Below, piece after piece: positions 1 to 64,000 of a DNA stretch of 64,000 nt (positions are counted from its first letter, which is position 1; every line of letters starts with the position of its first letter). This DNA is from Macrostomum lignano. Lineage: Eukaryota. Location of the stretch: positions 124,001 to 188,000 of the forward strand of contig NIVC01001514.1 of assembly GCA_002269645.1 (NCBI GenBank), written 5' to 3'. The notes under the pieces are model-generated. The model saw only the letters and a program-made list of their open reading frames with translations. It was not told the DNA's origin and did no database searches. A program made the position numbers and the translations under genes.

Positions 1-1627
1 AGAATTTTCTGGAGCGCACGAGACTTGTTTGAGTCGCAGGCTCCCACTCCTCTTTTGTTTAACTTGAAACCACGCGAACTGCTTCAACCCTCCTCCCACA
101 GCCCCGCCAGTTCTTTTCGCCAACAATCTCAAAGCACTTTAAGCAGTCTCTTACAGCACGGGTGAGAACTCGTCTCGACTGTGTGTTAAGTATTGACCGG
201 CTGGCTCTGCCCAGCTTGTTCCCCTCTTCGGCATCAAGTTTTGTTATAATTTATTTCTAATAGTTACGAGTTACTTTCTGGATAGAATTGCAGACCAGGA
301 ATTGTCCCGAGAATTTTTGTTAGTTACTCTTGTACTTGAGTTCTGTCTCTTTTTCAGTCTACCTTTGACACTTTAAAACTCGTCGAAACTTACCGATCTT
401 GACTACTTTGTCTACTTTATCTACCTTTGTCTACTTTTGTAACTTGCCTAATTTTATACCTTATTTTATATCTACTTACCTACCTACTTTGTCCACTTTG
501 TCTATCTTGTCTACTTTGTATGCTATGCATACTTTATCTACTTAGTCTACTCTATCTACTTTGTCTACTTTATCTGCCTTGTCTACTTTATCTGCCTTGT
601 CTACTTTATCTACCTTTTCTACCTTATCTACTTAGGGTACTTTATCTACTCTGTCTAGTTTATCTACTTTCTCTATTCTATCTACTTTGTCTACTTTATC
701 TAATTAGTCTATTTTGAATACTATACATACATATTTACTTTATCTACTCTATCTGCTTTATCTACTTAGTCTAATTTATCTACTTTGTCCACTTTATCTA
801 CTACATCTACTTGTCTATCTTATAGAATTTTCTCAATAGAAAAAAGATCCAGCAGATTCAAAAAGCACTTCTACTCTTTATCCAATAGCTTCACTCAATT
901 TAGATTCTCTCCATCAAAGGAATGGAAAATTTATAGTTCTCTGTCAGCGAAGTTAATGACCTCAAAATGATTAGTTGCTAGGCCAGCTCAGCTGGGCCAG
1001 AAATAACCAGTACCGAAGAAAACTTCCCACAGTTGGCAGTTCCGCGATAGCCGCTTATCAGACACTGGGGACACACAATGTGGGATATTAAGAAGCTGGG
1101 CTACGGTCCATCAGAGTTGGCATTTTCACCTTGGGAAAATTCCTTTTTTTCTAAGCTCTGCTGGACATCCTCGGTGTTTTCTCTTCTAGCAGAACAAGGC
1201 GCGAAGTAAGTGCTGCTGGAGTCTGCCTGCCATCCCGGTCCCCGCAGACTGCTCGACCCGCCAACCCTGGCTTCTTTTTTTAGTTTCTTAATCCTTCCTC
1301 CACCGTGTCTGCCAGGGAACTTTCCCAGCCCTCTCTCTGCTTTTTCTCCCAGTAGCAGGTTGTTGCACAGTGTGAAACACAGGCAATGGCGCAGCCTCCA
1401 CAAGCTTCTGGACATTTCTTTTCACCCAGCAGCCGACCCCCCTTTCTTACAGTTTTCTCTCGCCTCTTTTGCCTTTCCCTCTTCATCTTCGTCATGCAGA
1501 CTCTCATTTCCCTCCTCTATCCAAGAGAGTCCCCCGCTTGCTCGCCTGGCCAGCTGCTAATTTCTTCTCTTAATCCGCTGGACATTCGGCGGTTTATATT
1601 GGACTCTTCGGCTTGCGAGCCATGCAC

Positions 1628-1819
<192 letters not shown>

Positions 1820-1928
1820 ATCTGGCAGTAGAAAGTCAGTGGAGCACAGGATGCCAGAGTTTCAGATTTAGAATTTATTTTTGCCTAGGAAAAGAATGCA
1901 CAGTAACTAAGATTGACGCGAGTAGGTT

Positions 1929-2060
1929 AGAGCCAGTCGGTTGTGCAGAGGGGAAGAAATGGCTGAAAAATCAGAGCCAGTGGGTTGTACAGAGGGGAAG
2001 AAATGGCTGAAAAATCAGAGCCAGTGGGTTGTGCAGAGGGGAAGAAATGGCTGAAAAATC
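1929..2060. repeat. ~43-bp tandem repeat x3
   Basis: AGAGCCAGTGGGTTGTRCAGAGGGGAAGAAATGGCTGAAAAATC. Confidence 0.85.
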
Positions 2061-2532
2061 GTCAACAAATTAAGGATATGATAGTATGCACACTACTGGT
2101 AAAATATTACGACAAGCCTATTTGAAAATTTCACTAAAATAGTATACATAGATAAGCATTTAATACTCGTAGCTATAACTTACTTCGTATTAATAAGCAA
2201 ATGACACTGATAGAGTAGACTGTGCAGTTTTAGGATTAAGTTGCATAGAGATAATATTCGCCAATATTCGTATCAAGCTGCTCCAGGTGACTTCAACAGT
2301 GGCCAAGATCGATAATGGGACGCAAACTCGTACAACCCACTGTTTGATCGGTTTGGGCAAAGAAACTCTCCTTTTATGAGCTATGAATTCCAATGCTTTC
2401 TTTGATTTTTTTGACAGCTGGGTGTAGAGTTTTACAGGCAGATATGCAGTGACGTAAAACATTATTATAAGCGGTAGAGTACTAAAGTATGCTCTGCTAT
2501 GAAGATAAGAGTGTATTGTTTTTGCATCGTGA

Positions 2533-3850
2533 CAGGTTCGGGTCATTTATAGGACAGTTCGGGTCATCTATAGGACAGTTCGGGTCATCTATAGGACAGT
2601 TCGGGTCATTTATAGGACAGTTCGGGTCATCTATAGGACAGTTCGGGTCATTTATAGGACAGTTCGGGTCATTCATAGGACAGTTCGGGTCATTCATGGG
2701 ACAGTTCGGGTCATTCATAGGACAGTTCGGGTCATTCATAGGACAGTTCGGGTCATTCATAGGACAGTTCGGGTCATTTATAGGACAGTTCGGGTCATTT
2801 ATAGGACAGTTCGGGTCATTTATAGGACAGTTCGGGTCATTTATAGGACAGTTCGGGTCATTCATAGGACAGTTCGGGTCATTCATAGGACAGTTCGGGT
2901 CATTCATAGGACAGTTCGGGTCATTCATAGGACAGTTCGGGTCATCTATAGGACAGTTCGGGTCATTTATAGGACAGTTCGGGTCATTCATAGGACAGTT
3001 CGGGTCATTTATAGGACAGTTCGGGTCATTCATGGGACAGTTCGGGTCATTCATAGGACAGTTCGGGTCATTCATAGGACAGTTCGGGTCATTTATAGGA
3101 CAGTTCGGGTCATTCATGGGACAGTTCGGGTCATTCATGGGACAGTTCGGGTCATTCATGGGACAGTTCGGGTCATTCATGGGACAGTTCGGGTCATTCA
3201 TGGGACAGTTCGGGTCATTCATGGGACAGTTCGGGTCATTCATGGGACAGTTCGGGTCATTCATGGGACAGTTCGGGCCATTCATGGGACAGTTCGGGTC
3301 ATTTATAGGACAGTTCGGGTCATTCATAGGACAGTTCGGGTCATTCATAGGACAGTTCGGGTCATTCATGGGACAGTTCGGGTCATTCATGGGACAGTTC
3401 GGGTCATTCATAGGACAGTTCGGGTCATTCATAGGACAGTTCGGGTCATTCATGGGACAGTTCGGGTCATTCATAGGACAGTTCGGGTCATTCATGGGAC
3501 AGTTCGGGTCATTCATAGGACAGTTCGGGTCATTCATGGGACAGTTCGGGTCATTCATGGGACAGTTCGGGTCATTCATAGGACAGTTCGGGTCATTCAT
3601 GGGACAGTTCGGGTCATTCATGGGACAGTTCGGGTCATTCATGGGACAGTTCGGGTCATTCATGGGACAGTTCGGGTCATTCATGGGACAGTTCGGGTCA
3701 TTCATGGGACAGTTCGGGTCATTCGGGTCATAGGACAGTTGGGGTCATAGAACAGTTGGGGTCATAGAACAGTTGGGGTCATAGAACAGTTGGGGTCATA
3801 GAACAGTTGGGGTCATAGAACAGTTGGGGTCATAGAACAGTTGTGGTCAT
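2533..3850. repeat. 21-bp minisatellite (~57 units) switching to a 17-bp derivative at ~3732
   Basis: GGACAGTTCGGGTCATTYATR, then TAGAACAGTTGGGGTCA. Confidence 0.95.
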
Positions 3851-3969
3851 AGGTCATAGACGCAGGTCATAAACGGCAGAGTCTAAGCTACTTACACAGC
3901 ACAAGCAAATAAAATAATGTAATCATTTTGACATCGCTCTATTTTTTAAAGATAAGGTTAGCCACTCGA

Positions 3970-5303
3970 TCACGAGTCCAGACAGTCTCTGTGCACCTGA
4001 GCGCTCAGCTCCAAGGTGTTGTTAAGCGGCTTGGACTCTTCATCGTCTGGTTCCTCGGCTGAGCAGTTCTCATCCGCTCGCTGGCTCAGCGCCGCTGCGG
4101 CTTCTCGCCGCCGATCCTGAGCTGACAACGGCTCACCATCGGTGGCCTCCACCGACGAATTCGATTTCGGGCGCTTCGCCGACGCGCCCTCACCGTTGAC
4201 TTCGCCGTCTTCGCCGTCGTCATCGCCCTCACCGTCGCCATCGCCGTCGCCACCGTCGCCGTGAGCCGCCCGGACGCGGTTGACGCCGGTGGCGAGGGCG
4301 CGCGTGTCCCAGTTGTGATTGTCTCGCCGGGTTTTCGGTTTCAACTGGATTCCAAGAAACTTGGCGAAGGCCTGCCGGAAATTCTCGGACAGGAAGGCGT
4401 ACAGGATGGGGTTGACGCAGCTGTTCATGTAGGCCAGCATCTGTGAGCCCGCCTGCAGGTAGCGGAACCAGTCGTCCTCGAAGTCTTTGTACCACATCTG
4501 CAAGGCGAACACCACGTGGATGGGCAGCCAGCAGGTGCCGAAGATCACGATGACGATGACAACCATGCGGGTGACTCGGCGCTTCGACCTGGCCGCTTCG
4601 CCGGACTTCGAGACGCCGGCGGCGCGGCCGCAGGTGAGCTTCCTCACCAGCAGGGCGTACAGGGTGATGATGACCAGGAACGGCAGCAGGTAGCCCAGCA
4701 GGCCGAACAGGGTGTAGAACAGCTTGCCAGAAGCGCTGAAGCCGCCGAACTCGTCAAGGAAGCGCCTGTTAGCGCAGATGTCGAGCGGCCTGACGCTGAA
4801 GTTGTCCACCGGCAGCTGCCCATGTTGATGACGCCGACGTCGACAGCGAACGGAACGTGACAGACGCTGATCAGCAGCCAGGTGGCGGCAACGGCGATGA
4901 GGGTGTTGCGCTGGTTGCGCAGGCCGATGCTCCGGATGGGGTGCACCACGGCCAGGTACCGGTCGGCGCTCATCAGCACCAGGGTGTACACGCTGCCGTA
5001 CACCGGTACGTAGGTGAAGTACTGGAACAGCACGCAGGCAGCGTGGCCGAACACCCAGCCCATGATGTACACCAGAACGGTTGGCGGGACGCAGAATATG
5101 ATGAATAACAGATCGGCTATGGCCAATGATGTGATCAATATGTTTGTGGTGTTTCGCATGTGATTGTTGGCCACTATCACCGTGATCACTAGCAGGTTGC
5201 CGAAGAAGCCAAGGAGTACAACCAGACTGAACAGTACTGTGACCGTGGCCACGAACATGTGGGTGGTGCAGTAGGTCACATTGTGAGCTGCAGTCTCGTT
5301 CAT
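3970..5303 (-). CDS. Allatostatin-A / galanin receptor-like class A GPCR, intronless, ~444 aa if the 1-nt frameshift near 4819-4821 is corrected
   Basis: ORF 4644-5303 gives TM1-TM4 (GFFGNLLVITVIVANNHMRNTTNILITSLAIADLLFIIFCVP; YTLVLMSADRYLAVVHP). The 3' part of ORF 3970-5808 gives TM5-TM7 (LFGLLGYLLPFLVII; KRRVTRMVVIVIVIFGTCWLP; LAYMNSCVNPILYAFLSENFRQAF). These motifs are characteristic of AstA/galanin receptors. ATG 5301-5303 to TGA 3970-3972 is 1334 nt, one short of a multiple of 3. Confidence 0.9.
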
Positions 5304-5346
5304 GGCGCTGAGATGCCTGTTTGGTGAGGTGGGCAGTAGTCATGTG

Positions 5347-5762
<416 letters not shown>

Positions 5763-6158
5763 CAAAAGGAAAGAAGTATATAGCAGCCACATAACGAGTA
5801 TAAATCACAATCTCTATTTATCTTATAAATGTTTTACTCGGTAAAGGGTCAAACTCATTCATCTAGTCTTCTCTTCCCTGAGCACAGATTTCCAGGTGCA
5901 AGGTGTGAACTCTCCGCGATCACTTCCATCCATCAACTGCAGTTCCCGCACGGCAGGTAAACATGGGAGGGCCTTCATCAAGTTTGCGTGGCAAGACATA
6001 GCTACTCAAATTTGGTTTCAGTTTGATCCCGAAGCTGCAGCTGGGCTAGGAGAAGGCAGTTGCAAGAGTGTGGACAGAAATGGGGGTTGTGCCAGAGGCT
6101 GAACTGATGGCGCAAGAGATAACAGAGAAGTAGCAAGAATGGCATTTGAGAAGTCAAA

Positions 6159-6690
6159 AATGGTATCACAGAAGGCAGAATGGCATCACAGAAGGCAGAA
6201 TGGCATCACAGAAGGCAGAATGGCATCACAGAAGGCAGAATGGCATCACAGAAGGCAGAATGGCATCACAGAAGGCAGAATGGCATCACAGAAGGCAGAA
6301 TGGCATCACAGAAGGCAGAATGGCATCACAGAAGGCAGAATGGCATCACAGAAGGCAGAATGGCATCACAGAAGGCAGAATGGCATCAAAGAAGGCAGAA
6401 TGGCATCACAAAAGGCAGAATGGCATCACAGAAGGCAGAATGGCAACACAGAAGGCAGAATGGCATCACAGAAGGCAGAATGGCATCACAGAAGGCAGAA
6501 TGGCATCACAGAAGGCAGAATGGCATCAAAGAAGGCAGAATGGCATCACAAAAGGCAGAATGGCATCACAGAAGGCAGAATGGCATCACAAAAGGCAGAA
6601 TGGCATCACAGAAGGCAGAATGGCAACACAGAAGGCAGAATGGCATCACAGAAGGCAGAATGGCATCACAGAAGGCAGAATGGCATAAGA
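6159..6690. repeat. 20-bp minisatellite
   Basis: TGGCATCACAGAAGGCAGAA, ~26 units. Confidence 0.95.
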
Positions 6691-7072
6691 GAAGGCCAAT
6701 GGTTCCGAGAGAAAGGATTTGCACGGCCATCAGTGGTAGTGAAATCCACCTTAGCAACAAAATTCCAACGGATGCATTGCAGTTTGACTTTTGGCCCTTG
6801 TGCCTGGCGAGTTCCAGATGGGAATTGTATTTCCAGAGACACTGGCTGGCTTCCTAACGTTAGCGACCAAGCACAGCTGCCACTGACCCTAGCCAGCAGT
6901 AAATTTTCTTTGGGGCAAGATTTTCTAACTAGCAAATGTAATAAAATAATTTGTACTGGCAACCCTTGCTGCTGTAATTATGACCTTTGTTAGACTCGCA
7001 AGCCGTTCAGTGACCCAGAAACTAGAAGGGCACTTTTAAGTAGCCAGGTGTTTAGGGATTTTTTTCAGTAAA

Positions 7073-7727
7073 TTCCACCTCTGGTGAATATAGTGAACTT
7101 CAGCCTCACCTGTGGTGAATATAGTGGGTTTCAGCCCCACCTCTGGTGAATACAGTGAGGTTTCAGCCTCACCTGTGGTGAATACAGTGAGGTTTCAGCC
7201 TCACCTGTGGTGAATACAGTGGGTTTCAGCCTCACCTGTGGTGAATACAGTGAGGTTTCAGCCTCACCTGTGGTGAATATAGTGGGCTTCAGCCTCACCT
7301 GTGGTGAATATGGTGGGCTTCAGCCTCACCTGTGGTGAATTTGTGGGTTTTAGGCTCACCTGTGGTGAATATAGTGGGTTTCAGCCCCACTTGTGGTGAA
7401 TAGAGTGGGTTTCAGCCTCACCTGTGGTGAATACAGTGAAGTTTCAGCCTCACCTGTGGTGAATACAGTGAGGTTTCAGCCTCACCTGTGGTGAATACAG
7501 TGGGTTTCAGCCTCACCTGTGGTGAATATGGTGGGCTTCAGCCTCACCTGTGGTGAATATGGTGGGCTTCAGCCTCACCTGTGGTGAATATGGTGGGCTT
7601 CAGCCTCACCTGTGGTGAATATGGTGGGCTTCAGCCTCACCTGTGGTGAATTTGTGGGTTTTAGGCTCACCTGTGGTGAATAGAGTGGGTTTCAGCCTCA
7701 CCTGTGGTGAATTTGTGGGTTTTAGGC
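7073..7727. repeat. 31-32-bp minisatellite with an internal TCACC-TGT-GGTGA hairpin
   Basis: CCTCACCTGTGGTGAATAYAGTGRGGTTTCAG. Confidence 0.9.
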
Positions 7728-8099
7728 CCCAAAATTCATAAACCGAGACTTGAAATGAAAGTTTATAGTCAGTTCAGGAGAGGCAGGAAAAGTTAATATT
7801 ACCTACACCGTAATTGAAAGAGAATATTTTTGCGGCAAAGAATCCAAATGCTAGTGGCCATCAATGCCGTTAGTCTGCACCGCACTAACAGCACACGGGC
7901 CAGAGCTGTCTCTCTAGGATGCTAATTAGGAAATTATCCCATAACTCTTACGCTTCTCGGATGAGGGAGGCAGGTTAGACACAGAGACAGACAGACAGAC
8001 AGAGATGTCAAGTGTCTCATTGTGTGACAGCTGGCTTCTGTTCACAATTAATGGCCTCGCAATGGAAAACCTTTCAACCTCCCTCTCGTTATGCCCCAG

Positions 8100-8971
8100 A
8101 CTCCGACTTCCCTCTCATCTGCCCTGTGCTGCTGGCTTCTAAATAATGGCACACGAAAACAGTCGGTAAGTATTCTTTTATTTCTGCATTGCCGCCAGAC
8201 TCACTCTTGCAGTGTTCTGGCTTCGCTTCTTTACTTCCCATGTCACTGTCTCACGTGTCAACCCTTCCACATCTCTCTGGTCACCCCTCCCCATCTCTCT
8301 GGTCACCCCTTCCTCATCTCTCTGGTCACCCCCTTCCCCATCTCTCTGGTCACCCCTTTCCCATCTCTCTGGTCACCCCTTTCCCATCTCTCTGGTCACC
8401 CCTTTCCCATCTCTCTGGTCACCCCTTCCCCATCTCTCTGGTCCAGAGAGATGACACAGAGTCACGTGACACAGAGTGCCGTGAGTATTCTGTACCTATT
8501 TGGCCTCTGCACAAGAGACTGCATGTTTCTAGAATGGTTGATTGAAACACTAAAGATCATCATCCGCTCACTCTATCATTATCAACTCACTCTAACATGA
8601 TCTCAGGAAATTGCAGACTGCCCCATCTAATCTATACAGTTATGAGAGCAGGCCACACACATGTATTATCATCTGTCTGTCTGCTGCAAGGGGCAGCAAC
8701 ATTGGCAGGAAAATCGAAGCACTTGAAACATCCCAGCCCCAGAGCAATCTCCATGATTGAAGGGTGCACTGGGTCGGGTCCGAGGGTTTTCCAAGAAATC
8801 ACTGAGCTGACAGGACTTTCAGGCAAAAAAATTTTCGGCTCCAATACCCCACTGGCCCGGAAATTGAAGCCGAGTGAGAGCGATGCCGATTCTCCCCAGA
8901 GAGGAGAAAGGGGAGGAAGCAGGAGACAAGAAAGCTACAATCTTGGAGCGCTGACTAAGTGCGGCTTTTGA
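8100..8971 (+). CDS. Possible 3' exons of an unidentified gene (8100-8165, 8447-8480, 8691-8971)
   Basis: Donors TCG|GTAAGT (8166) and GCC|GTGAGT (8481) and acceptors CAG| (8447) and AAG| (8691) join in frame to give ...SALCCWLLNNGTRKQSRDDTESRDTECRAATLAGK...LTKCGF*. No recognisable domain, so it could be chance. Confidence 0.25.
8268..8442. repeat. ~22-bp minisatellite
   Basis: CATCTCTCTGGTCACCCCTTCC. Confidence 0.85.
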
Positions 8972-9769
8972 GCAGCCGGAGTACTGGGCTGTAATTGAGG
9001 CCTGATTAGCATGGACTCACGCTATGCTCAAGCTCGCCAATCACGGAGGCCAAACCGCAGACTCCACTGCCCCCTAGTGACCCCCCAGCCTCTCTCCTTC
9101 ATCCCTTCTCTTGGTGCGCGACCAAAAGCGCTTCAAGAAGTTCGAGGAGCAGAGAAACTCGACACCAAATTTATGCAGTCAGCAAGCAGAGTTTTGCAGT
9201 GCAGCCTTCGTCAGGAATAAAACGTCAAGGAAAAGGCAGAGAAGAACGGGCCGCAAAGTTTCAGAACTCAGATGTACTGAGCTAGATAAAGCGCTTTTTT
9301 TCTCCATGGCTGAACACATCATGCTGGCCATTTGATTCAATTGCTTCAACCCCGTGACCAACGCCTGGCTACGCGGGAGCCAAATTTGCCTTTTTTATTC
9401 GTTCCTTATGGCTCGCGCCTCGGGGGGGGGGAGGGCTTTTTCCTGCTTGGCTGGCCAGCTAAATCTTGTTCAGAAAGGGAGAAGAATGAAAAGTAGAGTC
9501 ATGTCAAAGAGATATCTAGAGAAGGGGGGTAGAAATCGGTCACGTGGAGACTTTTTCAGTCGCACTTAATCTTATTCTGTGGGCATCTTTGCCAAGTCGA
9601 GGTTCCGCGTTTTTAGCTAGCCACGCAGTTTGTTGCTGGCACCAACTTTACTGACTAAAAGGTAGCACTAATCACTGGTGTACTTTTGCCTGCTGCCTTC
9701 AGTGCATCAATTCATGCATTAAAATGATAGTGGTTTGAAAGAGATATCTAGCTATAGAGTTAGAGAGTC

Positions 9770-10230
9770 AGATGGTGACTGTGAGAGTGAGATGGTCACT
9801 GAGAGGGTGAGATGGTCACTGAGAAAATGAGATGGTCACTGAGAGAGTGAAATGGTCACTGAGACGGTGAGATGGTCACTGATATGGTCACTGAGAGAGT
9901 GAGGTGGTCACTGAGAGGGTGAGATGGTCACTGAGATGGTCACTGAGACGGTGAGATGGTCACTGATATGGTCACTGAGAGAGTGAGATGGTCACTGAGA
10001 TGCTCACTGAGAGAGTGAGGTGGTCACTGAGAGGGTGAGATGGTCACTGAGATGGTCACTGAGAGAGTGAGATGGTCACTGAGATGCTCACTGAGAGAGT
10101 GAGATGGTCACTGAGATGCTCACTGAGAGAGTGAGATGCTCACTGAGAGAGTGAGATGGTCACTGAGAGAGTGAGATGCTCACTGAGAGAGTGAGATGCT
10201 CACTGAGAGAGTGAGATGCTCACTGAGAGA
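9770..10230. repeat. Minisatellite of GAGATGGTCACT-based units (12-20 bp)
   Basis: GAGAGTGAGATGGTCACTGA variants. Confidence 0.9.
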
Positions 10231-10635
10231 CCAGTGAGAGGTGGCCAAAAAAACGTTTAGCAGCTTGCAGATGCGGTTGGTGTACAATGCTAGACGCGGC
10301 AACGCTCTCAAGGCTACAGTCTCAATCAATTAAGTTGACTTATCCTACAGCATACCCTCTCTTCTCTGCCCTGAGATGGAGAGAGTTCTAGAACCGCTGT
10401 TGTAGCAATGGAGAGCGGAAGAAGCTGGCTGAGTTATTGTCAAGTGGCCCGCACGTTTGAAAGCAGTCTAATGAACCTTACTCGAAGTGCGTTTCGTAAA
10501 ATTGTACTTGAAGCATCCCACCAACCGCATAGCAACAAAGATCAAAAAGCAAAGCACCGCTTGGCAATGGCTATAAACATCTAGAGTTGGATAACTTTAC
10601 GCCTTGTCCGACTGGAATTACGCCGCAAACATTAA

Positions 10636-10795
10636 TTGCTTTGTTGCTATGCGGAATTCTTTGCTGCTATGCGGAAATCTCCGTTGCTATGCGGAAATTT
10701 TTGTTGCTATGCGGAAATCTCAGTCGCTATGCGGATCTTTGTTGCTATGTGGAAATATCTGTTGCCATGCGGAAATTTTTGTTTCTATGCGGAAG
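10636..10795. repeat. Degenerate 20-bp minisatellite
   Basis: TTGTTGCTATGCGGAAAT-based units. Confidence 0.75.
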
Positions 10796-10934
10796 TTGCT
10801 TAAAAATATCTGCAATAACGAGAAGTAAAACTCTTGTTTCTATGCAAGAAATCTCTATGCAAACTGTCCATTGGCATAGGATAAGCGCTAGTAAATATAT
10901 ACGCGTTTTGTATCCGGGGGCAAAGCACCGATAC

Positions 10935-10980
<46 letters not shown>

Positions 10981-11934
10981 TGTTTGGCTTCAATTTGTCG
11001 CTTCCGTGATCAGCCCCCATAGTGACTGGCTCAATGGAGCGAGTCGCCAGTCAGAGGCGCCAGAGGATAAATGGAGAGGCAGGGAAAGAAGGGATCGACA
11101 TGCCCGGGGACTCAAGTTTTGCAAAAAAACCTTCCTTCGTCCTCAGTCAGTTTCTGTAAAAAGGCTTTCCTTGTCCGGGCTCTAACCCACCTATTTTGGC
11201 AGCGATGCAGCATTATTGAGAAGGGCTTCTAGGAAATGACTGAACTAGTCTGTGCTTCTTTTCAAAGTCGACTCTTCTGAAATGATTTATTATGTTTACG
11301 ACTGTGTTAAAAGTAAAATAGGAGCGTGAAGTCACACATGGTCTGTAGTAACTGCTTTGAACACTTTTTGAATCGAAACAGCGAGAGAAACAGAAAGGTG
11401 AGAAGATAGGAGAGAGAGAAGGGAGAGATGGTATAGAAACAAGAGGGGAGTGATAGTGAGAAATAGGGTGAGAGAGGGTAAGAGAGAGGGTGATAGAGGG
11501 TGAGAAAGAGTGAGAGAGGGTGGGAGAGTGTGAGAGAGGGTGAGAGGGGGTGAGAGAGGGTGAGAGAGGATGAGGGGAGAGATGAAGCAGGTGATCTCTT
11601 GTTAAGCCGCAAACCCTTAGCTTGTTACCAGAACAGCCCAGGTTACTTCAGCTTTCAGCTTTGGATCAGCTAATCAAGCTTATCGAATTTTCGGAGGCGC
11701 TTCCACACCTGCTAAGCCGCTTACCTGCCCAACTGATTCAATTAGCCATATTGGATGGCCTTTTGTCTCGCACTCTTCATTTGCAGATTCGAAATTTTGA
11801 TTCAAAAGGGCGGAAGCTGGGCAAGAGGAATTTTTGTAAGTGAGACTGAAAATTGGACAGGTAGAGAAGGAGATAAGTAATTGCGTTGCAACTTTGAATA
11901 GAGACTGTCTGAGACGAGTATGTGAGACAGCAAT

Positions 11935-13022
11935 CTGAGGGACTCTGAGCGGGTCCTGGGGAATTCGGGGTTGAGAGGGACTCTGAGGGGGTCCTGGGCG
12001 AATTCGGGGTTGAGAGGGACTCTGAGGGGGTCCTGGGCGAATTCGGGGTTGTGAGGGACTCTGAGGGGTTGTGAGGGACTCTTAGGGGTTGTGAGGGACT
12101 CTTAGGGGTTGTGAGGTACTCTTAGGGGTTGTGAGGTACTCTTAGGGGTTGTGAGGGACTCTTAGGGGTTGTGAGGTACTCTTAGGGGTTGTGAGGTACT
12201 CTTAGGGGTTGTGAGGTACTCTGAGGGGTTGTGAGGTACTCTTAGGGGTCCTGGGGGAATTCGGGGTTGTGAGGGACTCTGAGGGGTTGTGAGGGACTCT
12301 TAGGGGTTGTGAGGGACTCTTAGGGGTCCTGGGGGAATTCGGGGTTGTGAGGGACTCTGAGGGGTTGTGAGGGACTCTTAGGGGTCCTGGGGGAATTTGG
12401 GGTTGTGAGGGAATTTGGGGTTGTGAGGGAATCTGAGGGGTTGTGAGGGACTCTGAGGGGTTGTGAAGGACTCTGAAGGGGTCCTGGGGGAATTTGGAGT
12501 TGTGAGGAAATCTGAGGGGTTGTGAGGAATTCTGAGGGGTTCTGAGGAAATCTGAAATCTGAAAGATCTCAGAAATCTGAAACAGTCTGAGGGAATCTGA
12601 GGGAATCAGAGAAATCTGAGACAGTCTGGGGGAATCTGAGAGAATCAGAGAAATCTGAGACAGTCTGAGGGAATTTGAGAGAATCAGTGAAATCTGAGAC
12701 AGTCTGAGGGAATCTGAGAGAATCAGAGAATTCTGAGACAGTCTGGGGGAATCTGAGAGAATCAGAGAAATCTGAGGGAATCTGAGGGAATCAGAGAAAT
12801 CTGAGACAGTCTGAGGGAATCTGAGAGAATCAGAGAAATCTGAGACAGTCTGAGGGAATCTGAGAGAATCAGAGAAATCTGAGACAGTCTGGGGAATCTG
12901 AGAGAATCAGAGAAATCTGAGGGAATCTGAGGGAATCAGAGAAATCTGAGACAATCTGAGGGAATCTGAGAGAATCAGAGAAATCTGAGACAGTCTGAGG
13001 GAATCTGAGAGAATCAGAGAAT
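11935..13022. repeat. Two abutting minisatellites (GGGGTTGTGAGGGACTCTKA-type, then GAAATCTGAGACAGTCTGAGGG-type)
   Basis: Unit type changes gradually around 12540-12600. Confidence 0.9.
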
Positions 13023-13584
13023 TTACGCAAACACGCGAAAGACGTCTAAATAACAGAAAATAGAAACTTCAGACAGAACCCGTGAGAAGCAAGTCGATCT
13101 AACTAATGAAAAATTCCTATTTAACATCGGTTCCAAGAGGCAGGACAGACTGCAAATTCCTCCCAGAGACGGGAAGAGGAGGCTTCTGGCAGCGGGTCCG
13201 CGCGCGCGTGGACTTGGATGGAGCATTAATCATAAATGAAACTGTTAGGCAGCGCTGCAAATTTCTTTCCTGTTTGAGTCTGAATCGAACGGCTCTCCGT
13301 TATACTGAGAGGTTCCGGCTTCCTGGACTCGCCCTGTTTGACTGGCAACTTTTTTTTAATTCCACTACACTACCATAGTGTCTGATAACGAGTCCGCTAG
13401 AGCTGAGAGCGATACCTGCGTACCCCAGTGCTGGAACTTCCTTTTATAGGAGAATGAAGCGCTTTTATTTTATCCCGTTTCATTTCTCTGCCACTCTCTC
13501 TCATTACGGTCGATACTGTGCCACTTGAATCAGGGGACCGCTGTGTTGGTATATAGTAGTCTCAGAATTAGAGGTCTAGTTTAA

Positions 13585-14200
13585 CCAGCAGATATTCTAG
13601 TTCATCCAGAAGATATTCGAGTTTATCCAGCAGATATTCTAGTTTATCCTAATGCACCTAGATATTTTAGTTTACCCCATAGATATTCTAGTTTATCCCA
13701 TAGATTTTCTAGTTTACCCCATAGATATTCTAGTTTATCCCATAGATTTTCTAGTTTACCCCATAGATATTCTAGTTTATCCCATAGATTTTCTAGTTTA
13801 CCCCATAGATATTCTAGTTTATCCCATAGATTTTCTAGTTTACCCCATAGATATTCTAGTTTATCCCATAGATATTCTAGTTTACCCCATAGATATTCTA
13901 GTTTATCCCATAGATTTTCTAGTTTACCCCATAGATATTCTAGTTTATCCCATAGATTTTCTAGTTTACCCCATAGATATTCTAGTTTATCTCATAGATA
14001 TTCTAGTTTATCTCATAGATATTCTAGTTTATCTCATAGATATTCTAGTTTACCCCATAGATATTCTAGTTTATCCAGTAGATTTTCTAGTTTACCCCAT
14101 AGATATTCTAGTTTACCCCATAGATATTCTAGTTTACCCCATAGATATTCTAGTTTATCCCATAGATATTCTAGTTTATCCCATAGATATTCTAGTTTAC
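13585..14200. repeat. 21-bp minisatellite
   Basis: ATAGATWTTCTAGTTTAYCCC. Confidence 0.95.
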
Positions 14201-14689
14201 CCAATAAGCATTCTTGTTTACCAGCTTTTTATCCCATGCAGTTACCAGTATTATTCAAGTTTACCAGCATCACTTCAGCTTCACGCAAACAGGATGTTCA
14301 GGTGTACTTTTTTGGGTAACTCAGCTCTGCACACCCCGCGGGTAAGTTGGAGCCGGCGCCTGATCCCCGCTCCTAGCAGAAGAGAGTTCTGGCTGAGGGC
14401 ACAATGTGCTCTTGCTGCTGTCACGAACTGAGTCTGGGATTAAGTTTCGATTCGAGAAATCGGTGACTGTCTGACTGGCGAACTGTCTGCGTGCCATGTC
14501 TCTGATTCTTCACGCAGTTTTTATCAGCAGCCATGCCTGTATCCAGGGTCGCCCAGTTTATGCTCTTTATCTGCGCCACCTGCAGTTAGCAGCCTTCTAT
14601 GGCGGACGGGATGCAACGCTGTATGAAGGCCTCCCTCCCACTATTTCTATTTGTCTCCCCCTCTCACTATATATATATATATCTATATC

Positions 14690-15609
14690 TCCTGTGTGTC
14701 TCCCTCTCTCCTTCTGTCTCCCTCTCTCCTGTCTCCCCCTCTCCTTCTGTCTCTCTCTCTCCTTCTGTCTCTCTCTCTCTTTCCGTCTCCCTCTCTCCTT
14801 CTGTCTCCCTCTCTCCTTCTATCTCCCTCTCTCCTTCTGTCTCCCTCTCTCCTTCTGTTTCCCTCTCTCCTTCTGTTTCCCTCTCTCCTTCTGTCTCCCT
14901 CTCTCCTTCTGTCTCTCTCTCTCCTTCTGTTTCCCTCTCTCCTTCTGTCTCCCTCTCTCCTTCTGTCTCCCTCTCTCCTTCTGTCTCCCTCTCTCCTTCT
15001 GTCTCCCTCTCTCCTTCTGTTTCCCTCTCTCCTTCTGTTTCCCTCTCTCCTTCTGTCTCCCTCTCTCCTTCTGTTTCCCTCTCTCCTTCTGTCTCCCTCT
15101 CTCCTTCTGTCTCCCTCTCTCCTTCTGTCTCCCTCTCTCCTTCTGTCTCCCTCTCTCCTTCTGTCTCCCTCTCTCCTTCTGTCTCCCTCTCTCCTTCTGT
15201 CTCCCTCTCTCCTTCTGTCTCCCTCTCTCCTTCTGTCTCCCCCTTTCCTTCTGTCTCCCTCTCTCCTTCTGTCTCTCTCTCTCTCCTTCTGTCTCCCCCT
15301 CTCCTTCTGTCTCCCTCTCTCCTTCTGTCTCCCTCTCTCCTTCTGTCTCTCTCTCTCTCCTTCTGTTTCCCTCTCTCCTTCTGTCTCCCTCTCTCCTTCT
15401 GTCTCCCTCTCTCCTTCTGTCTCCCTCTCTCCTTCTGTCTCCCTCTCTCCTTCTGTTTCCCTCTCTCCTTCTGTCTCCCTCTCTCCTTCTGTTTCCCTCT
15501 CTCCTTCTGTCTCCCTCTCTCCTTCTGTTTCCCTCTCTCCTTCTGTCTCCCTCTCTCCTTCTGTCTCCCTCTCTCCTTCTGTCTCCCTCCGACACACACA
15601 CTCTCTCTA

Positions 15610-15682
<73 letters not shown>
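14690..15682. repeat. CT-rich minisatellite followed by (CT)n
   Basis: CTCTCCTTCTGTYTCCCT units; pure CT run ~15615-15682. Confidence 0.95.
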
Positions 15683-15685
<3 letters not shown>

Positions 15686-16227
15686 GTGTCTCCCACTGTC
15701 ACTCTTTATCACTCTCTCGCTCTCCGTCTTCCCCTTTCCCTGTCTCCTTCTGTCTCCCTCTGTCACTCCCTTTTACCCTCTGTCCTCTCTCCGTGTGTCC
15801 CTCTGTCACTTTCTGTTTTCCTTTGTCTACCTCCGTTACTGTATATGATACGGTATACAAGTTATAAAGATAACACAAGCTTTAACTCTCACCTGTATCA
15901 GATGATAGCTAGTCCTTTTGTGTCAAAGGCCTAAAGGCGACTCAATGATGAGAGAAGAGCAGAACTAAAGCTGAATTGCCGGGGATATTCTTTGCAAAGA
16001 GTATTTTCTGTTATAGCTGCCACGTTTCTCACCTTATTTTCTTAGAAAGACTGGGTGGGGCAACGCGGGGGGAGATGGGGTAAAGACTTTGCAGGGCTGG
16101 GAGATTTTTCTCTGGCTTGCTACTAGCCAATCCTGAGGCGGGGACAACTTCTCCGTACGTTAAATCTTAGCCTATTGGGAAGCGGCTGCTCCGAAAGGAA
16201 GAGTTGAAAGGGAAGGTGACAGTGGGA

Positions 16228-16720
16228 GGAGGTGAGAGTGAAGCAAAGGTGAGAGTGAAGCAGGGGTGAGAGTGAAGCAGGGGTGAGAGTGAAGCAGAGG
16301 TGAGAGTGAAGCAGGGGTGAGAGTGAAGCAGAAGTGAGAGTGGAGCAGGGGTGAGAGTGAAGCAGAGGTGAGAGTGAAGCAGAAGTGAGAGTGAAGCAGG
16401 GGTGAGAGTGAAGCAGGGGTGAGAGTGAAGCAGGGGTGAGAGTGAAGCAGAGGTGAGAGTGAAGCAGGGGTGAGAGTGAAGCAGGGGTGAGAGTGAAGCA
16501 GAGGTGAGAGTGAAGCAGGGGTGAGAGTGAAGCAGAAGTGAGAGTGAAGCAGGGGTGAGAGTGAAGCAGGGGTGAGAGTGAAGCAGGGGTGAGAGTGAAG
16601 CACAGGTGAGAGTGAAGCAAGGGTGAGAGTGAAGCAGGGGTGAGAGTGAAGCAGGGGTGAGAGTGAAGCGGAGGTGAGAGTGAAGCAGAGGTGAGAGTGA
16701 AGCAGAGGTGAGAGTGAAGC
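16228..16720. repeat. 17-bp minisatellite
   Basis: CAGGGGTGAGAGTGAAG. Confidence 0.95.
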
Positions 16721-17130
16721 TACGACCGGAGACAATGGATGAGGAGAGGAGTGCCAAAGGGGAGCAGTGTTGTAGCGCCTGTGTCAAAGCGAGTGCTGTG
16801 ACACTGCGGGCAGAATTTCCCGCTTCCAGCAGGTTATTGCTTTTAGTCGGCAGAGAGGACCGGGCAGACAGCCGGACTCTGCCGTTCCGTTCCTAAATCA
16901 AGTCCGGCACAGGAGTTGCAGAAAACTACACTTTCCGGTGTGTTTTTGCTGTCAGAGTAAAAAAACTTAATTTATACCGCAGATTCCAAGCAAATTCTTG
17001 GAAATGTTGTGACAATTGGCTCTAGTGATAGTTTTCAGGCATTTTTACTATTATTTCTGTAAAAGTATACAATGAAGTAATTACCTATATTTAGAGACAT
17101 TTAATCTACCCAGTTAGAAAGTTTTTACCC

Positions 17131-17567
17131 GAGGCTGGAGGGTTGTCAGGCTGGAGGGTTGTCAGGCTGGAGGGTTGTCAGGCTGGAGGGTTGTCAGGCT
17201 GGAGGGTTGTCAGGCTGGAGGGTTGTCAGGCTGGAGGGTTGTCAGGCTGGAGGGTTGTCAGGCTGGAGGGTTGTCAGGCTGGAGGGTTGTCAGGCTGGAG
17301 GGTTGTCAGGCTGGAGGGTTGTCAGGCTGGAGGGTTGTCAGGCTGGAGGGTTGTCAGGCTGGAGGGTTGTCAGGCTGGAGGGTTGTCAGGCTGGAGGGTT
17401 GTCAGGCTGGAGGGTTGTCAGGCTGGAGGGTTGTCAGGCTGGAGGGTTGTCAGGCTGGAGGGTTGTCAGGCTGGAGGGTTGTCAGGCTGGAGGGTTGTCA
17501 GGCTGGAGGGTTGTCAGGCTGGAGGGTTGTCAGGCTGGAGGGTTGTCAGGCTGGAGGGTTGTCAGGA
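17131..17567. repeat. Perfect 16-bp minisatellite (~27 units)
   Basis: GGCTGGAGGGTTGTCA. Confidence 0.95.
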
Positions 17568-18031
17568 CTGTCAGGCCATAGGCATCATGCTACAAATGGC
17601 TGTAAAAATGCGCAGAAGCAGGCCAGTGGGTACAAATGAAGCGCTGATTTTGTTGATGCTACAATTGCAAAGCATATCAAATTTCAAAGGCGATGAGGAT
17701 CCTAGCGAGATCAATGCTGCTGACAACGCAGAGCAGGAAAGCTAGCCAGCAACCTGAGGAGAGCGGCTGGGGGAGGGAGGGGAGTAGAAAAGAATTAATT
17801 TCATTCGCTTCCCTCAGAGCCCATTAAATATGCTTTCCAGATGTTTGACAAAATTTTGCCTCCATGTTTTTTATTTCTATCGCTTTGAACGACGCTAAAA
17901 TAACTAGACGATTTTTTAAAAACTGAAAGTTGATGCCGGATTAGAGTTTTGGATAACTTGGGGGGCTTTTTGGGTATTAAGCCAATGCTAGACTTAGCTT
18001 TGGACTTTACAAAAGGATTGTTGTTGCGAGC

Positions 18032-18432
18032 AGGTGTCTGGAGGTATTGGGGCAGGTGCCTGCGGGTATTGGGGCAGGTGCCTGGGGGTATCGGGGCAGG
18101 TGTCTGGGAGTATTGGGGCAGGTGCCTGCGGGTATTGGGGCAGGTGCCTGCGGGTATTGGGGCAGGTGCCTGCGGGTATCGGGGCAGGTGTCTGGGGGTA
18201 TTGGGGCAGGTGTTTGGGAGTATTGGGGCAGGTGTCTGCGGGTATTGGGGCAGGTGCCTGCGGGTATCGGGGCAGGTGTCTGGGGGTATTGGGGCAGGTG
18301 TTTGGGAGTATTGGGGCAGGTGTCTGGGAGTATTGGGGCAGGTGCCTGCGGGTATTTGGGCAGGTGTCTGGGAGTATTAGGGCAGGTGTCTGGGGGGTAT
18401 TGCGGCAGGTCTCTGGGGTATTGGGGGCAGGT
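18032..18432. repeat. 22-bp minisatellite
   Basis: GGGGCAGGTGYCTGSGRGTATT. Confidence 0.9.
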
Positions 18433-18769
18433 CTGAGGGTTTTTCTGAGTTATCAATGGCTGAGTGAATCCACAGGGACAAGGGGCAACTCATATCTTTC
18501 TGCCTGCTGGACTTTAAAAAAGTTTCAAAGCCTGAGGTCTTTACTGTCTACTTTTGGCAGTAGTATCTCAAATAGAAATGGTCCATAATTTTTGTATTAG
18601 GATGTTCACATCTCAGGCCTAGGCCAAGCGGGAGGCAGTGCCCCCCTCTAATTTCTCTAATAAGTCCAGTATGTTTCTGTACAATATAGCTCGTAAACTG
18701 GAATATACAAGCAATGAACATGAAGGTATGGTGTATGCATTTCTTCCATCTCACCTTATTTTTCCATAT

Positions 18770-19265
18770 CGTTTCATCTCTCCTATCTAGTAGTCTCATC
18801 TCTATCATCCAGTCTCATCTCCTATCTAGTCTTATCTCTCCCATCTAGTCCCATCTCTTCCACCTTGTCTCATCTCGCCTACCTAGTCACACGTCTCCCA
18901 TCTAGTCACATATCTACTAACTAGTCTCACGTCTCCCATCTAGTCACATATCTACTAACTAGTCACACGTCTCCCATCTAGTCACATCTCTCCTACCTAG
19001 TCACACGTCTCCCATCTAGTCACATCTCTCCTACCTAGTCACACGTCTCCCATCTAGTCACATCTCTCCTACCTAGTCACACGTCTCCCATCTAGTCACA
19101 TCTCTCCTACCTAGTCACACGTCTCCCATCTAGTCACATCTCTCCTACCTAGTCACACGTCTCCCATCCAGTCACATTACTAGCTACTCTCATCTCTCCT
19201 ACCTAGTCTCATGTCTCTCAAATCTAATCACATATCTCCCACCCAGTCTCATCTCTCCCACCCAG
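18770..19265. repeat. 19-bp x2 (38-bp dimer) minisatellite
   Basis: CTAGTCACACGTCTCCCAT alternating with CTAGTCACATCTCTCCTAC. Confidence 0.85.
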
Positions 19266-19721
19266 CCTCATTTATCCATTTTTTTCCGTCTCTCCTGTCT
19301 CTTCCCGTTTCTTACATCTAATCTCAGCTCTATCCATCTCGTCTCGATTCCAGCATCTATTTGAATATCACTGGTCCCGCTCCTTTTTATCGCATCTCTA
19401 CTTTTGCCTTCGAGAAAAGTTGATAACGGCCTCACCTTTCTAAATTGAATTGACCAAAGTTAATTTTGAGACCAGTAATGAAATTATGCTGATTGTCCCA
19501 AGGCCAGCCACTGATTCTCTAATTGCATCAAGGTGTCCTTTTTGCTAAGAATAGCATCTTGTCTTGTCAGTCAGCACGAATAACTGGTGAGCAAGGAGCA
19601 GCTTGAGCTGTGACTGCTGATTGCAGTCAGCGAGTTGCGGTTTCTCACCGATGCACTAACCAGATTGGCAGAGACATTCTCCAGGTTGCTTTAGGACAGG
19701 TGCCAGTTCAGAGGCTTGCGA

Positions 19722-20962
19722 GGTTGGAGCTAGGGTTATATAGGTAGGGTTGTCAGGCTAAATAATGGCTGTCAGGTTGGAGCTAGGGTTATAGAGGTAG
19801 GGTTGTCAGGCTAAATAATGGCTGCCAGGTTGGAGCTAGGGTTATAGAGGTAGGGTTGTCAGGCTAAATAATGGCTGCCAGGTTGGAGCTAGGGTTATAG
19901 AGGTAGGGTTGTCAGGCTAAATAATGGCTGCCAGGTTGGAGCTAGGGTTATAGAGGTAGGGTTGTCAGACTAAATAATGGCCGCCAGGTTGGAGCTAGGG
20001 TTATAGAGGTAGGGTTTTCGGGCTATCAGGCTGGGAGGATGTCAGGCCAGGAGGATGTCAGGCTCAGAGGATGTCAGGCTAGGAGGATGTCAGGCTAGGA
20101 GGATGTCAGGCTTGAGGGATGTCAGGCTGGAGGGATGTCAGGCTAGAGGGATGTCAGGCTAAAGGGATGTCAGGCTGGAGGGATGTCAGGCTTGAGGGAT
20201 ATCAGGCTAAGGGATGTCAGGCTAAAGGGATGTCAGGCTAAAGGGATGTCAGGCTAAAGGGATGTCAGGCTAGGAGGATGTCAGGCTAAAGGGATGTCAG
20301 GCTAAAGGGATGTCAGGCTAAAGGGATGTCAGGCTAAAGGGATGTCAGGCTAGGAGGATATCAACACCACGGGCAGTGCGCACCGCTCGTCCTTCCGTCC
20401 AGTGCGTCCAGCCCCGAACAACCGTGCCATACAAATTTGCCGAGCCACCAACACCCGCTGCACTGGAACAGCTGCTCCGAATATCGGCAAACTCGCGCTG
20501 CGATGCCTGCAATAAACCGGTAAGTATCCGAATACATGATCTTCTTAAGTAAAACTACAGACCTCAGAGAGATGTGCATGGTCATAACTAGTCATGGCTT
20601 CCTCCAGAGACTTTTCACTACAAAACGTAACTCCCCATTTGCCCAACAACGCCGCACCACGTCATTTCTGCAAGCATCTGAACGAAGACATCACCTCGGC
20701 TGATGTCAGGCTAGAAAGACCTCAGGCTAGAAGGGTGTCAGGCTAGAAGGATGTCAAGCTAGAAGGATGTCAGGATAGAAGGATGTCAGGATAGAAGGCT
20801 GTCAGAAGAGAAGACTGTCAGGAGAGAAGGCTGTCAAAAGAGAAGACTGTCAGGAGAGAAGTCTGTCAAAAGAGAAGACTGTCAGGAGAGAAGGCTGTCA
20901 AAAGAGAAGACTGTCAGGAGAGAAGTCTGTCAGGAGAGAAGGCTGTCAGAAGAGAAGGCTGC
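19722..20962. repeat. TGTCAGGCT-core satellite complex (~46-bp and 16-bp units) interrupted by a unique island at 20361-20700
   Basis: GGTTGGAGCTAGGGTTATAGAGGTAGGGTTGTCAGGCTAAATAATGGCTGCCA-type units, then GGGATGTCAGGCTAAA, then AGAAGRCTGTCARRAG. Confidence 0.85.
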
Positions 20963-21500
20963 CCTCTTTTGACAGCTTTTGGCGCTGCTTTGTATTTTCT
21001 ACTCCGCATCTGTCAAAGCGGAGACTAAAGGTCTATTTTATTATATTGAAGGACCGGATGCCGCTAGATGGAGGTTTAGGCACCTCAGCGCTTGGTGCAG
21101 CAAGGAGCTGGAATGAAGATCGACGATAATCTCCGCTGATCCAATCCTATAAAACTGTTAGAAACAGGAATTTAGGAAATCGAGAAAATTCCACTTGGAA
21201 GCCGGTTTTAACTGCGGAATTTACGAGCTGGATGGATTTTTCAATTTTTTATCAACTAATTGGCCCTCTGTGAAATTTTCTAATTGCATGTAAGACAGTG
21301 AGTGAGTGTGCGTGTTTGAAACTCCTGCTGCGGAAACTGGCACCCGCACCGCAGCCAATCATTCCAGATTAAACCGGCGGACCAAAGGTCCAATAAAATC
21401 GCTGGGAGCAGACAGCTATTTACATTTATTAGAGCCCGCGGCTGCCTCCCTTCGTCTCAGCATAGCTTGATATCCTCGTCAGCCGCAGCTGCACCATAAA

Positions 21501-24500
21501 ATGTCCATCCGCAGGCGCCAGAACCGCCTGGAAAGCTGTCCCGATCGTCGGGACATTCAAAGCTCAGCCGCGGGTGTCGAACTTCGCCGGGAGTTCATCC
21601 GCTTCTGCCAGAACACAACCATCCGCGGCCTGCCGCGCATAGTGAAGTCGGACTCTCGACGCATCCGCACTCTCTGGCTGGTGTCCGTTCTGGCGTTGTT
21701 TGTGAGCTGCCTGCTGTGCCTCACCTTCTTGGTTAACCAGTTTCTCGAGTACGATGTCATGCACCCGCCACGGGTGCTCAAGGACGCCAGCTCGCCGTTC
21801 CCCTCGTTGACCATCTGCAACATGCGGCCTCTGTCAACGCCTGGCAAAGACCTGCTGAGCCAGCTGGGTTGGAAGAACCCCAGACAGTTCTCTAGGTTCG
21901 TAGGGGCAGAACAGGGCAGCGGTGAACGCGTCTGACTCTTGCGCCACAACCCATGGTTCGAATCCGTGCGCGGCCGCATTCATGTGTGGCTTGTGCACCA
22001 GAATTGCCCGGAGGGTTTTGCGATTCACCCCCATGAAGACCAGCCCCCCCCCCAAGGCACAGAGAATGTACATGCCTGACGATTAGAAAGTCAGGGCTGC
22101 TGTACAACCTGTGTGAGCGAGTGTATGAGGGTGTGCCTGCGCGCTTGTCTCTGCTCAGGAGGCAGCAAAATAGGCAGAATGGCCTCAGTGCTCACTTTGG
22201 GACCCTGTCGCCGTAAGCGTTGCGCCAGGATGCATGCAGACCTCCTGCGATCATTTGTATTTTTTCCAGGTCCGTGGAAGGCCTCACCCGCCATTTGTAC
22301 TATAGCAACGAAAGTACAAAGCACATTTACTACAGTTTCTCCGGGTCGTTCGGTCTTGCCGCTTTCCTGGAAAGCCTGCCAAGAAATGACAGCCTGAACT
22401 TGGGTCATCGGCTCCAGGACTTCGTGCTGGATTGTCGGGCAGTTATAAGGAACGGCAGCGCCAGGAATCAGTTCTTCTGCTCGCCTGACTACGGGCCCGG
22501 CAGAGCGGACGTGTCGGCGGGCACTTTTCACGCGTTCAGGCATGCCAGCTTTCTGAACTGCTTCACTCTGGACATTGCCGAGTCATTGCGGAACGATACC
22601 ACATTGGTGGAAATGTCTGTCTACTTGGACAACGAATGGGGACCCGACAACTTTGAATGCGTTGACTGCTATCTGCAGGTGAGCTCCCGTTTTGCAGTTT
22701 GTTGAAGAGGCAGATCTGCTAAGAGTGCGAACATGATTGTACCTATGGACGCATCTGTGTCCGTGTGTGCTCAGGGTCCGGCGGAATGGCCATGACTGCT
22801 CGTCTCTTCGTTGGCGCTCTGACTTGCGGCAGGGCCCAACGGTTTTTATCGAGTGGCTACTGCTCCGATAGTGCATGAGATGCAATGCTGCTGCTCAGGA
22901 ATGGAAGTGTGCGGTTCGCATGTCTGATGACGCCGGACCTGGTAATTGTTCAGTGAAAGCTGTGGGATGTCAGCAGACATCTGACATACTCGTACAGAAG
23001 TCCCTTAGCTTCTAGAGCATGTAAACCACAGCAAATTGTCAGCAGCCAATTTGGGCTAATTATCCGGAAGCAAAATGACAAAACCTCGCCATTAGGCTGC
23101 CTGGCTGTTCTGATTAATTGTCAAAGTGATTTTTTGCTGTTTGGCGATGCGTCGCAGTCAATTATTTCAAACCGTTTCGTGTCTAAAAAGCTTTTTCGCT
23201 CGTTGGTAATAATCTGCGGTTCTTATAATTGCCAGTCAAATGTGACAAGCAGACGAATTGCAAGTGTGTTTGTCGCCAAGTTCGCTGAGGGCAATGGTTC
23301 ACGTCATCACTTGGCTCTTATCTACAGCAAACAAAACAGAACTCTGAAAAAGCGAGATGCAACTTAGAAAAAGTTTAAAAATTCTTCCCAATTTCTGTTC
23401 GCAAGTTCCGTGACCTCCTTCAAACCAGCCCGTCAATGGCACTGACAAACAACTTTTGATACGTCTAGCCTGACCCTCTCTTAGTCGACTGACGCCATCT
23501 GACATCGCCGACAGCTGACCTGACCCTTATTCGATATCTGGGTTCTGCAAGCGGATTTTTTTTGGTGGAGGGGTGGGGTCAATGACAATCGCCTGTCGAC
23601 CCTAACCCTAACCTGGCATTTTTGCCAGCATCTGCAAGTTAAGCATAGTTGGCTGTGGTTAGTACATAGCTGAATAGGACTCTGTTTGAGTCAACCCTCC
23701 AAGCAGCGACTGTGAGCGAGGTGGCAAATTTAGTTGCCGTAGACATACGGAGTTGCAAACCTTCCTAGTCCCAGAATTTTTATCCCTTGTAAACTGTGCA
23801 CAGTCCTGGGATGCTCTGCGCTTTGCATGCAAACAACATTTGCACATTGATTTCTTGTCGTCACACTCTCCTGCTAGCCGTCAAGCCATTCCATTCCGTG
23901 CTTTTAGTCTTTGACCACAGTCACTGGCCACAATGCCCTCAGGACATCAACACGCAGCTCTCGGGCGCCATCCTCACAATTCACGACGGCGACACCTTCC
24001 CAGACGTTAACCACGACGCTGTGCACCTGAAGTCCGGCTCTCTGACGGAAGTGAAAATAAAAAACGTGCTAAACGTGCAGAAACGCCCGCCCTACGGCAG
24101 GTGCTCGGCCGATACGCTGAAGTCTCTGGACCTGTTCGCCCGGCGCTACAAGTACATCGAAGGCGCCTGCAGGCAGGCCACGATTCAGCGCGACATCCGC
24201 GACACCTGCGGCTGCCAGGCGGCCGAATATCCGCAGATTGGCGATCCGGACGAAGTTCGATTCTGCACCGGCCTGCCAGAGTTCCTGCCCGCCAATGCGT
24301 GCAGCGACGGCGACAGCGACTTGGGGGTCTGTCGGGCGGCACTGGAGCGAGCGCACAGGTTCATCAAGTGCAAACAGGCGGTGATCTCCAAGTACTTTAA
24401 GGATGTTGTAGACAGTTGCACCCTGCCGTGCTCCTTCTACAGCTACCAGACCGAGCGTTCGACCTCAGATTGGCCAACGAAATCCTGGCAGTTGCAGCTG

Positions 24501-27500
24501 CTGCAGAGCAGCGGGTTTGGCAGACTGCGGCGACGGAAGGAGATGGCAGTCTATGACAGGGCCATCCGGCTGGCCAAGGCCGGCGACGAGATGGTGGGTC
24601 TCCGGGGTGGTGGCAGACACCGAGACTCACTGACACCGACACTGACATAGACACTGACACAGTTACTGACACTGACACAGTTACTGACACTGACACTGAC
24701 ACAGATACTGAGACACACTGACACAGATACTGAGACACACTGACACAGATACTGAGACACACTGACACACAGACAAACTTACACTTACACAGACACAGAC
24801 ACTGAGACACACTGACAGACACTGAGACACACTGACAGACACTGAGACACACTGACAGACACTGAGACACACTGACAGACACTGAGACACACTGACAGAC
24901 ACTGAGACACACTAATAGACACTCAGACACACTGACAGACACTGAGACACACTGACACCGACACTGACATAGACACTGACACAGTTACTGACACTGACAC
25001 TGACACAGATACTGAGACACACTGACACAGATACTGAGACACACTGACACACACTGAGACACACTGACAGACACTGAGACACACTGACAGACACTGAGAC
25101 ACACTAATAGACACTCAGACACTGACACGCAGTTACTGACACGGACAATGACACAGTTACTGACACTGACACAGATACTGAGACACACTGACACTTACAC
25201 AGACACACTGACACTTACACAGACAAACTGACACAGTGTCAGACACAGACACTGAGACACACACACTGAGACACACTAATAGACACTCAGACACTGAGAC
25301 ACACAGACACAGACACTGAGACACACTGACACAGACACTGAGACACACTGACACAGACACTGAGACACACTGACACAGACACTCAGACACTGAGACACAT
25401 AGACACAGACACTGAGACACACAGACACAGACACTGAGACACACTGACACAGACACTCAGACACTGAGACACATAGACACAGACACTGAGACACACAGAC
25501 ACAGACACTGAGACACACTGACACAGACACTGAGACACACTGACACAGACACTCAGACACTGAGACACACAGACACAGACACTGAGACACACTGACACAG
25601 ACACTCAGACACTGAGACACACAGACACAGACACTGAGACACACAGACACAGACACTGAGACACACTGACACAGACACTCAGACACTGAGACACATAGAC
25701 ACAGACACTGAGACACACAGACACAGACACTGAGACACACTGACACAGACACTCAGACACTGAGACACACAGACACAGACACTGAGACACACTGACACAG
25801 ACACTCAGACACTGAGACACACAGACACAGACACTGAGACACACTGACACAGACACTCAGACACTGAGACACACAGACACAGACACTGAGACACACTGAC
25901 ACAGACACTCAGACACTGAGACACACAGACACAGACACTGAGACACACAGACACAGACACTGAGACACACAGACACAGACACTGAGACACACTGACACAG
26001 ACACTCAGACACTGAGACAGACACTGAGCAATCAATGGCTACCCAACACACTACAGAATGGCCTCAGTTCATGATGCAGAGAAGACAGCAGGGCTTGCCG
26101 CCCCCCCCCACTGTGTTTGCCATCACTGCGCTTGGACCGCAGATTTGTTTTCAGGGCAGAGTAAGGAGACCCATCTGTGTAGGCAAATAGACCTTGGGAA
26201 AAGACAAAAGCTAATGAAGATTCGCAGCTAATCTGGTCATAAAAGTACAATTGTTAAAACCAAATAACCACTTGGCTGCTTCAGTTTAAGGCTTTGTTAA
26301 CAAAATCGACAAATGGGAATCGCACACCACTCCATGAGAACCGCACATTACCCCACGAGAATCGCACACCACCCCATGAGAATCGCACCACCAAATGAGA
26401 ATCGCACACCACCCCATGAGAATCGCACACCACCCCATGAGAATCGCACACCACTCCATGAGAACCGCACATTACCCCACGAGAATCACACACCACCCCA
26501 TGAGAATCGCACACCACCCCATGAGAATCGCACACCACCCCATGAGAATCGCACACCACCCCATGAGAATCGCACATTACCCCATGAGAATCGCACACCA
26601 CCCCATGAAAATCGCACACCACCCCATGAGAATCGCACACCACCCCATGAGAATCGCACACCACCCCATGAAAATCGCACACCACCCCATGAGAATCGCA
26701 CATTACCCCATGAGAATCGCACACCACCCCCATGAGAATCGCACACCACCCCATGAGAATCGTACACCACCCCATGAAAATCGCACACCACCCCATGAAA
26801 ATCGCACATTACCCCATGAGAATCGCACACCACTCCATGAAAATCGCACACCACCCCATGAGAATCACACACCACCCCATGAGAATCGCACACCACCCCC
26901 ATGAGAATCGCACACCACCCCCATGAGAATCGCACACCACCCCCATGAGAATCGCACACCACCCCCATGAGAATCGCACACCACCCCATGAGAATCGCAC
27001 ACCACCCCATGAAAATCGCACACCACCCCATGAGAATCGCACATTACCCCATGAGAATCGCACACCACCCCCATGAGAATCGCACACCACCCCCATGAGA
27101 ATCGCACACCACCCCCATGAGAATCGCACACCACCCCCATGAGAATCGCACACCACCCCATGAGAATCGCACACCACCCCATGAAAATCGCACACCACCC
27201 CATGAGAATCGCACACCACCCCCATGAGAATCGCACACCACCCCCATGAGAATCGCACACCACCCCCATGAGAATCGCACACCACCCCCATGAGAATCGC
27301 ACACCACCCCATGAGAATCGCACACCACCCCATTAAAATCGCACACCACCCCATGAGAATCGCACATTACCCCATGAGAATCGCACACCACTCCATGAAA
27401 ATCGCACATTACCCCACGAGAATCGCACACCACCCCATGAGAATCGCACACCAACCCATGAGAATCGCACATTACCCAATGAAAATCGCACACCACCCCA

Positions 27501-28277
27501 TGAGAATCGCACATTACCCCATGAGAATCGCACACCACCCCATGAGAATCACACACCACCCCATGAGAATCGCACTACCCCATGAGAATAACACACCACC
27601 CCATGAGAATCGCACTACCCCATGAGAATCACACACCACCCCATGAGAATCGCACTACCCCATGAGAATCACACACCACCCCATGAAAATCGCACTACCC
27701 CATGAGAATCACACACCACCCCATGAAAATCGCACTACCCCATGAGAATGCACACCACCCTATGAGAACCGCACTACCCCATGAGAATGCACACCACCCT
27801 ATGAGAATCACACACTAGCCCATGAGAATCGCACACCACCCCGTGAGAATCGCCCTTCACTCAATCAGTTTCAACTGAATCGCTCCCTCTGCGCAGGGCG
27901 CCTACACTCTGCTGAGAAATGTGAGTCTTCTCGAACGCAACCTGCTGTCAATCCAGCTCATTCGCCCCAACTTTGATCTTCACAAAGTCGCCGAAAAGGA
28001 GGTTCTCTCGCTGACCTCATTTCTCAGCCAGGTAGGCGGCCTGTTCTCAATATTCATCGGGCTGACAATGATCTCGGTGGTAGAGCTGATTGACTTCTGC
28101 ATTCACTGCTATGGTGTCTGCGCAATGCGGCGCGGTCGGCATCGAGACAGCGGCAACAACACGGCCCAGTCCGAGGCTTCGGGCACGGCGGCTGGCACGG
28201 ATTTGGCCGGCACAGCTGATGAGAACCTGCTGGAGGAGTTGCCGAAACCGGTTTGGGAGAAGAACGACGGCGTCTGA
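21501..28277 (+). CDS. DEG/ENaC (amiloride-sensitive Na+ channel family) subunit, 4 exons, 611 aa
   Basis: Exons 21501-21895, 22270-22678, 23943-24593, 27897-28277; GT-AG introns of phase 2, 0, 0; total 1836 nt = 612 codons. Motifs: pre-M1 [11 protein letters not shown]1 [33 protein letters not shown], Cys-rich thumb ([16 protein letters not shown]...CTLPC), M2 [23 protein letters not shown]. Confidence 0.92.
21903..22248 (+). mobile_element. Diverged full-length copy of the same SINE, filling ENaC intron 1
   Basis: Perfect B-box GGTTCGAATCC (21955-21965). Collinear blocks shared with the 60654 copy: GCATTCAT, CCCCCAAGGC.CAG, TGTACATGCCT.ACGAT, AAAGT.AGGGC.GCTGTACA, CTGTGTGAG, TGCTCAGG, TGTCGC, TGCGCCAGG.TGCA, CCTGC. 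Confidence 0.75.
24615..26030. repeat. AC/AG-rich compound microsatellite in ENaC intron 3
   Basis: ACACTGAGACACACTGACACAGACAC variants, starting ~20 nt after the donor. Confidence 0.95.
26318..27850. repeat. 21-22-bp minisatellite in ENaC intron 3
   Basis: CATGAGAATCGCACACCACCC(C). Confidence 0.95.
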
Positions 28278-28365
28278 CTCTGCTGTTATCAGTTTAAATG
28301 GCTAAAAGCAGCACAGAAGCTGATTTTTTGTTTGAACAATTTTTTTATATGTCTTGAAGATTCAG

Positions 28366-31300
28366 TGGGTGACGAGGGCGGAGAGGCAGATCCAGTGAGT
28401 GAGGTGGGGGCGGAGAGGCAGATCCAGTGAGTGAGGGAGGGGCGGAGAGGCAGATCCAGTGAGTGAGGGGGGCGGAGAGGCAGATCCAGTGAGTGAGGTG
28501 GGGGCGGAGAGGCAGATCCAGTGAGTGAGGTGGGGGCGGAGAGGCAGATCCAGTGAGTGAGGTGGGGGCGGAGAGGCAGATCCAGTGAGTGAGGGAGGGG
28601 CGGAGAGGCAGATCCAGTGAGTGACGAGGGCGGAGAGGCAGATCCAGTGAGTGAGGGAGGGGCGGAGAGGCAGATCCAGTCAGTGACGAAGGCGGAGAGG
28701 CAGATCCAGTGAGTGATGGAGGGGCGGAGAGGCAGATCCAGTGAGTGACGAGGGCGGAGAGGCAGATCCAGTGAGTGAGGTGGGGGCGGAGAGGCAGATC
28801 CAGTGAGTGACGAGGGCGGAGAGGCAGATCCAGTGAGTGAGGGAGGGGCGGAGAGGCAGATCCAGTGAGTGAGGTGGGGCGGAGAGGCAGATCCAGTGAG
28901 TGAGGTGGGGGCGGAGAGGCAGATCCAGTGAGTGAGGTGGGGGCGGAGAGGCAGATCCAGTGAGTGAGGGAGGGGCGGAGAGGCAGATCCAGTGAGTGAG
29001 GGGGCGGAGAGGCAGATCCAATGAGTGAGGTGGGGGCGGAGAGGCAGATCCAGTGAGTGAGGTGGGGGCGGAGAGGCAGATCCAGTGAGTGAGGTGGGGC
29101 GGAGAGGCAGATCCAGTGAGTGAGGGAGGGGCGGAGAGGCAGATCCAGTGAGTGACGAGGGCGGAGAGGCAGATCCAGTGAGTGAGGGAGGGGCGGAGAG
29201 GCAGATCCAGTCAGTGACGAAGGCGGAGAGGCAGATCCAGTGAGTGATGGAGGGGCGGAGAGGCAGATCCAGTGAGTGACGAGGGCGGAGAGGCAGATCC
29301 AGTGAGTGAGGTGGGGGCGGAGAGGCAGATCCAGTGAGTGAGGTGGGGGCGGAGAGGCAGATCCAGTGAGTGAGGTGGGGGCGGAGAGGCAGATCCAGTG
29401 AGTGAGGTGGGGGCGGAGAGGCAGATCCAGTGAGTGAGGTGGGGGCGGAGAGGCAGATCCAGTGAGTGAGGGAGGGGCGGAGAGGCAGATCCAGTGAGTG
29501 AGGTGGGGGCGGAGAGGCAGATCCAGTGAGTGAGGTGGGGGCGGAGAGGCAGATCCAGTGAGTGAGGGAGGGGCGGAGAGGCAGATCCAGTGAGTGAGGT
29601 GGGGGCGGAGAGGCAGATCCAGTGAGTGAGGGGGGCGGAGAGGCAGATCCAGTGAGTGAGGGGGGCGGAGAGGCAGATCCAGTGAGTGAGGGAGGGGCGG
29701 AGAGGCAGATCCAGTGAGTGAGGGGGGCGGAGAGGCAGATCCAGTGAGTGAGGTGGGGGCGGAGAGGCAGATCCAGTGAGTGAGGGAGGGGCGGAGAGGC
29801 AGATCCAGTGAGTGAGGTGGGGGCGGAGAGGCAGATCCAGTGAGTGAGGGGGGGGCGGAGAGGCAGATCCAGTGAGTGAGGGGGGCGGAGAGGCAGATCC
29901 AGTGAGTGAGGGGGGCGGAGAGGCAGATCCAGTGAGTGACGAGGGCGGAGAGGCAGATCCAGTGAGTGAGGGGGGGGCGGAGAGGCAGATCCAGTGAGTG
30001 AGGTGGGGGCGGAGAGGCAGATCCAGTGAGTGAGGGAGGGGCGGAGAGGCAGATCCAGTGAGTGAGGTGGGGGCGGAGAGGCAGATCCAGTGAGTGAGGT
30101 GGGGGCGGAGAGGCAGATCCAGTGAGTGAGGGAGGGGCGGAGAGGCAGATCCAGTGAGTGAGGTGGGGGCGGAGAGGCAGATCCAGTGAGTGAGGTGGGG
30201 GCGGAGAGGCAGATCCAGTCAGTGACGAGGGCGGAGAGGCAGATCCAGTGAGTGAGGGAGGGGCGGAGAGGCAGATCCAGTGAGTGACGAGGGCGGAGAG
30301 GCAGATCCAGTAAGTGAGGGAGGGGCGGAGAGGCAGATCCAGTGAGTGAGGTGGGGACGGAGAGGCAGATCCAGTGAGTGAGGGGGGCGGAGAGGCAGAT
30401 CCAGTGAGTGAGGGGGGCGGAGAGGCAGATCCAGTGAGTGAGGGAGGGGCGGAGAGGCAGATCCAGTGAGTGAGGGGGGCGGAGAGGCAGATCCAGTGAG
30501 TGAGGTGGGGGCGGAGAGGCAGATCCAGTGAGTGAGGTGGGGGCGGAGAGGCAGATCCAGTGAGTGAGGTGGGGGCGGAGAGGCAGATCCAGTGAGTGAG
30601 GGAGGGGCGGAGAGGCAGATCCAGTGAGTGACGAGGGCGGAGAGGCAGATCCAGTGAGTGAGGGAGGGGCGGAGAGGCAGATCCAGTGAGTGACGAGGGC
30701 GGAGAGGCAGATCCAGTGAGTGAGGGAGGGGCGGAGAGGCAGATCCAGTGAGTGACGAGGGCGGAGAGGCAGATCCAGTGAGTGAGGGAGGGGCGGAGAG
30801 GCAGATCCAGTGAGTGAGGTGGGGGCGGAGAGGCAGATCCAGTGAGTGAGGTGGGGGCGGAGAGGCAGATCCAGTGAGTGAGGTGGGGGCGGAGAGGCAG
30901 ATCCAGTGAGTGAGGGAGGGGCGGAGAGGCAGATCCAGTGAGTGAGGTGGGGGCGGAGAGGCAGATCCAGTGAGTGAGGTGGGGGCGGAGAGGCAGATCC
31001 AGTGAGTGAGGTGGGGCGGAGAGGCAGATCCAGTGAGTGAGGGAGGGCGGAGAGGCAGATCCAGTGAGTGAGGGGGGCGGAGAGGCAGATCCAGTGAGTG
31101 AGGGGGGCGGAGAGGCAGATCCAGTGAGTGAGGGGGGCGGAGAGGCAGATCCAGTGAGTGAGGGGGGCGGAGAGGCAGATCCAGTGAGTGAGGGAGGGGC
31201 GGAGAGGCAGATCCAGTGAGTGAGGGGGGCGGAGAGGCAGATCCAGTGAGTGAGGTGGGGGCGGAGAGGCAGATCCAGTGAGTGAGGGAGGGGCGGAGAG

Positions 31301-31918
31301 GCAGATCCAGTGAGTGACGAGGGCGGAGAGGCAGATCCAGTGAGTGAGGGGGGGCGGAGAGGCAGATCCAGTGAGTGAGGGGGGCGGAGAGGCAGATCCA
31401 GTGAGTGAGGTGGGGGCGGAGAGGCAGATCCAGTGAGTGAGGGAGGGGCGGAGAGGCAGATCCAGTGAGTGAGGTGGGGGCGGAGAGGCAGATCCAGTGA
31501 GTGAGGGAGGGGCGGAGAGGCAGATCCAGTGAGTGAGGTGGGGGCGGAGAGGCAGATCCAGTGAGTGAGGTGGGGCGGAGAGGCAGATCCAGTGAGTGAG
31601 GTGGGGGCGGAGAGGCAGATCCAGTGAGTGAGGGAGGGGCGGAGAGGCAGATCCAGTGAGTGAGGTGGGGGCGGAGAGGCAGATCCAGTGAGTGAGGGAG
31701 GGGCGGAGAGGCAGATCCAGTGAGTGAGGTGGGGGCGGAGAGGCAGATCCAGTGAGTGAGGGGGGGGCGGAGAGGCAGATCCAGTGAGTGAGGGGGGCGG
31801 AGAGGCAGATCCAGTGAGTGAGGTGGGGGCGGAGAGGCAGATCCAGTGAGTGAGGGAGGGGCGGAGAGGCAGATCCAGTGAGTGACGAGGGCGGAGAGGC
31901 AGATCCAGTGAGTGAGGC
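28366..31918. repeat. ~33-bp G-rich minisatellite (~107 units), ~90 nt after the ENaC stop
   Basis: GGGCGGAGAGGCAGATCCAGTGAGTGA plus a variable tail (GGGAG / GGTGG / CGA / GGG). Confidence 0.97.
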
Positions 31919-32411
31919 GGGAAATTCGTTCAATACATACGGATATATATACTCTTGATTGATATTTAAATTACAATCCGTAGTTATAATAGTAGTTATA
32001 ATTATTTAAGCTTCATAAATGCATCAAATTTGAGACGCGAATGTACAGCCTAATTGTGCATGCGGTGAACCTGCGTTATGGTTATGGTTTTTAATCGTAG
32101 CGTCTTGCTTATTAATCGCCCAAGCCCTCCAATGAATGTCATGGGGTACGCGTATACAGATCGTGTGTAAAGTGTCTCAAGATTTAAGCAACTTCATTAC
32201 TGTTTAATCTAATAATCTTGCAAATCGTTTTTTTTCAAAGCTTGCGTTGCGCGCTGGTATTGCGGTAATTTTATCAAAATTAAATATACAAGGGTTCTCA
32301 ATGAGTTGTTTTTTTGTTTTTTCTAAATCCCTTACCACACACACAAAATCACAGCCAATTCAGTCTAAATATCGTTTAATATAGTTTGTTTACACTCTCC
32401 TAAAATCTTAA

Positions 32412-32735
32412 GGGGCCGTAGCCTTGCGATGTAGAACGGCGCTCTGGTGTGCCAGCGGTCCAGGCTCGATTCCAAGTGCAGCCACATTAATTTGGGGCTA
32501 AATTGGAATCTTGGCTTGCCTCTGCTCGTGCAATTAACGGCCTTGAGGACTTAAGGCACAGTGAAGTGTACATGCCTATTTTTTATTACATAAATAAAGT
32601 TCGGGGTGCTGCATATGTACACTCCTGTGTGAGTGTGTGCCTGTGCGTAAGACTGCGTACGTATTTGCGCGCTTGTGTGCCTGCTCAGGGGAGTCGGCGG
32701 ACTGGGCCTCTCGTCGGTTGTGACAATGTCGCAAA
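32412..32735 (+). mobile_element. SINE copy (same family, 3' end lost or diverged)
   Basis: Highly similar to 60654-60960 (GGGGCCGTAGCC...CCAGGCTCGATTCCAAGTGCA...GCTCAGGGGAGTCGGCGG). Confidence 0.8.
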
Positions 32736-32809
32736 CTCATGAAATCTAGAATGTAACTAGCATTAGCATCCACTGCCGCCCCACAAAGAACAGGACAAAG
32801 AGCCGGGAT

Positions 32810-33818
32810 GGAGGACACACAGCGACACACGGAGACACTGAGACAAACACTGAGACAGACACAGGGACAGACACTGAGACAGACACTGAGACAGACACTG
32901 GGACAGACACTGGGACAGACACTGGGACAGACACGAAGACAGAAACTGGGACAGACACTGGGACAGACACGAAGACAGAAACTGGGACAGACACTGAGAT
33001 AGACACTGGGACAGAAACCGGGAAAGACACTGGGACAGGAATGAAAACAGCTACACTGAGACAGACACAGGGACAGACACGAAGACAGAAACTGGGACAG
33101 ACACGAAGACAGAAACTGGGACAGACACGAAGACAGAAACTGGGACAGACCCTGAGATAGACACTGGGACAGACACCGGGAGACACTGGGGACAGGCATG
33201 AAAACAGACACTGAGACAGACACGAAGACAGAAACTGGGACAGACACTGAGATAGACACTGGGACAGACACCGGGAAAGACACTGGGACAGGCATGAAAA
33301 CAGACACTGAGACAGACACGAAGACAGAAACTGGGACAGACACTGAGACAGACACAGGGACAGACACGAAGACAGAAACTGGGACAGACACTGAGACAGA
33401 CACAGGGACAGACACGAAGACAGAAACTGGGACAGACACTGAGACAGACACAGGGACAGACACGAAGACAGAAACTGGGACAGACACGAAGACAGAAACT
33501 GGGACAGACCCTGAGATAGACACTGGGACAGACACCGGGAGACACTGGGGACAGGCATGAAAACAGACACTAAGACAGACACAGGGACAGACACGAAGAC
33601 AGAAACTGGGACAGACACTGAGACAGACACAGGGACAGACACGAAGACAGAAACTGGGACAGACACTGAGACAGACACAGGGACAGACACGAAGACAGAA
33701 ACTGGGACAGACACTGAGATAGACACTGGGACAGACACAGGGAAAGACACTGGGACAGGCATGAAAACAGACACTGAGACAGACACAGGGACAGACACAG
33801 AGACAGACACTGGGACTC
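32810..33818. repeat. ACAGAC-based compound minisatellite
   Basis: GACAGACACTGGGACAGACACGAAGACAGAAACTGG variants. Confidence 0.9.
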
Positions 33819-34009
33819 AGTAATGCTCAGGTGTAACTGCATCTGCATCAATGAAAGTGCAATTAACCAGTGAGCGCAACCAGGTTTATTTAATCATTTT
33901 GCATACACACAGATATAAACCACTTCTTTCTTTGTTTTTTGCAGTTTGCCAAAAAAGGTTTGGACTGGGAACGGACCAGCTGATGACAGGTTGCTTACAT
34001 TAATCTGCA

Positions 34010-34023
34010 GTCGCTATGGCAAC
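34010..34023. promoter_or_regulatory. Isolated X-box-like motif
   Basis: GTCGCTATGGCAAC fits the RFX consensus; no associated gene identified. Confidence 0.3.
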
Positions 34024-34194
34024 AGCGCATCGGGGCTGTTAAATGAGATAAACAAAGCGCATGCCCTAACGATTAACTGATGAATTAGATAGAAAGGGAA
34101 GCATATCGGCGCTTAAAACTTAACTAGAAGCATTATGCTGTTATATTATGCATTATATTGGAATTTCAACAAAGTGCTTCTTTAGTCCCAAAGC

Positions 34195-35275
34195 CTGACA
34201 TCCTAATTCCCTGACGTCCCCATTAGCTGAAATCCCAATTGCCCTAAAATTCAAATTATCCCTAAAATCCCAACTATCCCTGAAATCCCAATTATCTCTA
34301 AAATCCCAACTATCCCTGAAATCCCAATTATCTCTGAAATCCCAATTATCCTTGAAATGTTAATTTTTCCTGAAATCCCAATTCTTACTGAAATCCAAAT
34401 TCTCCCAGAAATCCCAATTTTTCCTGAAATCCCAGTTATCCCCGAAGTCCTAATTATCCCAGAAATCCCCATTTTTCTTGAAATCCAAATAATTCCTGAA
34501 ATTCAAACTCCCTGAAATCCCAACTGACTGAAATTCCAACTTGCCTAAAATCTCAATTATCCTCGAAATTCAAATTCCTTGAAACCCAAACTGCGCTATG
34601 TGCATCAGCGCTACAGCCAGTGGCACAGTGTGAATACAATTGGCGCAGTGCGGTATGACTGCTATGCGATAAATTATGGTCAGTCAGCGCCAACCGGTTT
34701 CTCCACCACAACAGTCTGTTATCTTTTCCGCATCTTTGGATAATGGCAACAGAGTAAGCTGAGAGAGTGATAAATTAGCCTGCAGCGCTTGGGCAGTACC
34801 TATCCCAAAGGCTGTTTGTTACTCTGCGAAGGCTAATCGTACGCTTCTTACAGAAGACAAGAATGTAAGGTAGAAGCACAGATAATCAGACAAGGGCTTC
34901 GAAGGTTGCTAAGAGCGCTATTGAGGGCTTCTATGGATGTCAGAATGGTTGCTAGGGGTGCTATGGTTGTTAGAATCGTTTCTAGCGACGCTATCAACTT
35001 CCATGGTTGTCAGAATTGTTGCTAAGGACGCTATTGAGGGCTGCTATGGTTGTCAGAATGGTTGCTAGGGACGTTATCACCTTCCATGGTTGTCAGAATG
35101 GTTGCTAGGGACGCTATCGAGAGCTTTCATGGAGTCACAGAAAGTTGGGACTTCTACAGTAGCTAAAAAAGTCGCTAGTGTTCTATTGAGGACTTTTGCC
35201 GTTGTCCGGATCGTTGCTATGGACGCCATAGAGCGCTTCTAATATTAGCAAGAATGGTTGCTTAAGGCGCTATCA
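34195..35275. repeat. Two degenerate minisatellites (CCTGAAATCCCAATTAT-type 34195-34590; GTTGTCAGAATGGTTGCTAGG-type 34915-35275)
   Basis: Recognisable but heavily diverged units. Confidence 0.65.
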
Positions 35276-35757
35276 GAGCTTGAGCGCATCTAAAAGCATA
35301 CAACAAAACACAGAGCAACTTTTATAATAGCCGCGATAACGTAAAAGCCCGTTTAACCCCCTGTCAATCTATTCATCCGTTTCTTTCTAGAACAACCCTA
35401 TCCCGCACAAGAGCGCGAGGAAAAACTCTTCCCAGGAGAAATCTCCCAAAACAGGCCAAATGTTTTCCAACCCCATCAGTCCTAGAAACTGTCCTCTACT
35501 TGCAAATGCTTTTTTTACCAAGGCCGACTCGAGCGCCAATTATTTGCGGCTGCAGAAGTCGCGGCAATGCAAAATACTGGCTGTCAAACAGAATTAAGAA
35601 ATGCGGCACTTATAATCATTATTTTGCGGTGCTTCTGTTTGACATATGCTTTAAAATGCTAGCCATTCAGTGCGTTTAGCAATTACTCTGACAATCACCT
35701 ACATGTACTTTTGCTAGATAATTGGGACACTGTCACAAGCAATCCATGCTATCCCCT

Positions 35758-36274
35758 GTCACTCACTCACTCACTCACCCACCCACTCACTTGCCCACTC
35801 ATTCACTCACTCACTCACACACTCACTTATTCACTCACTCACTCACACTCTCACCCACTCACTCACTCACTCACTCACTCACTCACTCACTCACTCACTC
35901 ACTCACTCACTCACTCACCCACCCACTCACTTGCCCACTCATTCACTCACTCACTCACACACTCACTCATTCACTCACTCACTCACACTCTCACCCACTC
36001 ACTCACTCACTCACTCACTCACTCACTCACTCACTCACTCACTCACTCACTCACTCACTCACTCACTCACTCACTCACTTGCCCACTTATTCACTAACTC
36101 ACTCACACACACTAAATCACACACTCACTTACACTCACTCACTCACTCACACACTCACTCACTCACTCACTCATTCACTCACTCACTCACTCACTCACTC
36201 ACTCACTCACTCACTCACTCACTCACTCACTCACTCACTCACTCACTCACTCACTCACTCACTCACTCACTCAC
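35758..36274. repeat. (CACT)n microsatellite
   Basis: Tetranucleotide run with an internal duplicated variant block. Confidence 0.95.
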
Positions 36275-36975
36275 CGTGCAGGCAGTGCATCATAAAGAGA
36301 AGCAGGAAACTCACTGAAGCAGCAAGACAGAACCTGTGTAACCAGAAACGGTGAAAGACATTCCCAGACGCGATACAAAGCTGCACTAGGGGGAAATATT
36401 TCGTGTCTTGTAAAAAAGCACCAAGTCATGACATCTGGCGAGTCTATTTGAGCAGATCTGCATCGCTTATCTATTTACAACAGGCTGCAAGAAGAGAGTA
36501 GGGCAACTGCGTGCTAAGGCGGGGATGAGAACCTACACTAGAACTTCCTGTAGGCCTGAGAATTCATTTAGCCAGCATCACCCGTTAAAGAACAATTCCT
36601 TAGATTAACTCTGGACAATTTTGCTAGCGCCATAAACTGTTGGTTTCCGAAGATAAACCAAACAGCTATATCTGTCAGGCACAATATGCTCCTGACTCTT
36701 GTCCAGTCCAGTCTTGACTTCTCAAATTCAATTCGACCGCCGCGCGGAAAACCAAGAAAGAGTCTTTCGCAGCAAAGAAAAAAATCGAAAGAAGGAGAGA
36801 AGGTTTCGCATTAAATTTCCTGATCAGAAAGCCTGATACCCGAAAATTTTTCCACCAAATCGATGCTTTGCCAACTAGAATTGACAAATTAAAATGCTAA
36901 TTGCTTATTTAAACGAAGCTTTGGTCTAAACTGTTTTATAAACAACTGGGTGTACTTTGCCGTATGCCATCTATA

Positions 36976-37563
36976 CTGTCCGTCAAAAGTTCCGGAACCC
37001 TTGCTACGATGTCTTCTAGCGGACATAATTTCAGTCCGTTTCAATTGTAACTTGATTCAAATGAAAGCTGCGGATCTCAGCTCCATGATGTGGTCAAGAA
37101 AAAGTTTATTCGAAGGAGCGCGTGTGAACAGGCCAGTGTTATGTACATAAAGGTTAGAGAAAAAAAGTGAGGAAAAGACAAACAAGCAATTGACTCTCCC
37201 ATGAAAGCTGACTGCACAAGAATCCATAAGAGCCTGTTGATTTCAACACAAGTTTTGGCCATAGACTAATGTTAGCCAGGCTGAACACTGCGCGCAAACC
37301 GATTCCTTCCCATGTGTGTTTGCTCCATAGACTCAGCAACCATAGACAATTGCTTGTTTGTCTTTTCCTCACTTTTTTTCTCTAACCTTTATGTACATAA
37401 CACTGGCCTGTTCACACGCGCTCCTTCTAATAAACTTTTTCTTGACCACATCATGGAGCTGAGATCCGCAGCTTTCATTTGAATCAAGTTACAATTGAAA
37501 CGGACTTAAATTATGTCCGCTAGAAGACATCGTAGCAAGGGTTCCGGAACTTTTGACGGACAG
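36976..37563. mobile_element. Tc1/mariner-like MITE with ~215-bp near-perfect TIRs
   Basis: TA|CTGTCCGTCAAAAGTTCCGGAAC...AAGCAATTG (to 37192) is mirrored by CAATTGCTT...GTTCCGGAACTTTTGACGGACAG|TA (from 37347). ~155-bp spacer, TA flanks, no ORF. Confidence 0.8.
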
Positions 37564-38064
37564 TATAGTTTTGGATATTAGTGGAGAATAAGAGTGAGAA
37601 ATCGGGAGTGGGAATCGGGAGAGGGGATGGGGAACCCCGTGGGGAATGGGGAGAGGGGAATGGGGAGTGGGGAATTGGCAGTAGGGAATGCGGGGAGGCG
37701 AATTATGAGAGGCGAATTAGGAGTGGGAAATGGGGAGTGGGGAATGGGGAGTGGGGAATGGGGAGTGGTGAATCAGAAGGTGGCTTCTCAATTATCAAGA
37801 ATTAATTTCGCAACGACAAAAAAACAAAACAAGGCAACCTAAATTCACAATAATTATGAATTAAAAATCCCGCATAATAATAATCATAATCATCAGCTCT
37901 ATTGGTCCAAACAGGATGTCAGAAAAAATATTATTCAACGCCATGGCAACGCACATGTACCTGACAGGTTCCAAATATAAGTAATATTGCAGTGCGAATT
38001 AAGCATCTTTAAATAAGTCGAATTTCTTCTTTTCAGCATTTTGCAGCAATGAAGACTGCAAATA

Positions 38065-38640
38065 CACACTACAGCAGCAGGATAAACACTACAGCATCAG
38101 GATAAACACTACAGCATCAGGATAAACACTACAGCATCAGGATAAACACTGCAGAATCAGGATAAACACTGCAGAATCAGGATAAACACTACAGCATCAG
38201 GATAAACACTGCAGAATCAGGATAAACACTACAGCATCAGGATAAACACTACAGCATCAGGATAAACACTACAGCATCAGGATAAACACTACAGCATCAG
38301 GATAAACACTACAGCATCAGGATAAACACTACAGCATCAGGATAAACACTACAGCATCAGGATAAACACTACAGCATCAGGATAAACACTGCAGAATCAG
38401 GATAAACACTGCAGAATCAGGATAAACACTACAGCATCAGGATAAACACTGCAGAATCAGGATAAACACTACAGCATCAGGATAAACACTACAGCATCAG
38501 GATAAACACTACAGCATCAGGATAAACACTACAGCATCAGGATAAACACTACAGCATCAGGATAAACACTACAGCATCAGGATAAACACTGCAGAATCAG
38601 GATAAACACTACAGCATCAGGATAAACACCACAGCATCAA
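38065..38640. repeat. 20-bp minisatellite
   Basis: GATAAACACTACAGCATCAG / GATAAACACTGCAGAATCAG. Confidence 0.95.
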
Positions 38641-38984
38641 GATATACTGTAGTATTTATCTACATCAACACGGCCGAAAAAAATTAAGTAGTACAGAGGC
38701 TATAATAGTCAGAAAAAATAAACGGACAACTGAGACAGCTGGGACCACAGCAGTGAAGCTCGATTCAAAAGTACAAGTGCCGATAGAGTGATGCTTGATA
38801 GCTAAAATTATGTGGTGCAAAAATACACTACACACAGTTGTGAATAAGTACATGAAAAATACCTGGCTTCAACATAAAAGAGCCTAATATTGCATCGAAA
38901 CACTGATTAAGAATGTTTTCTCAGGCAAATAGCTGAGTACCTTTTTATTAGCTTTTTTACCCGGGTGACCCAGAAATTGAGGAA

Positions 38985-40735
38985 CTGGAAGGCTGGCCCA
39001 GCAACTGAGGATCTGGGAGGCTGGCACAGCAACTGACACTCTGGGAGGCTGGCCCAGAAACTGAGGATCTGGGAGGCTGGCCCAGCAACTGACACTCTGG
39101 GAGGCTGGCACAGCAACTGACACTCTGGGAGGCTGGCCCAGAAACTGAGGATCTGGGAGGCTGGCACAGCAACTGACACTCTGGGAGGCTGGCCCAGCAA
39201 CTGAGGATCTGGGAGGCTGGCACAGAAACTGAGGATCTGGGAGGCTGGCACAGCAACTGACACTCTGGGAGGCTGGCCCAGCAACTGACACTCTGGGAGG
39301 CTGGCCCAGCAACTGAGGATCTGGGAGGCTGACCAGCAACTGAGGATCTGGGAGGCTGGCCCAGAAACTGAGGATCTGGGAGGCTGGCACAGCAACTGAC
39401 ACTCTGGGAGGCTGGCCCAGCAACTGAGGATCTGGGAGGCTGGCCCAGAAACTGAGGATCTGGGAGGCTGGCACAGCAACTGACACTCTGGGAGGCTGGC
39501 CCAGAAACTGAGGATCTGGGAGGCTGGCCCAGCAACTGAGGATCTGGGAGGCTGGCCCAGAAACTGAGGATCTGGGAGGCTGGCCCAGCAACTGAGGATC
39601 TGGGAGGCTGGCCCAGCAACTGAGGATCTGGGAGGTTGGCCCAGCAACTGAGGATCTGGGAGGCTGGCCCAGCAACTGAGGATCCGGGAGGTTGGCCCAG
39701 CAACTGAGGATCTGGGAGGCTGGCCCAGCAACTGAGGATCTGGGAGGCTGGCCCAGCAACTGAGGATCTGGGAGGCTGGATCAGCAGCTGAGGATCTGGG
39801 AGGCTGGTCCAGCAACTGAGGATCTGGGAGGTTGGCCCAGCAACTGAGGATCTGGGAGGCTGGCCCAGCAACTGAGGATCTGGGAGGCTGGATCAGCAGC
39901 TGAGGATCTGGGAGGCTGGCCCAGCAACTGAGGATCTGGGAGGCTGGCCCAGCAACTGAGGATCCGGGAGGCTGTCCCAGCAACTGAGGATCTGGGAGGC
40001 TGGCCCAGCAACTAAGGATCTGGGAGGCTGGCCCAGCAACTGAAGATCTGGGAGGCTGGCCCAGCAACTGACACTCTGGGAGGCTGGCCCAGAAACTGAG
40101 GATCTGGGAGGCTGGCCCAGCAACTGAGGATCTGGGAGGCTGGCCCAGAAACTGAGGATCTGGGAGGCTGGCCCAGCAACTGAGGATCTGGGAGGCTGGC
40201 CCAGCAACTGAGGATCTGGGAGGTTGGCCCAGCAACTGAGGATCTGGGAGGCTGGCCCAGCAACTGAGGATCCGGGAGGTTGGCCCAGCAACTGAGGATC
40301 TGGGAGGCTGGCCCAGCAACTGAGGATCCGGGAGGTTGGCCCAGCAACTGAGGATCTGGGAGGCTGGCCCAGCAACTGAGGATCTGGGAGGCTGGCCCAG
40401 CAACTGAGGATCTGGGAGGCTGGATCAGCAGCTGAGGATCTGGGAGGCTGGTCCAGCAACTGAGGATCTGGGAGGTTGGCCCAGCAACTGAGGATCTGGG
40501 AGGCTGGCCCAGCAACTGAGGATCTGGGAGGCTGGATCAGCAGCTGAGGATCTGGGAGGCTGGCCCAGCAACTGAGGATCTGGGAGGCTGGCCCAGCAAC
40601 TGAGGATCCGGGAGGCTGTCCCAGCAACTGAGGATCTGGGAGGCTGGCCCAGCAACTAAGGATCTGGGAGGCTGGCCCAGCAACTGAAGATCTGGGAGGC
40701 TGGCCCAGCAACTGAAGATCTGGGAGGGCAGCCCA
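38985..40735. repeat. 28-bp minisatellite (~62 units), ~140 nt beyond the dNK stop
   Basis: GGCCCAGCAACTGAGGATCTGGGAGGCT; the array contains longer higher-order duplicated blocks. Confidence 0.97.
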
Positions 40736-40875
40736 GGTAATCATTAATTTGTGATGACGTGTTGGCTACCCGCTTCGCTAGAGGTATAACATGAAAATAG
40801 TAATCTATAATACACAAAACAAGCCGCAATTTCATACAGATCACCAGGGCAGCGTCACACACGCTAGCTGCAGCG

Positions 40876-43800
40876 CTATTCAGCGACTTTTCTACTCGGC
40901 AGCAACGGGACAACCAGCCGATCCCACTGCTCGTTCAGCTGCTCAGGAGAGCATTCCGCGTCGAGAACGACCACGCGATCGGCCCCGATTGGCGGTCGAG
41001 AGTCGGCACTGGCCAGCCAGCTCTCGTGCAGTTCGTGCATTCCGGCTAGCAGCTCCTGGCCCAAGTGAAATAAAATTAGCTAAGGTCCATTGGGGAGGCT
41101 GCTTCATTTTGGTTGTACTTTTTGTTGTTATTGACGACCTAATGTCTACCAGCCTTTCATTCAGTTTCTCCCGTCTTCTGCTTTTCCTTCAGTTGCTCCC
41201 GCTTTCTGCTTTTACTTCAGTTCCTCCCGTCTTCTGCTTTTCCCTTAGCAGCCGTCTTCTTTCCCGTCTTCTTTTTCCGTCTTCTGCTTTTTCCTTAGTT
41301 CCTCCCGTCGTCTGCTTTTCCTTAGTTCCTCCCGTCGTCTGCTTTTCCCTTAGTTCCTCCCGTCGTCTGCTTTTCCTTCAGTTTCTTCCCGTCTTCTGCT
41401 TTTCCCTTAGTTCCTCCCGTCTTCTGCTTTTCCCTTAGTTCCTCTCGTCTTCTGCTTTTCCTTCAGTTTCTTCCCGTCTTCTGCTTTTCCCTTAGTTCCT
41501 CTCGTCTTCTGCTTTTCCCTTAGTTCCTCTCGTCTTCTGCTTTTCCCTTAGTTCCTCTCGTCTTCTGCTTTTCCCTTAGTTCCTCTCGTCTTCTGCTTTT
41601 CCCTTAGTTCCTCTCGTCTTCTGCTTTTCCCTTAGTTCCTCCCGTCTTCTGCTTTTTCCTTAGTTCCTCCCGTCGTCTGCTTTTCCCTTAGTTCCCCCGT
41701 CTTCTGCTTTTCCTTCAGTTTCTTCCCGTCTTCTGCTTTTCCTTCAGTTTCTTCCCGTCTTCTGCTTTTCCTTCAGTTTCTTCCCGTCTTCTGCTTTTCC
41801 TTCAGTTTCTTCCCGTCTTCTGCTTTTCCTTCAGTTCCCCCCGTCTTCTGATTTTCCTTCAGTTCCCCCCGTCTTCTGATTTTCCTTCAGTTCCCCCCGT
41901 CTTCTGATTTTCCTTCAGTTCCCCCCGTCTTCTGCTTTTCCTTCAGTTTCTTCCCGTCTTCTGCTTTTCCTTCAGTTTCTTCCCGTCTTCTGCTTTTCTT
42001 TCAGTTCCTCCCGTCTTCTGCTTTTCCTTCAGTTCCCCCCGTCTTCTGATTTTCCTTCAGTTCCCCCCGTCTTCTGCTTTTCCTTCAGTTTCTTCCCGTC
42101 TTCTGCTTTTCCTTCAGTTTCTTCCCGTCTTCTGCTTTTCCCTTAGCAGCCGTCTTCTTTCCCGTCTTCTTTTTCCGTCTTCTGCTTTTCTTTCAGTTCC
42201 TCCCGTCTTCTGCTTTTCCTTCAGTTCCCCCGTCTTCTGCTTTTCCTTCAGTTCCTCCTGCCTTCTGCTTTTCTCTTAGTTTCTCCTCCCATCTGCTTTT
42301 TCTTCAGTTCTTCCCGTTTTCTGCTTCTCTGTCATCAGTTGCTCCCGCTTTCTGCTTTTTCTTCAGTTCCTCCCATTTTCTGCCTTTTCTTCAGTTCCTT
42401 CTGTCTTCTGCTTTTTCTTCAGTTCCTCCCATTTTCTGCTTTTTCTTCAGTTCCTTCTGTCTTCTGCTTTTTCTTCAGTTCCTCCCTTCAGGTGACCCTG
42501 TCTTCTGCTCTGTTATGCACAAGTGTAGTTTGTTTACTGTTCTGACTACCTATTTCTATGGTCATATCAGACCGCTTTTGGAAGTCTCAGGTTACTTCTG
42601 TTTGCTAACAAATAATTCCACTTTATTGCTGCAACCATGTTCAGCGGCGACCGATATTTTGGCGTAATCCTCTTAACTTATAACATGCTCCTTCTCTTTT
42701 AGTACAAGATTTCAACGAGACAACTTTGCGGTAGAACACAGAGATTAGCGATTAAGAAAGAAACACAATAGGAGCCTTTCAGAGAACAAAAATTCGGGCA
42801 TTACTGCTCTGATTGCTACTTTCCAACTGCTCAGAGGATCAGCTGCCTTGGTTGCCTATTTATCCGGCGTCTCTGCCCCCTCTCAGACTTAGCATGAAAT
42901 TAGTATATAAAAAAACAAATAAATCACGCGGATCGCACAGCCGCATAAATGCGAGTTTTTGGTTAGAAAAATACAAAGCAGACTTGCAAAAAATTAAGGC
43001 CACCGCTTATTCCACCCATCGGATCGCGATCCATCAGTCTAATTGACGACTAATTAATAATTAATCTGGATAATGGGGAATATTAATCTATTCTAATTGG
43101 TGTGTGATTAGCTCGCACAGGGCACAACATCAATTATTTCCGATACAAATTGGCTGCAAAAATGACAATTTAAAAAAATATGCAAATACATTTAACGGGA
43201 ATTAAAATTCTAATTAGACTACTGACAAGTAGAAACATAAAAAACAAATTACTCTTCAGGTTAATCAAGCAGGACAAATAGAGAACTCACAAGGCTGATG
43301 CCTCTCTCCTCGTTTCTATCGCGCCGGCGAACCCGTTCAAGGCAAACAGACGGACTGGCTCTCAGGTAAACTGCGGCGGGCAACGCGAAATGCGCGTTGG
43401 TTAGTGAGATCCAGCGAATTCGATTTGCTACGACCAATATCACACTTTGCCGAGTGGAATGGCCTCCAAAATCGTCATCCACAAATTCCTGGCTAACACC
43501 ACTTCGATCCCTCTCCCTACAACCCTTTGATCCCTCTGTCTACAAACCTTCGATCCTTCTCCCTATCACCCTGTGATCCCTCTCCCTACAACCCTTCGAT
43601 CCCTCTCCTTACAACCCCTTCGATCCCTCTCCCTACAACCCTTTGATCCCTCTGTCTACAAACCTTCGATCCTTCTCCCTATCACCCTGTGATCCCTCTC
43701 CCTACAACCCTTCGATCCCTCTCCCTACAACCCCTTCGAGCCCTCTCCCTACAACCCTTCGATCCCTCTCCCTACAACCCTTCGATCCCTCTCCCTACAA

Positions 43801-46800
43801 CCCCTTCAAGCCCTCTCCCTACAACCCTTCGATCCCTCTCCCTACAACCTCTTCGAGCCCTCTCCCTACAACCCTTCGATCCCTCTCCCTACAACCCCTT
43901 CGATCCCTTTCCCTACAACCCCTTCGAGCCCTCTCCCTACAACCCTTCGATCCCTCTCCCTACAAACCTTCGATCCCTCTCCCTACAACCCTTCGATCCC
44001 TCTCCCTACAACCATTTGATTCCTGTCCCTACACTTTGTTCCCTTTCTCTACAATCCTTTGATCCCTCTCACTACTACCTTTCGAACGCAGGCAACTCAC
44101 TAATCAGATCCAGATGGTAGAGCTGATTCTCAATAAACGATTTGTACCACTGACACAGAATTTCATAGTCGCAGCTCTCCAATTGGCCCCTGAATAAGAA
44201 GATGGAATGGCGAATATGAATTGGAAGCATTGGATGCGGACTCCTATGAGATGCGGACTCCTATGAGATGCGGATTCCTATGAGATGCGGATTCCTATGA
44301 GATGCGGATTCCTATGAGATGGGGATTCTTATGAGATGGGGATTCTTATGAGATGGGGATTCTTATGAGATGGGGATTAGTATGAGATGGGGATTATTAT
44401 ACGTGACACAGATGAGGATTCTTATTGCTGAATTCAAGTAGCTGGTTTATTTAAATTTTCACCTCTGATGCAGACTCTTCACAAATATTTGAGCACACGA
44501 ATGAAGTGTTCTCTCTATCAGACATGGTCCTTCGCTCACTAGGTCGGCCTGGCGATGCCCATCAACCATAGTGAGCATAACGTAGGCTTGAAATAAATTT
44601 GACCAACGAATCGGGTCGCTGTACATCAGCTGCAGCAGATTAATGCCATTGAAGTCAGTCCACTTTTCCACCGGTTCGTCAACGAATTTTAATGGTTCCA
44701 ACGAACCATTGTTAATACGGCGTTTTAACTCGGCCACAAGTGAAGTTTTTCCGCTGCCAATGTTGCCTTCAAGGCCAGCCTGAGAACGAGAATAGAAAGC
44801 AAATCTCACAGCTGGCAAATCTCATAGGGGCTCTGGCAAATCTCACAACTGGAAAATCTCACAGCTGGCAAATCTCACAGCTGTCAAATCTCACAGCAAA
44901 TCTCACAGCTGGCATATCTCACAGCTGGCATATCTCACAGCTGGCATATCTCACAGCTGGCAAATCTCACAGCTGTCAAATCTCACAGCTGGCAAATTTC
45001 ACAGCTAGCAAATCTCACAGCTAGCAAATCTCACAGCTGTCAAATCTCACAGCTGGCATATCTCACAGCTGGCAAATCTCACAGGGGCTCTGGCAAATCT
45101 CACAACTGGAAAATCTCACAGCTGGCAAATCTCACAGCTGGAAAATCTCACAGCTGGCATATCTCACAGCTGGCATATTTTACAGCTAGCAAATCTCACA
45201 GCTGGCATATCTCACAGCTGGCAAATCTCACAGCTGGCAAATCTCACAGCTGTCAAATTTCACAGCTAGCAAATCTCACAGCTGGCAAATCTCATAGCTG
45301 GCAAATCTCACAGCTGTCAAATCTCACAGCTAGCAAATCTTATACTAAATCTCATAGCTAGTTTTTAAGGATTATAGATAGAACTAACTAAATAGATTAA
45401 CAAAGTATCTCACAATAAATTTTGTCCGCTGCTCAACATCTTTGCAGACAGTATGCATACATAAAATATGAGTTCTATTTGGACCAAGTGCAGGTAAGCT
45501 TTTGAATGGACTGAAGAAATTTCCCTTCAGTTTATAATTAAGAATTATTCTTGAATTCTGAAATTAGTAAAACAAATAAATAAAATAGTTTCATTTTTAC
45601 ACTAAATGAACATATTAGTTCAGATAAAAAGTCAAATCAATAGAAAAAATATAAACATTAGATTAATAATATAGTTCAAAATTAAAATAATAAATATTAT
45701 AATTATTAAAGGCATTTCTAAGGTTACCTTGTCAAAAGACCAATCATAGCAGAGAACTAACAATCACAAATCCAATGCATAATTGCATAATTATATGCAA
45801 TTGAATCATTGCAAGACAATAAAATATTATTAATAGATAAATGTTAGGGCCTAGTCTTTAATTGAATTTCATAACTATAATTTAGTATTTTAGACCCAAA
45901 TCTGGACTTAATTTTTTATTGTAATTTTTAAACACTAAAAACCAAGGATTTAAGAGACAAGGCATAATCATTTTGTCTTTCATGTTAATCTAATATCAAT
46001 TGCAACTTGCAAGGCTAAAATAATTTTAAACTATTATTTAATTACATGTCAACATAGCTAGCAATTAGTTATTTGTACTTAAAATAGTTTGTACAATACT
46101 TTTCTAGAGTCAAAAAAATTTAACAAACAGAACTTGACAATTCCCAAATAATTTTCACTGGTATCATTCATTGATATTATATAAATAAGGTTGTATATAG
46201 CAATAATAACTAGGATTGATGGCTAACAGGGTCAATAGTTAAGTTTCCTTTACTTACTACTGATAGATACAGTAAAAATAAATTACAGTAGGCCCAACTC
46301 CAAGGTCCTGTTAGTGTTAGGGCTATGACCATGATGATCATTTCATAAATGGCAAAATATATAAAGCAGAAAAAAAGCAAATAAAAATTTCAAACAGCAA
46401 AATGCATTAGCTGTATTTAAAAAACGCCCAGCAAAGTGGCAAACCTTGACATACTCTTTTAAAACATGGGAAAATTAGAAAAATATAGCTAGTATACTAC
46501 ACTAAGTAAAGTATTAGCATATACTATATGTTAGGCAAGGTACACAAGTTTTTTATTTTAAAAGTCTTTCGACAACCATCGCCTGCACAACCTTGATAGC
46601 TAATGTTAATCAAATTACTAAATAATAGCTTACTAGGCCTAACATATTTGTAACATAAGCAACAGAGTGAAGTGGGCACGCACGTCACGTCACGGAAAAT
46701 TTCCCATTATCGTGGATTATCTTTTAAATTATCGCGCGGTCAATAAGCAATTAGTTTCATGAGAAATAACAATGCATCCGGAACTTTGACAAATAATTTA

Positions 46801-47874
46801 GCTCTATAAACATACATGGCTTTTATACCATAATACAGTTTTTAAACTATCAACATTGGTAGGGATGAATGAAACATTTTTTCTATAAATATTAGTGATT
46901 GATCGCATAAAAACTCTGTTTAAGTAGGGTCCATGAATAAGCTTAAGCTATATATGCAGGCGCGTCGCCACCGGGGGGGGGGAAACAAAAACAAAAAGCT
47001 CTGGGGGGACATGTCAATGCTTTGTCCCCCCACCCCCACCTTGTGAGTCGCTTTGGTAATCAAAAATTTTTCTTCGGGGTGCCAAAATATAGCGCCTTCG
47101 GCGCTAAAATGATCGTGCCTGCGGCGCTAAAAGAAATGCATGCGGTGCTAAAATGAGTGCTTTCAGCGCTAAAAGGAGTGCCTGCGGCGCCAAAATGAGT
47201 GCCTGCGGTGCCAAAAGGAGTGTCAAAATTTAGTCATGTATACATGTACATGTTGAATTCTTGGCTTTGTCCCCCCTACCATAAAATCCATGGCGACGCC
47301 ATTGGCCATATGTGAACTGAATCAGTAAAGCAGACGCGGGAGAAAATAAAGACGAGACTAATAGCAGGGGCACAACCATGGGGTAAGTACATGCCTAAGT
47401 ACATGCCCGCCCTATCGCCCCCCCAATCCGCCCCCAACAAATTTCCGGATTTCTGATTGCGCTACTAAGACTAAGATTGTACAGGCTACAAAATCAAGCA
47501 TCAGATTTCTCAACGGTTGCTTATAAATAGTCATTTTCTCTTGTCAGATTGTTCTTTTTTATCTTGATTACTTGGATTTCGCTGGATGTACACGAAACAT
47601 TAATATTATGTATGGACTCGCTTTTGTTACTAAAACTCGAGATACAAAACGAAGAATGTCTGAATTAAAAAAGTTATATGAAGACAGCGACCAGAAGGAC
47701 TGGATCAAAGCCATTAGCAAGAATTCATAAAAATTCAGAATGAACACTGAGACTGTTACATGTAATTGTTCGACAAAGCTGAATACAATATCATCAGGAA
47801 TTTATTCGGGTTCTCTACAGAACAAAACTGAACTCACTTATCCGGATTCGACTCTCGCATGTATAACTTTCCAT
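40876..47874 (-). CDS. Deoxynucleoside kinase (Dm-dNK / TK2-like), 6 exons, ~242 aa
   Basis: Exons 47838-47874 (tentative), 45414-45439 (26-nt micro-exon, tentative), 44463-44779, 44101-44189, 43291-43370, 40876-41055; phases 1, 0, 2, 1, 0 all match; total 729 nt. Motifs: P-loop LEGNIGSGKT, EPVEKW, LLQLMY, FQAYVMLT, ERTLHS, DLIYLRASP, lid RVRRRDRNEE, MHELHESWL. The last four exons are secure; the first two rest on splice consensus and phase fit. Confidence 0.85.
41165..42485. repeat. ~29-bp CT-rich minisatellite in dNK intron 5
   Basis: TTCAGTTYCTYCCGTCTTCTGCTTTTCC. Confidence 0.9.
43503..44065. repeat. ~23-bp minisatellite in dNK intron 4
   Basis: CCCTCTCCCTACAACCC(C)TTCGAT. Confidence 0.9.
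44232..44420. repeat. 17-bp minisatellite in dNK intron 3
   Basis: GAGATGCGGATTCCTAT / GAGATGGGGATTCTTAT. Confidence 0.85.
44800..45358. repeat. 16-bp minisatellite in dNK intron 2
   Basis: GCAAATCTCACAGCTG. Confidence 0.9.
46957..47304. mobile_element. Short copy of the same hAT-type MITE, opposite orientation
   Basis: CAGGCGCGTCGCCA ... TGGCGACGCCATTG; shares the GGGGGACATGTC / CTTTGTCCCCCC subterminal blocks and has ~5-6 units of the 21-bp repeat; degenerate TSD (TATATATG / GCCATATG). Confidence 0.7.
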
Positions 47875-48128
47875 TTCTTTTTTCTTGGCAGATTTCTTTT
47901 TCGCAAGATTTCTTTTCCACGTGCTTGACTGCGAAGCAACTAAAAGTGCACAATGGCTTACAACAGTTATCTATGGCTAATCCTGTTACAAGCTAAGGCT
48001 AAGGCAAAGGCAAAATACAATTGCGCTTATCATTTTAAAGAAAAGACCCAAGATCCGGCAGCCCTAATTCAATGCTATAAAAATCACCATCTTAGCCTAA
48101 TTACTGCATAAACATAAATTAACTACGA
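47875..48128. promoter_or_regulatory. Putative bidirectional promoter between dNK and REP
   Basis: Only 254 nt separate the two divergent predicted ATGs; depends on the tentative dNK first exon. Confidence 0.45.
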
Positions 48129-51100
48129 ATGCTTAGGCCCTCGATGGACCGGCTGTTGGACTCTTACGATGTCATCGTGGTGGGCACCGGCATCACGGAG
48201 GCTATGCTATCATCCGCTCTCGGCAGGGCTCGCAGCAGCGTGCTTCATCTGGACGCCAACGGTTACTATGGTGACGTTTGGGCAACAAAATCTCTCACTG
48301 AATTCGTCCTGTGGCTGTCGAGGCCGGCGCCCGAGGAGCCGCAGCAGCCTGCGCCAGTGACCACCGCATCCGACAGGACGGGCGCCGTGTCCACAGTTCG
48401 ACTGCCAACGGCCGATGCCAGCGTGGCCAACAGGGACTGGTTCTGGGCGCCGCGGCTGCAGGAGGAAATGGAGGTCAATAGGGAGAATCTGCTGCAACGG
48501 GTGAGTTTTTCGGCAAGTCTCGCGCTTTAACTTAGAAACCGCGAAACTGTACTATTAGTAGCAATTTGAATTTCTAAAAGTAGCAATTTGGATCAGATAG
48601 AGAAATCCAGCTCATGGCTGCAGGCCAGTAAAAAGGAGAAGGGAGAGAGGGGAGATGAGAGAAGATGAGAGAGGGGAGAGAGGAGATCGGAGAGAGGAGC
48701 GAGGAAGTAAGAGAGCTGAGAAGAGACAAACCTTGATAGAGATTTGCCATTGCCATTGTAAAGTTTCAAAGGACGCGAGGACCGGAATAGAGAGGCTTCT
48801 GAGGGCTGCATATGTTCTGTTCTCTCTCTGAGGGCCGACCCCTGTTCTAACTCGTCACTATCATCAAAATTTGCTCACCTGTGTGTTTGTTCAATGCTTG
48901 GTTATCTGTTTACGTGTATATATTCTGAAATTTCATGATATCATGCCACTTCAAAGGTGTTCTATTGTGTCCTTGTTGTTAGCTGAAAGAAACAGTTTGT
49001 TAGCCTACTACGAGATACATTTTTTGTACCTTCTATTTTTTATAAAAAAAAGAAGGAAAAAAATTACATCCTATAGCTAAACAAATTTTGTTGCTCACAA
49101 CCGGGACAGGACAAACTTCAGTTGTTTACATCCGGGTTTAAATCCAGGGGTCCGCAAACTCAGGCCTCGGGTCCTTTGAAACTTCACAATAGCATCCGGG
49201 CCGCTCGAGGTTTGTGTCTCTTCTCAGCTCTCTTCTCTCCTTTTCCTTTCTCTGCTATATGTCATTTCATTTCATCTCTCCTTATCTCCTCTTTCCTGAT
49301 CTCTTTTCTCTCCTCAATTCCCTGTTCTTTTTTTCCTATATCTCACCTGGCCCGCGGTCATGAGCTAGATTCCTTATCAGCCCCTCGAGATACAAAAAAA
49401 TTATTTCGACCCTTGGCTTTTACAAGTTCAACGTGTGTGACGCCAACTGGCTTTTTACATACTATTCATAAAGATAGAAAGCTTCAGCCCAATGCTTTTT
49501 CAAAGGCGGAAGCTACGACTCTGAGAGGGGGGGGGGTTGAAATGGGGGGCCCATCACAAGCTCGAAAAATCACATCGTCGAAAAGCATCTACCATCACAA
49601 GCTCGAAAAGTCGAAAAGCATCTACCATCACAAGCTCGAAAAGTCATAAGCTCGAAAAATCATATCGTCGAAAAGGTTAGCAACCACCATCACAAGCTCG
49701 AATAGGGTTAGGGTTAGACCTTGTGCCTTAGGGTTAGGGTTTAGGGTTAAGTTTAGGGTTGGGGTCGGGGTTAGTGCCTTAGGGTTATGGTTCAGGGTTA
49801 GGCTAGGGTACTGGTGCCTTAGGGTTAGTGCCTTGGGGTTAGGCTTAGAGCTTGTGTCTTTTCGAGCTTGTGATGATGTTTGCTAAACTTTTCGACGATG
49901 TGATTTTTCGAGCTTATGACTTTTCGAGCTTGTGATGGTGGCTACTAAATCAGTTTTCGACGATGTGATTTTTCGAGCTTGTGATGGCGACCCCTCTAGC
50001 TTGGATAGTCAGGCAGTTTACTGTTTTGGGACTTCTGGCAAAGAATAAAGTCAAAGATTTTTAAACTGTTTTGTATTGTGAGTGTCAGCTGTGGCCATGA
50101 TGCAAGTGTCAGTGAGCTTTGAAAGAAGTGTCCGGGGCGCCAAAATATTTGTTTCTGACTGAGTTCTGACACAAATGAATTGAGTTCCAGTGTTGTTTAA
50201 AATGCATGTCAGAGACTTTCTCGCATATTCAGCGGACAAAGATAATTTTAAATCCGGTTTGTAAACCGATCGGACTTCCTCAGGAGCAGGCTCGTCCGGA
50301 CATTCGAGGCGACCGGCCGTCTCGAGTCAGTCTGCAGCAGCTGGTGAATCAGAACCGCCGCTTCAACTTGGACATCTCGCCTAGGCTGACGTTCGCCCGC
50401 AGCGGCCTCATGAACCTGCTGCACCGCACCGGCCTGGGCTTCTATTCGGACATTCAACGAGTCGGCCGGTGCCTGCACATGAGGCAGAGCGGCCGGTTAA
50501 TCAGCCTACCAGTAGAACCTGCCGGCATCGAGTCCTGGCCGAGACTGTCCGAGAGCGAGAGAATCTCCTTGGCCAGCTTTTTGCAGCAGTGCAGAAGCTG
50601 GCCGGCCTCGCTGCCGGACCAGCAGCTGCCGCTCTTTCCCGGTGCCGCGGCTGACGAGCGCCAGTTGCCGAAGACGCTGGACGAGCTGCTTGAACTGTCT
50701 GGCGTCACCAGTCCGCTGGCCAAGTCTCTAGTTATCGAGTCCTACGCTATGTGCCAGCCCGACGAAGACGCATTCGAAGGTGTTCGTCGAATCCAGCGCT
50801 ACCTGAGCTCGCTGCCGGACGAGTCCGAGTCGCGGCTGGGCCCCCTGGCCTGGGTCCACTACGGTAGCAACGAAATCGCCGAGGTGTTCTGCCGTCACTC
50901 TGCCGTCTGGGGCGCCACCTTCGTGCTCCGGCGCGGAGTCGAGTCGGTTAATATCGAGGACGGCCGCGTCACCGGCGTCACTTTAAGCGGCGGGGCGCGC
51001 GAACGAGTCAGCGCCCGTCAATTGGTTTTGAACGCGCGCTACGCCCCGGCGCATTGGCTCGAGGCCCACAAAGTGCGCCACGTGGCCCGCGCTGTCTTCG

Positions 51101-51627
51101 TCACGGATGCTCCGTTGCGCGCGGAAATCGTTGAACCAACCGATGCGGAAGCGAACCGAGGCGCCTGCGTCACGCATTTCGTTCACAGAATCGACGGCTA
51201 CCGAAATCTGGCTCGGGTGATCGAACTGCCGACTACTACGAAGGCTTGCCCGCCAGACACCTGGGTGGTGCACATCACCCTGCCGCTGTCGCCAGGGGAC
51301 GCCAGCTCGAGTCCTCGGCAGGCGTTCCTCGGCCTGACCTCGGCACTGTTCGCCACCGACGAGGACGACACCAGCCGGCCGCACGCGCTGCTGTCCGCCT
51401 TCTTCACCGTGAAGGACTACAGCGAGTCGATTCGTCACCGACAGCCGGGCCTGCCCGACAATGTCCACCTGGTGTCTGGCGCTGACTCCGACGTTGATTT
51501 TGACGGCAGTGTGCGCTGCGCCGACGAGGCCTTCCGCCGGATGTGCCCGGGCCGGCAGTTCCTGCCGTCGACTCCGCCGCACTCCATGTCGGAGAGTCCC
51601 GTCAGCGTGAACGCCGGCACAGTCTGA
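48129..51627 (+). CDS. CHM: Rab escort protein (Rab geranylgeranyltransferase component A; GDI/CHM family), 2 exons, ~571 aa
   Basis: Exon 1 48129-48500 (CGG|GTGAGT), exon 2 50284-51627 (CCTCAG|GAG), phase 0. N-terminal YDVIVVGTGITEAMLSSALGRARSSVLHLDANGYYGDVWA and RRFNLDISPRLTFARSGLMNLL match GDI/REP conserved regions; the long insert between them points to REP rather than GDI. The start could be the ATG at 48144. Confidence 0.88.
48596..49386. mobile_element. Two copies of an AG-rich hAT-like element in opposite orientation (48596-48844, 49145-49386) in the REP intron
   Basis: AGCTGAGAAGAGAC...AAGTTTCAAAGGAC.CGAGG...ACCCCTG versus CAGGGGTCCGCAAAC...GTCCTTTGAAACTTCAC...TCTCTTCTCAGCT. The same block recurs at 55229-55332 and 56921-57022. 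CAGGGG...CAAAC ends are hAT-like; no TSD seen. Confidence 0.55.
49546..49994. mobile_element. MITE-like element with TIRs and a degenerate (TTAGGG)n core, in the REP intron
   Basis: CCATCACAAGCTCGAAAAATCACATCGTCGAAAA at the left end is mirrored by TTTTCGACGATGTGATTTTTCGAGCTTGTGATGG at the right; subterminal CAAGCTCGAAAA repeats; TTAGGG-like units ~49702-49850. No TSD found. Confidence 0.7.
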
Positions 51628-52329
51628 TTAACTGATTGATTTTTCGAGAATTGATTCTCATTTTCGAGAATCCAGATCAGAGAATTCCAAGAGAAATACA
51701 CGCGGGTTTCAGTTCTGCATTTTAATTTGATAAACACACGGAGAAATATCGTCAAAGTTTTTTTTCAGGTCAACAAAACGCGTGGATGAGAACGTGCTCA
51801 AAATCATGGAGTTCAAGGCCGAGTATCTGGATATTAAGACGTGGCATTTTTTTAGAATTAGAATCTGGATTGAACGCTGCTAGCACCAGAGTTTTTGACG
51901 TAGACTAGGAAAATATTTTTGAATAAACTACATGTAGGTTTTGACCTTGTATAGTTACTGTTGTAATCTTTTAAGGATAATGATATTTAAAGCAAAAAAG
52001 CATCCGTTCTGAAAGCCAGTTATCTAGACTAAGATATCCTATCTACTATGAGCTTTGGCTTAAAGCATTTGAGTATCTCCCATGAGCCACAGCAACTCAG
52101 CGATACCCCATGAGCCGGACATCTCAGCGATTCTCCCAATTAGCCTTGAAATCTCGGCAATTCCCCCATGAGCCTTGACACTTCATTAATTCTCTCTGAG
52201 CGAAAGAATTCCAGCAATTCACCCCCTATCTATTATGAACCTTGATATCTTAGCAATTTCCTTAGTTTTTTTGTTTGACAAGGCGATTCTTTATGGTTGA
52301 ACCCCAACTTAAACCATAGACCGAAACCC

Positions 52330-52510
52330 AACCCCCAAGGCACAGTAAAGTGTACGTGTACATGCCTAACGATAAATAAAGTTAGGGCCGCTGTACACTC
52401 CTGAGACTGCGTACGTATCCACGCGCCTGGGCAGTAATGCCTCTTGCTAGTTGTATGACAGGGTCGCTTATAAAATGCCCCAGGGCGCACTCGGCCCTCT
52501 GCCCCTAACT
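52330..52510 (+). mobile_element. 5'-truncated SINE copy
   Basis: CCCCCAAGGCACAGTAAAGTG...ACATGCCTAACGATAA...GTTAGGGCCGCTGTACACTCCTG...CCAGGGCGCAC...CTGCCCCTAA matches the SINE core and 3' end. Confidence 0.65.
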
Positions 52511-52656
52511 AATCTAACTAAAAAGGGACCGCTGGATGTTATCGCTTGTATCAGGATGTAACTCTCTCGCGTCTATGGAAGAAGTATTCATATTTGAAGG
52601 CCTTCATTTGCAAGTAGATCTGAAGTTTCTTTGAGTTGTTTTTAAATATGCTTGGA

Positions 52657-53766
52657 CAGGGGCGTCGCCATGGATTACATGGTGGGGGGGGGACAAAGCC
52701 AAAAGTTCAACATGTGCATGACTAAATTCTTACATTTCCATTATTTTGAGAATCGTATTGTCAGCGCTCATTTTGGCGCCGCAGGTTCTCATTTTAGCGC
52801 CGCAGGCACTCTTTAGCGCTGCAGGTAATCATTTTAGCGCCGCAGGTACTCATTTTAGCGCCGCAGGTACTATTTTTAGCGCCGCAGGCACTCATTTTAG
52901 CGCCGCAGGTACTCATTTTAGCGCCGCAGGTACTCATTTTAGCGCCGCAGGCACTCTTTTTAGCGCTGCAGGTAATCATTTTAGCGCCGCAGGTAATCAT
53001 TTTAGCGCCGCAGGTACTCATTTTAGCGCCGCAGGTACTCATTTTAGCGCCGCAGGTACTCATTTTAGCGCCGCAGGTATTCATTTTGGCGCCGCAGGTA
53101 CTCATTTTAGCGCCGCAGACACTCATTTTAGCACCGCAGGTACTCATTTTAGCGCCGCAGGTACTCATTTTAGCGCCGCAGGTACTCATTTTAGCGCCGC
53201 AGGCACTCTTTTTAGCGCTGCAGGTAATCATTTTAGCGCTGCAGGTAATCATTTAAGCGCCGCAGGTACTCATTTAAACGCCGCAGGTACTCATTTTAGC
53301 GCCGCAGGCACTCTTTTTAGCGCTGCAGGTAATCATTTTAGCGCCGCAGGTAATCATTTTAGCGCCGCAGGTACTCATTTTAGCGCCGCAGGTAATCATT
53401 TTAGCGCCGCAGGTACTCATTTTAGCGCCGCAAGCACATTTTGGCGCCGCAGGCACATTTTGGCACCCGCAGGCACTCATTTTGGCGCCGCAGGTACTCA
53501 TTTTAGCGCCGCAGGTACTCATTTTAGCGCCGCAGGCACTCATTTTAGCGCCGCAGGTACTCATTTTAGCGCCGCAAGCACATTTTGGCGCCGCAGGCAC
53601 TCATTTTGGCGCCGAATGCGCTATATTTCGGCGCCCTGAAGAAAAATTTTTGATCTCCACAACGGGTCACAAGGTGGGGTGGGGGGACAAAGCATTGGCA
53701 TGTCACCCCCAAAGCTTTTACCGGGTGCGGGACATGTCCCCCTGTCCCCCGGTGGCGACGCGCCTG
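52657..53766. mobile_element. hAT-type MITE with 8-bp TSD and an internal 21-bp array (~40 units)
   Basis: TIRs CAGGGGCGTCGCCA / TGGCGACGCGCCTG; exact 8-bp TSD TGCTTGGA (52649-52656, 53767-53774); internal unit CATTTTAGCGCCGCAGGTACT. Confidence 0.85.
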
Positions 53767-54289
53767 TGCTTGGATCGGGAAAAGGAGTTTTATGTCCATG
53801 AACGCTACACTGGAGTATCTTAGAAATGAGCTGGAAGCATGTAGTTAGGAGTTATTTTTTTGTCATTTAGTATTGCTCTCGAGAAATAAATTAGCACACT
53901 GTGTGCACACAGTTCAGTTGCGTACGCTGCTGTTTATTTATTTTTAATCTTGAAAAACAACTACGAGAGTTTATGAAGCAGCATCCTGAATGCTATGCGA
54001 GTGTTGACAACTATTTACAGTGCAATTCAAAACAGATGCTATTGTGCTATTGTGAGTTGTTTAATAAAGCTCATGCTGTGAGGGTACAGGTGTCTATAGA
54101 TGGTAAATAATTATGGAGAAATAATTGATACTTGCTCATAAACAAAATGAGTCAAAGCTACGTAAAAGAATAACAGTTTTTTGTCCGTCCGTCTGTCTGT
54201 CTGTCTGTCTAACATCCGGTTTGTAAAGAACCTGCCCCAGGGACCTCAAGGAACGCCTCGTAGATTGGCAAACAACAAGCTGATGTCTG

Positions 54290-54760
54290 AAATGTGGCGC
54301 AGGGGTCAAGAGCTAACGCAAATGCGGATTGGCATGGCTGAAATTCAATATATTTTTAGGGCCGGATGTTTTTAAAAGCAGCAACAAGGATGTGAGGTTA
54401 AGAGTTTCGTTATCGGGCCCATGGACACGAAAAATAGGACGTTGTAAATTTCGCAAATCCTTTCCCCGCTCTCCACAGGGCTTGGACTCAACCGCAGGGA
54501 CATCAACCTCTCGGGTCATGGCTGTTTTGCCACGCATCGTCACCTCCAGGGAAAAAATCTGTAGCAACGAATGTACTTTCTGCCTCTCCGGTGTCGAGAA
54601 TGCGGATCACTTCATCTGTGAATGCCCCGCCTTTACTCAGGACAGGCTCACCTATCTCGGCCCAAACCCGGACCTCTCCAACCTTTTCAGGCCCGAGAAT
54701 CTCCCGCCAGCTTTTCCGCTACCTAAGGGCTACCGGGCGAGCGACCATCCACCTTCTGGA
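54290..54760 (+). mobile_element. Degenerate 3' end of a non-LTR retrotransposon (I/R1/Jockey-like C-terminal CCHC knuckle)
   Basis: Frameshifted LGLNRRDINLSGHGCFATH followed by ECTFCLSGVENADHFICECPAFTQDRLTYLG, matching the (L/S)GH...CxxC...ExxxHxxxxCP pattern of LINE ORF2 C-termini. No RT domain in the window. Confidence 0.6.
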
Positions 54761-54889
54761 CTCTCCGGAGGGGGACCGCGCTGCGGACACCGGCACCAGC
54801 GGATCTCTCTGCGCGAGAACTCCGGATTTCCCAAAAAAGAAGAGAGGAAACGAGAGGAGCGATGAACTTGGAGACAAGATTAGAGGAAA

Positions 54890-55227
<338 letters not shown>

Positions 55228-55759
55228 GAGAAGAGACACAAGCCTTGAGCGGGCCGGATTGCTGTAGTGAAGTTTCAAAGGACCCGAAGCACGGATAGAG
55301 AGGCTTTGCGGGCTGCAGTTTTCGGACCCCAGTTTTACTTTAGTAGGCCATGAGATTGCAGCTGTGATGACAGAAGCACTTTTCAGTGCACTCGCTCTGC
55401 TGCACAACCGACAGTATAATTAATGAGATTAGCGCATAATAGCGCAATTACATACTCTTAGGTACTTTCATTCGATCGCGTTTTCAAATCTTCAGTTTTT
55501 TTCGAAGGAGTTACTGGAGTACAAAATATAGTTAAGCCCCCACGCGTGACAAAGAGCCTGTAAGGCCGGGCTCTAAGCGCACAGCAGACGCCTCCCCGCT
55601 GTATCCGGATGCCCGAAGCCCCCCGCAGCTGAGTCAAGGAAGTCAAGTCGCTGCTTTGCCAATCGGGAAGTTCAAAAGAAGAGACAAATGTTTGGTACAA
55701 TGCGCACCAATCTGCTCAATTGGCGCCAGTGCCCATGCCCTTGTCCGTATGGTTCGCAT

Positions 55760-55954
55760 ACTCACCTGTCAGTCTCTCGTAGATCACGTGACAAGCGTAC
55801 TCACCTGTCAGTCTCTCGTAGATCACGTGACAAGCGTACTCACCTGTTAGTCTCTCGTAGATCACGTGACAAGCGTACTCACCTGTTAGTCTCTCGTAGA
55901 TCACGTGACAAGCGTACTCACCTGTTAGTCTCTCGTAAATCACGTGACAAGCGC
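55760..55954 (-). repeat. 39-bp tandem repeat x5 containing an exon end plus 5' splice donor
   Basis: Unit on the - strand GCTTGTCACGTGATCTACGAGAGACTRACAG|GTGAGTAC; donors at 55922, 55883, 55844, 55805, 55766. Confidence 0.9.
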
Positions 55955-56380
55955 ACTCGGTCGCCTCCTGATAATCTGCGCAGGCGAATCTCCGACCATA
56001 GCCGTTCAGCCGGTCAACGGTAGCGCTGCTGTCTCCGGCCGTCAGCAGCAGCACCAGGTCGCCAGCCGGGTAGTCCAGCACCTGCTGACAGGCGGTGGCG
56101 CAGCCGCCAGACTGCCTGCAGCCGGAGTCAATCAGCAGCAGGCAGTCTACCGGCCTGAACTGGCGCTGTTCACTGAGCCAGCCGAGACTGACGCAGTGAA
56201 TTTTGCAGTGCCGATTGGGATTGTCAATTTTGTACACTCGCTCCAATCTTTGCAAGATTCTCTGCTTCAAACTGGCCAGCTGCTTACTGACCTCTTCATC
56301 GCCCAGGCAGTAGGCGGCCGAGGCGGCTGGGGTGAGCACGAGCAGAAAGCTTGCCACAGCTCTACACTCTACAGCTGCTC
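55922..56380 (-). CDS. Orphan symmetric (phase 1-1) coding exon, 153 codons, unknown alpha/beta domain; possibly an alternative exon of the BIR gene
   Basis: Acceptor TGTTCGCTAG|GA at 56380 and donor CAG|GTGAGT at 55922; 459 nt open; GC/CTG-rich codon usage like the other exons here. Peptide AVASFLLVLTPAASAAY...VDCLLLIDSG...DLVLLLTAGD. Parent gene not established. Confidence 0.5.
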
Positions 56381-57427
56381 CTAGCGAACAGCTGACCCAT
56401 GACAATTGATCTTCAACGTTTGTCTTTCCTGAAAGCAATGCGCAAATCTTATAGCGCTTGCTGCATTGTGCAGTATCAGTGATAGTGCACTGTCTCTCTC
56501 TCCAGTGTATGGATGCTAATTTACGTTTTGTAAAAAGGTGCAGAAGCTTTGAGATTGGGTTACAACAGGGATGCAAAGATATGTTTAAGAAAGTAGAAAT
56601 TCAGCACTACTTTCAAATACAGTACAAGTCTATGGTAAAAACCCATCTAAGGCTATGCAAAGAAGGCAGCAACTAAGAAATCCGTTTATATAGAAAAAGT
56701 GCAACTGTAGGTGAACCTGTGATTAAAACTAGATTTGGAAGCCGAAAAACTGGGGAGATAAATATTGGGAATTTTGCGATAAACACCTGAAAAGTTCCCA
56801 TCTAGCAAAATTCAAGTGAATAACCTCAAAAGCCAGATAGAGAACCAGATAAGAGCATTGTTGCCAGTCAGAGGAGGGGAGAGAGAAGAGGGAAAAGAGA
56901 AGAGAGGGGAGATTAGAGACAGAAGAGACACAAGCCTTTAGCGGGCCGGATTGCTGTTGTGAAGTTTCAAAGGACCCGAGGCCCGAATAGAGAGGCTTTG
57001 CGGGCTGGAGTTTTCGGACCCCAGTTTTACTTTAGTAGGCCATGAGATTTCAGCTGGGATGACAGAAGCACTTTTCAGTGCACTCGCTCTGCTGCACAAC
57101 AGACGGTCAGACAGTATATTTAATGAGATTTGCGCATAAGTACGTAGGTACTTTCATTCGATCCAATTTTTCATATCTTAGGTCCTTCGAAGGGGTTTAT
57201 TGGAGTGCAAGATAGTCAAGCCCCTACGCGTGACTGAGAGCCTAGATAGGGCCGGGCTCTGGGCGCCCACGCTATTAATTACGCGCGTCACTGCCAGCTG
57301 TCACTCATTCTGAGCTGTAATTGCTAAGAAGATATGTCATTTACTCGTATTTGATAGTGCGGCAGTTTTAATAAAATTTTTATTTGATCAATTCCAAGCC
57401 TTGGTACAGCGTTACGCAAGGTTAAGT

Positions 57428-58325
57428 CAGAATGGCGCCTAGTCAGAGAATGGCGGACAGTCAAAGAATGGCATCCAGTTAGAGAATGGCGCCTAGTCAA
57501 AGAATGGCATCCAGTTAGAGAATGGCGCCTAGTCAGAGAATGGCACCCAGTCAGAGAATGGCGCCTAGTCAGAGAATGGCGGACAGTCAGAGAAAGGCGC
57601 CTGGTCAAAGAATGGCACCCAGTTAGAGAATGACGCCTAGTCAGAGAATGGCGCCCAGTTAGAGAATGGCGCCTAGTTAGAAAATAGCGCTTAGTCAGAG
57701 AATGGCGCCTATTCATAGAATAGCGCCTAGTCAGAGAATGGCGCCTGGTCAGAGAATGGCACCCAGTTAGAGAATGGCGCCTAGTCAGAGAATGGCACCC
57801 AGTTAGAGAATGGCGCCTAGTCAGAGAATGGCACCCAGTTAGAGAATGGCGCCTAGTCAGAGAATGGCACCCAGTTAGAGAATGGCGCCTAGTCAGAGAA
57901 TGGCGGACAGTCAGAGAATGGCGCCCAGTTAGAGGATGGCGCCCAGTTAGAGAATGGCACCCAGTTAGAGAATGACGCCTAGTCAGAGAATGGCGCCCAG
58001 TTAGAGAATGGGGCCCAGTTAGAGAATGGCGCCCAGTTAGAGAATGGCGCCCAGTTAGAGAATGGGGCCCAGTTGGTTAGAGAATGGCGCCCAGTTAGAG
58101 AATGGCGCCCAGTTAGAGAATGGCACCCAATTAGAGAATGGCGCCTAGTCAGAGAATTGCGGACAGGCAGAGAATGGCGCCTGGTCAGAGAATAGCACCC
58201 AGTTAGAGAATGGCGCCCAGTTAGAGAATGGCGCCCAGTTAGAGAATGGCACCCAGTTAGAGAATGGCACCCAGTTAGAGAATGGCGCCCAGTTAGAGAA
58301 TGGCACCCAGTTACAGAATGGCACT
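57428..58325. repeat. 18-bp minisatellite
   Basis: AGAGAATGGCRCCYAGTY. Confidence 0.9.
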
Positions 58326-58799
58326 AAGTTCAGCTGAAACTCTGGCTCCGGAATCCCCAGCATTGCAGGCATATGTAAGTCAATAAAGACAATCTTTAAA
58401 CATAACTACAACTGCATGCATGGTCCAATGCATTTTAATGAAAATTTGGCATCTAAATATTATTATACTGGAATGAATGAAAATTAACTTAGTTGGCATG
58501 GAGTGATGGGAGTTCGTCAACAATATGCGGAAGCGCCACTAATTGCTAGTTAGTACGGCAATATAATATTGAAAGAATATGGGCGCATTAGATCGCCTAA
58601 GAGAGATAATCTGCATTGGAGTGTACACATATGTACAGGCACGACCGTACGCTCTCTGCCAGGGTGCTCGTATCGGGCTAAATTAGAATCACCTCATACG
58701 CTGTTCGTACGAGGCAGAGAGAGCTATTCAAACAGTTCCTTGACTCACTGGGTCCGGTGTGGAAGGTCAATCAGGTGGGCGAGGTGAATTAAGTGATTC

Positions 58800-59523
58800 C
58801 ATTGGGTCAGTTAGGTAAAGTGGGTCAGGTGGTCGAGGGGGTCAGGCGGGTAGAGTGGGTCAGATGGGTCGAGTGGGTCAGGTGGGTCGAGGTGAATCAA
58901 GTGATTCAGGTGAAGTGGGTCAAGTGGGTCAGGTAAGTCGAGGGGGTCAGGTGGGTCGAGTGGGTCAGTTGGGTAGAGTGGGTCAGGTGGGTAGAGTGGG
59001 TCAGGTGTGTCGAGGTGAATCAAGTGATACAGGTGAAGTGGGTGAAATGGGTCAGGTAAGTCAAGGGGGTCAGGTGGGTCAAGTGGGTCAGCTGGTTAGA
59101 GTGGGCCAGGTGCGCCGAACGGGTCAGGTGGGTCGAGCGGGTCAGGTGGGTCGAGCGGGTCAGGTGGGTCGAGCGGGTCAGGTGGGTCGAGCGGGTCAGG
59201 TGGGTCGAGCGGGTCAGGTGGGTCGAGCGGGTCAGGTGGGTCGAGCGGGTCAGGTGGGTCGAGCGGGTCAGGTGGGTCGAGCGGGTCAGGTGGGTCGAGC
59301 GGGTCAGGTGGGTCGAGCGGGTCAGGTGGGTCGAGCGGGTCAGGTGGGTCGAGCGGGTCAGGTGGGTCGAGCGGGTCAGGTGGGTCGAGCGGGTCAGGTG
59401 GGTCGAGCGGGTCAGGTGGGTCGAGCGGGTCAGGTGGGTCGAGCGGGTCAGGTGGGTCGAGCGGGTCAGGTGGGTCGAGCGGGTCAGGTGGGTCGAGCGG
59501 GTCAGGTGGGTCGAGCGGGTCAG
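58800..59523. repeat. 18-bp (9-bp x2) G-rich minisatellite, degenerate on the left and perfect from ~59120
   Basis: GGGTCAGGTGGGTCGAGC. Confidence 0.95.
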
Positions 59524-59618
59524 GTTTTTTAATCAACAATTGAACATCCCGCTCTCCCCCCACGGTTTGCATAGCAACACAATACAGCAAGAGCCTGACT
59601 GTTTTGCCGTCAAGCGCA

Positions 59619-62600
59619 TCAAAGCAGCTCCGGCAGCTGCAGCAGGCCAACAATGTCTAGAATGTCCAGCAGGCCGGGCGCTAGCAAACTCTGCGCCTCG
59701 GATTCGTGCGCCAGCGCAATGATATCCCCTGCTCGAGTCGGACAGGCGCCGTTGTTGCGCATAAAATAGCGCGTCAACCAAGCGGCGAGGTGAGGCGGGC
59801 TGTAGCCGAAGCTGGCGGCCAGGCTGAGGCCGCAGCCGCCAAGTAGGCAGCCGCGCAGTTTCCGCAACGCCCGCGCGTAGCGTTTAGCGTCGCCGATGGC
59901 GTCCAGCCGTTCGGCGAGGCGGCGAATTCCGAGGCCGCCGGCGCCAGCGCCGCTCCTGGAGACGGCGCGGGCCAGGGCGCAGAGCCGGGCGTAGTAGCAG
60001 TTTGGACTCGCCCGACGGTGCCGCCGGAGTGGTTCGTCATCGTGATCGCTGCCAGCTGCTCCCAGACCGCAGCGGTCGGTCAGCTCGATGTCGTCGAAGC
60101 GATCAACAAAAGTGTCTCTTGATGACGACGACGACGGCGGCGGCAGCTCTTCCGTCGTCGACGCTGTCGGGGAGACGCGGACGCAGCAGTGGAAGCAGAC
60201 GAGGCTGCCGTCGCCCGGTCCCAGGTGGACGAATCCCGCCTTGGCGAGGCTGAGCGATGACGGCGAGGTCGATGGCGAGGTTGACGAGGGCAGGGTGGAG
60301 AGGCGGTCGGCCAGCAGGGTGTACTGAGGCAGCACGGAGGCCGTGAGGGTCAGCACGAGGCATCCTGAGAAGGGAAGTACGCAACGGAGTTGCCATGGAG
60401 ATGACTTTTTAGCCGATAATTAATTGTGTTTTTAATTTTAAAAGAGAAGTTTCCATGGAAACCCCAATGAGTTGCCATGGAAACAACCTATACTACGAGG
60501 GGTGTCCCAGAAGTAGTGTCACTTTTGCTTCCTTCCACAAGTATTAATGTATGTTTAAAAAATCATGCCTTAAAAGTTAGCGGCTTTTTTTAGCTTTCAT
60601 GCCACGAGAGTCCGATTTTTATAAGTGCTTCCTGCTGTAAGCAGCATGCATAAGGGGGGCCGTAGCCCAGCAGTCTAGCGCAGGCTCTGGTGTGCCAGTG
60701 ACCCAGGCTCGATTCCAAGTGCATTCATATTAATTTCGGGCTGAATTGGAATCTTGGCTTGGCTCTGCTCGTGCAATTAACGGCCTTGAGAGCCAACCCC
60801 CCAAGGCGCAGTGAAGTGTACATGCCTAACGATAATATAAAGTTAGGGCCGCTGTACACTCCTGTGTGAGTGTGTGCCTGCGTACGTATCCGCGCGCGTG
60901 TATGCCTGCTCAGGGGAGTCGGCGGAATGGGCAGCAATGCCTCTCGCCGGTTGTGTGCCTATGTCGCTTAAAGTGCGCCAGGGTGCACACAACCCCCTGC
61001 CTCTAATAAAAAAAACCAGCATGCATTTATTCGCATACCCTTGGCCATAGAAATACACACCGCATGGTGCTTCTATGCTCACTCAGAAGAAAGCCACAAG
61101 TAGAGCTGATTAAGCACAGAGTTGCGAGACAGCAGCTGCAGGATTTGTTCCAGTCATGGACCCTAACTTTTGGATAAGTTGGCAACACACTGCCGGCCAG
61201 CCTCGAACTGTTCGATCCACCTGTAAACTGTTCGTTGACTGATGGCATCGGGAGTCGGCACCGTCAATGCGGGTCAGGTTTTCGTGAATTTCAGGGCATT
61301 TCTGACCAAGACTTCGCCCTTCTGTAGAGTGAATGTTAGGGTCCATGACTGGAACTAATCTTGCAGCTGCTGTCTGGCAACTCAGTGCTTGATCAGCTCT
61401 ACTTGTGGCTTTCTTCTGAGTGAGCATAGAAGCACTATGCGATGTGCATTTCTATGGCCAAGGGTATGCGAATAAATGCATGCTGCTTACAGCAGGAAGC
61501 ACTTATAAAAATCGGACTCTCGTGGCATGAAAGCTAAAATAAGCCGCTAACTTTAAAGACATGATTTTTTAAACACGCATTAATACTTGTGGAAGGAAGC
61601 AAAAGTGACACTACTTCTGGGACACCCATCGTATTTCGTACGAGTAAATATGATCTGTCGGGATGTTGTTTTTTCTGTGTGACTATTTTTAGAACCCAAG
61701 GCCAGTCCAGCGCTGACATGGTTTATTTAACGCGAATCGTTGGCTGCCAAGTGTGCGGTTAGCATATCAAGGAATAAAAATACGCAGACGGTTTTACGAG
61801 GTTCATGAATTTTCAGGCCTCCGGGATTCAGTACGCTCATAGCAGCGTACGCTACATCTGATAAGAGCGGCATCCGTGATGTTGCTAGCTAAATACTCGG
61901 GCTGGGACCGACTTGTTCCCAAAATAGCTTGAAGTAAGACGTGCGGAGAAATGTACTGCACAACAAATTCTCGATAACTTCTGTACAAATTCTTTACAAC
62001 TGACATGAAATAGTATTGATGTGTTTATATTCCTGAATGAATTTTATCTATATTTCACCCTGTTTTGTCGGCTGTTTTTAAATATTTCAGATTTTTCAAA
62101 ATCTTTGTTTATTAATCCTTTCTTTCAACTTTCCTGCCAGACCGCTCTCCCCCTTTTTCCCAATCTCCCAGTTCCCGCTCTCCCCTTTCTGATTCTCCCC
62201 AATCTCCCAGTTCCCGCTCTCCCCTTTCTGATTCTCCCCAATCTCCCAGTTCCCGCTCTCCCCTTTCTAATTCTCCCCAATCTCCCAGTTCTTGCTCTCC
62301 CCTTTCTAATTCTCCCCAATCTCCCAGTTCCGCTCTCCCCTTTCTAATTCTCCCCAATCTCCCAGTTCTTGCTCTCCCCTTTCTAATTCTCCCCAATCTC
62401 CAGTTCCGCTCTCCCCTTTCTAATTCTCCCCAATCTTCCAGTTCTTGCTCTCCCCTTTCTAATTCTCCCCAATCTCCCAGTTCTTGCTCTCCCCTTTCTA
62501 ATTCTCCCCAATCTCCCAGTTCCGCTCTCCCCTTTCCAATTCTCCCCAATCTCCCAGTTCCGCTCTCCCCTTTCCAATTCTCCCCAATCTCCCAGTTCCG

Positions 62601-63434
62601 CTCTCCCCTTTCCAATTCTCCCCAATCTCCCAGTTCCGCTCTCCCCTTTCTATTTAACCCCAATCTCCCAGTTCCCGTTATCCCATTTCTAATTCTCCCC
62701 AATCTCCCAGTTCCCGTTATCCCATTTCTAATTCTCCCCAATCTCCCAGTTCCTGCTCTCCCATTTCTAATTCTCCCCAATCTCCCAGTTCCCACTCTCC
62801 CATTTCTAATTCTCCCCAATCTCCCAGTTCCCGCTCTCCCCTTTCCAATTCTCCCCAATCTCCCAGTTCCCGCTCTCCCCTTTCTAATTCTCCCAATCTC
62901 TCAGTTCCCGTTATCCCATTTCTAATTCTCCCCAATCTCCCAGTTCCCGTTATCCCATTTCTAATTCTCCCCAATCTCCCAGTTCCTGCTCTCCCCTTTC
63001 CAATTCTCCCCAATCTCCCAGTTCCGCTCTCCCCTTTCCAATTCTCCCCAATCTCCCAGTTCCGCTCTCCCCTTTCTATTTAACCCCAATCTCCCAGTTC
63101 CCGTTATCCCATTTCTAATTCTCCCCAATCTCCCAGTTCCCGCTCTCCCCTTTCCAATTCTCCCCCAATCCTCTCCCAGTTCCCGCTCTCCCCTTTCCAA
63201 TTCTCCCCAATCCTCTCCCAGTTCCCGCTCTCCCCTTTCTGATTCTCCCCAATCTCCCAGTTCCAGCTACTTGAATGCCCTACAGTGCTCACCCACAATG
63301 TAGACGCGCATCTCCTGGCCGGTGGCAGGCCTGGTGTACAGCGTCAGAATTAGATCAGCAATGTCCTCAGAGTAAGCCGCGGCGGCGGGCTGCAGCAGCA
63401 GCAGTTTGACATCGGCGGCCTTTCTGTCGGACAT
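59619..63434 (-). CDS. BIR-domain (IAP-like) protein with a UBA-like segment, 2 exons, ~295 aa
   Basis: Exon 1 63293-63434 (GTG G|GTGAGC; another in-frame ATG at 63527) and exon 2 59619-60364 (TTCTCAG|GA), phase 1, 888 nt. BIR motifs: DRLST, LAKAGF, G.GD..VCFHC, DDEPLRRHRRASPNC. Downstream LAASFGYSPPHL... resembles the IAP UBA region. No intact RING seen. Confidence 0.65.
60389..60484. promoter_or_regulatory. Cluster of three RFX X-box-like motifs
   Basis: GTTGCCATGGAGAT (60389-60402), perfect palindrome GTTTCCATGGAAAC (60449-60462) and GTTGCCATGGAAAC (60471-60484); X-box consensus GTYNCYATRGNAAC. Confidence 0.55.
60496..61631. mobile_element. Non-autonomous mariner-type fold-back element, ~305-bp TIRs, TA TSD, interrupted by the SINE
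   Basis: TA|CGAGGGGTGTCCCAGAAG ... CTTCTGGGACACCCATCG|TA. Left arm 60496-60651 plus 61027-61175 is the reverse complement of right arm ~61339-61631. TACGAGGG is a typical mariner terminus. Confidence 0.8.
60654..61016 (+). mobile_element. tRNA-derived SINE, full length (~360 bp), with 10-bp TSD
   Basis: A-box-like TAGCCCAGCAG and B-box-like GGCTCGATTCC, an A-rich tail (TAATAAAAAAAA), flanked by CAGCATGCAT at 60642-60651 and 61017-61026. Homologous copies elsewhere in the window. Confidence 0.8.
62155..63265. repeat. 38-39-bp CT-rich minisatellite in BIR-gene intron 1
   Basis: CCCCAATCTCCCAGTTCCCGCTCTCCCCTTTCTAATTCT. Confidence 0.95.
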
Positions 63435-63824
63435 CCTGGAAGTGCCGTGGTGGGGGCTGCGGCGGTGTAGGCTTAAGAAGATAAGAGTGGGAGAGATTAC
63501 GAATAAGATCGCGAGTTTCTTTTCCATATAGTCGGGGCAGAACTTAGTTGTTTCATTTTTTCATCTCGACAAAAAATGTTGATTTTCGCTGGCGCTGCTG
63601 GTGCTAAAGCCCTTTAAAGCTTCACGAAAGCCTTAAATTTGATGAAGAGAACGAGAGCTCTAGGCTCTGTGTGGAGAGCTTCATGATCCAGTGTAGAGGA
63701 CAGAGATAAAAAGCAATTCAAAAATAGCATTGCGCGCCAACGTGAATATGCACAGATGCTACCAAAATAACCTGCCAAGTTCCCTCGGATTTGTAATATA
63801 GCGAAGTTCGGCAAGATTTAAGGA

Positions 63825-64000
63825 TTTAAAATGACGCCAGATTAGAATTTGAAAAGGCGCCGGTTTAGAATTTGAAATGGCGCCAATTTAGGATTTGAAA
63901 TGGCCCCAATTTAGAATTTGAAATGGCGCCAATTTAGGATTTGAAATGGCCCCAATTTAGGATTTGAGATGGCGCCAGATTAGGATTTGAAAAGATGCCA
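63825..64000. repeat. ~22-bp minisatellite running off the window end
   Basis: TTTAGRATTTGAAATGGCSCCAA. Confidence 0.8.

Follow-up and report, generated by a model that had tools for sequence, protein, structure and literature searches.

A coding-region intron of a Macrostomum lignano sodium-channel gene that probably arose from a SINE inserted at an AG|GT target

Few individual spliceosomal introns have an origin that can still be read from their sequence, and those in the coding regions of animal genes are rarer still. Intron 1 of a FaNaC-like DEG/ENaC (sodium-channel) gene in Macrostomum lignano raises the question of whether it is one of them. A preliminary description had proposed that a SINE created the intron and that a direct repeat at its two junctions supplied both splice sites. 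The gene lies in a window of 64,000 nucleotides, the whole stretch of DNA that was analysed. It has four exons, and the 611-aa model matches GenBank PAA67020.1 with 100% identity and 100% coverage. The exons and the first intron are placed as follows.

21501–21895, + strand: exon 1 of BOX15_Mlig028584g2, from the ATG to the donor (translation; Pfam ASC, E 5.6e-18; model equal to PAA67020.1)
21896–22269, + strand: intron 1, 374 nt, GT..AG, phase 2 (gene model; present in all three homeologs at 94–95% identity)
22270–22678, + strand: exon 2 (gene model equal to PAA67020.1)
23943–24593, + strand: exon 3 (gene model equal to PAA67020.1)
27897–28277, + strand: exon 4, stop codon included (gene model equal to PAA67020.1)

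Exons 1 and 2, when joined, form a single open frame in which the codon AG|G is split in phase 2; excision leaves one copy of the junction repeat and an intact frame, as had been described. Reading through intron 1 meets a stop after 12 codons. Gene models for M. lignano in GenBank were built from a genome-guided RNA-seq transcriptome assembly (PMC5730564), and the identity of the GenBank CDS with the model is indirect evidence that the intron 1 junction is probably used in mRNA. Homologs of the protein were found with the full-length query; the N-terminal 268 aa used as a query returned none. A paralog of the gene was looked for inside the window and none was found, and a profile search aimed at further DEG/ENaC relatives yielded no protein beyond the same seven.

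All three near-identical copies of the gene, on NIVC01001514.1, NIVC01001104.1, and NIVC01000598.1, carry intron 1, and in each of these homeologs the 611-codon ORF is intact only with the intron removed. The copies differ by 0.5–1.1% in the CDS versus 5–6% in the intron, and their codon differences are mostly synonymous (synonymous:nonsynonymous 11:5, 16:5, and 8:2). These observations bear on whether the intron is functional at all, or whether the locus is a pseudogene disrupted by a SINE, with a splice that exists only in the annotation. A donor as weak as GTTCGT would fit such an artefact, but three intact ORFs with exons that have diverged roughly five times less than the intron are hard to reconcile with a pseudogene. 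The spliced product also aligns without gaps to the paralog and orthologs, the GenBank models are based on transcripts assembled with RNA-seq guidance, and the homeologs do not differ at either end of the intron. The pseudogene reading is exceedingly improbable and was rejected on the grounds that all three copies retain an intact ORF under constraint.

The intron opens with 6 nt that are not SINE, continues with the 347-nt body of the SINE and a T-rich tail of 16 nt, and closes with TCCAG; body and tail together form a 363-nt element (21902–22264). The components of the intron, the putative target-site duplication (TSD) at its junctions, and the reference copy of a second SINE family of the window (family B) that was used to define the ends of the element are listed here.

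21891–21901, + strand: left TSD copy, TCTAG|GTTCGT, ancestrally TCCAG|GTTCGT, the putative source of the 5' splice site
21902–22248, + strand: SINE body in sense orientation, colinear with the family B copy at 60652–61016
22249–22264, + strand: tail region, GATCATTTGTATTTTT, T-rich where the family B counterpart is A-rich (end alignment; inside the invariant 71-nt 3' block of the intron)
22265–22275, + strand: right TSD copy, TCCAG|GTCCGT, the putative source of the 3' splice site and of the first 6 nt of exon 2
60642–61026, + strand: family B reference copy (element at 60652–61016) with a perfect 10-bp TSD, CAGCATGCAT (60642–60651 and 61017–61026), and an A-rich tail

The earlier statement that the 374-nt intron is nearly all one SINE holds, with every feature at the coordinates first given. 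Only 6 nt (GTTCGT) and 21 nt (the tail plus TCCAG) lie outside the SINE body, which starts 6–7 nt past the donor and ends at 22248, 21 nt ahead of the acceptor. The body comprises a degenerate tRNA-like head (21902 to ~21978), a linker, a conserved core (~22040–22190), and a 3' domain ending in CCTCCTGC. It is colinear from end to end with family B, which has three dispersed copies in the window (60652–61016, 32410 to ~32780, and 52328–52508), one of them 5'-truncated. Identity to family B is 70% in the head, 60% in the linker, 79% in the core, and 66% in the 3' domain, and the two ends of the alignment have shuffle z-scores of 5.3 and 3.4. Both elements begin AGGGG..., the end of the intron element coincides with the end of the family B tail, and the tail is 16 nt long in both.

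Evidence for a tRNA-like head comes from a perfect Pol III B box (GGTTCGAATCC, 21955–21965), ~53 nt from the 5' end of the element, and from a degenerate A-box-like motif, CAGCGGT. ARAGORN identified no tRNA in the head, and Rfam gave one weak tRNA-like match to it (21.8 bits, E 0.05) that is far below threshold. The head folds no better than shuffled sequence (z +1.15), with no cloverleaf-like stability. The A-rich or simple-repeat tail of a tRNA-derived SINE is missing from the intron 1 element: its tail reads GATCATTTGTATTTTT, against CTCTAATAAAAAAAAC in the 60652–61016 copy of family B and CTAACTAATCTAACTAAAAA in another copy, so the contrast drawn earlier between a T-rich tract here and an A-tail in the copy near 60654 is borne out. 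Because the body is clearly homologous to family B, the T-rich tail may be either a different tail characteristic of a subfamily or the product of remodelling after insertion.

Further copies of the element were sought more widely. No second copy of its head type was present in ~140 kb of M. lignano DNA beyond the locus and its two homeologs, and it is through homology to family B alone that the intron 1 SINE would belong to a multi-copy family. The pattern of the SINE core had 0 matches in a scan of metagenomes. The longest stop-free translation of the SINE was searched against a library of 1.84 billion proteins with the aim of reaching other genomic copies via exonised SINEs; the two matches were weak, biased in composition, and unrelated to the element.

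The intron ends appear to have acquired a splicing role. The donor agrees poorly with GTRAGT, as a splice site recruited from coding sequence would be expected to do. At the 3' end, the tail (22249–22264) probably now acts as a polypyrimidine tract, and AUCAU at 22250–22254 is a possible candidate for the branch site. Across the homeologs 8% of intron columns vary, but none does so in the first 52 nt or in the last 71 nt (P 0.013 and 0.003). Gene conversion spreading from the exons could also produce invariant ends. If constraint is the cause, the three independently evolving duplicates show which parts of a former SINE, its first 52 and last 71 nt, came under it.

The junctions themselves preserve a direct repeat. 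On re-reading, the 12-mers TCTAGGTTCGTA (21891–21902) and TCCAGGTCCGTG (22265–22276) were again identical at nine of 12 positions, with three differences that are all transitions. The homeologs g1 and g3 both read TCCAG at the donor where the window copy reads TCTAG, which is therefore best regarded as a derived synonymous change. The last letter of the left 12-mer, A at 21902, probably belongs to the element, since the related SINE family starts AAGGGG directly past its TSD. The 12-bp repeat originally described is thus present but is better given in its probable ancestral form, TCCAGGTTCGT and TCCAGGTCCGT, which agree at 10 of 11 positions when the donor is reconstructed from g1 and g3. A TSD of the kind that flanks a tRNA-derived SINE is accordingly found here in its ancestral state (10/11). 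It is the only direct repeat that flanks the element, and its length of ~11 bp is in line with the 10-bp TSD of family B.

Splice consensus accounts for four or five positions of the 11-bp repeat, and chance agreement was evaluated with this in mind. Given AGGT on both sides, the probability of such a repeat is ~0.003 (all pairs of unique AGGT contexts from the window and the paralog locus), and with the 3' flanks shuffled it is 0.00075; both figures are post hoc, as the repeat length was picked after the repeat had been seen. Unique contexts were used because minisatellite copies of AGGT contexts otherwise inflate the null.

A short repeat can also arise without retroposition. Reported intron gains by break repair include cases with short direct repeats at either end, and staggered double-strand break repair, or another filler-DNA process, could have captured a SINE copy, the repeat then coming from end-joining. 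The missing A-rich tail is consistent with such a non-retropositional origin. The inserted DNA, however, is one complete element that has the same 5' nucleotides, tail end, and tail length as family B, and random filler capture would seldom yield a full-length copy that is flush at both ends. The agreement of the 11-bp repeat with the 10-bp TSD of family B likewise favors retroposition, and we regard capture during repair as very unlikely.

The site was then compared in relatives of the gene. Two genomic copies of the closest paralog (64% aa identity) were examined; neither has an intron, each is translated without interruption, and the paralog reads TTC TCC GAA TCG TTG at the site. Its lack of introns would be weaker evidence if it is an old retrocopy, which it could be. 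Orthologs from two trematodes, O. felineus and S. japonicum, have one intron each, elsewhere, at the equivalent of residue 188, and their residues 1–224 (O. felineus) and 1–262 (S. japonicum) are contiguous in the genome across the site. No relative has an indel at F-S-R|S-V in the protein alignment. The check set in advance, for a SINE-free intron at the same site, therefore found none in the paralog or in either trematode ortholog; in two paralog copies and two orthologs the coding sequence runs colinearly through the position. On the tree (trematodes,(gene,paralog)) a single gain explains these data, and the alternative requires two losses.

Intron absence in relatives also bears on whether the SINE landed in a pre-existing, very short, lineage-specific microintron at the same position. 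Many microintrons occur in flatworms, including M. lignano, and they are concentrated near gene 5' ends (PMC6530080). Introns are a common home of SINEs, and the junction repeat is imperfect and partly set by splice consensus. The preliminary description had dismissed an ancestral intron of ~28 nt as implausibly short, which is too strong where microintrons are common, but at most 6 + 21 nt of the intron is not SINE, less once the TSD of the SINE is subtracted, and this still falls below the microintron length peak near 37 bp in O. felineus (PMC6530080). With no intron here in relatives, this history takes two events in place of one: first an intron gain left unexplained, then the insertion. 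It would also make a coincidence (P ~0.003) of the fact that the sole flanking repeat covers the first 6 nt of exon 2. Insertion into an older microintron is unlikely on this evidence.

The intron anatomy, the junction repeat, and the lack of the intron in relatives are best explained by a SINE that probably inserted into an exon containing AGGT. The original proposal, with the repeat giving both splice sites, gains support from absence in relatives, colinearity with family B, and the sole flanking repeat. A tRNA-type SINE would have retroposed in sense orientation into the then uninterrupted FaNaC-like DEG/ENaC coding exon at ...TTC TCC AGG TCC GTG... (F S R S V), where the empty exon would have read TTCTCCAGGTCCGTG. 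Retroposition would have duplicated a target of ~11 bp (TCCAGGTCCGT) with the proto-splice site AG|GT inside it. The upstream duplicate would then have become the donor (AG|GTYCGT) and the downstream duplicate the acceptor (YCCAG|G), and the 3' end of the SINE with its tail would now supply the branch-point region and the T-rich tract. Splicing would take out the SINE and exactly one duplicate, restoring the pre-insertion frame with zero residues gained or lost. The insertion would be later than the split from the 64%-identical paralog and, as all three near-identical copies have it, earlier than the recent M. lignano genome duplication.

This history corresponds to the AGGT TSD model of intron gain (PMC3443670), in which AG|GT is duplicated on both sides of an insert, the left copy becomes the donor and the right copy the acceptor, and the CDS is restored precisely. 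Intron 1 follows that scheme, in that a transposable element makes up its body and each apparent target duplicate holds one splice site. DNA transposons account for most documented cases of this general model, whereas the element here is a retroposon with a TSD of ~11 bp, much longer than the AGGT core. Nothing in the textbook transposon account is missing from this case, which has a full-length insert, an AG|GT target duplication, a precisely restored frame, and an intronless paralog as a proxy for the empty site. Where a segment of exon that includes AGGT is duplicated in tandem (PMC3443670; potato, PMC4974935), the duplicated AGGT likewise provides both splice sites and allows precise excision, but the intron body is then a copy of the adjacent exon, where here it is a foreign repetitive element. 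A tandem-duplication origin was rejected because the body is not exon-derived.

The mechanism is not new: intron gain of this kind is known, though seldom documented, and intron 1 of the M. lignano gene offers a clean case of it from an animal. The novelty first claimed for it was overstated, as a SINE-born intron in rice catalase A, Alu-born introns, and non-LTR introners are on record. The rice intron was reported in 1998 (described in PMC2394776 and listed in PMC3443670); as far as these accounts go, a SINE in a coding exon became a spliceosomal intron, inferred there too from absence in related genes. That case is from a plant and this one from an animal, with the intron fixed in three duplicated gene copies. 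In human 3' UTRs, "intronization" of Alu elements (PMC2394776) also involves an exonic SINE insertion that activates a new intron, but those introns are alternative and retained, lie in untranslated last exons, and often have splice sites inside the Alu. The flatworm intron instead lies in coding sequence, its removal is needed for the ORF, and both of its splice sites appear to come from the duplicated target.

Introners (PMC9860276, PMC12130899) share with this intron an exon-inserted element that is precisely spliced out and the co-option of target-site sequence as splice sites, and those derived from non-LTR retrotransposons make up ~5% of classified families (PMC12130899). By definition an introner accounts for many near-identical introns spread over unrelated genes, whereas one intron was seen here. 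Neither flatworms nor SINEs are mentioned in the main text of PMC9860276 or PMC12130899. That this SINE subfamily, or the wider SINE superfamily of the window, acts in Macrostomum as a true introner of retroposon type is unlikely. If it did, a T-rich 3' end and a preference for AGGT targets would allow sense insertions into exons to be spliced at once, and many introns could have been seeded. M. lignano is transformable (PMC5730564), so the system could test what a retroposon needs to be spliced out on arrival.

All three introns of the gene are lineage-specific, which would fit a regime of elevated intron gain in macrostomid flatworms. The junctions of introns 2 and 3 were read for a similar repeat and gave no match past CAG|G or G|G. 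A possible fragment of the family B 3' domain, absent from the default report of the same search, lies near the 5' end of intron 2 (~22738–22799) as a marginal match (E 2e-4 in a tiny search space).

The channel gene has four exons on the + strand and encodes a 611-aa protein that matches PAA67020.1 in GenBank (BOX15_Mlig028584g2) with 100% identity and 100% coverage. UniRef names the protein FMRFamide-activated amiloride-sensitive sodium channel, and Pfam places it in the DEG/ENaC (ASC) family (E 5.6e-18 for the N-terminal part alone).

Exons of the channel gene
21501-21895, + strand, exon 1
22270-22678, + strand, exon 2
23943-24593, + strand, exon 3
27897-28277, + strand, exon 4

Intron 1 (21896-22269) is 374 nt long, GT..AG, and phase 2, and splits the Arg132 codon as AG/G (slashes within motifs mark splice junctions). 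When it is translated through, a stop occurs 12 codons in. The window derives from Macrostomum lignano, a free-living flatworm. This species became polyploid recently, and the polyploidy is hidden (PMC10468722); the 90% cluster of this protein contains three proteins from three contigs. Intron 1 is present in all three of these homeologs, which are 99.0–99.7% identical in exons 1-2 and 94–95% identical in the intron; divergence is 0.5–1.1% in the CDS versus 5–6% in intron 1. Codons that differ are mostly synonymous (11:5, 16:5, and 8:2), and the 611-codon ORFs are intact in the three homeologs only when intron 1 is removed at these sites. GenBank gene models for M. lignano come from an RNA-seq-guided transcriptome assembly (PMC5730564). 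Judged from sequence comparison, intron 1 is functional, and it is extremely improbable that we are dealing with a pseudogene or an annotation artefact. Variable columns make up 8% of intron 1 across the homeologs, with none in the first 52 nt (21896-21947, P = 0.013) or the last 71 nt (22199-22269, P = 0.003). These invariant ends would fit a branch site and pyrimidine tract now located in the former 3' end and tail of a SINE; they could alternatively be due to gene conversion that spread out of the exons.

Matches to intron 1 elsewhere in the window were identified by BLAST (75–77%) at ~60791-60943 and 52332-52397, and a further related element lies at 32412-32732. Three window elements (60652-61016, ~32410-32780, and 52328-52508) were used to define a related SINE family, family B. 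The 60652-61016 copy has all the hallmarks of a retroposon, including a perfect 10-bp target-site duplication (TSD), CAGCATGCAT (60642-60651 and 61017-61026), and an A-rich tail, CTCTAATAAAAAAAAC. The 52328-52508 copy is 5'-truncated and has a (CTAA)n-like tail. CTAAC/CTAAT motifs in family B tails look like a branch-point consensus. The copy at 32410-32780, 3' of the channel gene, is common to all three homeologs (L005 10985-11311, L006 10892-11182) and therefore predates their duplication.

The element in intron 1 (body 21902-22248, tail 22249-22264) is colinear with family B from first to last nucleotide in a global alignment, bearing out the preliminary description of the intron as almost all one SINE copy. 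In shuffle tests against family B, the first 140 nt (head and linker) reached a z-score of 5.3 and the 3' domain one of 3.4.

Identity of the intron 1 element to family B
Head, 70%
Linker, 60%
Core, 79%
3' domain, 66%

Because both element types start with A(A)GGGG, the element probably begins with the A at 21902. Its body closes with ...CCTCCTGC at 22248, and the next 16 nt, GATCATTTGTATTTTT, occupy exactly the place of family B's 16-nt tail, although this tail is T-rich and that of the family B reference copy is A-rich. Capture of a SINE as filler DNA during double-strand-break repair would accommodate the odd tail, but the element is full-length with flush ends, and we consider this route very unlikely. 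In the head, a perfect B box (GGTTCGAATCC) is located where a tRNA-derived head should have one; the rest of the head is degenerate. ARAGORN identified no tRNA in the head, Rfam gave only a weak tRNA-like match (E 0.05), and cloverleaf-like stability is absent. A search of ~140 kb of M. lignano DNA revealed no further copy of this head type; the subfamily is represented there by one locus.

The junction 12-mers reported in the preliminary description are correct (9/12 identical, all three differences transitions), and the TSD-like repeat proposed from them can be improved. The other two homeologs, g1 and g3, have the donor TCCAG/GTTCGT, so the TCTAG of the window copy is a derived synonymous change. 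If the A at 21902 is counted as SINE sequence, the repeat was ancestrally TCCAGGTTCGT / TCCAGGTCCGT, with 10/11 positions identical and in the same length class as the family B TSD. No other direct repeat is shared by the element's two flanks. Matches at ≥6 of 7 free positions occur in 0.3% of all unique AGGT-centred context pairs (window plus paralog locus), none of 374 unique AGGT-centred contexts matches the observed acceptor that well, and shuffling the 3' flanks gives P = 0.00075. All of these estimates were made post hoc, yet they are not negligible.

Insertion of the SINE according to the AGGT/TSD transposon model of intron gain (reviewed in PMC3443670) quite probably made intron 1. A sense-strand SINE would have retroposed into ...TTCTCCAGGTCCGTG..., duplicating ~11 bp that include AG/GT. 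The left duplicate would have become the donor AG/GTYCGT, which matches GTRAGT poorly, as expected of recruited coding sequence, and the right duplicate the acceptor YCCAG/G. Splicing would then take out the SINE and one copy of the duplication, restoring F-S-R-S-V exactly. No junction-spanning repeat was found at introns 2 (22679-23942) and 3 (24594-27896).

No intron interrupts the genomic sequence of the closest paralog, BOX15_Mlig031432 (64% amino acid identity); two copies of it translate continuously from ATG to stop, and this paralog might be an old retrocopy. Orthologs in Opisthorchis felineus and Schistosoma japonicum (~43% identity) have one intron each, equivalent to residue ~188, and are genomically contiguous across F-S-R/S-V (residues 1-224 and 1-262, respectively). 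At this site the paralog reads TTC TCC GAA TCG TTG and the window gene TTC TCY AG/G TCC GTG. An intron at the same position lacking the SINE, which would have counted against the original proposal, was thus found in neither the paralog nor the two trematode orthologs. On the tree (trematodes,(gene,paralog)), intron 1 is explained by one gain; the alternative is two losses. Because its core is still 79% identical to the sister family and its B box is intact, the SINE must, we infer, be far younger than the split between gene and paralog, at which neutral sites would be saturated. None of the window gene's three introns (residues 132, 268, and 485) was found in these relatives, and the protein alignment is ungapped at each of the sites; all three introns, not intron 1 alone, are lineage-specific.

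The SINE could instead have inserted into a microintron already present. Microintrons are common in flatworms and also occur in M. lignano, and their lengths in O. felineus peak near 37 bp (PMC6530080), so the initial view that the required ancestral intron was implausibly short is too strong. The non-SINE part of intron 1 is nevertheless ≤27 nt, the intron is absent from every relative examined, and the junction repeat extends 6 nt into exon 2, making a pre-existing microintron unlikely.

Intron 1 is an unusually legible case of a known mode of intron gain, and the mechanism is not new. A passage of PMC2394776 reports a coding-region intron created by SINE insertion in rice catalase A, and alternative introns from Alu insertions occur in human 3' UTRs (PMC2394776). 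Introners were initially noted to be mostly DNA transposons, in agreement with published proportions of ~82% DNA transposons, ~12% LTR retrotransposons, and ~5% non-LTR retrotransposons (PMC12130899). The main texts of two introner surveys (PMC9860276, PMC12130899) mention neither flatworms nor SINEs.

In the 5' part of intron 2, 22738-22799 resembles the family B 3' domain (67% over 68 nt, marginal; E 2e-4, from a very small search space) and may be an old SINE fragment, judging by this similarity. Intron 3 (3.3 kb) consists almost entirely of two minisatellite arrays. The annotated gene spans 6777, 5505, and 5324 nt in the three homeologs; the difference is mostly in intron 3 and presumably reflects these arrays.

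Other features of the window
3970-5808, - strand, rhodopsin-type GPCR ORF (Pfam 7tm_1, E 8.6e-22)
24614-26028, minisatellite array in intron 3 (22-nt unit, ~66 copies)
26313-27853, minisatellite array in intron 3 (21-nt unit, ~73 copies)
28376-31921, third minisatellite array (32-nt unit, ~113 copies), beginning 100 nt past the stop codon
50206-51627, + strand, GDI/Rab-escort-like protein ORF (Pfam E 1.8e-13)
59619-60356, - strand, BIR domain ORF (Pfam E 6e-9)

A short distance upstream of the BIR ORF, and on the other strand, is the full-length family B SINE. Strand composition is very strongly skewed (GC skew -0.53 to +0.59) in 2-kb blocks within 14001-16000, 26001-32000, and 42001-44000; where checked, the skewed blocks in 26001-32000 are tandem arrays.
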